A DNA stretch of 64,000 nucleotides from Botryllus schlosseri (taxonomy: Eukaryota), in contig CM119371.1 of the NCBI GenBank assembly GCA_051294905.1, forward strand, positions 25,050,001-25,114,000, given 5' to 3'. This document shows positions 1-64,000 of this stretch, piece by piece. The position numbers and the translations under genes are program-made. Below the pieces are notes generated by a model. The model did not search any database, was not told where the DNA came from, and saw only the letters and a program-made list of their open reading frames with translations. Each line of letters begins with the position of its first letter. The first letter of the stretch is position 1.

Positions 1-82
1 GGGATATGGACTTTTCTAGCAAATGCAGAGATTTGATGATGGTTGACACATCTGTAGCGAATCATTTTGTTGATTGGTGCAC
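1..82 (+). CDS. GPCR ectodomain exon (partial), ...DMDFSSKCRDLMMVDTSVANHFVDWC
   Basis: Open frame; weak donor GTATTT at 83; phase 2 matches the next exon (AC|G=Thr). Confidence 0.55.
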
Positions 83-3000
83 GTATTTCCACATTTATTC
101 GATATAATCCTTGGAAAAAACGCCTAAACCTAAGAGGTTCTTCGAAAAGGGCACCCCAGGCGACCGTAAACCTCCCCACCTCAAAAGCCATCACTGCCTG
201 TGACCAAACGACAAGTGTGAGCTAACGCAAACGCAGTAAGCCGGCCGATGGTACTGCTTCCACACCATTTACGACAGTACTATGGTGATATTTATTTGAC
301 TTTGTAGCGCAAATCGTCCGTCGAATTCGAATTTAATCGGATGAATTCGATTGAATTAACTGTAGCGGGGATTTCATACTAGAACCAACTAACATGTTTA
401 CAATTGAGTTGAGTGCCCGGCTTTCTATTATCTATTTGATAAGATGCTAGCAGCAATGACTTTCAATGGTGAAAAAAATGCTGTTACAACGCTGATAAAT
501 ATGTATTCTCATGATCTTAAATTCTTGTCACCTCCATGTCGACTCGGAAAATGCCAACAATATTTGATATATGTATTAGATTTGCTAATCACCTGAATAC
601 ATTGGTAACAGTGTAACTCATTTCACACATATTCAATAATAGCGTATATAGCTTTACACTTGCTGGTGCTCTGTAACTCCAAAATGGACAGGCAGCACGA
701 TTATTAGATTAGAAGTCATGTTTTCTCTTATGTTCGTAAGAATGTGACAAGCGTTGATAGACCTGCATGAGTATTAGATCATAGATATTTACGTCCTAAA
801 ATACGGGATATCCGAGCTTTCAATAAAATATGTGTTGCAGTAAATGATAATGCACAAATTGCAATTTACCATAGGTACCCACGTCCACCAGCCATGAATT
901 CATCGCTGCGATTCAGGACTTGCTCTGTGGATTATGACCCAGCAAAACAGAGTGGATCATGTTTAGTCGAGTAAGTGCTAGCTCTATTTGGATACTGAAT
1001 ATCGACGGAATGCATTATCTTGTTTTTGAGCAGTGATTCCCAACTTTGTTTCGACTAATCGTCCCCTTATTAACCCCGTCACAGATCACCCCAGATATAC
1101 GGATTGCAAAAAGAGGACATATAATCACGAAAATTATTCACCAAAGTATGATCGCTCGTGAATTTACTAAAAAAGGTCATATGCAGTGACCGTGAATCTA
1201 TTGACCGTGTAAACTAAGTATACCTGACTGTTCGTTCTAACATTCTCGCCCCGTATCACCCCCAGTCGTCCTCTTTGGTATTTTCGCCCCACCCTTATAC
1301 TCAAATTCGCCCTCTGTGGGGATATCGCCCCCCGTTGAAAATATGGAAAATTTTAGTAGCCTATACGCTATCACCTTTATTTTTCTGAGTCCTCGACACT
1401 TTTTAAAAAGGCTTGAAACAGTGCCATAAAATGTCAAATGTCTGAATCCATCACTCTTGCTACCAACTGTCCTTACCGTCGAATAGACATCTTTTCAGGT
1501 AATTCGGTGTTCGGAAACACGTCGCACACTAATTGCCAAAATATTTGCAGATACACCTGTACCGATGTGCCATATCAGGAGGTGTCAATCATTAGGGACT
1601 GTAAAAATCAGGTAAGTATTCAGTAGCACCGAGACCGATATATATCACTATTCATTGCACTTGAATTTGAATAGGCATAAGCATCTCTTCAAGTATCGTA
1701 TAAAGATATGCGTATAGCGTGTAATAGTATCCCGTGATAAGGATTTCACAAGATGAGTTGTAAGTAATAATATATCACGAGTTTAATAAAGTAGTGAGTA
1801 GTGAGCGTTTCGTAGAACCTGATTTGAAATCTGTTTCAACTGGGGCTTGATATACCCTCAGTGACTCCAAATAGTGTTGAGTATTCGAATAACTCTCATA
1901 TTTATATGCTATAAAATCCGAGTAAAATGATATTTTTAATGAACATAGAAGTCGTATTCAGAGTAGAGCGAAACACATACTGAGTTGAGACGGAGTTTGT
2001 TGATATGCTGTGGTTCTGACTCCAACCAAATGGTTGAGTCATGAATTCAACTAAAAGACATGTTTTGTTGAGGTTTGCGCAAAAATGAAATGTTGGAGAT
2101 AGTAAGGTTAAACAGGTCGACTTCGAAATGTTTGAAAAACATCTTGAATTTGGAGTTGTCGGTCTCGGCAAATTGGTAAACAGTCGTTCGAAATAGAAAT
2201 ACCTGAATTTTACCGAATCTGTCCCAAGGAAGGAATTGAAACCTCGCCAAGAAATCTGTTTTTTTTCCTATGATATAACCACTAAATATGAGATGCTAGA
2301 TATCGAAATGACTATAGGCTGAACGTGATATGTTAGGAAAAGTCATTTTGTGGCTGTAAACCACTAGTCTACACTTACTATTTGCACACGACACTTGACG
2401 GTTGCACGATATTTGAGCTAATTTTGAACGACAATTTTAGGGGGTCCTCGGAGGTCCGTGACGGTAAAAAGGAGGTCCGCGATGACAAAAAGGTTGAGAA
2501 CCACTCGTCTAGAGTCTAGACCACCGAAAATTATATTTTCACTGGAGCAATTTTTTCAGGCCATGGACTTTTTTGAAGTCGTGAGCACTGAGTTTTGGTA
2601 CAGTGTCTTGGATACGGATCGATTCGAGTATCTCATACCCTATTGATTTCAAGGAAATTGTCCACAAATGCAGATTTTTAGTGCAAGTTTGTGACAAATA
2701 AATGTAACTTTCCACGAATTAGATCAAAAACTTGCCCTGGTATAATCGGCCATGTAAAAATAAAACAACGTTATATTTCCTTCGCACATTGGAACTGATA
2801 ATTACCAACATAGTGGTTGTAATACCTTTTGCTTTCCGATGAGGGGATTTTTTCAGATCCGCAACGTATTCTCATACATAATAGCTTAACTAACTAATGT
2901 TGGCTAATGTTGGCTAACTAACTAATGGCAGCAATTCGAAAATTATGTGTTGCTAGTTGAATTGACTTCAGTATATATTTAGGATACCAATTGTACTGAG

Positions 3001-6000
3001 GGAGTTTGTAGAGCCAATTGCAACTGTACCTTTTTCAATTGTGATGGTGCTGTTGGCGGAAAGTACATTCATGGGAAAGCGGTAAGAAATACTTTATTTT
3101 AAGTATGCCCTATACTAAGGGGCATCGTACGGCCGTAGAAGGAGATTTGAATTTACGAATTGACTGTCGAATTACGGACTAAATTATTAATCTTTGCCAG
3201 ATTTAACTAATTTTGAATTTTTCGTCGCGCTAACAGTGATTCCATGCCACTTCATTTTTCGATTTTAATATAGTAGCGTCCTTTGCAAACAGAGCCCTAA
3301 GGTACAGATGCAAAGAGCGGATGAAAATTATGCACCCCATATATATAAACCAACTTAGAATCTTCGGTTCCTCACGATATAAATTTGTTTTTAGTACGTT
3401 TGGGAGATTTCAATATCTTACCACTGTCTATATCGAATATCCTGATGGGAGGTTAAGAAATAATAGCATGTAACAAAACGACCAATAACAATTGTTTCAC
3501 CCGAATATGCATAATCATTTGCAGCTTGCCCTTGACGTTTGGGAGATTTCAATATCTTACATCTGTCTATATCGAATATCCTGATGGGAGGTTAAGAAAT
3601 AATAGCATGTAACAAAACGACTAATAACAATTGTTTCATCCGAATATGCATAATCATTTGTAGCTTGCCCTTGACAACATTCCCTCCATCAACTCTACCA
3701 GTGAATCGGATCACTGCGAAGCGCTATTCCTACCCTGCTCATCTTCCGTTCGCATCTTCGGTTCTCATCGCATCGAAAAACTTTACGCGAAAACTCAGAC
3801 ACTTAAACGCGACTATTTTACGTCATGAGAAGCAGCGTAACATAATCGGGTTAGGTTAGACACCATTTTATCAGTGCTAGGCCGTTGCGGTTCATTTCCG
3901 GTTATCCGCTGTTGCTTTTACTAGTTCTAAATTATTTGGTATTTGGTATTAATCATGTTAAAACCTGATATCATGAAATGTAAAGAAATTGTGCCAGAAT
4001 ATGCAACGCGCATCTACAAACTTTCTAACATCGCCCGATTGCATTCGCGATCACTTTACGAGTCGATGCATAGCATAGCGGAATTGTGAGGGCGCGGCTT
4101 CTTGATCGCTAAGTCGGGGGTTCGATCACCGGTCAACTCAGACCATAGACACCTGATTAGTACCACTGATATCCACAACTTTCCTGCTTGGCGATCATGC
4201 ATTACTGGTAAAGTATGGAGGGGCGGTGCAAGACTACGAACGCCGTAAAAGGCCATGTACCTTCCTTGTCTGGCAGCGTGTGCACAAATCCTGCATCCCC
4301 GGCTGGGTCAGACCAAAGACCTGGTTAGTATCACCGGTATCCGCAACTTCCCAGCTTGACGCCCGTGCATTACAGGGATAGCATGGGGGGTGGTACAAGA
4401 CTCAGAAAGCCATAAAATGTAATATACCTTCGTTGTCCAGCGGCATATGCATGTCATGCATTCACGGTATGCATATCCACTTATCATGTGTATGCATATC
4501 ATGAGTCGGTACATACGCCGCAAAACATCGAGGGCATCAGAAATAAACTACGTCCTTTCCTAAGCATCAGATTTCAACAATGCTATTATGTGCTTATTAT
4601 CAGGTTCAATTCACATAGCAATATCAATGACGGGTTTCTGACTAATTATTCTCCGAGACTGTTAGGTCTATGGCTCCAGCGTGCCAGAAGAAGCAAATAT
4701 TGATTTGATTTCACATCACTACCTGTTTTAGGTATGCGATGAACACAAGGATTGTGCATCTGGAATCGACGAATGCCAGCCGGGCTGCATACGTAGTGCA
4801 TTTTCCGATGAACAGTCATTGATCACAAATAAAGGTGTTCTCGTTGTGGTTTGGATATTTAGTAAGTCACCTCTGAGCGAGCTCAAGGCATCTTCATCGT
4901 ATAGAACAGGGGTGTCAAACTCAAATTGCCTCGCGGGCCGGATTCAAACCACCAAATACCTCGCGGGCCGCAACCTTCAACCGATCCCAAAATGTTACCG
5001 CATGCCATGCCCATCTGTTCACTTGAATACTCTATCATCAAGAAGATATAGATACCAGTACATTAGCCTACATTGTAACAATGTACCACGGATCATAGTG
5101 GTTTTATTCTAGTCTACCAAGTAGCAACACTCCTATTCGAGAACAATGGAATTGGCAAAAATACGATGATCAATCAGTTGAGTACGAACGTCACTGGCGC
5201 TAACGAGGATATAAGTTGGCATATTTCTATTGCTGTAGTCGTAATCAGGCGTTAGCCCGGCGTATGAGGAGTGATGAATACAAAAGATTTAACTGTAAAC
5301 GCGACCGTTGTAATTTGGTTTATTAGTATTTTTAAATCCCGATTCCGGTTTGTATGGAGTCTGAGGACCTTTTGATTAAAAAGTGACACCACAGTGCAAC
5401 AACAAATATTTGAAATATAATTTTGTATCACTAATATATTCTTTATGTAAACTGCATATAACGGTTTCGCTTCTGTTAATGATTGCATTTTTGGTCCATT
5501 TTTCCAACGAAAAAAAACAAACACTAAACTTAGTTTGGATTCTTCGAGTTATCGAAATAGAGTGTTACTGTCACCGACATTTATCCTAGTGGTAACTAGA
5601 GTGAAACCACAACACAACAGTCAGATGATTATAATGAGGCCTTTATCCGTGAGGTCTATAGACAATGGACAATGGACATGCTCGATATCTGCTGTCCTAA
5701 GGGATTATTTAATCAAAATATTTCTTACAACAAACATTTTCACCAATTTGGTGGATAACATAACCATATTTCAATATAATCAGAATTGGTCCGCGGGCCG
5801 GACGAAATGGTCTGGTGGGCCGGATGCGGCCCGTGGGCCGTATGTTTGGCACCCCTGGTATCGAATGATAATTAACCGTATTTTGGAATATATATTGACT
5901 GATCCGTGCATGGTTATACCGGTCGTAGAATTTGTTGCATCGTGTAGACATTTCTGATTTACCTATAGCTTCTTCAGGCCTGGTGCAAAAGACCTTAGTA

Positions 6001-9000
6001 GAGTCGAGCACCATAAAACCCCTTATAGATACATATACATTCATAGACTACATACAATCACCAGTCAAAACAGTTCGTAGCACATAACGGTTTATCGTAA
6101 AATAGTGGTTGATGCACATATAATTAACCACTTTAAACTGAACGGACGAGTACATGGGCGATGTGCAAAGATTCAAACCTCAGGTTCACAGTGCAAGCGT
6201 GAATAACGTCTATGTGATCTTCAGAGCCGCATAATAAACTACAAGTGCATCCGTACATTATCAGGTATTTTCGCAATTGTCGGCTGCACCGTGGTCGTTA
6301 TATCAACTCTGCGTGACTTCGTGAAGACGAACGGGCGTGGTGAAAGCTCTTCGCATTCAAATATCAGCAAAGTGCTTATTCTAAGTCTCTCCGTTTCCGA
6401 TTTACTCGTCGGGGTAACAAATCTTAGATGTGTTTTGTAAGTAATATTTCCCATACATTTTGTGTCCTGATTATAGGTTTACACCATTGCGATATGCATC
6501 AAAGCCGTTGAGGTGGAAGGTCGATATTGCACTATCGATTTAGAATGGAGGACTAGCAGCACTTGTTCCAGTTTGGGTGCTTTGCTGATCATCGGGTCTG
6601 AACAATCCGTTCTGACGATGGTTTTGATTACAGTATACCGGTTACGTGCTGTAATGAGGTAACGTGAGCTGATTTGATGTTGTAACTTTAAGTTTTCGCA
6701 GTTGTTTTATGATGATTCAAAATGCAAGACAAATTGTATGCTTGAGATATACAGCCAAGCGTTTTTGTTTATTTCATCGTGAAATTAAACTATATTGAGA
6801 TGCATAGCCTACGTCAATAGCTCGGAATAAGGATACAAATTTTCGGTCTTGCAAATCTGTTGTTGTATAAATGAAGAATCGCGATATCCAGAATGGCCTG
6901 AAGTCTAAAATTCGTCATTTCATTACTCTGTTGTTCAATGCTGCAAGCAGAATCATGACTTTACCAAACATATGATTTACAAAATCTGCATACGCCGCAG
7001 TTAACGAAAAGGAGAGTACAACTCCATGAAAATTTTTTGCACAGAATAACGGTGTAACTACTAGCTGCATGTTTCGATTCAGAATAAAGTCTTAAGCGTC
7101 TAATCGACGGGAACATGACACTGTCACATATGATGTTGTTGTGCGCGTGTGCGTTTAATATGTAGCTTTCAAGTGATATAAAAACGTGACCAGTTATAAA
7201 TTTATTCATGTGGAAACAAGAACTATTTTATGCCGTTTTTATTTGCATGCGTAGTCCATGATTCATTTTTGGGTGCTGTAATATGGTCATTGGTCAATCA
7301 TCTTCGAGTCAAGGCTCTGAACATAGGAAGAGGTAATTGTCTTTGATATGGGCCGCAGATTAGCGCGTTTGAGTTCTGTTCAACCCTGAAGGACGCTTGC
7401 GCTAGGGGGTGTCAATGGTTACCCAAGTTTAAATTCAACTCTTAAAGTCTCAATTTCTCCGAAAATATATGTCGTAGCGGGCTGCTTTTGGTTTCTATGA
7501 AAAGCCAGCTATCTTCTGCTGTATATGATACCTAAATTGAAGGTATAAGGCATGATAAAATTTTGATTACCGACGATCCTACAAGAGGAATTCACCCAAT
7601 AATACGCATTCCGAAAAAAGTGGTTATTCCTAGATATTTTACGAAGGGGAAATATAGTGAAAAAGAGTCATAAACTGATTTACTATGCGTACAAATGGCT
7701 GGATATGACAAGAGAAAGTTTACCACATTGTTTTATGCCATTAACTGGGCGGTACGGGTCCCATTCGATATTGATCTTGAACTTGATCATTATGACCACT
7801 CACTGACCACGTCAATATGTAAATTGTTCCGGTATTTTTTTATTTTGCGATATCTGGCGAGCCGCGCAGTTTACGGCCACGGTTGACGGCTGGTTCGAAA
7901 CCGGGCAACATTGGCTACGCACTGCGTCATGATTTTTGACACTCTGACGCGATCCTGGCGGTCAGTCTTGAAAAATGAGTGAGAGAAAGAGATTTTTTAG
8001 AAAAAAAAGCTTGTTTATTTAGTTTTATAAAAATCCTAGACAAGTCATGGGGTGTCGATCGAGGGTGGAAACGGTAGAAGGCTACACTCCGCTGACTTTT
8101 AAACTGGAGCAGCTCAGAGTCAAATCTTGTTGAGGTCACTGTATGAATTTGAAAAGTGATGGTCAGTTCTGCAAATAGTTACCCTCGATTAAAGGGGTTA
8201 AAGTGTGCTGACAATTACCATACAGTTGCAATGACCGAGGGAGCAGAAAGATGGTATAATTCATCCTTCTTGCAAGCATATTGCTACGAATTATATTACG
8301 AATAAAGTTAAAATATTCGAACATTGAGGCATTCGATATTACCCGAGCAAAGTTTTGAAAACATTGGTTTATCATGATCTGTACTCAAAACTGAACTGTG
8401 AACACAATGAATTTGTCTCGGACTCTAGTCCCAACGCTATGACTCGGACTCTACACGCCGCTGTCCGACTGGGAAACGGACTTGACTCGGTGGTGAATTG
8501 GAAATAGTTCGAATTGACTCGAGTCAAAACCATGAAATTGACATTGCTTTGTGACTCTAAACCAGGGGTCTCTTTTCATAATTCGTAGAGAACGCAGGCT
8601 GCACGACTTGATTACCGAGATAAAAATAACCAACACAGTTTACCAACCACGTTTTTTACGGTGCGTGTTTATCAACTTCATTTTATTTTGAGCTATGAGC
8701 TGCGCGCGATACCTGACAACACAATGCAGCAACTAAAACTTGGGTGGCCGAACTTTTCGCTATTCATGGCTGCATTCCGATCACCTTTCTAGACTGTGGT
8801 CGCATTCCAATGCATATAGTCGTATTGAGCTAGAGGGGAAATATCCACGTTAAACTGATAATATCGATTGCCAGTAAACCCCGAACTAATCTATGTAGTC
8901 ATATCGCCTTACTATGCGCACCGAAAGCGTAACTATAGCCATGTTATGAGAAGCCACAGGCATTCATTCTGTAGTCCTCGAAACGCGAAAACTTTTCAAT

Positions 9001-12000
9001 ATTCATGATTAAATTTCGTCATATAAGTATAGTTTCATATATTTATATCAAACTTTTATCCTATGCCAGCCCTTGCGATCAGATTCACCGGTAGAGTTGA
9101 TGCGGGTTCAGGGTCTTCGTAAATTAAGGGTAGTTCTTATTGCTGTGATGCCTCTTTCGGTGTGTTAATTGTTAATATTCGCCTTTGTTGGATGCTGTTA
9201 TTTCTTGACCTCCTATTTGGGTAGTCGGTATAGTGAAAAGATATCGTATTTGCCCTAACGCAGGCAGATCTGAAGCTAATTTCCGTCGTCGCGAGTAGAA
9301 CAATATTCCGAATTGGTATTTCTTTGTGAGGCGTATCATTTTGACCATCTGCTGTTTGCATCTGAACTGCGGAACTCAGATTACAAAGGATTCTACTCTA
9401 TTAAAATTGTAAATCAACACGCACTGGGCCGCGCGTAGTGCGAAGAAAATTTGAAGAATAATTCAAACCTCTCATTAATTATTGAGTCAATTCGTAAATT
9501 CAATATCGATATTTACGGCCACCAACACATCCTAATTGAGATAAATGTCGACGGCAACATAATAGGGATGGTGTGAACCCCTGAAAAGCTCAGGCATCGT
9601 CGTAATGAGCTAGGCGCCAAATATCCACGTTAAACCGTTAATATCGATTGCTAACAAACTCCGAACTAGTCAATGTACTCATATCGCCTTACTATGCGAA
9701 CCGAAAGCGTAACTATAGTCATGTTATGAACAGCCACAGGGATTCATTCTGTAGTCCTCGAAACGCGAAAGCGTTTCAATATTCATGATTAAATTTCTTC
9801 ATATAACTATAGTTTCATATATTTCTATCAAACTTTTATCCTATATCAGCCCATGTGATCAGATTCACCGGTATAGTCAATGCGGGGTCGGGGGTCATCG
9901 TAAATTAAGGGTCGTTCTTAATGCTGTGATGAATCTTTCGGTGGGCTAATTGTTATTATTCGCCTTTGCTGCATGCTGTTATTTCTTGACCTCCTATTTG
10001 GGTAGTCGGTATAGTGAAAATATATCGTATGCTATTTGCCCTAACGCAGGCCGATCTGAAACTAATTTCCGTCGTGGCCAGTAGAGCAAGATTACGAATT
10101 CGTATTTCTTTGTGAGGCGTATCATTTTGACCATCTGCTGTTTGCATCTGAACTGCGGAACTCGGATTACAAAGAACTCTACTCTATTAAAATTGTAAAT
10201 CAGCACGCATGGAGCCGCGCGTAATGCGCAGAAAAATTGAAGAATAATTCAAACCTCTCATTAATTATTCAATCAATTCGTAAATTCAATATCCACATCC
10301 TAATTAAGATAAATATCCACGGAAACGTAATAGGAATGGTGTGAACCCCTGAACGGCTCAGGCTCGTATGAGTGCAAACCTTTTTCAAAGGTTTTGTGTG
10401 AACGCGAACGTGAACCTATGGCGTCCAGTGACGTCCCATTGCTAGTTGCAACCCTACAATTCAGTGAAGAGACATACTGAAGCAACCCTACAGTTCAGGT
10501 AACTGATAAGTTAATGTACTGCACACGATACCCAGAGACGACTCTGGCCACTTTATGCTACAATGATGAAGCTGATATTTCAAACATCATCAAATGTATC
10601 ATCTGGAGCAATCAAATGCTAAAATAATCCAATACAATCAATATCTTCCGTTGCTTTGCCAACGCTTTCGACGAGGACTTGCAGGGGAATATAAGCTTAC
10701 GCCTTAACGGTCCGGGCCAGACCGGACAATGTATTCGGTGTCTGACTATTGCTACATTGATACTGAGTGCAGTGTAAACAGGTTTCAATACTTACTACCG
10801 ATATTACCCCAATACCAAGTTAAACAGAAACCAGCACCCCAATCGCACGGTTTCGGGTTTTTTGATGCAAAAAAATATCAAGTTAAGATTGATCTCTTAC
10901 GCCTGCTATATTTTTTACATTAGAAAAAGATCTATTCTTCATATATATTTCATTGATTGGTTGAATAAGCATTGTTCGCGCATTACCTGCATGTAGTGTA
11001 TTTCATTCTTGATTTTTGATTGCATATCAAGTTCACAGCAGAGAGTTACTAAATATTCACGAACAGAAAGCTGAATATTTCGAGCGAACATATGCCACAA
11101 TGCAAGTAAAATTATTTAAGATTTGCAAGGTGCATGCTCCTTCAGTGTTGATTTCTTTTATGTTGCTAGCGCCACGGATAGAGTGGTCCTAGTTGAAGGA
11201 AAGAATTTTACCCAAAGATGTTACAATGGCGTGATATTTTGTAACATGCGAAAAAGGTTCACATTGCAGAACCTACCAAGGTTCGTTTGTGAACGTGAAC
11301 GTCTAAATTTCCGAGGTCCATAACAGAACGCAAACGTGAACGTTCACACCATTCCTACCGCATAACTTTTCTTCTATTACTACCGCAGATTGGCCATCGC
11401 CGAAGTCGTATCACCTAGTGGGGATTGGTAATATTGGGTACGGAAGGCTAGCTTACTTACAGCAACAAAAAAAAATATGTTGAAACTAAAAAAAAAAATC
11501 AGCATTTCAAAATGCATTACCAAACGTTCTTCAGAAGTTTCGAATAAGATCGCAGTCCAGGATGCGTGTTGGTGATTTGTGCTCCAAACCTTGTTATTTG
11601 GTACAGCCTTGCGTCTTCGCTCGTCATTGAATTTCATAGGTTAGATCTCAGGTGTTTTGGTCCTACCATTAAAGGCTTTCATGTTTTCCAGACCATTTTC
11701 CACGCCGACGATGAAGCGAGCGATCATGGTAGTCGCAATTACCTGGATGATGTCCGTACCATTAGGGTTGATACCGATAATTCCTGCCTACGAAGATTAC
11801 TTTCTCAAACATGTTTCGTAAGTCAATTTCTTGGAAATTTTAAACAGAAGGGAGAACACCGGGCAATTTTGAATCTTACTTATGCGCGATAATGGTCAGT
11901 AACGAAATACTTCTACATTTGCGAAATACCAATGTAGCTTTTGTCTACATTCACTGGTTAACCAATTGGATAAGTTTTGAACCACTTCGACTTATACTAA

Positions 12001-15000
12001 ACCGTTTATCGGCAAAAATATATACTGATCGTACTCTGGATTCTGAAATTTAGAAAGTGGTCTTGGGTTTCATATGCGGAACTTTTAGGAGTGAAATTGC
12101 GGCAAAAATGCGGGAATAGATCGGTAATGGCCGTAACTGAATAAATCACCGTATAGGTAACGGATTTGCAGTGCCATTGTTCATTTTGGCCTAGTCGCGA
12201 ATATGTATCTTGTAATTTCAAATCCAGCCGTCTTCCATTACTTGCTAGAAGTGTGCCAGCCCGCTATCCAATCCACTTTTTTTTAAAAACTAGGCCAACT
12301 CACTTAATAATTTTAGACCATTCATATAATCTATATTCACTTCTCTTAATGCAGATGTTACATGTGTTGGAAATCGCGACGTCAACATGTAATCAACTTG
12401 CCATTTTCTGCAGCATTTCTCCTATCATTTGAGTATCGACTCTGATTAATGTAACCGCTTGTTCACTTGTGATTCCTCCGTGGCCTAATGCGTATACCAG
12501 CAATCATATTTTAGGTTGCATACAATTTGCGGTTATGTTTGCAGAGCATTTTACGGTCATTAAACATTTGCTACATATAGTAGGGACGGCAAACCTTTTT
12601 GGTCAAATGTAACGGACGGTTTTCCGAACCATTGCCTGGTCAGTTGAGTGTTAGTGACCTGTTATATCGTTCGATATTGACGAGTCAAATTAGGTAACAG
12701 GGAGTGCAAGACGTATCTTGTACCAAAGTGCCAAATGACCAAAACCGTGGCCATTTACGCCATGAAAAATCTGTGTACATTCATGGCTATAAAGCCGAGT
12801 TAACCGCGAAAATGCTGCGAAGTGAAATTAAGTCAACGATGGCGCCCGGAAATATTAATATCGCGGGTTTCATCTAACACGTATCGGTCATTCATATAAA
12901 TTACTGTGTCCGGGCATGAAGATGGCTACGGCAGAGATGCCAGTCCCCGCGGGCTGCGCGTCACTAGATCGCAGGAGCCGAACACCTCAAGCAATATCAG
13001 GGATATTGCGTGCTTATATATTTGATGCTACTTGTAATTTGACTCAATTCTGTAAAATATGCGTATTTGCCATTTACATATTTCGACAGAGAGAGAGAGA
13101 GAGAGAGAGAGAATTTTTTATTCATCATCGCAAAATACCAAAACAGGCAACAAAATAGCATAAACTTCAGAATCACGGACACATACAAAACAAATGGTTA
13201 CAGTGTCAGTTTCAAAGCAAATGAGATGTGTACGAATACGATTTACAGTTCATAGGATTGGCCAATATGTTTTACGATTGCAAGATGAAGCTGCAGCGAA
13301 GTGATCTGTTGATCATCAAGTCTACTGCAGCTGATCGAAGTAGATTGGCTATAAATTGCATACATCGTACTGCAACAGTGAATTGTAAGATTGACAGGAT
13401 AAATGTAATAGCACTTGTTAGGAAAAAATGGGAGGAAAATAATATAAAGTGTACTGGTCTGAAGCAAACAAGATATGTTGACCGGTACTAGTTCACACTA
13501 AAAATACATTTTAGCTTTTGTATGATTCAATAAGGAAGGCACGATACATGGTTTTAAACCCATATAAAGTATTGCTCCTAATATGCGAAGGAATGGAGTT
13601 CCACATTAGAGGACCTTGATAGGCAATGGTTTTGTGATGGGTCTTAGGTAAATACAGATTCATGACAGAACCTCTTGTAAAATGAGAATGATGTTCACTG
13701 ATAGGTGTAAAGTAGTTCGAGAAAATGTCAGGTAGGGTGTTATTGTAAAACTTATGCATCAGAGTGCCGACTTCAAATCTGTAAATATCATCAATTTTTA
13801 GGATTTTTAAATTATAGTATAAGGGGTTAACGTGATCTCTACGATTGGCAAGGCATATTAGTTTAATGGCTTTATTTTGCAGGCTCCTAACTCGATCCAA
13901 ATGTTTCTCCCATGTGGATCCCCAGAGAATGATACCATAAGTTAGATGAGAGTGAAATAGGGTATGATAAATCAATATTCGTGTGGATTGTTGTAAAATA
14001 AAACGTGACTTTCGAATGATACCTATGGTTTTAGATAGCTTGTTGCAAATAGAGGTTATATGTTCACCCCATGTCAGATTGTTATCAATAACTATACCTA
14101 AATAATGTATGCTTTTCTGTAGAATCAGGCTTTCCCTATTCAGCCTTATATCAAAATTACTATTCGAATTCCTTCCAAAGAGCATACAGTGAGTTTGTGA
14201 GGTATTTATGGTTAATCTATTATTATTCATCCAATCCAATATTTTTCGCAGGTTTGAGTTGCAAGAGGACTCTAAGTCAGTTATATTGTTCGACGACAGC
14301 ATCAGAGATGTGTCATCTGCAAATAATTGGATAGTAAAGTCAGAGGCATTATTTAAGTCATTTATATAGATCAAAAATAAGAAGGGACCTAAAACGGATC
14401 CTTGTGGTACACCCATTTCAACTATTGATTTATCAGATGAAAATTCATTACTTTTGACAAATTGTCTTCTATTGTTCAAGTAAGACTCCAATAGTTTATA
14501 CATCACTCCTCTAAATCCATAGTGATGTAATTTGCCTAGTAGTATAGTTCTATCGACAGTGTCAAATGCCTTTTGCAGATCTAGATAAACACAAATGGTT
14601 GATAGCTTCTTAAACAAGCTCTTATAGATGTTATCAACACTGTCAATTACAGCATGCAAGGTTGAGTGGTTTTCTCTAAACCCAAACTGGTTTTTAGATA
14701 ATATATTAAATTCATCTGTGAAGTTGGTTAATCTAATAAGCATTAATTTTTCTAAAATTTTAGAAAAGACTGGTAATATTGATATTGGTCTATAGTTGGA
14801 TAACTTGAGTGGATCTCCTTTTTTGAAAACTGGAGTCACACGTGCTACTTTGAGACAATCAGGAAAGATCCCAAGTTCGAAACATTTGTTAATCAATACA
14901 GTGAGGGTTGGCGCTGTTATGGATATGGTTTCCTTCAAAATATTAACAGGAACACCATCAGTCCCTGTTGCCGAGTTTTTTTTTTAGATTGTGCACAATT

Positions 15001-18000
15001 GTGATGATTTCATTCTCTGTTGTTGGCTCAATGAAAATTGAGTTAGGTTGTGGCCTACCTAGGTATTTCTTGTAGGTTCTAGATAGCACATGTTTATCTG
15101 CAAGATTTTTTCCAATGTTCGCAAAATATTGATTAAACACATTGCATATGTCTTTCTCAGCAGTAATAATGACATCGTCATTACTGATTTTCGATGGAAA
15201 TTTTTTTGGTTTGGATGTTTTGAATAATCGATTTAAGAGATTCCAGATTTCTTGTTGATTTCCTTGGATCTTCTGGAATTGGTCCCGATAATAATTGCTT
15301 TTAGATTTTTTCTTCACTTTGGTAAGAATATTAGTGTACTTTTTGTATAAAATTATTTTATCAGCATTGCCTGGCAAAAAATGACTTTTATATAGTTTAC
15401 GTCGAGTTGCTATAGATTTACGGATTGCATGAGTGAACCGAGGTTTGGTCGAGAACCGGCGTTCTTTGCGCGTTAGTTTGCGAAGCGGTGCGTATTTGTC
15501 CAAAAGTGAATTAATCAAACTAATGAATGAGGTAAAGCATTGGTTAATGTTATTGGGTTCGGAACTGCAGACGAGTTGTAGGTCAGTTAATGCTTCAGTA
15601 AGTTCGGATGAAAACAAATCAAGTGAGAGTCTTCTATAGTCGCGAATAAAATATATTTTAGGTTTAACTCCTGGTGAGGTATTAGCAATTTTACAGAATA
15701 CTGGCAGGTGATCAGATATGTCACTGATTAATATACCAGAGTCGTGCTGAGAATAGTTGTTTGTAAAGATATGATCAATCAGCGATTGAGTCTTTTGAGT
15801 TATTCTAGTAGGGTCATTTATCAGTGATTGACAAGAATAGTTAGTTATAAGATCGGCTAATTCACTAGAGTATTTATTTGATGTTTTAAGAAGGTCTATG
15901 TTGAATTCTCCTAGCAGGTAGAATGTCTTATGCTGTGCAGTAAGCTTTTCTAGGCAATTCTCAAGAGCTTCAATAAACTGAGCCAGTGGTTGGTGGGGGT
16001 GTCTATAGATAGCTCCTATGACAATATTAGATCTTTTTTTTTTTCAGATCAAGGGGGTCTCTATCCAAAGTTCTTCACAACTTTTGAGTTTGAGATCAAA
16101 TTCAGTGATAGTTTGAAATTGGATACTATTTCTAACGTAGAACCCCACTCCCCCAACTATATATGGAGAGTTCGCATTTATGAATGAGTATTCATCTAGG
16201 CCAATTTCATATGGTAGGACAGAGGCTAGTCGAGTTTCACTGATTGCAATTATGTCAGGTTTATGACTAAGATCTGAAATTATTGAGGAAAGAATCCCTA
16301 TGTTCCTAGGTAGAGATCTCACATTTGCATGTAATAATAACATAGAAGGACTATCATCAAACAAACAATTGAGGTTTTCAATGTTATGATAACTAGTACT
16401 AATAGGTAGGTTCATTCTCGGTGACCAAACGTATTCTTGTGAAAGTTGCACATTGTCAGGCAAAGAAAAAGGTAATATGGAGTTAACGCATTGAAAACAA
16501 TAGTAGTTCTCTTCGAATAATCCAAGATGAATAAATTGAAGAATAGTCAAATTACTACACTTAAGATGGAGCCAAGAATCACATAAATCGCAGTAAATAG
16601 CTCTCTGATTTGATTTACAGGGTTGTCGGCAGAAGCCGCAAGGAAACCTAATAGGCATGGCTATCAGATAATCTCATCATCATAGATACACTTTTTCGTA
16701 TTATAAGAAAATGTTGTACCTTGATAAGTCCTCATCATTTTTGATTGACATAGCTCGTTCATCGTCATTCTTTTTCAGGTAGGTAACTCCATGTCTTGTC
16801 CAAATGTATTTAAATGCATTGGCTTTTTCATACTTGAGACAGGCATTGAATCTTGTACGGTTTGACTTTGTGAGGCTTTCATTAATATAAATTTCTCGTT
16901 CTTTATGTAGTATTGATCTGTTGCTGAAGATTGCGTCTCTGACTCTCCTCGAGCAGAATTTGGGTAGTATGATCGGATCTGGATAGTCTTCGGTGGGTTG
17001 CCCAAGTCTGTGGCATACACTTATGTCATGTTTGTTGATGTTCACTTCCAATTTTTTTGCTACAGTGATTACTAGATCGTCAGTACATTGATTCTTGTTG
17101 TAGGGAATTCCTTTTATTTCTATACATTCTCTTCTTCCATACTGGTCAAGGTCATTGATTGCTCTACATGCTTCATTATTGGAAGACTGTAGGTCGTAAA
17201 CCATTTTCCTTAGTTCACAATTTTGAGATTTGATTTCGGATAGTTCCCGGTTTGAGGTGTCGAGTTTGTTTTTGATTTCTTCATACTTGGCGCTTAGGAA
17301 CTCAGCACTCTTTTTAAGTTCTTGCACTTCATTCATCAGATAAGCAAATTTCTGTCCAGTTTGATCTTTTTGTTCGTCAATTTTCTCTGTCAGTAAATCC
17401 AGCTTGGACAGGATGGTCTCATAATCCACATTTTTCTTGGTCCTTTGTGTCATCGTCATTATTGGTATATATATAGGTTAGGGTTGTTCAGAATTGACCG
17501 ACTTTCAAAAAGTCTAGGTTTTCAGTCCGTTTCCCATGCCTTATACCTTAAAAACAAATTCTGGCAACTTTTTTTTGTAATTCATCCCCTGCATCCGTGT
17601 GCACATTAGGGTTGTCCAAAATTTGGAAAATCTCAAAAATGATGGGTATCAATGTCTCATTCTATAGATTATTGATAAAAAACAACAATGGGCCTGGAAT
17701 AAGCTCACAGGAAAGTCGTTAAGATTTGTCGCAAAGCGTTTGAAAGTAGCTACCAACAAGTGGGCGTACCAGCGACCATAGAACGGCAACAAGACTAGTA
17801 ATCACAAAATCACGGCTCTCGATTGGCTAATTGGCTATGCTTCAATGATCACGACGGTGGTGCCTTGCTGATCCGTTGTTCAAGGATCGAGTCTGCTAAC
17901 GGCGGTGATTCTGTAAGCGCGTTGTAGATTGGTTGGCAGATAATGATTTAGGATTAATTCAGGACATGTTGAGTTACTAAATACACGACGATGAACATTG

Positions 18001-21000
18001 AACAAACAACAGCTGCTTCACATAAACTTAAAGCATGACTGGCTTATTGTGAAGGAAACCGCAGTAGCCCACATGTCTGTTTTGACCGAGGGAAAGCGCA
18101 GAAATATCGCAAAGGCGCTTATGCAAGTGGCGAACGCATTTCTTGTTTCAGAAGGGATGCATCATCATCAAATACAAATATAAATCTTAACAATGACACT
18201 ACTTTGTGTGATCTTATTGGGCTCCAGCCGTGCTATATAACTGAAGTCCTGAATGCTCTAAGGATTGGCTGAATCAGCCGTTTATGCTGGCGACTTATTA
18301 AACTCTTGCAGCAAAATGAATTCACTCGTAAGTGCTGTCAAAGTCGCCAATGATGACGTAGAAAGAGGTGTAAAGGTAAACACAGACTATGCTGGTCTGA
18401 CCAGCAAAAAGACAGTCTGCTGGTATATCTTAGCATGTCCTGAATGAATCTTGAATCATTACCGGCTGGAACACTACAAATGCTGGAATCAAACCAGACA
18501 TGGATATAAAACGAGCTTGAAATGCATTGAAGCAGTGCGATAGTTACGAGCTTGAAATGCATTGAAGCAGTGCGATAGTTACATTTCTTCGGGATCCAAT
18601 ATATAGGCTATCACGTCGGCCCGTATAACATCTTCTGAGCAGATAAGATTCTGTGCGGCATCCATCTCACATATGGTGTGCTGCAACAGTTTGCGATGAC
18701 TAATATACTTCACTCACGCCCAGAAAAGTAGGAGCACTGTCCCACCGCCGTTTAACCTAGCTGTCATGCCTGCAATTCTCTAAGGATAAGCTATACATGA
18801 AACCTGTCTTTCTAATGGTCATACCATCATAGTCTGTTCTTATACCTTTTCAACTCTTTGTGCGGCATCATTAACGACTTTGACAGCACTTACGGGTAAA
18901 TTCGCTTCGTTGTAAGAGGCTAAAAAGTCCCCAGCATAAACGACTGTTCCAGCCAATTCTTAGGGCATTCAAGACTTCAACCACGACTGTAACCTAATAA
19001 GATCAGTCAATGTAGTGCCATTGTTAAAAGCTTTATATCTGTATTCAATGATGATGCATCCCTTCTGAAACAAGAAATTGGTTTGCCGTTTTCGCCACTT
19101 GCATAAGCGCCTTATTCGCAATATTTCTTCGCATGTTCTGTGCTTTCCCTCGGTCAAAACAGACATGTAGACTACGGCGGTTTCCTTCACGGTGAACCAG
19201 TCATGCTTTAAGTTTGTGTGAAGCAGCTGTTGTTTGTTCGTCATCATGTATTTAGTAACTCCACACGTCCAGAATTAGTCTTAAATCATTATCTGTCAAC
19301 CAACCTACAATGCGCTAACAGAATCACTGCCGTTAGCAGACTCCTTTAACAACTGATCTGCAAGTCACCATCGCCGTGATCATTGAAGCATAGCCGATTA
19401 GCCAATCGAGAGCCGTGATTTTGTGATTACTAGTCTTGTGGCCGTTCTATGGTCGCTGGCACGCCCACTCGTCGGTAGCTACTTTCAAACGCTTTGCGAC
19501 AAATCTTAACGACCTTCCTGTGAGCTTATTCCAGGCTCATTGCAGTTTTCTATCAATAATCTATAAAATAAGACATTGATACCCATCATTTTTGAGATTT
19601 TCCAAATTTTGGACAACCCTAGTGCACATAGAGCTGGAAGAATATCAGCTGAAAATAGGGGATTCCCCTAAAATCTGAGTGTCACGATTTTACCTAGCCT
19701 TGGTAAAGTGACATATAACATGGATTTATGCAGCTGTTGCGGTTTGGAGTGCTACAAAAGCCCACTATATAAGGTATTCGTAGTTCAGGATATCATTTCC
19801 ATGTCCCACACTGCCTTAGAACTGCTCAAAACTACCTAAAACTGATAGTCATTTTGTTGGATCACATATCCTACACCCCTCAAACATACCCGACACTGTT
19901 CATCAATTTCCTGGATCCCCATGTGCAAGAATACAACTGTAAATGTAACATCCACTCACAGCCACATAATAAACATCACAGGAAACGAAAAAATAAGGCA
20001 AAGAACGAGATCAACTTGGCAAAATATTGCATAAATCAGGTGGATGAAATGGTTGCTTTCGAAAAATCTGCATATCTGTTCCGGTGATCTTCCACAGCTT
20101 GTAGGAGGCTCGCTCGCTGTTTTTTGTCATCCGTTATGAACGCAGCATAGTCGGTATTCAATTTTACCGTACGCTCTGCTGCATCATTAACTACTTCAAC
20201 AGTATTCACAAATTCTTCAGCAGTCACAAAATCCGGATCAGTTTGCCATTCCGAAACTGGAAGACTCAACCAATCATGTTCCACATGTATAGCATCAAAT
20301 AGAAACCACGATTCTGGCCCAATCAAATCGACCATACTCATTAACTCAGAGACAGAGTCAGAGATCAGACTGAGAGGCATATATCTGCGAAATTTTTCAG
20401 GGATTGGCATTTTCAGCAATTTAGCAGCCATCGCTTCCTTCAGTTTGTCAGGAATCTTTGGATTAGCCGAGAACATGGTAAATACCACCATTTCCTCAGT
20501 TAAATACTAATCATGTTTTCGCAATTTCTTGTATGCCACATCAGCAACAGTGAGATCGCATAATGAAAAGTTTTTCATGTCATGAAGGAAGTTGAGATCA
20601 TTCCAAGGTGCGTCACATGCAATACCAGTTTTCAACCAAGCTGGAACATAAAACAAACCAATGAATGTATTGATTCGTTCCAACTTTTCAATGAACTCTT
20701 CAGAATAGTCCATTTCCTCACTCCACATGAACATTTTTTGACAGTACAGGACTTGACTCATACATCTAGCGCTATGAGTAGCACCAGGCTTGCGAAAACG
20801 ATGATCAACATATTTGTCATCCAAAATCGCCAGGGTGCCTGTTGCACATTCTCTGTAGTCATCTCTTATCATGACTTTTTTCTGCTTTCCATCATTGGGT
20901 TTCATCAGTGGAATTATTTCTTGCTTTACTTCATCAGCTTTCATCGCCAACCAGCTGCCTTCAATAAACTTCAGCGTTTTATAGCTTCTTGATTTATCAA

Positions 21001-24000
21001 TATGTTTCCTCTTCTTCTTGAAGGTATTAAAATCCGTGTTTTCAGGGCCTGTGGTTGTCGATTTAAACAAACACTTCCAAACCTCTCGAATGACCAGTTC
21101 ATAAATATGATGGCGACAGGCATTGTAGAAAACTTTCCTGTTAATCAATTCTTCAAGTAACGGAACCGCACCTTTGTTTTTACCAGTGTTTGAGGATGTT
21201 GTGTCAAACACAAGAGCTCTAACAGATTTTGTTAAATTCCAAAGCTCCAGCAGCTCAAATGATGCATCAGCCTGTGCTTTCCCTGTAGCACTCTCCAGAG
21301 TTTGAATGCCAAGAAGTTTCCCTTTCTTAAATGCGCCGGAATACGCAGACGATGCGAGCACTGCCAAGGCCTCAAATTGATATCCTAGACGACTCTTAGT
21401 GAGCTTTTCATCCCAGTGCAATGCAATGTGCTCTGGTGGATTGGTGGATATTTTTTCAAAGATAGATTCGGAAATTTTCAAACGATTTGCAATGCGTCGT
21501 CGATAGGCCCCAGATCTTGAAAGATGGAAGTCATTAGGGTTGCCATCGCAAGCTTTAATCAGTGCTGCAGTTATCATGGTAGCGGCATTATCACTGACTT
21601 GCAAGCGATCAAAAACCTGGCATAGGTCTTCGTCACTGAATAGGTTTAAAGGAGCTTTTAGAGTCACAAATTCAGCGGAATGCCCAGATGTCGACTGTGC
21701 AAGTTCAAAATCAGTGCTGTGAAAAGTGTCAGCTACCTGTGAAGATACAGATAAGCTCTCTGTAAATTCACCTTCGCTACTTGATGCTGGTTCAGACTCT
21801 CTTGCACTCATGGTCCGTCTCTTTTGTTGCATGGTTTTCACTTTCAACAGTTTATCTTTGCCACCGATCGTTGCTAATCTCGGACCCCTTTGATCCTGAT
21901 AAAATGCTATGTCTTCACGTTTTTTATCGTCAGAAAGAAATCTACTAGCTTCAATTCTCGCTATCGCGTCAGGGGCTCCTATATCCCTAGCTTACTCAGT
22001 TTAGCTTCAAAGTCGCTTTGTTTTTTTGATACATATTGCCGGCCTGCAGTTTTCTTTAGTGACAGCCATTGTTTCCATAATGTTTCCAATCTTTTAGTGG
22101 CATTGACTTTTGTGATAGTCTATATGCCAGCAAGTAACCAAAAACCGATCACTTCATCTACTGCGATCTGGATGTGTGACTTGACTGGTTCATTTTAAAA
22201 AAATGAATGCTCTCTCAGGTGTAGCACATATTGCATAACTTGCCTCAGAGTGGGCAACTTCGATCCCGTAATGGCTTCCTCAGATGGCCCAACTAAGAAA
22301 TGCTGTGTCTGCAATCGTGTTCTTGTAGTTTTCTTCGGTACTGCTGCACTAGATGACGATTTTCTTTTTTTTTCAGACATTTCGCACTACAGCTAATCCT
22401 AGAAAAACAGATATACATAAACTCAGTCAAGCAACAAAGAATAGTGGAAAACATTTCAGTTCTTTTAGAGTTTTAGGTCGAACACATACTTCATAACTTG
22501 CACAGGAGTAGCCAGATTAGATCCAGTTATAGATTATCGAAGATAGTTATTCCTAAATTGGAAAAACTCATACCAGTATATTGATATCTTGGGATATAAC
22601 AAAAAATTTAGAGCAACCGACTGGCGGTTTCCCCAGTCACTGGAATAGACATTTGCAAGCTTTGTTTCTATCCCAGTAGAAAGGAAAAGAGTATCAGGTC
22701 TATTATATCAAATAGTTGTATACTGCTATAATACTATGTTCACTAATCACGCGCTAAACTCGCTAATAGCATGAGTCAAAACGCCGCCTGATAAGTCCTG
22801 CACCTCAATCGTAAACACAGTCCATCAACAACAAAGCAGCAAGGCACCTGACTAATCAATGATCCCCGTTTCACAGCCGTGCGCAGCGCTTCATCAGCGC
22901 TAGAACATACGCGTCACGTCAATGAGAACACACGCCATTCCTGTCGAGTCACTGACAACGGGGGAATCCCCTAATTCCGAATAAATTTTTAGGTGCATGA
23001 GAAAACGGCAATGTGCACACGGATGCAGGGGATGAATTACAAAAAAAAGTTGCCAGAATTTGTTTTTAAGGTATAAGGCATGGGAAACGGACTGAAAACC
23101 TAGACTTTTTGAAAGTCGGTCAATTCTGAACAACCCTAATGTAGGTATATGTTTCTTATCATAATCAATCAAGGGAACAGCAATAAATATAGTGGCACGA
23201 ACGAGGGGGAAAACCGTCAAGATAAAATGTCGAGTTCAATAAATCTGCCGCGACTTATGTAAATTTACAAAGATTAACGAAAAGCCTGGGTGGCAAGGAA
23301 TCTTGCGCCTCCTCTGGCTACGCTAATGCGTCGGAACTGACTTATTTGCTGTCAACATTCCAAATTCTGCTGTCCTCATAATGAAATATTCGGTAGACGT
23401 TGCAATTTCACACTAACTTACATGGGTAACTTGATCTGTTATTATTTATTTCGAAAATTACAGCTCTGGTCACGAGTTGGCAGACCCTCACATGGACGAA
23501 CAAAGATTCATAAACACTCTTGAGCGACAATGATGTCAGTAGTGGGATAGGACTCTATTAACGACTTTTCATAGTATCAAGTCACAAATGCGATAAAATA
23601 ACAACCACAGAATTGACTGTCAATGTAAGAACCCTGCTAATACCAACTTTCATTTCGAATAGGTTCAATGACACGTCGATATTTAAAACAAGAGTTAGTC
23701 AGACCGACAGAGATCGAATTCTCAACTGGTTCGGCTTGATGAGCAACGGTACAAACCATGTGGACGTGGACAGGTAGAACCGAACCTATTTGCTAATCAT
23801 TACGTTCAATTCTTGTTTGATTCACGCAGAAGCACACAGTGGGCTAAACTGAGACGGCTTCTCGCTCAACTCAGTTCCAGTAGCCCCATCAGACCGACCT
23901 ACGAATTCGGATACTACTCAAGCCACACAGTGTGTCTCCCAACATTGTTTCCAGATCGACAAGACACTTCGTGGGTGTACTCGTTTCTTTTCCTGGTGCT

Positions 24001-26892
24001 TAATTTCCTGGCATTTTTCTTGATGCTGGTGTGTTACATCGCGTTGTACAGGTTCGAATAGGCAATTTGTAATTATACTAATAATAATTATTGACGTTGA
24101 TTCTGTATCAGTAAAAAGTTCGTCAATATTGCTGAAAGACAATGTATGGTCTGATAGAATCATGGAAATCCTTAACAATATCAAGGAAGCAAATTTGTTC
24201 GTTTTATTAAGCAATTTTGGGGCTTATCGCCTAATCAGTTTATTTGTACCATGATAATGAATGTTGTAATGTTCATTGGTCCTTGCCTTCGGTAATCCTT
24301 TGGAACGAGTTTCAGTCACGCATCAATTCACCATCTATCTCTCTCTCTCTCCCTCGCTTGCATGCGTCCTTGTCAATGTTTTTGTCGCTGATTTTGGAAG
24401 CTTGACTTCTCACGATCAATCTGGGTTTTTCCCTCGACACTGCGTACGCAATGTGGTCAATTATAAGATAGGATACACCTGCAAGACATAAATACTTGGA
24501 AGACCTGTGACTCGAGCCAACAACCATAGGCGACGAGGCGTTATAGGTTATGCGGCGCCATTCGCAAGCTTATTAAATTCTTAGAAAACTACATGATTCC
24601 TGGAGTATTTACCGATTCGATGGGTTTTTCGTCAAATGATGCATTGTTGGAAACCTGCTAGAATGTTGGTTAGCTGGTTAGATACATTTACTTATTTTCA
24701 ACCAATGTGTTCACAAATTGTCATGTCGAACTGCACGGAGCTTGGTATGTTCGGCTGTGTGTTTCGCAACAGAGACACGACATTACTTCTATTCCTAGTG
24801 GAGCCAGTGTTACTGACAAATTCTTACTGGGGTAATTCAACAGGAAGGCTAACAATAACAAAGCCTTGGAATCGGCAAAGGCGCGGGACAAAAGAAGCAA
24901 ACAAAGCGCTGCAATGCAACGTAAAGTCACCAGGATCCTCGTATCCGATTTTCTCTGCTGGATGCCTGTCTGCATCATGGGTTTCTTACAGATGACAGGT
25001 GCTTACTTATTATATTGCATAATACGAAAGTAAACCATACACAGCGCTGACGGGATATAATCAGTCAGCGGCGCTGCTTAAGCATGGAAGTAGGGAAATA
25101 CCATAAATTTCTGTCCAAGACGTATCAAAAGTTGTTCAAATCGAAGTATAAATCAGAGGTCTGAAAAGTACCAAAATAAGCAGTGGTGAAAGTAGTTTTC
25201 ATCGATATATTTCCATATTTTTTGCTGATGTAGCCATAGATTAGTAACGGAAAGATCAATACTCGCGATGAACTTGTATGAAGAATTAGGGCTATTTCAC
25301 CGGAAGTGCTCAAAACACGTTTTTAATGGAACCGCTAAAATCCAGACACGGTGGGCGTCCCTTAGTGTGTGTGTAGGGATTACGTCAATTGTCTGTAGCG
25401 GTAGTATCAGTTCTTTTCTAGATCTGGACTGGAATATCTGCTGCGAGCGAAGACCGATTCCCAATTGACCGTTAAAGCCCACACACCGTTGATTTTCCGT
25501 AGCTTGAATCGCGGATAATGGCTAACTACTGACCTATAACTTATAGGAAAAAAATACACTGCTAATTACTATAAATAAAATACATTACCTTAATACAACG
25601 CTAGACGAAAGGCGACGCAATAACCCTGTCCACTGTACGAAATCTTTCTCAGGAAAGACCGAAAACGTGGTTTGTAGCTAAGTTTGTCTCGAAAGGTGAA
25701 GTATGTACACTTTGTACAGCATCACAGAATCACTCAATCTCGGAAAAACCACCTTGACAACACTAATCTCTTCTACTCAGAGTAAGGTAGAGTGTAATGT
25801 CGTAAATTTATCGTGTAACAGTTGAAGTGGCGATTTCTAGGTGAGTAGAGTGTAATGTCGTAAATTTATCGTGTAACAGTTGAAGTGGCGATTTCTAGGT
25901 GAGTAGAAGAGTACGTATTGTATGCCTAGATTCACCTGGAAAGCCTCAAGTTAAAAAAAGCCTAAGACAATATACATACTTTAGTACTTGGTAAAAGTAG
26001 GCATAACCTACTTGATTTCCATGGGAAAACGAGAAGTACTTCGTTACGGACAGTCCATTTTTGTGCTGATTTCACACATATATACGAGATGCGAAGGTAT
26101 CAAAAAATTGCTTTACATTTGTCAAAATCCAAACTTTAAGAAGTTGGTAGTTTCACGGAAATTTTTTAGTTGAGGTACAGGTGAAATTCACGGCCACTTG
26201 ACTAAGCAGTGCGAACCGTCTGTAGTAGGACATACTCTGAAAATGTAGAAATAATTAGCTCCTGGCAATATCCGATGGTACATTATCGTGATTGTATACG
26301 AAACCGCGAATGCTACCAGTAGTGTAATATACAAACCGACTATAGTACCACATATTAGGAATGACAATTTTGAGAGCTGAACACGAACATATCTCCGCTA
26401 GGACATCCTGATTTGTCATGTTTATCCCGGCAGATTTTTCATTTACTCTGAAAAGCAATTTTCAGATAATCGAGCGTGCTTTTCCGTCGAACATATTTAA
26501 ATATTTTGATTTTCAGTCATATGTTGTAAATCACGTTTAATAATAATTGCTTTACGTTTCAGGCGTTGCTATTCCGAACGACGCTTACCTACCAACAGGC
26601 TTACTCATCCTCCCCATTAACAGCGCCCTTAACCCATTCCTCTACTCCAACCTTCCCGATAGGCTTTTAGCTGAGAGAAGGAAAATTGCGTCGCGGTTTG
26701 CGGACTCATTTCGTAGTTCGAGGGTCGGAGGTAAGCGGAGATGATTCTGTCTAATACTTAACTTAACAATGAATCAACTATCAAATTTATTCGAAGTGAT
26801 GTGAATTGATGTTTTTAGAGTCTACGGAAATCACCCTTACGACCCGGGGCGGAAGGATAGAGACGATTGGTGTTGGGGAGAATAGAGAATAA
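1..26892 (+). CDS. Multi-exon LDLa-containing class-A GPCR (GRL101/LGR-related, ascidian LDLRR-GPCR-like); 5' end lies upstream of the window
   Basis: 13 GT-AG exons join in consistent phase with no stops: 1-82, 875-970, 1551-1611, 2983-3081, 4732-4861, 6265-6413, 6477-6658, 11692-11817, 23663-23773, 23830-24051, 24844-24998, 26563-26730, 26819-26892. Motifs seen: LDLa (FFNCDG...VCDEHKDCASGIDEC), TM2 LSVSDLLVG, YC..D.EWRTS..C, TM3 SEQSV...TVYRL, FGYYS...CLP, TM6 DFLCWMP, TM7 LPINSALNPFLY. Confidence 0.9.
875..970 (+). CDS. GPCR ectodomain exon (YPRPPAMNSSLRFRTCSVDYDPAKQSGSCLV)
   Basis: ATAG acceptor, GTAAGT donor, open frame, phases fit both neighbours. Confidence 0.75.
1551..1611 (+). CDS. 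GPCR ectodomain exon (YTCTDVPYQEVSIIRDCKNQ)
   Basis: TTGCAG acceptor, GTAAGT donor, phase-consistent. Confidence 0.75.
2983..3081 (+). CDS. GPCR exon, Cys-rich region and first half of LDLa repeat
   Basis: TTTAG acceptor, GTAAG donor; DTNCTEGVCRANCNCTFFNCDGAVGGKYIHGKA. Confidence 0.85.
3396..3675. repeat. Direct tandem duplication, ~139-bp unit x2
   Basis: Near-identical copies start at 3396 and 3535. Confidence 0.9.
4061..4450 (+). mobile_element. tRNA-derived SINE followed by a second 5'-truncated copy of the SINE body
   Basis: A-box TAGCATAGCGG and B-box GGTTCGATCAC; the core (TCAGACCA.AGAC...CTT.C..GCTTG.CG...TGCATTAC) occurs twice (~4138 and ~4308). Confidence 0.6.
4732..4861 (+). CDS. 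GPCR exon, second half of LDLa repeat and start of TM1
   Basis: VCDEHKDCASGIDECQPGCIRSAFSDEQSLITNKGVLVVVWIF; TTTTAG acceptor, GTAAGT donor. Confidence 0.9.
4907..5857. mobile_element. Non-autonomous hAT (Charlie/Buster-type) element
   Basis: TIRs CAGGGGTGTCAAAC / GTTTGGCACCCCTG; 8-bp TSD GTATAGAA/GTATCGAA. Confidence 0.85.
6265..6413 (+). CDS. GPCR exon TM1-TM2
   Basis: IFAIVGCTVVVIS...KVLILSLSVSDLLVG; CAG/GTAAC boundaries. Confidence 0.9.
6477..6658 (+). CDS. GPCR exon TM2-ECL1-TM3
   Basis: VYTIAICIKA...RYCTIDLEWRTSSTCSSLGALLIIGSEQSVLTMVLITVYRLRAVM; LGR/GRL101-type motifs. Confidence 0.92.
8818..10363. repeat. Tandem duplication of a ~780-bp unit (about 8818-9595 and 9596-10363)
   Basis: Co-linear diverged copies (twin ORFs MQTADGQNDTPHKE...); each unit ends with the first ~35 bp of the adjacent MITE. 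Confidence 0.9.
10331..11357. mobile_element. hAT MITE family A (TAGGRATGGTGTGAAC termini)
   Basis: TIRs TAGGAATGGTGTGAAC / GTTCACACCATTCCTA; homologous to copies at 28077-30304 and 37637-38525. Confidence 0.85.
11692..11817 (+). CDS. GPCR exon TM4
   Basis: RPFSTPTMKRAIMVVAITWMMSVPLGLIPIIPAYEDYFLKHV; TTCCAG acceptor, GTAAGT donor; phases match both neighbours. Confidence 0.88.
13511..16658 (-). pseudogene. LINE ORF2 (PHD finger - APE endonuclease - reverse transcriptase), disrupted
   Basis: PHD CGFC...CDLCDSWLHLKC...CFQC; APE NVRSL, ISET, YRHP, IDHIF, SDHLPV; RT NYRPISIL, DLQKAFDTV, GVPQGSVLGP, LFADD. One in-frame TGA (16044-16046) and one +1 frameshift in an A10 run (14976-14985). Confidence 0.92.
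16701..17459 (-). CDS. LINE ORF1 protein (coiled coil followed by RRM-like/CTD region)
   Basis: Intact 252-aa ORF with heptads, then DLDQYGRRECIEIKGIP...HRL...IYINESLT...KYIWT, typical of L2/Crack-type ORF1. Confidence 0.88.
   Translation of the reverse strand: MTMTQRTKKNVDYETILSKLDLLTEKIDEQKDQTGQKFAYLMNEVQELKKSAEFLSAKYEEIKNKLDTSNRELSEIKSQNCELRKMVYDLQSSNNEACRAINDLDQYGRRECIEIKGIPYNKNQCTDDLVITVAKKLEVNINKHDISVCHRLGQPTEDYPDPIILPKFCSRRVRDAIFSNRSILHKEREIYINESLTKSNRTRFNACLKYEKANAFKYIWTRHGVTYLKKNDDERAMSIKNDEDLSRYNIFL
17607..19621. mobile_element. Fold-back non-autonomous hAT element (~825-bp inverted arms, ~350-bp spacer) nested at the inner edge of the left TIR of the hATm-like element
   Basis: Termini TAGGGTTGTCC / GGACAACCCTA; perfect 8-bp TSD GTGCACAT (17599-17606 and 19622-19629); arms ~17607-18435 and ~18785-19621. 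Confidence 0.92.
20036..22380 (-). pseudogene. hAT(m)-like DDE transposase pseudogene
   Basis: ORF pieces 22195-22380, 20507-21847 and 20036-20491. Motifs LHWDEK, VFDTTSSNTG, ACRHH (CxxH), PGATHSAR, VVNDAAER. Frameshifts and stops in the 5' part; in-frame TAG at 20507-20509. Confidence 0.88.
23663..23773 (+). CDS. GPCR exon, ECL2 insertion
   Basis: FNDTSIFKTRVSQTDRDRILNWFGLMSNGTNHVDVD; AATAG acceptor, GTAGA donor, phase 2/2. Confidence 0.75.
23830..24051 (+). CDS. GPCR exon ECL2-TM5
   Basis: ...EFGYYSSHTVCLPTLFP...YSFLFLVLNFLAFFLMLVCYIALY; within ORF 23813..24061. Confidence 0.9.
24844..24998 (+). CDS. GPCR exon ICL3-TM6
   Basis: ...AMQRKVTRILVSDFLCWMPVCIMGFLQMT. Confidence 0.9.
25787..25907. 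repeat. Perfect ~59-bp tandem duplication
   Basis: GTAGAGTGTAATGTCGTAAATTTATCG...TCTAGGTGA occurs twice. Confidence 0.9.
26563..26730 (+). CDS. GPCR exon TM7 and C-tail (reads to a stop at 26744 if unspliced)
   Basis: VAIPNDAYLPTGLLILPINSALNPFLYSN; TTTCAG acceptor; GTAAGC donor at 26731. Confidence 0.9.
26819..26892 (+). CDS. Probable terminal GPCR exon (ESTEITLTTRGGRIETIGVGENRE*)
   Basis: TTTTTAG acceptor; phase 1 matches the 26730 donor; TAA at 26890-26892. Confidence 0.55.
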
Positions 26893-27173
26893 TTGATTTA
26901 AGAAATCAAAACTGCGACGAGCACACTTCAGCTGCAAAAATATACCTGATCGATTGTATCCTATTTCATTATTTTATTTTACTCGGTAATGGTATTGACA
27001 TTATGGGATCTGCATTTGAACTTGATTTAAATTGGTGTGTTGTCTGTGTACTATTCTTAACTCTCGAACACGGTCAGCTATATTATGCCCCATATTTGAT
27101 TTTGCCATATTGGCTTCTGAAGTCTCCTATACCGCCCATAGTTGCTGTTCCACTTGAATTACTTGCTCTATTA

Positions 27174-27756
27174 CAGTGGTTCCCAACCTTTTTGTCTTCA
27201 TTCCCCACTTCAGATTTATTCCGAGTATTCATTCCCCGCTACCGAAAACTAAACCATTGAAATAGTACAGGAGTCAATATCGCCAGATATCGTCCTAGGG
27301 CAAAAAGCCGAGTAGCTAAACCCCATTCGCCCTAACACCTACTACCCATAACTATCGTCGCATTTTCTTATACATTTTGTCATTACGCAGCATTGCTTGT
27401 TTGACTGGACAAGACACACAACCGTGTCAGTACGCAAGACAATCGCCTAAAAATGCAACATAAAAGGACATGTGAATCGATACTGGTAACCCTCAAAATT
27501 TAGCGAAACCATTATTTCACGTCATGCTGGTCGTGCTGGATGCGTTTGTGACGTCATCATTATCCATAGTTGAAATTAGTTTTTGTGAACAACACGCAAT
27601 ATAATTTTAGATACATACATTCCAGAGCAGTTAACTGGAAACAGTAATCGCGGATGTTTCTCCGTAAATATGTGGACTATCCTGTATATAATGTGTAACA
27701 GATGCGTCTATTCCCGACCAGAAACCATCAAATTCCCCACCGTTTGGGAACCACTG
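27174..27756. mobile_element. hAT (Charlie-type) MITE family B
   Basis: TIRs CAGTGGTTCCCAA / TTGGGAACCACTG; perfect TSD CTCTATTA; longer homolog at 55079-56489. Confidence 0.9.
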
Positions 27757-28076
27757 CTCTATTATAACTCGAAGGATCATATTTTAATTTTCGTTTTGTT
27801 TTGTCGGTCCTTCGTTTCAGGCATTCTTTAAACCATTCATGGATACCAACTATAGGACAGGGACCGGCGACATACGGTCGGAACCGGCCCGTGACGTGAT
27901 TTTGAGTGGCATGCAGACAGTTTTCGGTCTTAAATAATAATGTGACCGGCGGTCACAGTTTTCCGCAATTCTCCACTACTTGGTTATTCCTTCTTCATTT
28001 TCGTTCACAAAAATTTATATTTTGTCTTTTTTGTGTACGACGTGCAGCCAGAGTTCAAAGAATCTTTACTAAGTAT

Positions 28077-30304
28077 TAGGGGTGGTGTGTGACTCTGACA
28101 AGTGGGGACGAACCTTTTTGAATGGTCCTGTGTAAACGCGAACGTGAACCTCATGACGTCATATTCCTAATTCAAACGCTACATTTCAGTGAAATGATAG
28201 CCTATATTATTGTTCACGATACCTAGTGACGACTCGGACCACATAATGCCACAATTCTGAAGCATATATGGACGTTTAAACGTCGCAAAATGTATCAACT
28301 GGAGCAAGGGTCACCAACCTTTTTGCAACCAAGAGCTAGGCTACCTATTCGGTGATGATCGAAGCGACGGGCTACCATTTACTCCCACCGTTTACCTATA
28401 CCAGACTGAATTTCCTCTTAGATGTTCATAGCATTAGGCAGGAATCACATTGCTGTAAGACTTTCAAATCGAAATATCTCATTTTAACTAGCTAGCCACT
28501 AATTCTTTTTAAGAAATCATGAATTAGATCGCACCATGTTGATATAAATTATACAACGACAGTTGACTCAAACTTCAAAATAAATCATGTCACACTTTAG
28601 ATCGGACATCATGTTATCTGTTTCTATATCAGACATTGGAAGGCCTGGTATGGCACGGATTAGTGAGGCGTGTTTTGTGTTGGTTTTTGATGAAGTTCAT
28701 GTCCGAAAAGGCTGAGTCACAACGATAAGTTGAAGCAAACATGCTTGCAACCTTCATAGGTGATGCGCATTCACCATTGTACGTTTCTGTGTCAACAATG
28801 CACAAAAGGTTTGCTGCAGCCTGATGGACTTTGAGGTGGTGCTATTTTGCAGTGTGACAATTTCAATCTGCAACTATTCAGCATCCAGACATGACAGATT
28901 TCATTATACCGGACAGCAGCAACGATTACAGAAAGTTAGAAATATGGTAGTAAACTGCGTTGAGTGTAAGAGAAATAATCTGTGTCAAAAGATGCAATAG
29001 GCTACGTAATGGGCATACAGATATTGAAAATATGCTACTATATCACGGCTATCTGCTACCAAATAGTAATGTTGTTTACTACTCTGGCATTGTCCTGGAC
29101 GTCGAGCTACCATAACGGAACCCCCCGCCATTTCAAGAAGACCGTGGATGGCATTCCGTCATGTCGCCTGTATATGCAATGCGCTGTATCCTACGTCTTC
29201 GTTATCTTGTGATTCTATTACTTACATGTGGGTATATTACTCATTGTAATTGCAAGCAGCCCCCGCCATCATCAATCACATTCCCACGGAACCATGGCGC
29301 AGAGGTGGCTGGAATCAGAAAACATGGCGCTCGACAATGGAGACTGATCTAGCGCAACGCGGGCTGTCGCTTGAAGACGCCCACGACCGCCTACGTTGGA
29401 GACGCTTAACACGAGCCCAAAACTGATTATCTCGATGTTCTTTTGTTTTCTTTTTTCTTTTTCCCATTTCATTTTATTTAATTGAAAAGTCGATATACAT
29501 ATATATATATATTAAGTGTTTATATATTTGTATTGTTATTTGTAAGTAACATGTTAGTGTGAATTAAACAGGAATAGCTAAATCAATGAATCTGCATATT
29601 TAAAACCTCACCGGTAATAATCCAACGAATATTGGTGAATGATGCGATTCGAACTATTTTTAGAACAGGCTCGCGGGCTACTCATCTGGTCCTTTCCGGC
29701 CACCTAGATCAAGTGGGCACGGCGTTGAAGCTCCCTGAACTAAGGCAATCTTGCCATCGATATGATCCAATTAACAAGCTACACAGCAGTAGGCAACATC
29801 CCAATAACACGGATTTGGTTTTTATGATACAATGAATATGAAGTCAAGATTGAGACCGTACGACTGCTAGATTTTTTACACCAGACAAAGATATCGATCT
29901 CATTGATTGGTTGAATAAGCATCATGCGCAGACTACATGTAGTGTATTTCGCTCTTGCTGCTGTGTGATTGCGGGTCAGGCTAACATCACTAAATATTCG
30001 AAAACGAAAAACTGGATATTTCGAGTAAACTTTTGTAACAAAGCATGTAAATTTTTTGAGATTGTCAAGGTTCATGCTCGTTAAGTGTTGATTTTTTTAT
30101 GCTGTCAGCGCCATGGATAGAGTGGCAAGCTGTTGAAATGCATTACATTTCAACCGAAGATGTTATAATAAAGTGAAAATTGTAAAACATCAAAAAGGTT
30201 CACAGGGCAGAACCTACCAAGGTTCGTTTGTGAACGTGAACCTCCACATTTATGAGATTCACACACAGAACGCGAACGTGAACCTCACGTTCACACCACC
30301 CCTA
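28077..30304. mobile_element. hAT MITE family A copy, interrupted by a Charlie element
   Basis: TAGGGGTGGTGTG...CACACCACCCCTA; TSD CTAAGTAT/CTAACTAT. Confidence 0.85.
28305..29737 (-). mobile_element. hAT Charlie/Buster deletion derivative with a transposase C-terminal remnant
   Basis: Degenerate termini CAAGGGTCACCAAC...CTCCCTG. The minus strand at ~28660-28760 reads MKVASMFASTYRCDSAFSDMNFIKNQHKTRLTN, the Buster/GTF2IRD2-type C-terminal motif. Confidence 0.75.
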
Positions 30305-32069
30305 CTAACTATGATCGACCACAGATGTCTCATTGACTTCAACAGTTATTGAAGTACATTCCGTTAATAAATCAATTCAATTCTGCTTTGGTCGCTATGC
30401 TTCATACTTCAAGTTTACAATAAGTGCGATAAATCCCTGTATAGCTGGATAACTACGCGTGTAATGTGTCGATGCAGGAATGCGGTCCCCCAAGTAAGGA
30501 AAACCGAGAACAAATGTAACAATCGGCCTCACCGCTAGGATGGTGGAGAAATCGCCTTGATAGTTTGAGTGCGCATGCGGCAGTTATGTCTCCTAATTTC
30601 AGAAGTTACGTTGAGCTACGACGCGAAACCCCGGAATAATGAGAAAAACGAAATTTTGAACACCTGAGTAAATATTTTCTGGTCTGGAATAATTTTTTCA
30701 GAAGAGTAATACCTCAAATCGTTACAATGCAATATATGTAGCTGGAACAATGTTACCATAGTCTACCGTGATGATAGGAAAACTAGGACTTGCATCGCCG
30801 GGAAGTTGCATACTGAGACACAAACATGGCCCTGTGTGTCAAGGACAATTGTAACACTCTGTCACTTTTGCCACGTTACAAGATCTTTTCTTTTCAATGC
30901 TGAATATCCTTGTTCATATGTTTGGTATAACTATTCATCTACTGCAGATGAATCTTGCAACAGCCAGAAGGTAAATACCAGAACAGATTCTACCTTGCCA
31001 TACAAATTCTAATATAATCATCTGTGGGAATGGCCATATAGAAGTGGGATGTGAAGCTTAGGGTTCGGTTATTTCCGTGAATCCACCTGCCTTTCTCATG
31101 TTGATCTTCGATGCTCGCTTGATAATTTGCCCATGTCTGCATTGTCATCCCCTGATTTTGAACATGGCCTACTTACATTTTGTCATTTAATGTGAACAAT
31201 TTATTTTTATTTTGTGTAGAACAGAAGAATGGAATTATCTTTGACACCATAAAATGTTGTGTCCTCGTTTTGCTACTAGCATCTGCCCATTCAGCCAATA
31301 TATTTGAGCCAGGTCGGTTTGGCACCTTCGCAGGTGACCGAGTGTCCAACCCACCCATTATGCCCGCTGAACAACAGCACCTTGGTAGAAGTGGCAGAAT
31401 CTGTGTGGGGATATGATGGAATAAACGTGTTTCTTGTACACCTTGAGCTCGAGAAGAAAGCGCGAAGGGTGACATTGTATTCAGATGCCAAAATGCGATG
31501 GGGCGTATCCTGGAAGCATTCAAACTTCTCTTACTTCAGTTTAATGGTCCATTTTTCGTTGTTCATTCCGTTTGTTTTAGTTATAAATGAAACTTTTAAA
31601 ATTGCAACGCATATGTGGTAAAATTGCCCCTGGGTACGGGCCGATTATGACATTTGTTGGCTTCTTTATATAAAAATTTGCAAATGAAATTTTCATGAGA
31701 AAAATACGTAATATTAGAAACTACCGAAACTGTTACAATTGTACCCGGTCTCCCCTACTTAATTTTCCCATATCCGGCCCGCCAACTGTTGAAATTGCCC
31801 GTTCCTGAACTAGGCGTATAGGTGAAATGTATAACATTGTACATAATTTACGAAAGTTTGGAGTCGCAACGGGCTGAATTGCGTTTCGTACGAATTCGAC
31901 CGACATTGCAAAATCAAAGTAGGCAAAGCTTTGAGTTTCTTCAGAACGGCTCATCGATTCATGTTGAAGAAATGACAAAAAATATGAATGTTCATATTCT
32001 GATTGGGCGTGGTAATGGACATTACAAGGGACTGAGACAGAGGTCGGAGATGTGTGAGGAGTAATAGTT

Positions 32070-32333
32070 CTCCTTCTACTCCTACTCCCCCTCCACTATG
32101 AGAAACGCTACTATGGTCATTTACACCAGGTCGATATTCTTCTTATTTTCCTTAACTGCCGACTTATAGCACGGCCCATAGGCTTTTGTAAGACAACGCT
32201 GACGCGGATGAGGTGGTGAGGAGGAGCCTAGGTAAACCTCCAACACTTAGGTATCGGAAGTCGACGTCGGTCGGACTCGAACCCGCACCCATTGGTGTTA
32301 CAGCCGCGGATTATACCACCGCGCTATCTCGCC
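32070..32333 (-). mobile_element. tRNA-derived SINE
   Basis: Minus strand has A-box TAGCGCGGTGG, B-box GGTTCGAGTCC and a GGAGTA-like tail; the body is also seen at ~41690-41795. Confidence 0.7.
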
Positions 32334-32859
32334 ACTTTGTCATAGGTTGTTGACAGTTAAATTGTCGGCACTACGAATGAAAACCCTCAATACGGGATTC
32401 CGGTTTGCTGGCAATGCGGAGCTCGAAATATGGCATCAAGCACATAAGTTTCCAGACCGACTACTAATGTTACTTATTACGTATTATTCTGATTTAATTG
32501 TCGGCACTACGAATAAAATATTGTATTCGCAACATAGACATATAGGATTCGAGTAAATAAAACGACACACATGAGTACCCTAAAAACATTTAAAAAAAAT
32601 CATATTCAAATCTATACCGATGTCTATCTGTATATTACGACAAGCCCTAAGTCTCAAAATATATCGTTTAGCAATGTTAGTTTTGTACGAATCGATATAT
32701 AACGATGGAGAGTAGATCAGGTTGTCGACGCGACTCGAAACAATGATATATCGCACGCAACATATAACTCTGGAAACCCGCTTGATCTATCGGCTAGTAA
32801 CGAAAGAACTAACAACCAATCTGCACATGATCATGGTGGCAACAATGTTCTTGAGCATA

Positions 32860-33150
32860 CACAGACACCTTCAATATAGTCCAACGGAAATCTCGAGGCT
32901 TGTATCGCAATCTCAACGAACTGAAACATTTTATTGAAAATTGTATGTTGGAAGAACCCGAGATCATAGCCTTACAAAAAAAGCACTTAAATTAGCCGGT
33001 ATGTTTCAAAAGTACCTGGGTTTATATAATACGTAAAGATCGCAACATCCATGTGGAGGAGTTTGGTTGTTCGTGAAATATAATATAAGTCACCAGGAAA
33101 TCGAAGTCCCCGATAGAGGCACAAACCATAAAGTTGGTTGAAATCGCTAT
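32860..33150 (+). mobile_element. Decayed LINE endonuclease fragment
   Basis: Frame-broken PG.YIIRKDR...GGVWLFVKYNISHQEIEV, resembling an APE domain. Confidence 0.5.
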
Positions 33151-33324
33151 CACCAGGCACACACGAATGTTATCGTGGTCCTTGTGTGTTGTACATTACG
33201 AAAGGATGTAGCATCGGAAGAGAGGTAACACCGAAGATGTTCAGATGAGTTTTGGTGCCAATCGACCAGATACGTAGAAGATGCAACTTCAACCATATGT
33301 CAAAAAATTTCTGGTAGTAATAGT

Positions 33325-33780
33325 CAGGGCTCGGCGAAATCGAGTACCTGATTGATTCGATTCTGAATCACGTCATACGCTTCGAGTCGAGTCGAGTATC
33401 TCGCATTATGACGTCACGTCAGACTGTACCATGTCAAGTTCAAATATGTACCTTTTATGCTATCACAAATAACATAATGCCTGTTATCGTTAACATTAAA
33501 TATACTTTGGCGTTTTTTCGACCATACCGATTTCATTGGAATTCTTGACAATGTTGTGGGATGATCATGACTCCAGAAATGTGTTATTTCCAGTAACGTT
33601 TGTGGCTCTGTACTATGTCTGGTATGCTGTAACACGACCAATGATGTTTTCAAGGCTTCCTCACTGGAAAATAGTATCAAAACTATAATGCTCGTTAGCA
33701 AATTAACTTTCAGTTGCGAGAAGCATAAAATTTCAGTACTCGAAAAAAATCGTTTTTTACTACTCGACTCGAAACTGAAT
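33325..33780. mobile_element. hAT MITE family C, truncated older copy
   Basis: Co-linear similarity to 34184-34699. Confidence 0.75.
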
Positions 33781-34183
33781 AGTGCTCAGCAAGGATGCCA
33801 CTGGGATATTTCCGAACAACCCATGCAAATGCTAAAAAAATAACAGGAAACACAGATTTTATATTTCACCCAAATCTATATGGGATAGCTGTGAAACTGG
33901 AAACTGACAATATTCAATTACAGTCATACTGACGTAGCAGTAGGTTTTATCCTACTGTTTAGCTCTGGTAGAAGGGACCAACGACTCCACTTAAGAAAAA
34001 GTGCCATCATAAGCGAAGCCGACTTAAATACAGCAAAAGTCGGACATTCTTCGACACTGAACGCTTCTGCAATATACACGCGAGATAAGATATTGCGGTT
34101 AATTTACAATCCAGCTTAGTGGTTTTAACCTTTTTCACTAATCATCATATTGGCAAGCTCACGTGGACACGAGAGGTTATTAG

Positions 34184-34699
34184 TAGGGCTGGGCAAAATC
34201 GAGTACCTGAGTGATTCGATTCTGAATCACGTAATATGCTTCGAGTCGAGTCGAGTAATCGAGTATCACTCATTATGACGTCATACCACAACGCAATACG
34301 TCAAAGTTTAAATATGTACCGTTTATGCAACCACTAAGATTATAATGTCTGATATCCATCACATAAACATACTTTGCTATTTTTCCGACTACACCGATTT
34401 CATTCCATTTGATGACAATGTTGTGGGATAATCATGACTTCAGAAATGTGCTACGTCCAGTAACCTTCGTAGCTTTGTACTGTATGTTTCGTGTGCTACG
34501 ATACCGCCAATCAAGGCCTCAAGGCTTCAACAGTGAAAATTAGTATCATAACTATATTTCTCGTTGATAAATTAACTTTCAGTAGTGAGGAACGTATAAT
34601 TTCAGTACTCGAAAAAATCGAATTTTACTTCTCGACTCGAATCATTAAAATTAATACTCGATTCAGATTCGAGTACTCGAATCATTGTGCCCAGCCCTA
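34184..34699. mobile_element. hAT MITE family C
   Basis: TIRs TAGGGCTGGGCA / TGCCCAGCCCTA; perfect TSD GTTATTAG. Confidence 0.92.
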
Positions 34700-35198
34700 G
34701 TTATTAGTAACGGGTGTATATGGTCTCCATTGTATTATCGGTACATGGCAATTCCTCATGTTAAACGTTTACTAACTTATGGTAATCAAATAATGCATGC
34801 AAAGCGTTCCATTAAAGAGGATACTTGGCAATGCCACCTGAGAAGCCTACATGTCGATTTAGAAGAACGGTGGCGTGTCTAAAGGTAAATATCAGCACTT
34901 AGCAGTCAACTGCAAATCCATACAAACAGGCCATGATTGAGATGGAAGTGGAAATGTGATTGTAACCATCTCCTAGGCTCGGCTCTGGGAGCATGTGTGG
35001 CAAATGGGCTCGGCTCACATGCTTGTTTGAGCTGATAAAGCTTCTATCCCACATCTTTATTGATATACAATTATATATACACAGTTCCAGATATTCCGAC
35101 GCGAAGAATGGTCTACTGTTACTTCCCCATGGATCAAAATGGAAACGAAATTACCATACTTGGTTTAGCAATAATCAGTAGCACTTCATAGTTTAGAT

Positions 35199-35902
35199 CA
35201 GGGCCGGCAAACCCGTGGCCCGCGAGAAGGTTTTGAGTGGCCCGCGAGGTAATTTTCAAAATTAGTAATATTATCAAAAATGGATTGCACAGATTGTGAA
35301 CTTGCAAGGCCAACCAAAAATTTGATTAGTCTGGCCGCAACACTTGAGATGTGATGACTACAATATCAGTCCCGACACATTGGCAGATCCATGAGCCAGT
35401 CACATTCGGTAGATCTTCGTACACTACAACAATACAGAATAATTTGCGATAGATTTATCAAAAGTAAAAATTTTCTACACGCTTCGCGCAACATGTTGTC
35501 ACTCGATTTCTTGCTTTTAATATTGTTACCCCTTTGTGAAAATGAAAGAACGCCTAATGTATCAGATTGAGTCTAACTATATTCGCGATTACGACACAAA
35601 GGGTCGTTCAACATATGCGACCTTGCGTTTGCGCTCGCAGAAAGACCGTCGATTATAAAACCTAGGAAAAAATGATTGACGCATGTTGGTCGAAGCGTTC
35701 GATATCGATATGTCCAGGCGCCGAATAGTCCATTCCTTGCAAACTCAGCCCTACGATACTCAGCAGGCCCGCAATATAGTCAAGTGACAATATTATTGAC
35801 CTATGAACTTCGGAAAATTTTCGCGCTTGGCGCGGCTAGTGGCCCACGCAATAGTTCGTCAATCAAATGTCGCCCTTTGGCTGAAAAGGTTGGCCACCTC
35901 TG
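35199..35902. mobile_element. hAT (Charlie-type) MITE
   Basis: CAGGGCCGGCAAAC...GTTGGCCACCTCTG; perfect TSD GTTTAGAT. Confidence 0.82.
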
Positions 35903-36575
35903 GTTTAGATGCATCGATGGTGCTCTCTCAATGTACTCAAACTCATATTTTGCGTAGGTCGACGCTCCGTTGTTTAGGTATTGTGAATGGTCAGGTATCA
36001 TTGAGGCGGACAATATAAGCTATCATAATTAAGCGACACTTCCCAAATGATAACACTATTACTAAAATGAATATTTTCAATAATGCATTAATAATAAATA
36101 CATTAAAATGGCGCAATTGTGTATATTACAGCATACTGATTGGGATAATAGAACTAATCCGATGATAATATCGAAGAAATATGTGGAGCATGCCTTTCGA
36201 TAATACGTTTTGTATCTTTGATTCTTATTTAATTGAATTCAACTTTCCACGGAAGTGATGAATAAACAATACACGTATGTTGGCTACTTCAAAAGCACAA
36301 GAGCTTAATAATTTATACGATGGTCTCGTTCAGACTAAATGTAATATTAATGCATCGCAATCTCCGCTAAAATGATCAAAGATCCAAAAAAATCTGCCGA
36401 TACAGTTCAGACATCTTGAATATCGTATTACTGTGTAATTAAAACTTCGTGTATGCGTGGTGTTTGATCAAACTTTCGGATTAGTTTACCTACACGATTT
36501 GTATCCGGATCAATAAATTTGTTTCATTTGTCTGACGTTATCACACGCACTGCAGCTACTTAACATAATATAGAG

Positions 36576-38741
36576 TAGGAGTTCTCAACTTCTCTTGAGT
36601 AACGGGCCGCATTCTAACTTCAAAAAGTGTTGCGGCCTAATCGTAGACTACTATTAAATTCACTGCTTGTACCAGCCGTATAGGCTATGGACGTTTAAAA
36701 CATGCATCCTAAAGCATTAATGGGCAGCGTTAGCAAGGTTGTAGTTAATGTTATTTGTGAGAATATGTTATCTTCCCGTGGCTCAAGTAAATCACGACGA
36801 TTTGTCTCTTGAAAATATGCTAACGAGTGGTAGTAACTTTATGGAGCGTGCGTTGCATGTATTGCTAAGTAGGTATATGCACATTCCAAACCTTCTACAA
36901 ATGATGTCTTTGCTTCATTGCGTAAGCAAGTATCTAATTTCGACACCTTTTTTCATCACTGAGAACATTGTCACTTTGAACACTTCACATCTCACGCACA
37001 ATGCAGTGATATGAGAAGTCTTGGCGTTCGGGATCTCTTTTGAGCAAACCAAGTCAGTGGTATTATCCTATCATGGCTGAAACACCAAGAATAATTATAG
37101 AAGTCACTTTGGCAAGTTGATGTTTTGGGTGATCCTCGATAAAAACTCGTCATTGCGGATGCAGAATAACTGGCCGCTTCCCACGTTTGCCATGGCAGCA
37201 TTTACTCTGCGAATGTATCCATTCTGAGAAAATGCACCATAATCATTAACTATGCAATATCCATGGAGTCGGTGGATTAGTCTGATTCTATAAGCTAAAG
37301 CATACGTGGCAACTTGCTTCAGAAACTGCGATAAAAGATCGAATGAGATTGCTGGTACTCATTTGGACACGGTTGAATCAGACAACTGTAGATTCAATAT
37401 TGGCTAGGTGATGTTGTTCTCGTTGCGAAATTGTGAAAGTTAGGGAATTCGCACAGTCTGCTAAAGATTTCTTAAATCCCATCTCGCCAAACTGAGTTCT
37501 TGGCTTTAGCGATATTTCAAGCAATTGTGATGTATGTCTCGGTAAAGATGTCTGCAATTTCAACAATGCCTCGAAATATGGACTGCTGGGATTGACACTT
37601 AGCTAGCAACATTTTGTCCCAAGAACAGGTAGATATTAGGGATGGTGTGAACCCCTGAAAGGTTCAGGTTCGTGTGAATGCGAATCTTTTCAAAGGGTTC
37701 TGCGTGAACGCGATCGTGAGCCGTCACGTGGCGCCACATTGCTCATTAAAACTACATTTCAGTGAAGTGTTATATTAATGTATATAATACACGATACCTA
37801 GCGATGACTCAGGCCATATCATGCCACAATGCTGAAGTACATGCTGACTTTCTAAACGTGACCAAATGTATCAATCAATATCTTCCGTCGCTTTGTCAAC
37901 AATTTCGTCGAGGACTTGCTACTGAGCAGAGTTTAAAACGTGTTTCTATACTTGCTGCCGATATTGCCCCATAAACAAGTTATACAGTAGCCAACACCCC
38001 AATTGCGTGAATTTGGTTTTTATGATACAATAAACACATCAAATCAAGATGGATCCTATAGGCCAGCTAGATTTTTAACATTGGACAACAATGTATTCTT
38101 GATATCAATTTCATTGATTGGTTGAATAAGCATCACTCGCTGACTACCTACAGGTAGTGTATCCCGTTCTTGAGGTTCTGTGATTGCGGTTCAAGCTCAC
38201 AGCAAGGAGTCACTGAATATTCACGAATGGAAAGCTGAATATTTCAAGCAAACTTTCGTCATAAAAAAAGTAAAATTATTGGAACTGGCAAAAGGCAGGC
38301 TGGTTTAGTGTTGATTTTTTTATGCTGCAATCGCCATGCATAGCGTGGTCCGAAGTTGAAATGCAAAGCGTTTCAACTAAAGATGTTATAATAACATGGA
38401 AAATTGTAATATAAATAGGTTCACATTGCAGAACATACCAAGGCTCGTTTGTGAACGTGAACCTCTAAATTTCTGAGGTTCATACACAGAACGCAAACGT
38501 GAACCTCACGTTCACACAATCCCTAATAGATATGTATTTCAGAAGCTCGGATGAAACCGTCAGTGATGTCGTTTTAAAGTTTATCGCTTCATTACGACAA
38601 CTGTTCTCCGTCAAATAAGACGCAACGGTTTTCTATTTACCTCTGCGAAAGCTAATTTAGTGTTTCACACTGAGTAATCGAAGATGTTGCGGGCCGTAAA
38701 AAAGCGTCTGCGGGCCGCGGGCTGCGTGTTGAGAGCCCCTG
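36576..38741. mobile_element. Old Charlie-type hAT element hosting a family A MITE
   Basis: Termini resemble CAGGGGTTCTCAAC / GTTGAGAGCCCCTG with GCGGGCCG sub-terminal motifs; no TSD recognisable. Confidence 0.5.
37637..38525. mobile_element. hAT MITE family A
   Basis: TAGGGATGGTGTGAAC...GTTCACACAATCCCTA; TSD GTAGATAT/ATAGATAT. Confidence 0.88.
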
Positions 38742-40825
38742 GTTGCAGATATTTGATACTTCTTGGTAATGGTAGGTGCGTGATGTGACCAGTTTCAGAT
38801 GTCGAATAAGATAACAAGTTGAAGAACTCGCTTGCTACTGATGCGACCATTAGGTTCACGTTCATATTCGGGCGGTATGTGATCATCGGTGATGCAGAGC
38901 AGAGATTCTCCAAAGTTTTAGTGCGTTTCCGAAATCTTACATATATTGCCATCTCACGATCACTGCCTCACACATCGAAAAAATGCATCTTGATGTTCGC
39001 TGTGCAGTTCTTTGGAAAGTAATTCATCAAAAGAAAAATCATTATCGCAGTAAGGTTTTAATGTCACTGAGATCTATTCTTCATATTAATACAAAAATCC
39101 TTTATATTGTGCACTATGGTTATATCGAATGGAGAAATCTTACTGTATAGTTCACGGGTGTACGAATTTCTCGTGTTCAAACACCATATCATCGTAAAAG
39201 CTGATACTTGCTTGTCAATCATTGACTATAGTAAGGAGCATCTTGAACGTGGAAATGTATAAAGAACCACACTCAAATGCCTTTATGCGCGATGGCAATT
39301 GACCAGATATTACATACATACTATCGCTCTGGTGCGTTGACGGCCCTAATTTGTACCCTTCGCGATCCATACTTTACGAACAACTGATCCTGAGATTTGC
39401 GTTTGCAACCGAACTTTAGTCTGGTCGTTGTCATGGTCGTGTTCACAGTGAAGCATTCACGGAAGCTTGTGTTCAGTCGTATCTGAACCTTTCAACCGAT
39501 GTTCCCTCTAATTTTTGACGAGTCTGCAAACACTCACCAACTCACTGCGCAGAGCCTTGGACGATAGTGCGTAAAGACTAAAAAAAGGTCATCACGTCGG
39601 AATTTATGTCCGCAACTTTGATTTTCTGTGCGCAGAGACCGCGTCAACACTGCGCGCAGCTTAGAGGGAACATTGCTTATGACCGTGATCGAAAATTGCT
39701 AATGATAATACAAGCCTTTCAAATCTACTCAGAATGACTTCGCGGGCTGGATAAAATCGTCTGGCCTGCGGTATGTTTGACACCCCTGGTCTATGCAATT
39801 TGTTACTGAATTATTAAACGGATGTGATTTTGTTTTTGATTGCGAATTATTCAGAATACGTTTGAGCATACCCTATGACCTATGTTAATTCATGCAACAC
39901 GTACATAAATTCGGTGTTGTCGCAATACTTCTTTATTATTCCTACCAGTCAGGTAATGGAGTAGTGTTTCCTAGATAATTCCATATTTTATTAGAATGGG
40001 TAAATGAAAAGCTGCTATGTTGTTGATATTTTGTTCAACATATTCATCGAGACGCTGCTGATATATATGCCAGTGCTTCTTAACCGGTATTTCACGAAAC
40101 AGGGGCTCCGCGAGGCATTTTCGGGAGTTCCACGTAGTTTAGTAGACACACTCAAGTCATACCTAGGATTTTTGATATCCTTCTGAAATGACAATTCCAT
40201 CTCTACTATTTATAGTCTCATTTGCGATGAAAAAATTTCTTTCGAGGTGTTGCGTTTCGATCGAACAATACGGACATACTTTACAAGGTCAAGTCTCGCA
40301 TTTCCGAACTGATATCCGCAAGGTAACGGCATAAGTCACGTTGATTTGCAATAAATATTCATTACAATGTTTTAGTTTCATGTAAAAAGTATATTTTGAT
40401 GGTTTTCTTCTAGACAGTAAGTTGATGCCCAGCATGTGCACCATAATCTATAGCAATGTATTAGATGTATGGTGAGATGTGTATCGTGGCATACACTGTA
40501 AATCTAAAAGGTGGAGATTTCCTCCATTAGAAGTGGTTCACCATTTTGACCATTTCTGGTGGAATGCAACTCCACCCCCCATCATGGTGGAAATACTTTC
40601 CACCCTATATGGGGCAATACCCTCCTCCCTATATGAGGATTACCTTCCACCATATATGGAGGAATACCCTCTACCTTATATGGGGGACATACCTTCCACC
40701 CCAACCTATCTGTCAGCTGCCACACATCTTTGCTTTATGCAATACTGCAGAATACAAATCCAATTAAAACATACAAGCATGGCATTTCATGCACTTTATT
40801 ATGCGTATTCAAACAGTCATTACTA

Positions 40826-41067
40826 TAGGGTTACCATATTACAGAATCGAAAAAGGAGGACAATTTTACCAATTCAGGAAAGTTAGTTGATCAAGACTGA
40901 CAGCCGATTTTGCTATTTTTAGCTGGAAAACTTTTGGTGTTAAATGAAAGCGACGAGTCCAAAATTACCATATTTTTACTTAAATTTAGTCGTGTTGACT
41001 AAAATAAAAAGTCTGCACTGACAATCGACTTCGAATGACCCGCTTGAGCCTCCGTATGGTAACCCTA
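40826..41067. mobile_element. hAT MITE (TAGGGTTACCATA termini)
   Basis: 13-bp TIRs; degenerate TSD CATTACTA/CATACCTA. Confidence 0.7.
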
Positions 41068-41820
41068 CATACCTATGATGACAGTTCCATTGTTTATGGC
41101 AACATATTAGTAGCCCTCACAACAAGATTTCTCAGCTCTACGCCAGGCAGCTTTAGCAGGTATGACGAAAGGCACGTGAGAGTGTGCTTGATATTCTTCT
41201 GAAACTGTTCAATATCCAATGAGCTGCGATCAGAAGAGCAAGTGTTTCATCAAAACTTTCAATGTTTTTTGAGAAGACGATTCCATCCAAGTGCAGGCTC
41301 CATTGCGAATTGTTGACCATCGTTGGATATGGAGAGATAGAAACCTGAAAGATATATTATATTACTATGAAATCTTCGGACTTCAGATCATTATGATATC
41401 GAGATAGGCTTAGCACATAGGACAATTTATATTACCACTGCTCAAGTTATAAACATGAATTTGTGTCACAAAATGTTGCTCATTTGATTGATGCTTTTAA
41501 AAATATCTTGTCACCAGTCTGTCTGCTGCAATGAAGTATATTTCAATCTCATGAGCCCCAATCCATTACTTAAGCTATGCGCGACGCCTGTACCAGGTCT
41601 ACTGAAGCTTGCCACTTTCTATTGCTAGAAGTTGTAACGGCATATAAGAAATATGGATTGACTTGATTTTGAAACACTGGTTTACCATTATGGTCATTTA
41701 CAACAGGCCGGTGTTCCTTATTTTTTAATCCGTATTTGCTGACTTGTAGCACGGCTCACTTCTAGGATTCTTGTAAGACACCGACGAGGCGAGGTAGAAA
41801 CCAGACTTGTACAAACTAGT

Positions 41821-41997
41821 GAATTTTCAAAATCAGTAACTAGAACTACAACTACTGAATTTTCAAAATCACTAACTTGAGCTACAACTACCAAATTTTC
41901 AATATCAGCAACTAACTACAACTACTGAATTTTCAAAATCCGCAACTAGAACTACAACCACTGAATTTTTAAAATCAGCAATTAGAACTACAACCAA
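41821..41997. repeat. Minisatellite, ~36-bp unit x5
   Basis: Tandem GAATTTTCAAAATCAGTAACTAGAACTACAACTACT-like units with no spacers. Confidence 0.9.
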
Positions 41998-42623
41998 TCG
42001 AAAAAACGTTAGCTAGCTGACCATCGACTAACCAACTGTTTAGTTTTAACAATGTATATTATACACCATCTATCTACGAACAGCTTACCTCTCCAATATG
42101 AAGAAAATTGTCGTATCCTTCTCCAAAAATGGTTGGTATACCAGCACGCCAATCCAACACTCCATCACCTATAAAGCAGACACAGGTTATTAGAACTATC
42201 GATGATCACTTCTAGCATTCCAATATTTATTTTGAACGCGTGTAATTTTCGGAAATGAATCCAACGGTAACTGGCTGGTACGAGACTATGTTATTGTGAA
42301 AGCCACGATTATTGGTGCGGCGCAAGTCAAACAAGTTTCTACAATTGCATCTCAACGGCAGAAGTTAGAGAGCCACTGCACTTGAATTTATTCGAAAAAA
42401 GTTATTAGCGGAAAATTTGCAATGCCACACAATTTCATGAAATAATACTCTCACCTAGTAATCCTTGTATAGCCTCGGGAACTTTAGGCCACTTCATTTT
42501 GGCCTGAGCTATATTGTACCGGCTCTGTGTTGTGCACTTCCCATCAAGGTTTCAGCCTCTTTCAACATCTTAATATGCATAAGATATGATACTCCCGTGG
42601 CAATGACAATTTATACTATAGAC

Positions 42624-43347
42624 CAGTTGTCACCGCGGCCCGCGACTTGATTTGAGATTTCGGAAGAAAGCTAAGAAAACATTTTAAAATGCTGAAATTG
42701 GCGTGTAATGGCCGAAACACTGACAAGACCGAGGCGCATAGAAAACAGGTTAGGGCAATGGTTCTGAAAGTGGGGGCGCGTCCTCTAGTGGGGGCTTTAA
42801 AGCATTTGAAGGGGCGCGGAGCTGCGGTCAACTGAATTTTTTTTCGCGCACTGCGCGATTTACCTCGATTTCATAGCTATAGTTATTGCTCTGTGTATAG
42901 TCCCGAATTCATATTATAGAATTCTCTCATCAACATTCATAACCATCCACGCCGTTAAACTATCCGATTGCTAACAGTATGGGTACATTTTGTGATATGA
43001 CGATAAGAAGGGCGGGCGAAATATTTCAGTGTCATAAAGGTTTGAGAACCACTGGCTTAGGGTTTCCCCACAAGATCAGCGTTCCCAGGTATCGTGCACA
43101 GCTCAGAGTTCAAAATAAAATGAAATTGATGCCAGTGATGTTTTGTTGTATTTTTATTCCTTCATTAAAATATTACTTCTTTTGTGGTCACTATGTCCGT
43201 CGCCTATGTTAGGTAGCACAGCGTTGTACTGACGTAGAGTTTTAAGCCGTGGTTGCCTACTTTATATCGATTTTGGATTCTTGCGGCCCGCGGCCGCTAC
43301 GAAATTTGAAAAGTGGCCCGCGACCCGTTTTGAGTTGGCGACCCCTG
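42624..43347. mobile_element. Charlie-type MITE containing a second MITE (42756-43054)
   Basis: Outer TSD CTATAGAC is perfect; inner element CAATGGTTCT...AGAACCACTG has TSD GGTTAGGG/GCTTAGGG. Confidence 0.8.
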
Positions 43348-46300
43348 CTATAGACTATTGTACATCCTGAAAAATTAGAGTTCAACTAGCTCATCTTAAA
43401 ACCAAGATATAAATTAACTGGACTTACAACCCTGGCTCTTTTGCATCTTGAGCTGCTGGCTCCTTCTTCTTCCTCAATCACATTCTTTCGTTTTGTACCA
43501 TGCTTCTGCTTCATCTGATTCACCAATTCAGCTTCCAAATGTCTTCGATAGTCCTTGAACTTCTGCCTCAAGGCAATATGCCACCAGCCCTGAAGAAATT
43601 GCAAATATTGTTGGACTCAACTCTGCAGAGAGTACTATTACTAAAAGCAAGGAAAAACCTCTAAACAGTCCGCAAAGTCTAAAAATCGGCATTGTTTCAA
43701 CAATGGCAGCGCCACGACACAATGAACATAACAATGGGTGGTTCGAGGTGGTTCTATTGCATTGACTCGATAAGCGATTTTTGGGTGACTCGACTTGAAT
43801 CTAGTCTTTTTTTCAAATATGTTAAATGACTCGTCTCGAATCAATTTTTCATTGCATCTACGAAGAATAGTTATTTCGAGTACGAGTCCTGATACTTGGC
43901 AAAATAGGGCCAGAAACTGTTAAGACTGAGGAAAATTACTGTATTCTGGATGCGAGCCAACTACACAAGCAGAATTGATAAAATGTGGATTGAGCTAAAA
44001 ACCGAACATTGAACATACGGTAACGACTTGGACTCGGCTTATCTTGTAGGTATTCTGGAATTGTGGCTATTGCCTTCAGAACTACATTGAAGCTACGTAC
44101 AGTGTACGGGTATAGTCATGACAAAAGAGACCATAGGCGACGACTTACGAGGTGGCGCAAGTTCGGACATTTTGATTTGCGAAAACTGTCGCCGAGGCTG
44201 CGTAATACCAGCGCGTATTCAATTGTTCACCAGACATCAGGGACTCGCTAATTGGCAGCGATTCCGGACTCTTTGGCAAGCTTATCATACGCCAAAAATC
44301 GTCAACAAGAATAGATTATATGATCGTCATTTACACATATATTTGTTTCTCTAACAAGGCTTTGTCAGTGACATTAATCGGCAAATGCAGCGAAACAGCT
44401 TACACACCGACAGAATGAGAAAACAATTGTCGCGACGAAAGCTACTCAATATTGTGTTAGACTCAGAACCCATTCGTGGCGAAACTCATTTGCCAACATC
44501 TATATTTCTTGTTATCTGCTTGATACATTCGTGCTCTGAAATAGGCCACGTGCGCAAGATGTCGTGTGTCGCTAGCCTAAGCTATCGTGCCGCCGACATC
44601 GCAGGCTCACTATCTACTCCCGTTCAGAGACAATCCAGTTAATTGTATTATGATTAGCGATCATTATGTCACCATTGTTCGACAGTGATATCGCAAAACA
44701 GAACAACATCGAATACTAAACCGCAACTATTCATGTACTCACGTATTACGAATGCAGGGTGCATACTATACACGGGTACAGGCTTTTTCCCAGAATATAC
44801 ATGTCATTTTAAGGGTGTGTATCATACATGGGGGCGCACTATATTCGGAAAATTACGGTATTAGTCCGGAATTCACCGGTAACGGGCAAGGACAGTATAC
44901 TATGGATATCTGGCGTCCACATAGCGTATTATGACTATGACCATTGCCAACGACTGAAGTTACATGCAGCTTACCTAGCTGGAATTTTCTTCATTATTGT
45001 CTTTCAAAACTGGAGAGTTTTTTAATAATGCCAAGCATACTTCTCGATACTGATGCGCAAGCGCAGTGGGGTACCTGTTAGATAGATCCGCATATAGTTA
45101 CCTGATATCTATCCAAACTAACGAAATGCATGCACGAGTTTCAAAACAAAATAGGATGGATGAATTGAATGGAATTATACTTACAAAGTATATCGCAAAG
45201 GATCTTGAAAGGTAATTGTCTTGATCTCTTTTCTCAGTCTTTATGGAATTACAATATTGCCAGCGCTCCCATGCACCAAGTATTGACGAAAAGCTGGGAT
45301 GTCGTAGACCACAGGCCATAGTTGTTATGAACGTGAAAGTGATGATTCAACTGGATCATCCGTCACAATAGATCCAGATGAAACCAGTAATGATTCAACT
45401 GAATCATCCATTACATTACGTTCAGATGAATCCACAGTTAGGGAGTCGCTAGTGATGCTGCTGTCGCAAACGCTTGGAACATTTTCTAGGAAAATTACGT
45501 ATAGAGGTGAAGAAATTGATAATTGAAGCCAAGCCTAAACTTACCGGTAACAGGAACTCTAATCCGATCATTGCCTTTTACATCAGCATCAGACAGAAAT
45601 CAGTAAACTCCTTATCATAACACTCAATATTCAAGAATTCCGGCGCCAAATCAAATTTTAGTGCAGCAGATGATGGTATATCTTCTATTGTGCACGCAGT
45701 AATGATCTTGTTGTCGGTATTGAATGTAACTAAGTCTCATAATTATTTAGGACTGAAATCACAAGTTACAATTAGATATCAGAAGAGTTCCTTTCATTCA
45801 AACAAGATCTATCCTTGCAACAGTTATAATGAAAATCCAAATTCAAAATATGCAGCTACTGATGGTAAAACTAGAGCCAGTTTGAATACCGTACCCAATA
45901 GCTCTATCTATGGTATGCATGAATATGAGAATGTAATCATCCTAGCTAATTTCTTGAATTATAATCACTCGTTGGCTTACTTGAATTACCTTCCCACCAA
46001 ACAAGATATCATCTCGTCTCTCAGGTAATGCTAACTGCTTATGGCAATGGCAAGTTCATTGAATTTTCAGTCACGAGCGATACCGGTACTTCATACGAAA
46101 TCGATTAAGCAGATGACATCACCTATGAACTAAAATCAACGATAATCATAATTGTGATTAACTCAAAATCAATGAATATAGATATATTTTTCTGTCGACT
46201 GACTGAGTGACTGACTGACGACGCAGAGCGCGCATCCCCGTATATTCGAAATAGCAAATCGCCAGAGTCCCGGATGCTGCCGGTCACGGTTCATTGGTGA

Positions 46301-46879
46301 GAATATTGGCGATAATAATAAATACCTTAGAGGTTTTGGATATGCTACGGTCGTGCAGGATCTTGAAGTAATTATCACAATCCATTAATGGTATTCAGAC
46401 ATTTTCAAATTTAATAATCCCTCTACTGGCTTAACCACTTGGAAAAAAACTGTTCAATCTTTTATCAATATTCCAAAATGCATGCGACTATGACTTCACA
46501 TTGAGTAAAAAACAACACTCGACTCCAAATTCATGTCTGATGACGTTATTAACTATAAGCCAGTATCAACTGTTATGTTTTAATTGGGCAATACGACAGT
46601 TTACAAACAGTCATTTCTGATTTCCACCATGTCAATAATTGTTTTTCACCAAATATGGTAGACTATTCATTCCCCCCTCTTTCCACCCTCTAAATTCCTC
46701 CATATGTGGTGGAGATACGGTGGATGAAGGGAAGGAATGTACCCTCCTACATTTTTCTACCATTTTTTCCACCTTTTAGATTTACAGTGTATGTTGTTCT
46801 TATGACTCACCGACAATATGGGGTTCCGCGAAAGCTGAAAGAGTAGCGAAAGTGTTCCGCGGACTAGTAACTGTTTTGT

Positions 46880-47424
46880 TTTATTGAACATATCACGGCC
46901 AGCCTATAGTCATTTCTCTCTAGCATCTTATATTGAAGTTATTTAGTGGTTATATTACAGGAGAAAATGTATTTCGTTGCGAGGATTCAGTTCCTTCCTT
47001 GGGACGGATTCGGAAAAAAATTCAAGAATTTCTATTTCAAACGACCGTTTTCTTATTTGCTGAGACTGACAATTCCAAATCCAAAATGTTTTGCAAACAT
47101 CTCGAAGTTACCCTGTTCTACCTTGCTATCTCCAACATTTCATTTTTCCACCAACCCCAACAAAACATCTCCAAAAAGCGAAATGTTTGCATCAGCAGGC
47201 TGTTGGCAATTTGACAAAATGAGTTTGCACAGTCGGATATTTCGACTCACACAACCGTTTCAATAATGTGAGTCCTAACGTTTTAGCTATAATGAAGCGA
47301 AACTGAATCATGCTTTTCCTAGTTTAAAATCAATTAAAAATTAGGTTGTCACTCATTTTACAAATTTAGAGGCCCCGGGGACCCCCTGAAAATGCTTCAC
47401 AGACCCCCGGTTGAGAACCACTGC
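46880..47424. mobile_element. Charlie-type MITE fragment; inverted homolog at ~1990-2505
   Basis: Shared sequence (AETDNSK.KMF.KH.EV pseudo-ORFs in both places); GGTTGAGAACCACT termini. Confidence 0.7.
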
Positions 47425-48613
47425 ACTATTATATAGTCAATATACTTTTACTCTCTAGTAAAGTTTGTAAATATAGCTACTAAGCGCATTTTGATCAACT
47501 AAGCCTGGTGTTTATGTTAAGTAGTCAGATGTAGGCTGGGACTGCATAGCTAACAGGCAACGTGAAGCTTAGCTATATATGTGACAATTTTGCCTGATTT
47601 TGCTTTTTTCCATACATTTACTTATTAAGGGGGGAAACTATACGAAATTTGAATTTAGTGTTCCGAACGCATAACTGTCGTAATTTTGCACAATCTGAAT
47701 GTAATTAAGGATGAAAAATCGAAATGTTGCGTTAGGTAGGAGGGCTAGGCGAAACCGAGTGACATACTGGTGCGATTCCGGGCCGGGTCTTCAGCTTCGA
47801 GTGGAGATAAGAAATAATAAAAATAGTGACTCGTCACTCGTTACTCGTAAAGAAACATACTATTGAAGATCCACTCGAATTAGTACAATCAACTTTGGAC
47901 TCTCCGAGTGATTGTACCAAACGCTACTAATAGGTCTGTTAGTTATTACGATGAAATATATCAGTTTAAGAATGAACATAGATCATATCGGATTCAAAAT
48001 GCAGGAATGTTTTAATCCATAGTGGATATTGATGCATTGACGCACGCCGGTTTTCGATCGTGGCTTGACTCGTAAAGTTCCACTTTCGCTCCCTAACTAT
48101 AATATTTCTAACGAAGTCACGACTGCAGTGGGAAAGTCAAAATTTACGTATAAATCTCCTGGTAGCGGTGTATCCGCCAAGCCTGCAAGTATTATAATAT
48201 TATTACAGTTTATGCTTAGGCGCGTAACGACTCCGTATCAGCAATTCGAAGCTTTAGTCACCACAAATAGTAACTGATATATCACGACATGTATTCAATT
48301 ACATGTATAAAACGGATGGAAAAGTCATACGGAAATATGATATTGGATGGAAACGGTAACCTGAGAGCAATAGTTTGATAAAATCGGTAAATCTGTTATA
48401 TGAAAGCGTTTTTGAGGATTCGTAATATTTTCGAAATAAAGCTTGGTGAATAAGACCCATACACGATATTAGGTGTAATATGATGTCCGTTCATCCAGGT
48501 GTGCACCCCATCATCGATCAATTTTATATCGTTGAATACGAACGATCATGACAGTCGCATTGCCAATTTGCAGAATTTTCTTATTCATTGATCGGAATAT
48601 TCAGTGTTACGAG

Positions 48614-49151
48614 TAGGGCTGGGCATAATGATTCAAGTACTCGAATCTGAATCGAGTATTAGATTTATTGATTCGAGTCGAGTAGAGTAGTAAAAGACGA
48701 TTTGTTTCGAGTATAGGCCTAACTGAAATTATACGCTTGTCGCCACTGAAAGATCATTTATCAACGAGAATTATAGTTTCGATACTAATTTTCACTGTTG
48801 AATAATTGAAACATTGGTTGTCGGTATCGTAGCATACGAAACATATAGTATACAAAGCTACGAAGGTTACTGGACTCAGCACATTTCTCAAGTCATGATT
48901 ATCCCACAACATTGTAACCAAGTGGAATGAAATCGGTATGGTCCGAAAAATACCAAAGTATCATTTATGAGATGGATAATAGGCATTATATCCTTAGTGG
49001 TGGCACAAACCGTACATATTTGAACTTTGATGTGTTACATTCAGTTATGACGTCATAATGAGTGATACTCGATTACTTAATTCGACTCGAAGAGTATTAC
49101 GTGATTCAGAATCGAATCACTCAGGTACTCGATTTCTCCCATCGCAGACTT
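48614..49151. mobile_element. hAT MITE family C (reverse orientation)
   Basis: Reverse-complement homolog of 34184-34699; perfect TSD GTTACGAG. Confidence 0.88.
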
Positions 49152-51596
49152 GTTACGAGCGTAATTCTACTATGGGGATAGGGTGTCATTTCGCATTTAA
49201 TATAAATAAACCTAACTTCTCACGAATGTTACGGAAATTATGTTTGGTATGCTAACTGGATAAAAAAAAATGATTAGAGCTATGAAGAAATAGGGTTGGT
49301 CTAGCGTACAACGGCATTACTTCCAAACAGCAATATATTCAAAGATGGTAAAAATATAGGCATCGTTTTGACTCATGTACAAGTTTGTAGACAATTACAA
49401 GTATAACTGCCGATTTTCAGTTTATTAATTCAAGTAGAAGTACGAAATGGATGGCATGAAAGTTATACACCAGCAAGAAAACTGAACGAGTCGATTTGAT
49501 GACATGGCACCAAAGTTTTATCAGTGAGTGATTGCTTTTCAAGTTGTATGGATATCTTCTCAACTGTGAAGCTAAATTTCTTGTTACATGTCATATAAGT
49601 ACAATCCTCCCAAGTTATATTACTGAATATGATATTTCAACAACAACAAAAATGTCTATTTACATACAATTCGTGATATTACAGCAGTCTGATCTATTCA
49701 AATAAACGGGATTTGTTTTGCCGAAGAAAGTTCTTTTCGTTTTGGAATGGAAACAAGTTTTTATGAATATTTGATAAAATGTTCTCAAATTCTAAATTTT
49801 AACCGCCAGTTGGGAGAATGTATTCCATCTTCCGTAGCTGACAAGTATTCAAATGCTTACACTCCTCCAACACATGATCGAAGTGAAAAAACTATGGATG
49901 TAAAATAGGATTTCAAAAATGGCGAAACAAACTTATTTAAGATTTGAATACAACTATATTCAAGTCACGTTTAAATCGGATGTGATGTATAGCGACATAC
50001 ACCAATATCGAAACGGGCGGATCTAGTAAAACAAAATATTGACGTGTAGCCTACAAGATTATGGTATTTATTTTCTATGGACGTGTTCCTTGTTACCGGT
50101 ACTTTGTGATCTGCCTAAGTATATTTTGATAAAATCCATTCATGTACCACAAGATTTGATCTGACCTGTCACCTATACAGATCTTATCAACGCCCGACGA
50201 ATACAATACATGGAAGGCATCTCTACTCTTGTAACTTGAATAGGCACTTTGGGCAATCGCAGTGCTCCGTGTTACTATAATATTTGTGACATCGAATTCC
50301 TATTAGTTGCACAAATGATGTACGTCGCTACGATCAAACTATAAGTGGTCTCGAATTTAACACGATTATACACGTCGTTGAGTCACGTGATGATCGCCTT
50401 AGAGGCAAAATCCATTTGCATCGAAATCACATTTGATAGGCAGAATCCAACTAGATCACGAAGGTCTCTGCAGCTCAGTGATGTAATTCTGAGAAATGGG
50501 CATCGGTATAATACCAGTAAAGCAGGCTGCGCTTAATTCGTACACTTTGATTCCACTCACTTTTGACAATCAGGCGGAGACACAGCTTTGTCCGTATTAA
50601 GCGAAAAGTCAATTGTTCGTATTTTCGTAATCCATACAGGCAGATAAAGCAATAAAAACACGGCGCTGTTGCGTAATATATGAACTGCGGCTGCCACAGA
50701 ACTAGTTCGCAATACTGCAGAAACCATCGCATAAAACGCACAATAATCTCCAGAATAGTTTTATTGAACAATAGTTCGATACCAACGAATACTATATCAC
50801 TGCGCTGTTGAAAATCAACTCGACGAAATAACATAATATTACGGTCATCCAATTGAAATTCAACTTACGCCCAGTTCGCAATCTTGTTTTACGTGTAAGA
50901 GCATATAATGTTACTGACACCTCCCGTGGATCTCAACTGCGTGCTCTTCCGTATATCTACGACCGGCACTGTGAATTAACCACTTTTGGCAGGTCAATAT
51001 ATATGTCGATATAATTAAGGGTATATTCCTGCGGAACGTGATGCTAAAAAAACGCAACATTTTTTTCACACTCCTGGAACGACATTGGAATAAACAGTGA
51101 ATTCATTCATGCTTCCGGATAAATCACGCATCGGATTGAAAGTAAAAAGCTCTTACATGGGTACGAATTCGTTTATGTACCACTCTGTGTTCCATCATCG
51201 ACGCAGTTGCTTCTAGGTAAAAGTGGCAATGAAGCTGTCACTGTCACCTATGAGCTCCTCATTTTTCCGCGGATCGTTATTGTGTGACCATAACCACTCG
51301 TGTTGTGTTACAAGTCTATCGTGTCGCATCGATGAGAATTGCGAAACTGTGTCCTAATTGAGCGGAGAAGTGTTCGCACTACTGGGACATTTTACTTTTG
51401 TTTCGTCCGCAAGCATTTCGGTCGATAAATGTGATTGTCCGGTCTAAAAAAGTCCTACTTGAGCGGATTAGACTACATATGAATTAAGTATGGATGGCGT
51501 GATGTAGAATCATAAACGACATCAACAGACGCTTTCGAATTGAATTCTGAGTCGTAACAAGATCAGAAATATTTTCTATGCGCTAATTACTACGAG

Positions 51597-53970
51597 CAGT
51601 GGCGGCTCGTCCTATAGGGCAACTGGGGCATTGCCCCACCTAAAATTCTGTTCAATAACAATTTAACCATTTATAGACGCACAGCAATCAATATATACCG
51701 AGATCACAGCGAAACCCGCGTTCTTCTTGTGCTTTCGCTTGCAAACGCCCATACATAGCGAAGTCTCTGCGAAAATCGAATTCTCTTCTGTGTTTTCGCT
51801 TTGTGAATGCCTAGCCGGGGCTTGCCCCGGTAGCGCTCATAACAAGCTTTCACTATCTATTCTCTCAAAGCCGCGCACAATAAAGAAACGGTGATTTACT
51901 CTCTCCTATTCGTAAAATGGCCGAGCAACCGGGGCAAATATGCCTACTCGCCCTTAAGGTGTGATGTAACAATCGTATCTATATCTGAACTCGGTTACCG
52001 TAATATGCGTTGAGTCGACCTTTGCTGGAATAGGTCGATTTTGACGGTGTTTCGCACCATGCTAATTCTTGAAACTTGGTATGATATGTCGTGAAGGTAG
52101 TATTTAACACTGCTCCAAGTTTCAGTCTTGCTACTTAAAGATAATGGTAGTAATTCCGTTTCCGAAGTTCAGTGAGTGCTGATCTATCATGTACATAGTA
52201 CAGCAAACAGATTTTACTCAAAAGCCGGTATTGGTCTCCATTGATTTTGACGATGTTCTATACCGAGATCGGTCATGACATTTGGCACGGTAAGTGTTAG
52301 TATCGACCGCTGTAACAAATTTTAAGTTTGTCACTGAACTATGTGGGTGGTAATTTCGTTTCCAAAGTCGAGTAAGAGCTGACTCTTCATTTATCGCCAA
52401 CAAATTTACGCAAAAGCCGTTATTGGTCTCTATTGATTTTAACGATGTTCCATACATAGATCTGTCATGAGCTTCCACACGGTATGTCTTGATTTTAGTA
52501 TCGAACACGGTGCCAAGTCTTAAAGTTGACACTCAATGATTGAGGCAGTTATTTCGTTTTCGAGGTCGAGTATGGTAGAGATGCGCGCTGATCTGATACT
52601 TAGCCTACCTACGTCATTGTGGATCTCACGCAAAAGCCGGTGTCGGTCTGCTGTGCTAATCTATATAGTCTGCGTTCCATAACGAGATCGGTGATGATAT
52701 TTCCAATGGTATATCTCGATGATCGCATGAAACAGCTAACCAAGATTCTCGGTTTGCATTCAAATATTCACATAATTTTATGTTCGCCAATGTCCATTTC
52801 ACTGTGAAATTGTGGCCTTCAAACCATTTGCTTACAATCCCCTGTCAATTGCGATAGCTATTTCATTTTCGATGTCGGCTAACAGCTGATCATTCGATCA
52901 GCCTATTCCTCGATCTATTTTACTCAAAGTTAGGTGTTCGTCTGTTTGCATTGATTTTGACAGTGTACCATACCGGAATGGGTTATGAGATTGCGTATGC
53001 TACTTCTCGATGATTTCTTGTAACAGTATACTAAGTTACGGCTTTTATTCATGTATTTATTGATTAATATATTTTCCAACGGCAATTTCGCAGCAGACTT
53101 ATAGACAGTAAGCCGTATGTGTTGTGTCACAGTCTCCAGTTTCAAGGCCAAAATGTCCTACGTTGTTCCGAGACCGAAGTTCCGAGGCTGCTGTCCTTAG
53201 TTCTTCAAAGACCATTCAAATTGATGTTCTGGATTCAATATGACAGGCCCAATCTATGAGATAACAATTGCGTATGTGTCCGAACTCGTTGACCTTTCCA
53301 GTTAGGCTTACGCAATCTCTCGAGTTCTAGTCATTGGAATTAGTCAGGTCAAGTCACGTGCGAACATGAATCGTATTGAATCTTTATTCCGTACGTAGTT
53401 TACGCAGTTGCCTTTAGAGCAAAAATGAGAGGTCTAGAAGTTGTCCAGTCTATTGATCCAATCGTACGCCGGGTGCCTCCGCTTTGGTTGCCTATTATCA
53501 CCTGGTCGTAACCAGAGATGGCCACAGTCCGGTTCAGGAGCCGGAGCAGGATTTCAATGTTTTTTTACCTGGCCGGACTGGATCCGGATTTCGAATTTGG
53601 GGTGACGGTCGGATTTTAGGGTCTATCGATTTGCGTAATCTATAACTCTACCATGAAATCAAAACGCATGCTACTAAGGATGACCTGATACTTGATTCGT
53701 GGCATAGGGACGATTCTTAGTTCACGTACATTTTGTAAAATAATCCTTTGATTAAAAATAAATGAATAAAACATTTGTTACCACACTTCAAGTCACGGCT
53801 CACCGGCAAACCTCTCGCGGCACCTACGTTAAAATCACTGTTGTCGGGAAATTCATGTGACCATCATAAAGTTACTTTTTTACGTTGGAAAGCGCCATTG
53901 TGACGTCATGTTGATAAAAGTCGCTCGCAGCCCTTGCCCCACCACCCGATATTGTCACGAGCCGCCACTG
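51597..53970. mobile_element. Non-autonomous hAT element with internal ~190-bp repeats and nested fragments
   Basis: TIRs CAGTGGCGGCTCGT / ACGAGCCGCCACTG; perfect TSD ACTACGAG. Confidence 0.88.
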
Positions 53971-55078
53971 ACTACGAGTGATGTCTTCTACCGTCTAAAT
54001 AGGCTACTGCCGATAATTTTGATAATAGAGGATGTCTTTCAGTATATTGCAGGCTGCGAAATCGCTGTAACTACAGCGTACTTTCCTGTTTACGTGATCC
54101 CAATCTCTGATATTATCTTCACCAACACAATTTTGTGTAAGCTTGGTGTGGATTTTGTATGCAGATATGAATTATGATCATCTACTTAAGGCTTACTTAG
54201 AATATTCAGAATATCATTCTGCTGTAGCAACGTGCTATCTATAACGTATATGACAGCTTACCTAGAAAGTAAACCGAAAAGCGAAATTTCATAAATGCCG
54301 AAATTTGTAAATCGTATTAGCGAAAAATAGATTTTGACTATGTATGAAGATATTTCAAATACCTTTCGTTTCGAGTTAACATAGCCTACTATAGCGTGTA
54401 ACACAGATGAGGTGTTACAATATCTAGAATTACGTCTTACAATATGTTCACCGACTATAGTTGCATACCAGCAGCGAGGTAACATTTTTGGGCCGCATTC
54501 GACATCTGAATCCATACACAGGCCACACTATATTAAAATTTAGATTGTAAGAGGAACGCTATCTTATATTTGATTATATAGTTGTGGTAACCCGAGGTTT
54601 CCAGAATGTTCTCTATTTGCCGTTTAGAATTTACGTGGCGCGTGGTATGACTGGACACTTGGACAGTGGAGACCGCGTGTTGACATTGTTGATTAGATGG
54701 TAGGCTGAGAGCGTGGCTGAAGATGGATGCGAGTGAGTAGGCCTAGGTCCCTATGTTTAGTTGCGTGAATATTAGTAGTCGGGAGCAGAAGCCTGAAGTA
54801 GTGGTAGCATTAGGCAGTTGACTGTGTATTTGCAAGCTTGAGGTGGGTATATCTTGTCGTAATCCAAGCGTGAATACTTCGGTTAGGACACGGGATGGTC
54901 ACTGACGTTACTGCCACTGACGTTGCTGCGCGAGCACCCAGAGAGTGATGTTGCCCCGTAGGTAGTCCGTACTCGCCGTCGGAGGTTATTATTGGCTCCT
55001 CGCTGTTCTTACGACGACAACAATGTCCAAAAAGAAGATCCGATAAAAAGAGAAAAAAGCGAGAAATAGCTTCTAAAA

Positions 55079-56489
55079 CAGTGGTTCCAAACCTTTTTGT
55101 CTTCATTCCCCACTTCAGATTTATTCCGAGCCTTCATTCCCCACCAGGACCGTAACAGCACTTTGTTAGCCCCGTCCAAGAAACGTTGGTATTGGGCCCC
55201 TACAACTTATCAGCTACATTGGTTCTACTGTTTAGTGTGTCGCCCTATTTCGAGTAAACGCGCGAAGCGCGAAAAATTTATATAATTCGTGTTTGAATCG
55301 GCCAATTTGATCGGGAATTGCATAAATTTTGCTACCAATTTTTATCCCCTCTCTGCTTAGGTAATCAGATTTACCGGTAGAACTGAGTGAGGCGTGTTGG
55401 GAAAGGTAGGACCCCAAAATAAGAATTGAACATCTTCGGACCCGTTGGACCCGTTGGACCCGTTGGTATATTGACTTCGTTATATTATGCTACTCCGTAA
55501 TCTCCTATATGTGGTATGTCAAAAGATATGGAAATCGCCAAAACTAAAATGCACACACGATTTCAAATTGGAATTGCTTTACTGGCAAATAATTTTTCCC
55601 TGCGGGATGGCATTTGTCCTATGGGGATCACATCGCCAGGACAGGAACATTCGGCGCCAGCCATTTAGCCAATTAAACATATATGTATATTGTATATACA
55701 TCGAAGTTGTGGGTCACGACAAGGGCATTTCTTTTCGGTTAAGGTCTTCTCGCTGCTGATCGTTCTGACACACTTCTCGGAGTTGCATGTTACATGGCCT
55801 ATAACTTTATAAGCTTTGGTGCGTCGTGGCGCAGTAATAGCCGAGGCCGCAGTCTCTATTTCTATAAATTCGACGTATTTTCGTGGGGAAACGGTACCCA
55901 ATAATTAGATAATTGGCAATATTAAATCGCGCACCCAGCGCGAAATTTGTTTGAAAAAGTGGCATAAATCTTAAAAGATACTTTAATTTATGTTAATTCA
56001 CGAAATAACTTTGGGCTCTTCGAGCTCGCCCCCTCTCTCAATTGGGAGTTTTGGGGTGCGGCAGTTACGGTCCTGTTGTCCACTACCCAGCACTTTTGTC
56101 ATCACAGAACAGGTATTTGCTGGTTTTGCTATACAAGACGCACAACCACACCAGTACGCAAGACAATCGCCGATAACTCCAACATAAAACGTACCAGTAA
56201 CGCTGAAAATTTCGCGAAAGCGTTATTTCACGTCAAACTAGTCGTGCTGGATGCGTTTGTGACGCCATGGTTGGTCATCCAGAGGTAAAATGAGCTTTTG
56301 TGAACAACACGCAATATCATTTTCGTTACATACATTCTAGAGCAGTTAACTGGTAACGGTAATTGTGCATGTGTCTCCGTGAATATGTAGACTGTCCTAT
56401 GTATAATTTTGAACAAATGCGTCTATTCCCCACCAAAAACCATTGAATTCCCCAGCAGTGCGGAATTCCCCACCGTTTGGGAACCAGTG
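55079..56489. mobile_element. hAT MITE family B, long form
   Basis: Same ends as 27174-27756; TSD TTCTAAAA/TTCTAAAC. Confidence 0.85.
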
Positions 56490-57721
56490 TTCTAAACGAT
56501 CCGACGAAGAATCATCAACATCGAAGAAGACTGTGAGATTGGGCAACAGGCCGAGTTGGATTTCGGTTTAGGAAGCCGCAACTGGTTGTTCAACATCCCT
56601 CTATCTGTTCATTACATCGCATCGGGTGCCTTGTCTATCTCATTGTATCTTGTGAGTGTGTCTTGGGCAGACGAAAATATATCCCGACGATTAATATTAT
56701 TACGATTGCGTAATTCCAAAAATTGCAGCAATTTACGATTGCAGCAGCTATTTGGCGTTGGTCACCAAGATACATCTTGCATTGTTCTTCCTGAAAATGC
56801 AACTGAATTGTAATTTGCAAACAATGTCAAATTTTATCAATAACGTTACTGTAATAACAGTGGTAGTTGGACGTTGATACATACAAATCCTATTTTATTC
56901 ATTATTAGTAATTTTAGGAGAACTTCGAAAGTACTTGTTTTCATATTAAATTAGTTGGAGTCGACTGCAGTCCCGAACCGACTACAGTCAGTGTTTGTAA
57001 CACGACTACGACTTCAAGAAGTGCTAAAAAAAATTGGAGACGCCATTACCGTAAAAATAAGTAAAACGACAGGTCCGTAGACATAACAGCATCCGGCATA
57101 ATAGCATGCGACACTTCAGCACGCGACAATTCGGCATGCGACACTTGAGTATGTGGGTAAAATTAGGGGTTAGGGCCGGGTATGGTTCAGATTGAGGACT
57201 GGATTGGGGTTAGAATATATAGAAGTGTTGATTTCGGGGTTAGGGTGGGTTGGGATATATATAAGTGTTGATTTCGAGGGTTAAGGTCCGGATTAGAGTA
57301 AATTTTGGGGTTGTAAAAGCATATGCCCAATTGATGCATGCTAAAGTCTCGCATGTTGGTCTGCCGTTTTTCATTGTGCTGCATGCTCATATGTCGGGCA
57401 ACTAAACGACGAATCTGACTCCACGACTTAGACTCCGACTCTACAGCCCTGACTATGAGGTCGGGGTAATACGCCAGCAACCAAATTACAAAACACCGCA
57501 GTAAGACAATAAATCACCATTACCATTACCATGGTGACTATATATCAGAAAAAGTTTTATTAAGTATTAACGGCTTAGATATTTAGTACGAATTTTCGTA
57601 ATGGTTTTCATATCGTTTTTGAGGCTTTGGTGGGCCGCAACTAACATTCAACTCCCTGAACTATCATCATATCAGTTTTCCATGATCAATTTCGAATCTT
57701 TCTTCCCCATCCCATTATTCG

Positions 57722-58230
57722 TAGGGTTGCATTTAAAACAAACTGTTGTTTAATACACTTTGTTGAAACATGTTTTAAACAGTGTTTTAAACAAAGGCTT
57801 TGAAAAAAAATGTGCCATGATTGTGTAAATAGATTCCAAAAACATGTATGAGCCACCGACGACGATTACCATACCCGATAAACCCGACGTATAAGATATG
57901 GGATGGTTGGGACTCTTGAAATAGTCGGTTCAACAGCTATAGTACGTAGATATATATCATTGTTACGGAATGAATGTTCGGATGATGATGACCGCCGACC
58001 GTAAAAAGCTGCACGACGATGTAGTCCCGGTTAAAGATATTTTTGGTCCATAGTTGACAGGGGTTGGAAGCCTATTTCGTCAAAGGAGCTATATTAACCC
58101 TATGTTTTCAATTGTCAATATATCAATCCAATATAACATCACAATTGCTTATGCGTGACGTCATTGCTGACAAGGGCGTTGTTTTGAACATTTATGTTTT
58201 TAATTGATATTTGTTTTAAACACAACCCTA
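57722..58230. mobile_element. hAT MITE with TAGGGTTG termini
   Basis: TAGGGTTGCATTTAAAACAAA / TTTGTTTTAAACACAACCCTA; degenerate TSD ATTATTCG/ATTATCCT. Confidence 0.7.
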
Positions 58231-58294
58231 ATTATCCTACTTTATCAAATATTTCTCATGACGAATAGATAAGAGACATCATTAATTCAATTAT

Positions 58295-58325
<31 letters not shown>

Positions 58326-60139
58326 CGACGATGACTCTAATCCTGCTGGCTGTCGGATTATTGGCAACAGTTGAAAGTATAAAAGGTGAGTTGTTTGCGA
58401 CATCGAGAATTTAGATGATATTAAAATAGTCGGTTTTGATACTTGATTACGAGTAAAGGTAACGCGGTAAATTCGAAAATTCCAATACAAGTAGAAGTAT
58501 ACCCACTTTCAAGGCATGTAAATAATAATTTACCAGAGGAAGAAATGAAAGATTTATGTGGTATTGAAGTAAGTAGTTTGAGGAAATAGACCGTGACTAA
58601 TCTTCGTTGACGACGGAAATATGAGAGCAGTATTAGAATTTCCAATCCGTTCTCGCTATGCTCATTCTGGATCGATTGCTGCCAATGGGATATTATGGGA
58701 AATTCATTAACGTGATAAAATTCGATCCGAATATCAAAGTCTACCATGTTGAAGTCGACGAATATTTGGCAACGATACTCTGTTCATAATTGTATTTTTT
58801 CAAACCAGCCAGATCTTTTTATGTTGTTCTTTTCGAGTAACTGATCGTTCTATGAAAATGGGCCAGAGTGATTGCCATGTCAAAGTTATCCATTGTTTTA
58901 TATGTGTTTTCAGCAATTTATAAATATCCCTCTTACCTCAGGATTGTATTTTGGCAACCCGAATTCTAAAAAAGAATTGGTATATCTTTGAAATACACCA
59001 AACCGTCCCCGGAAATAAAATGTCTATTGTAAAAAATACGCTCCGTTGTTCTTCTTGGAACCTAATATTCAACAATTCTGCATAGTTATTAGGCGAATCC
59101 AGGTGATTTGCCTGAAGGTGATGAAGGAACCAAGGGTCCGAATTGATGCCCCGGACTATAAAGTCTTAAATGTTCATTTTTTTTATCTTGTGATAAATCT
59201 GATGGGATATGTTTATAAATATCCTTGATGAATTTGAGGAAAATGAGTAAAAACCGAAATAGGATCTTGGTAACAATATAGAATCCAAGTTCAGGTTTCC
59301 AATAAGATGTGAAGTTGACCAACTTTATCCTGTGACATTCACTAGACGTGAATAACATCATCCAAATGATTTCTTATTCTTCTTCATAATCTAGGTTTTT
59401 CTAATGGTACCAGCGCCATGTCATATTCGATCAAACATCTTTAATTCTCAACACAGGTCTTATATACACTTTATGAGGGACTCACGTTTTGTCCCGATCT
59501 CGCACTGGTCACTCAATTGGAATTACTGTGTTTTATACTCCAATGTGACTAAATTTACTTGATTGCTTTTGAATAAATTATTGCCAAAACCCGGAAATGC
59601 GTGAAATTTTGAAAATTTCTTCACTAATAATCCTAATAATTACTAATAAACCTGACAAAATAGAGCAAAATTTGAGATCATATTTAGATTCAGAAACTTA
59701 AAATTAGCTGATAAGCTCCTGGTCGCCAGCTGATCTGCGTAAACTAAGAGACTTCCGATGTTCGATCGTCTCAATTATAGGAGTGTTTAGTGCTATAAAC
59801 CTCAAACACGCTAGTAGTATATAAATGGGCGGAATGTGCCAAAACACGATTTAACTTAAACAAACAAGAATTATCAATATAAAAGATACTGAAAGAATTA
59901 GCTCATTCTCAATTTTGCAGCAATACTTTTATGACCTTGTGTGCGGCAATAAAAAAAGGGGGAATAATTAACGATAGAGAGAAAACGAACAAAGAATCTG
60001 GATTGACCTTTGTACTCAGACATGAGACTGGAGTACTTCTACTTGTACTTTTCCACTCCTGATTTTACCTCGCTTGACCTCTGGACACGAGACCTGGCCT
60101 GTCCTGACCTATCGGTCCATGGTCAATCCAAGGACGAGT

Positions 60140-60455
60140 CTTGGGAATAATTACCCGTCAAATCCCCTGGATGACTTGTCGATCCGCGTTTGATTCAATT
60201 TCGTGTACGGGGGGTCATAGGAATAATTGCCGGTCGTGACGTCAGTATAGTATTCTTCTGATCCATGAGATCCTGGACGGGGGTTGATAATAGTTGCCTG
60301 CCCTGACCCGTCGTCTCGTGGTACAATTTCGTGGCTTGGGAGCAATAACCCGTCAAACTGGTTGACTCGTCGTTCCGCGGTTGATTCAATTTCGTGTACG
60401 GTGGGTCATAGGAATAATTACCGGTCGTGACGTCAGTATAGTTTTCTTCTGATCC
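60140..60455. repeat. Direct duplication with a 191-bp period in coding-like sequence
   Basis: GSEE.YTDVTTGNYSYDPPYTKLNQ.R is encoded twice on the - strand, in different frames. Confidence 0.85.
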
Positions 60456-60895
60456 GTTATATTCTGGTGCGTGTTTTAGGTGTCCATACGTCCGGCTGTG
60501 TAAAGTGATGCTTGTGGTCTGTCTCATACTGTCGTACTTGTCCGCCTTTTGCTTTTTTGTTGACTTAAATAGTGAGGAGAAATGATCTGTGGGAATCGTC
60601 GCCACGTGCGAATAACACATTTTACACAATTAAATACACATGTTCAGTTTATTTGAAGTAATAACGGGGCAAGCACATTAACTAATCGTCCAGAACAAGG
60701 TGTAGAGCTTCTTTCAGAGCTTGGCATACTTTCTTGATATCAGAATCCTTTTTTTGATTTGCGATGTGAAAGCAATACCAGTTTCGCATAGATCAGCATA
60801 TGATTGCGTATAAACCGATATTGAAGTCTTCTGAGAGCATCTTCATTATTCTCCAGTCTACACAATATTATTCTCCTCTTAGTACGCTATGTCTC

Positions 60896-61177
60896 TCAAT
60901 CCAACAGAACAGTTGAATTGCTATTCGAAGGTATCTGATACAGACAACTGTAAACTAATTCTTTAAGTTTGTTCATCGTAGCGTAACGACCATTTTTACG
61001 AATCCATAACTGTATCATTTGATATCGTTGCTCAGTCAAGTTATAGCAATCCGTGTATTGGCATTCGGCAATTTCATTGTCAGATAGCTCAAGTTTTTCA
61101 CGTGCAAACCTATACCAGTTCATCGGGTCAATCCGATCCAATGTGACGTATATATCACTAGCAGTAATCTTGGACAT
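60896..61177 (-). CDS. Death-domain protein (93 aa as read; possibly a truncated or pseudogenised larger gene)
   Basis: MSKITASDIYVTLDRIDPMNWYRFAREKLELSDNEIAECQ...EQRYQMIQLWIRKNGRYATMNKLKELV fits the death-domain pattern (W..FAR.L.LS..EI...EQ.YQM...W...G..AT...L); CTGTAG acceptor 7 nt before the ATG. Confidence 0.75.
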   Translation of the reverse strand: MSKITASDIYVTLDRIDPMNWYRFAREKLELSDNEIAECQYTDCYNLTEQRYQMIQLWIRKNGRYATMNKLKELVYSCLYQIPSNSNSTVLLD

Positions 61178-63794
61178 ATTCGATCTACAGTGTACAGCGA
61201 ACAATCATGTAATAAATATTACACGTTATATATTGCCTTGCACTTGGTTCAACTACAATAACAAATAAGGCGATCAACTTACGCAATAATGACGTAATCA
61301 TATCTCAGCGTTACTGAACCGGAACCAAGCAAAGCCGCTCTCGTAATAACTAGAGTAATCAACTACCAATCATAATGACGTAATCATTACTGCACATGCT
61401 TGAACTGCAATATGGGCTGACCTTATTTGACTGAAACGCGCTCGGTGGTGCAATAATGGGAATGAATTGTGACAGATTATACTCGGGTTGCTAATTCAAA
61501 GTCCAAAAAATCCGGCTAGCACGTAAAGTCCTGTTATTTTCACATGTTGCGAGGGCAAAATACAGCATAAATCCGACTCTCAAGGCCATTTGGCCGCATC
61601 CAGTCTGGCTTCGCTGAAAACTGATGAAATCTGTGCCGGGTCCGGAGATGTTTCGTGACCTCCTCCGTCCAGACAAGATTTTTCTGCTGTAATATAGGTG
61701 TCGTTGTATAATAATTCACGTACAAAGAGACTTGGTATCGCCCCTTTGGCGGAATTCTGTTTGATTCGTCTATACAGGTGTTATTAGTGCGATCAGATTT
61801 GGCACCTCAAGGAGTATATTGATAAAAATTGTATCACGATGACAATAACTTTATCGGTCAACATGCGGTCAACGGTCAACGATGCGGTGTGATGTACGTA
61901 AATCAGCTGTGATCAATCGAGCGTGACACAATCGCTGTCAGTCATCAATCTGCGACTTGACAAAAACTCGCGTTTTCGGGTTGTCAGCAACACAGTGCGA
62001 TATATTTGATGTCCCCATCGACCCTCCTATTTTAATAGGGTTACCATGCGGCCTCATTTAGGGGAGTATATGTCCTCCATTTCCCAGATATGTCACCCCA
62101 TTCGCCCAAATGTACTATCTTTCTGTCGGTTTGTCCTCCTTGTTAGCTTAACATATCCAAAAAAACACCACGAGTAACGCAAAATGTGGGCCTAGATTAC
62201 AAAAGTCGGGTATGTAGCTAAATCGGAAAAATGTCGCTATGATGGTATTGTGCCGGCTATTACGTGGATACGGTGGCCTGTGTAAACATGTGAATAGTAA
62301 AATCGCCCCAAACTCCCGTTACATGAGAAAAGATCGAGCGTAATCGACCATGTCGGGCCCACCTTCGTACAGCCAAATGATCCAATTTCGTACCGAGAAT
62401 AGCCGGGGTGGTGGTACATCATTCTCACGAGATGTACTTTGGAATGCGTGTGAAATCGTCATCGTCCGCTACTCGACTAAAGCAGAATATAGCTTTGAAG
62501 TACTCAAGTAGAAGTAGTTTTAAAAGAAATGTCGGTATCGTGAAATTGCTTTCTATCCTAATTATAAAGAGTAGGCCTCCATAAAACTATCGAGCCAAAA
62601 TACAGTTTCGAAGCGACCCGGTAATTTGTAAATCTTATCTATGGGTTGCGCGGTGTGGTAATTGATTAGAGAGAAGCAGACACGGCGGTGCCTGTATAAC
62701 GAGGCTGTTCTCAAATCCACATTGTCTTCGTTATTATCGGGGAGATATGGCTTTGCAGCGACATTGAGGTAGTTAAAATATATTGGTTAAATACGATTTA
62801 TTCCTCATATATGGGGATCAACGGGTGAATAATGTATGGATTCAGTAATTCGCCAAGTACTTCATTTTCTCCGGCCCGCCGACCGAAGGAGTTGCCCGCC
62901 CCTTGTATAACACACATGTAAATGGTACAATAGCGACAGCTAACGGTTGTTAATCATCCATAAATATACAGCTAACCGGTAATACAGCCCTCAAGGATAA
63001 ACTAGGAATATCTGTGTGAGTCGCCTCGATCGACCCATGCGGCAAGTTTAGACACGAAAGTATTTTGAGGTGTGATATAATCCCAGTAATTTTACTGTAT
63101 TTTTCCACGCACACGTACCACAATCGAAAACGGGGTTCGTCCGTCTGATTCCCCGCGTTTGCCTCGAAGAAAAGTATCGGAGTGATCATTGGATCTATAC
63201 GCCAAGTCTGTCCACCACTTTTGAGTAGATATTTGGAAAGACCGGCTCGTGATCACCTCCATACAAGGTCTAATAGTTTTGCGTACAGCGAAACTTTGTA
63301 GCGACCTGCGGGCTGTGCATGTGTTGTTAGTGCAATCGTGTTTAGCCCCACAAGAACGTAATCATTTGAGGATGAATAAAATCTTACCCCACAACGATAC
63401 CAAATTTACCCCCTCAACGACTCCAACGGTATGTATTTATGTAAATTTCATATTTTTATGAAAAATCTAATCGACTACAAGATACTGTTACGTACCATCT
63501 CTTTCGGTAGGGTTTGTTAGTATTGTAAAATGATGATCGGTAGTTGTGGTCTTGACACTAGGTCTAAAAGGGTAGGGGTATTCGTTAGTGATACACCCGT
63601 CTGACGGTGGGGTATTTGACAAAATCACTCTGTTTTTACTACGGAAACCATGATCCCACTTACGAGCTCTCATCACTTGTCGTACGAATGCTTGTAATAT
63701 CGGTGTGATGTACTCAAAACAGCTGTGATCACTCGAGTGTGACGCGATCGAAGTCAGTCCTATCAGCTGTCCGAGGAAACTCGTATACTCAGTA

Positions 63795-64000
63795 AGAGAG
63801 AGAGAGAGAGTCTTTATTTTCATCCAACCAAAATACATAGCACACGGCAGTGATGGTAGTAAAGAAAATATGCTTGCACAGTATTCGGTATTAGATAGGA
63901 TTGATCGATAAGACCGTGAAGGTCATCTAGTCTGATCACACCAGCATCAAACAGGTACACTTGACTCTAAACAGTCTGGTTGTAAAGGTTGACGGCAATG
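63795..64000 (-). mobile_element. 3' end of another CR1/L2-type LINE (continues beyond the window)
   Basis: AATAAAG followed by a (TC)n tail, the same architecture as the tail at ~13087-13125. Confidence 0.55.

Follow-up and report, generated by a model that had tools for sequence, protein, structure and literature searches.

The major precedents for the element described here are rearranged mariner lineages with long terminal inverted repeats (TIRs), namely, Rpmar49 and Rpmar17 of Rhodnius (PMC4678618) and Dromar7, -11, -28, and -36 of Drosophila (PMC4161770). One-end-duplicated lineages of this kind are recognized by long TIRs that arise through end replacement, together with transposase homology, and both were found here. 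In the extended-TIR (2RT) copies of Galileo, internal sequence was likewise recruited into the TIRs, and ectopic repair was proposed as the route (PMC3573991, PMC4168063). A second comparison is with Mu killer (PMC3440606) and the Ac killers (bioRxiv 10.1101/2020.01.07.897926), which carry the same element end twice together with inverted transposase sequence, in or beside a host gene. Such an inverted duplication of end and transposase sequence is also present at our locus, and the Ac killers are hAT elements as well. The read-through model for Mu killer is disputed in PMC3440606.

The window analyzed is a stretch of 64,000 nucleotides of Botryllus schlosseri DNA, in which a fold-back, nonautonomous hAT element of 2015 bp with termini TAGGGTTGT was located at 17607..19621. 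Its left arm (17607..18432, plus strand) and right arm (18787..19621, minus strand) are 88% identical. Self-blastn paired element nucleotides 1-826 with 1181-2015 (83.7% over 853 columns), and 708 of 801 ungapped columns matched between the arms (88.4%), with the first 51 nt identical and the identity declining from 94-95% at the end to 80-82% inside. This gradient from 95% to 80% could be used across copies to test for conversion starting at the ends. The target-site duplication (TSD) of 8 bp that is a feature of the hAT superfamily was present as a perfect match, GTGCACAT, at 17599..17606 and 19622..19629 (both plus strand). The same target occurs once, uninterrupted, in the other TIR of a host hAT element (17479..23138, minus strand) whose TIRs at 17479-17606 and 23011-23138 are otherwise identical (128/128). 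Because the TSD is perfect and this other TIR is the equivalent of an empty site, the palindrome was deduced to have inserted as a unit. The 2015-bp element, its TSD, and its inverted arms (predicted at about 825 bp and found to be about 830 bp) were confirmed as originally predicted, and its movement as a unit was supported. An assembly artifact was ruled out, as the arms differ by 12% and the joint between loop and inverted arm was found on contigs from two studies, one of which (X1) is perhaps the window's own source.

The same prediction placed the element in a GPCR intron. The intron is real (11818..23662, plus strand, between the TM4 and ECL2 exons of an LDLa-repeat GPCR gene, by tblastn and Pfam analysis of homologues with splice sites read by eye), but the nesting of the fold-back in the left TIR of the host hAT element, itself within that intron, had been missed. 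The host element spans 5.66 kb with TSDs ATATAGGT and ATGTAGGT (7/8 matching) and carries a resident transposase at 20036..21991 (minus strand), seen as two open reading frame (ORF) pieces with an in-frame stop between them and likely to have further coding sequence upstream. Abutting its left end is a LINE (13511..17477, minus strand) with ORF1-like, PHD, endonuclease, and reverse transcriptase segments.

A transposase C terminus, pointing inward, had been proposed for each arm, and both fragments were recovered in that orientation. The broken fragment in the left arm (17936..18422, plus strand) corresponds to residues 587-753 of the homologue P0007, with 93/157 positions identical, and is interrupted by 1 stop and 6 frameshifts; that in the right arm (18829..19290, minus strand) corresponds to residues 589-738, with 80/145 positions identical, and is interrupted by 2 stops and 8 frameshifts. 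Both arms were matched by a profile built from 76 homologues (left, E 3e-8; right, E 7e-5), and the frameshift-aware scores against P0007 (325 and 227, respectively) were far beyond the 29 to 45 obtained with shuffled sequences (four each). The earlier inventory did not include a third, unpaired fragment in the loop (18425..18738, minus strand; P0007 residues 511-600, 45/89 identical), which has about 14 codons in common with the arm fragments (83% nucleotide identity over 36 nt) and contains a 35-bp tandem duplication (18511..18582). Inside the left arm, the profile also gave a match on the minus strand (HHWRL), which was taken as chance since it overlaps the plus-strand fragment.

Some of the lesions in these fragments are shared. 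In each arm, residue 601 is replaced by a stop, and the reading frame shifts near residues 615, 690, and 702; a frameshift pair near 652/655 was left out of this count as it lies beside arm-specific indels. The differences between the arms were spread evenly over codon positions 1, 2, and 3 (16, 18, and 17, respectively, over 117 codons), and the codon changes comprised 10 synonymous and 31 nonsynonymous ones. The shared stop and three frameshifts, together with this even spread, indicate that the gene was dead when it was duplicated, and the order of events would be deletion and decay first, followed by mirror duplication. The derivation of the arms from two separately selected autonomous lineages was rejected, as third positions show no excess of differences.

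The closest intact relative of the arm fragments was P0007, the best of 152 homologues, at 55 to 59% amino acid identity, and nothing closer was present among the longer or shorter homologues retrieved. The high-identity parent family that had been anticipated was therefore not found, and a closer parent may lie outside the databases. The resident transposase is 31 to 32% identical to the fragments (46/146 and 42/136), with a longest exact nucleotide match of 9 to 13 nt, and was rejected as parent or target; the low nucleotide similarity that the first reading had suspected by eye is real. The predicted structure of P0007 (pLDDT 88) gave only Hermes among its top 10 PDB matches (best E 1.8e-7). 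D396, C425, and H428 were invariant and D329 was nearly invariant among 64 sequences, which presumably reflects the DDE core and CxxH motif of a Hermes-like hAT fold. No hAT Pfam family was detected at E up to 0.1 in the resident ORFs or in P0001, P0003, P0007, P0031, and P0075, and the 7 weak matches from a PDB sequence search included no transposase. The hAT assignment consequently rests on the predicted fold and the TSD. In metagenome contigs, the 28-nt element terminus gave 0 matches, and of 31 pattern matches to P0007, 0 were confirmed.

Within the superfamily, the element resembles the hATm group, for which termini of 5'-TAGGGTG...CACCCTA-3', TSDs of 8 or 9 bp, and, in hATm-6, TIRs of 417 and 575 bp are described (PMC6004678). 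The TAGGGT ends, the 8-bp TSD, and the long TIRs are shared, whereas the seventh base is T in place of the conserved G (TAGGGTT, 6/7 bases) and the PF05699 domain that PMC6004678 gives for hATm-6 went undetected in P0007 and four relatives. No homologue in the retrieved set bears the name hATm, and the family is termed hATm-like here. In the openly accessible literature covered, mostly as search listings, no account of an hATm fold-back bearing mirrored transposase fragments was found, and the available portions of a tunicate genome paper (PMC12448946) and of PMC8721813 held nothing further on the fold-back element.

The copy number was assessed from contig depth. Relative to the single-copy flank, the summed depth was 120x (X1) and 47x (X5) for the loop and about 240x (X1) and about 80x (X5) for the inner arm, although depths summed in this way do not count copies, and the per-site depths are only 12 to 45x. 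The arm-to-loop ratio was 2.0 (X1) and 1.7 (X5), near 2:1, and the loop sequence was found on 9 to 17 distinct contigs per site. These depths suggest tens to about 100 copies of the element; a second full-length copy with a TSD of its own was not among the sequences retrieved, and an index of sequence windows yielded 0 look-alikes of the element and 0 of P0007. The outer ~250 nt, at 1900 to 3100x flank depth, also occurs in a much more numerous group of related elements. Forty-nine X1 contigs continue past the right end into letters with an agreement of only 0.42. Together with the depth ratios, these many terminal flanks point to two or more independent copies, although the flanks may belong to relatives whose similarity to the element is confined to the outer ~250 nt.

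From these data, the fold-back is probably a multicopy, nonautonomous passenger moved by a related transposase and without a silencing role. We infer the following history for the palindrome. An internal deletion would have fused a parent element's end to its transposase at about codon 587, and the remnant would have decayed. This end and its decayed remnant would then have been copied over the opposite end. The most likely routes are gap repair or ectopic repair, templated by a member of the same family, or else deletion between two inverted nested copies, and the loop's third fragment would be a relic of the repair template or partner copy. The resulting palindrome would have kept two transposase-binding ends and been amplified in trans, its arms drifting apart neutrally, until one of the copies inserted into a TIR belonging to a different hAT element within the GPCR intron. 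Double-stranded RNA (dsRNA), if host transcription produced any, would be incidental. By analogy, this is the passenger route already described for mariner and Galileo, here apparently taken in an hATm-like family. In contrast to the mariner lineages, the fold-back is a hAT element with an 8-bp TSD, arms of 830 bp (221 bp in Rpmar49, PMC4678618) that have diverged by 12%, and a third fragment in the loop, and it seems to have been made from a gene already deleted and dead. Galileo differs in belonging to the P superfamily and, in the available portions of PMC3573991 and PMC4168063, in having recruited spacer regions rather than mirrored transposase C termini. The element would thus be a well-dissected case of a dead DNA transposon becoming a long fold-back passenger, in a little-studied branch of hAT.

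The potential to form a long hairpin was confirmed by folding. Either strand forms one, with 731 to 742 of the left arm's 830 bases pairing with the right arm, 11 or 12 uninterrupted helices of at least 21 bp, and a z of -25 for the inner 951 nt. An unlikely reading is that the coding match has decayed, and hairpins or piRNAs arising from the outer ~250 nt, which thousands of relatives share, dampen, or once dampened, elements sharing the TIRs. The outer 200 nt is the best-paired part (94 to 95%), belongs to the very abundant set, and has RNA on both strands (13.3/6.7 in X21), and Ac killers make 24-nt small interfering RNAs (siRNAs) against TIRs (bioRxiv 10.1101/2020.01.07.897926). However, the same duplex is offered by every long-TIR element, so that palindromes add nothing special, the outer-end reads cannot be assigned to the fold-back family, and conserved ends are predicted by transposase binding alone. 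A search for literature on tunicate small RNAs, as far as its sources were available, returned nothing specific.

It is still less likely that there is no palindrome family and that two dead same-family copies, head to head around a third remnant, moved once as a macrotransposon. This would account for arms 12% different and for a loop with a third, more diverged fragment, and the contigs linking the loop to the inverted arm were seen only at single-copy depth (16.8 in X1 and 86.7 in X5). It is opposed by the many distinct contigs bearing the loop at 12 to 45x flank depth, by the arm-to-loop ratio near 2, and by the private letters of the window's copy in the loop (18613 and 18623), which stand against all other depth. 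Equally doubtful is a self-spreading killer, that is, a palindromic hATm-like family that rides on the transposase of its relatives while hairpin small RNAs from copies in host introns damp the TIR-sharing family; if true, it would be a mobile, multicopy analogue of Mu killer in a marine chordate.

RNA data were taken from two long-RNA cDNA libraries, in which small RNAs are invisible and of which 3 to 6% was sampled; the 24 sequencing runs listed included no small-RNA library. No RNA run was on record as containing the sequence, which says nothing about expression. With the GPCR barely expressed in both, the loop depth was 0 in 2/2 runs, and the depth in 18931-19122 was at most 0.35. At 18854-18894, 21 to 26 X21 reads cross-map, and their loose ends, translated by hand, match P0007 in sense orientation at around residues 711-740; transcription of a P0007-type transposase appears to be ongoing. 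This count is far below the depth of the neighbor family (about 400), but only a 40-nt core, away from the transcript's 3' end, could catch such reads. As regards the suggested ADAR substrate, RNA showed no surplus of A>G/T>C places over DNA across the whole stretch covered (p 0.54 and 0.84), a weak test in that most of this stretch is outside the arms. Mismatches compatible with G-U pairing favored the minus strand over the GPCR-sense strand (37 versus 21, p = 0.048).

The killer function put forward originally, in which copies transcribed within host introns give long hairpins, and small RNAs from these act in trans to silence the parental transposase family, is the least probable reading: the folding, the intact-looking GPCR intron, the low P0007-type read count, and the use of a host promoter by an Ac killer in a host intron (bioRxiv 2020.01.07.897926, available part) speak for it, and against it stand a gene already dead when duplicated, the lack of loop reads in runs with P0007-type RNA, the lack of an A>G/T>C excess, the G-U bias toward the minus strand, and a 55 to 59% amino acid identity equivalent to about 76 to 79% nucleotide identity under neutral decay, which in simulation leaves about 1 to 4 perfect 21-nt windows per arm. 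The described killers, in the available portions of their reports, differ in carrying 5' coding sequence straight from an active element, in being near-identical to their active target (the fold-back fragments are an estimated ~75 to 80% like the nearest intact gene), and in having proven dsRNA, siRNA, and trans-silencing, whereas the fold-back, with C-terminal fragments broken before duplication, is known here from its sequence and long-RNA runs. Should small RNAs specific to the arms exist, along with a close parent that is silenced, the element would amount to a mobile equivalent of Mu killer in an animal, with implications for the way in which DNA transposons are first recognized by their hosts.

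Read-through into the fold-back from the promoter of the host hAT element was also considered and rejected. The mRNA of that family has a poly(A) site at 19924..19924 (minus strand), marked by 19 X21 reads with a poly-T loose end, and is thus polyadenylated 303 nt before the fold-back; those reads were attributed to other copies of the host family.

The fold-back element (17607-19621; 2015 bp) was found to consist of a left arm (17607-18432) and a right arm (18787-19621) around a loop, with GTGCACAT flanking it on either side. The outermost 51 nt of the two ends were identical in inverted orientation, and the arms aligned at 83.7% identity by blastn, with matches at 708 of 801 ungapped columns, which bears out the original prediction of a 2015-bp element with a perfect TSD and inverted arms. 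In successive 100-nt steps inward, the arms were 94, 95, 92, 87, 91, 90, 82, and 80% identical, and the drop from 94-95% to 80% could be due to conversion started from the ends or to selection on binding sites. The long hairpin proposed was reproduced in the predicted folds of either strand, with 731 (plus strand) or 742 (minus strand) of the first 830 bases paired with the opposite arm.

Mirrored C-terminal pieces of a hAT transposase, both directed inward, were likewise recovered. The fold-back was matched by 98 of 152 homologues, and the summed score of P0007, the closest intact relative, was twice that of the next. In frameshift-aware alignments, the left arm corresponded to P0007 residues 587-753 (93/157 identical) and the right arm to residues 589-738 (80/145), while a third fragment, in the loop on the minus strand (18738-18425), corresponded to residues 511-600 (45/89). 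The scores were 325 (left arm), 227 (right arm), and 105 (loop), compared to 26-45 for shuffles. The neighboring transposase was rejected as the source of the arm fragments, being identical at only 46/146 and 42/136 residues; the longest exact stretch between its gene and the fold-back was 13 nt, in agreement with the low similarity anticipated. The transposase family of the fold-back and its relatives was not recognized in a Pfam search. The ten best PDB matches to the predicted structure of P0007 (pLDDT 88) were all Hermes, and this Hermes-like predicted structure, together with the 8-bp TSD, places the family, as modeled, in hAT. Since the fold-back termini agree at only 6 of 7 bases with the hATm consensus, as presented in part of PMC6004678, the element is called hATm-like only. 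Elsewhere in the window, a 509-bp element (57722-58230) has termini of TAGGGTTG and is flanked by a degenerate duplication (ATTATTCG/ATTATCCT); it probably belongs to the same hAT group, as one of its small non-autonomous members.

The arms have in common a stop at residue 601 as well as frameshifts near residues 615, 690, and 702. The differences between them were spread evenly over the codon positions (16/18/17 in 117 codons), and the codon changes comprised 31 non-synonymous and 10 synonymous. Given these common lesions and even differences, it is simplest to suppose that the mirror-image duplication involved a gene remnant that was by then deleted and broken, after which the arms drifted without coding constraint. 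We consider it probable that the fold-back represents a non-autonomous family in which one end and a dead coding remnant were copied over the other end and which was spread in trans. The replacement may have come about through repair, either gap or ectopic, or through a deletion between nested copies in inverted orientation, and the loop fragment would be its relic. Spread would be due to a trans-acting hAT transposase recognizing the TAGGGTTGT ends. The candidate mobilizers include P0007-type as well as host-type enzymes; of the first 17 nt of the inner (fold-back) and host termini, 15 agree. Galileo is described in passages of PMC3573991 and PMC4168063 as likewise lengthening its TIRs. Literature searches outside Repbase and most subscription journals found no described hATm case of such a fold-back.

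The predicted location in a GPCR intron held in part. An LDLa-repeat GPCR gene on the plus strand, assigned by tblastn, splice sites judged by eye, and Pfam analysis of homologues (one a Styela clava protein), has an intron of 11.8 kb (11818-23662) that contains the fold-back, the host hAT element (17479-23138), and a near-complete LINE (13511-17477); the insertion point, however, is base 128 of the left TIR of the host element rather than unique intron sequence. The host TIRs are identical at 128/128 positions up to this point, and the host TSD matches at 7/8. The uninterrupted right TIR has a single GTGCACAT and serves as the empty site, which supports insertion of the palindrome as a unit. 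ORF1 of the LINE adjoins the host element, starting ~20 nt from its end, and the LINE 5' UTR was not continued past the host element (23155-23922 at single-copy depth). In the contig runs X5 and X1, the fold-back terminus (19621) was joined to 23062-23065, another host-family TIR position; this hints at repeated nesting of the families in each other's TIRs but may be chance among thousands of copies.

The 24 sequencing runs listed comprised no small-RNA library; four of them were mapped to 18547-24300, a stretch limited to the right arm and the right part of the loop. With the single-copy flank as reference, summed depth, which is no copy number, was 120x (X1) and 47x (X5) for the loop, about 240x and 80x for the inner part of the arm, and, for its outer 250 nt, 3100x and 1900x, with arm:loop ratios of 2.0 and 1.7. 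Per-site depth in or beside the loop was only 12-45x. Beyond the right end, 49 X1 contigs ran into letters agreeing at only 0.42, indicating many flanks, which may belong to relatives having only the terminus in common. Indirect or past silencing through this shared terminal part is unlikely, and a one-off composite slightly more so. No second copy was found in metagenome contigs or the index of look-alike windows. The summed depths loosely support tens to about a hundred copies. A loop/inverted-arm joint was present, with single-copy depth, among the contigs of each of the two studies. At seven listed sites, the window's copy differs from nearly all other depth by private letters, and it is therefore not a fresh insertion. 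Since flank pieces of X1 had 0 differences, the window may itself derive from that run.

The fold-back is built like killer loci but is without near-identity and demonstrated RNA output, and it is therefore not classed as one. An active killer, as first proposed, is the least probable alternative, protein identity to P0007 being 55-59%. By a neutral-decay simulation, this protein identity was estimated to correspond to roughly 76-79% nucleotide identity, which would leave each arm with about 1-4 perfect windows of 21 nt. Loop bin depth was 0 in the bulk RNA run X23 (about 6% sampled) and the single-cell RNA run X21 (about 3%), but GPCR exons reached at most 0.48 in these runs, so that the absence of loop reads says little about host read-through. 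The observation of the fold-back is confirmed and its interpretation partly supported. The Mu killer read-through model is itself disputed in part of PMC3440606.

RNA depth over 18931-19122 was at most 0.35 in both runs. In X21, 21-26 reads caught on a 40-nt core (18854-18894). Translated by hand, their loose ends gave the P0007 residues on either side in the sense strand, which suggests expression of a P0007-type gene. A>G/T>C places showed no excess in RNA over DNA (p 0.54 and 0.84), a count over all of 18547-24300 with little power for the arms. The family of the host element was well transcribed (X21 depth 427 at the 3' end), with polyadenylation near 19924 in both runs, 303 nt before the fold-back. 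Reads over 19891-22770 carried family letters, not those of the window's copy, and a more intact copy is therefore likely active elsewhere. At 24264-24297, 86-94 X23 reads matched a short intronic stretch only and were unlike it beyond both sides, probably representing a cross-mapping repeat or a small RNA-derived element. Also in the window were a separate gene with a Death-domain ORF (60899-61204, minus strand; Pfam PF00531, E 1e-10) and an ~860-bp repeat (33326-34699 and 48614-49150) present as two tandem copies and an inverted third 14-15 kb away.
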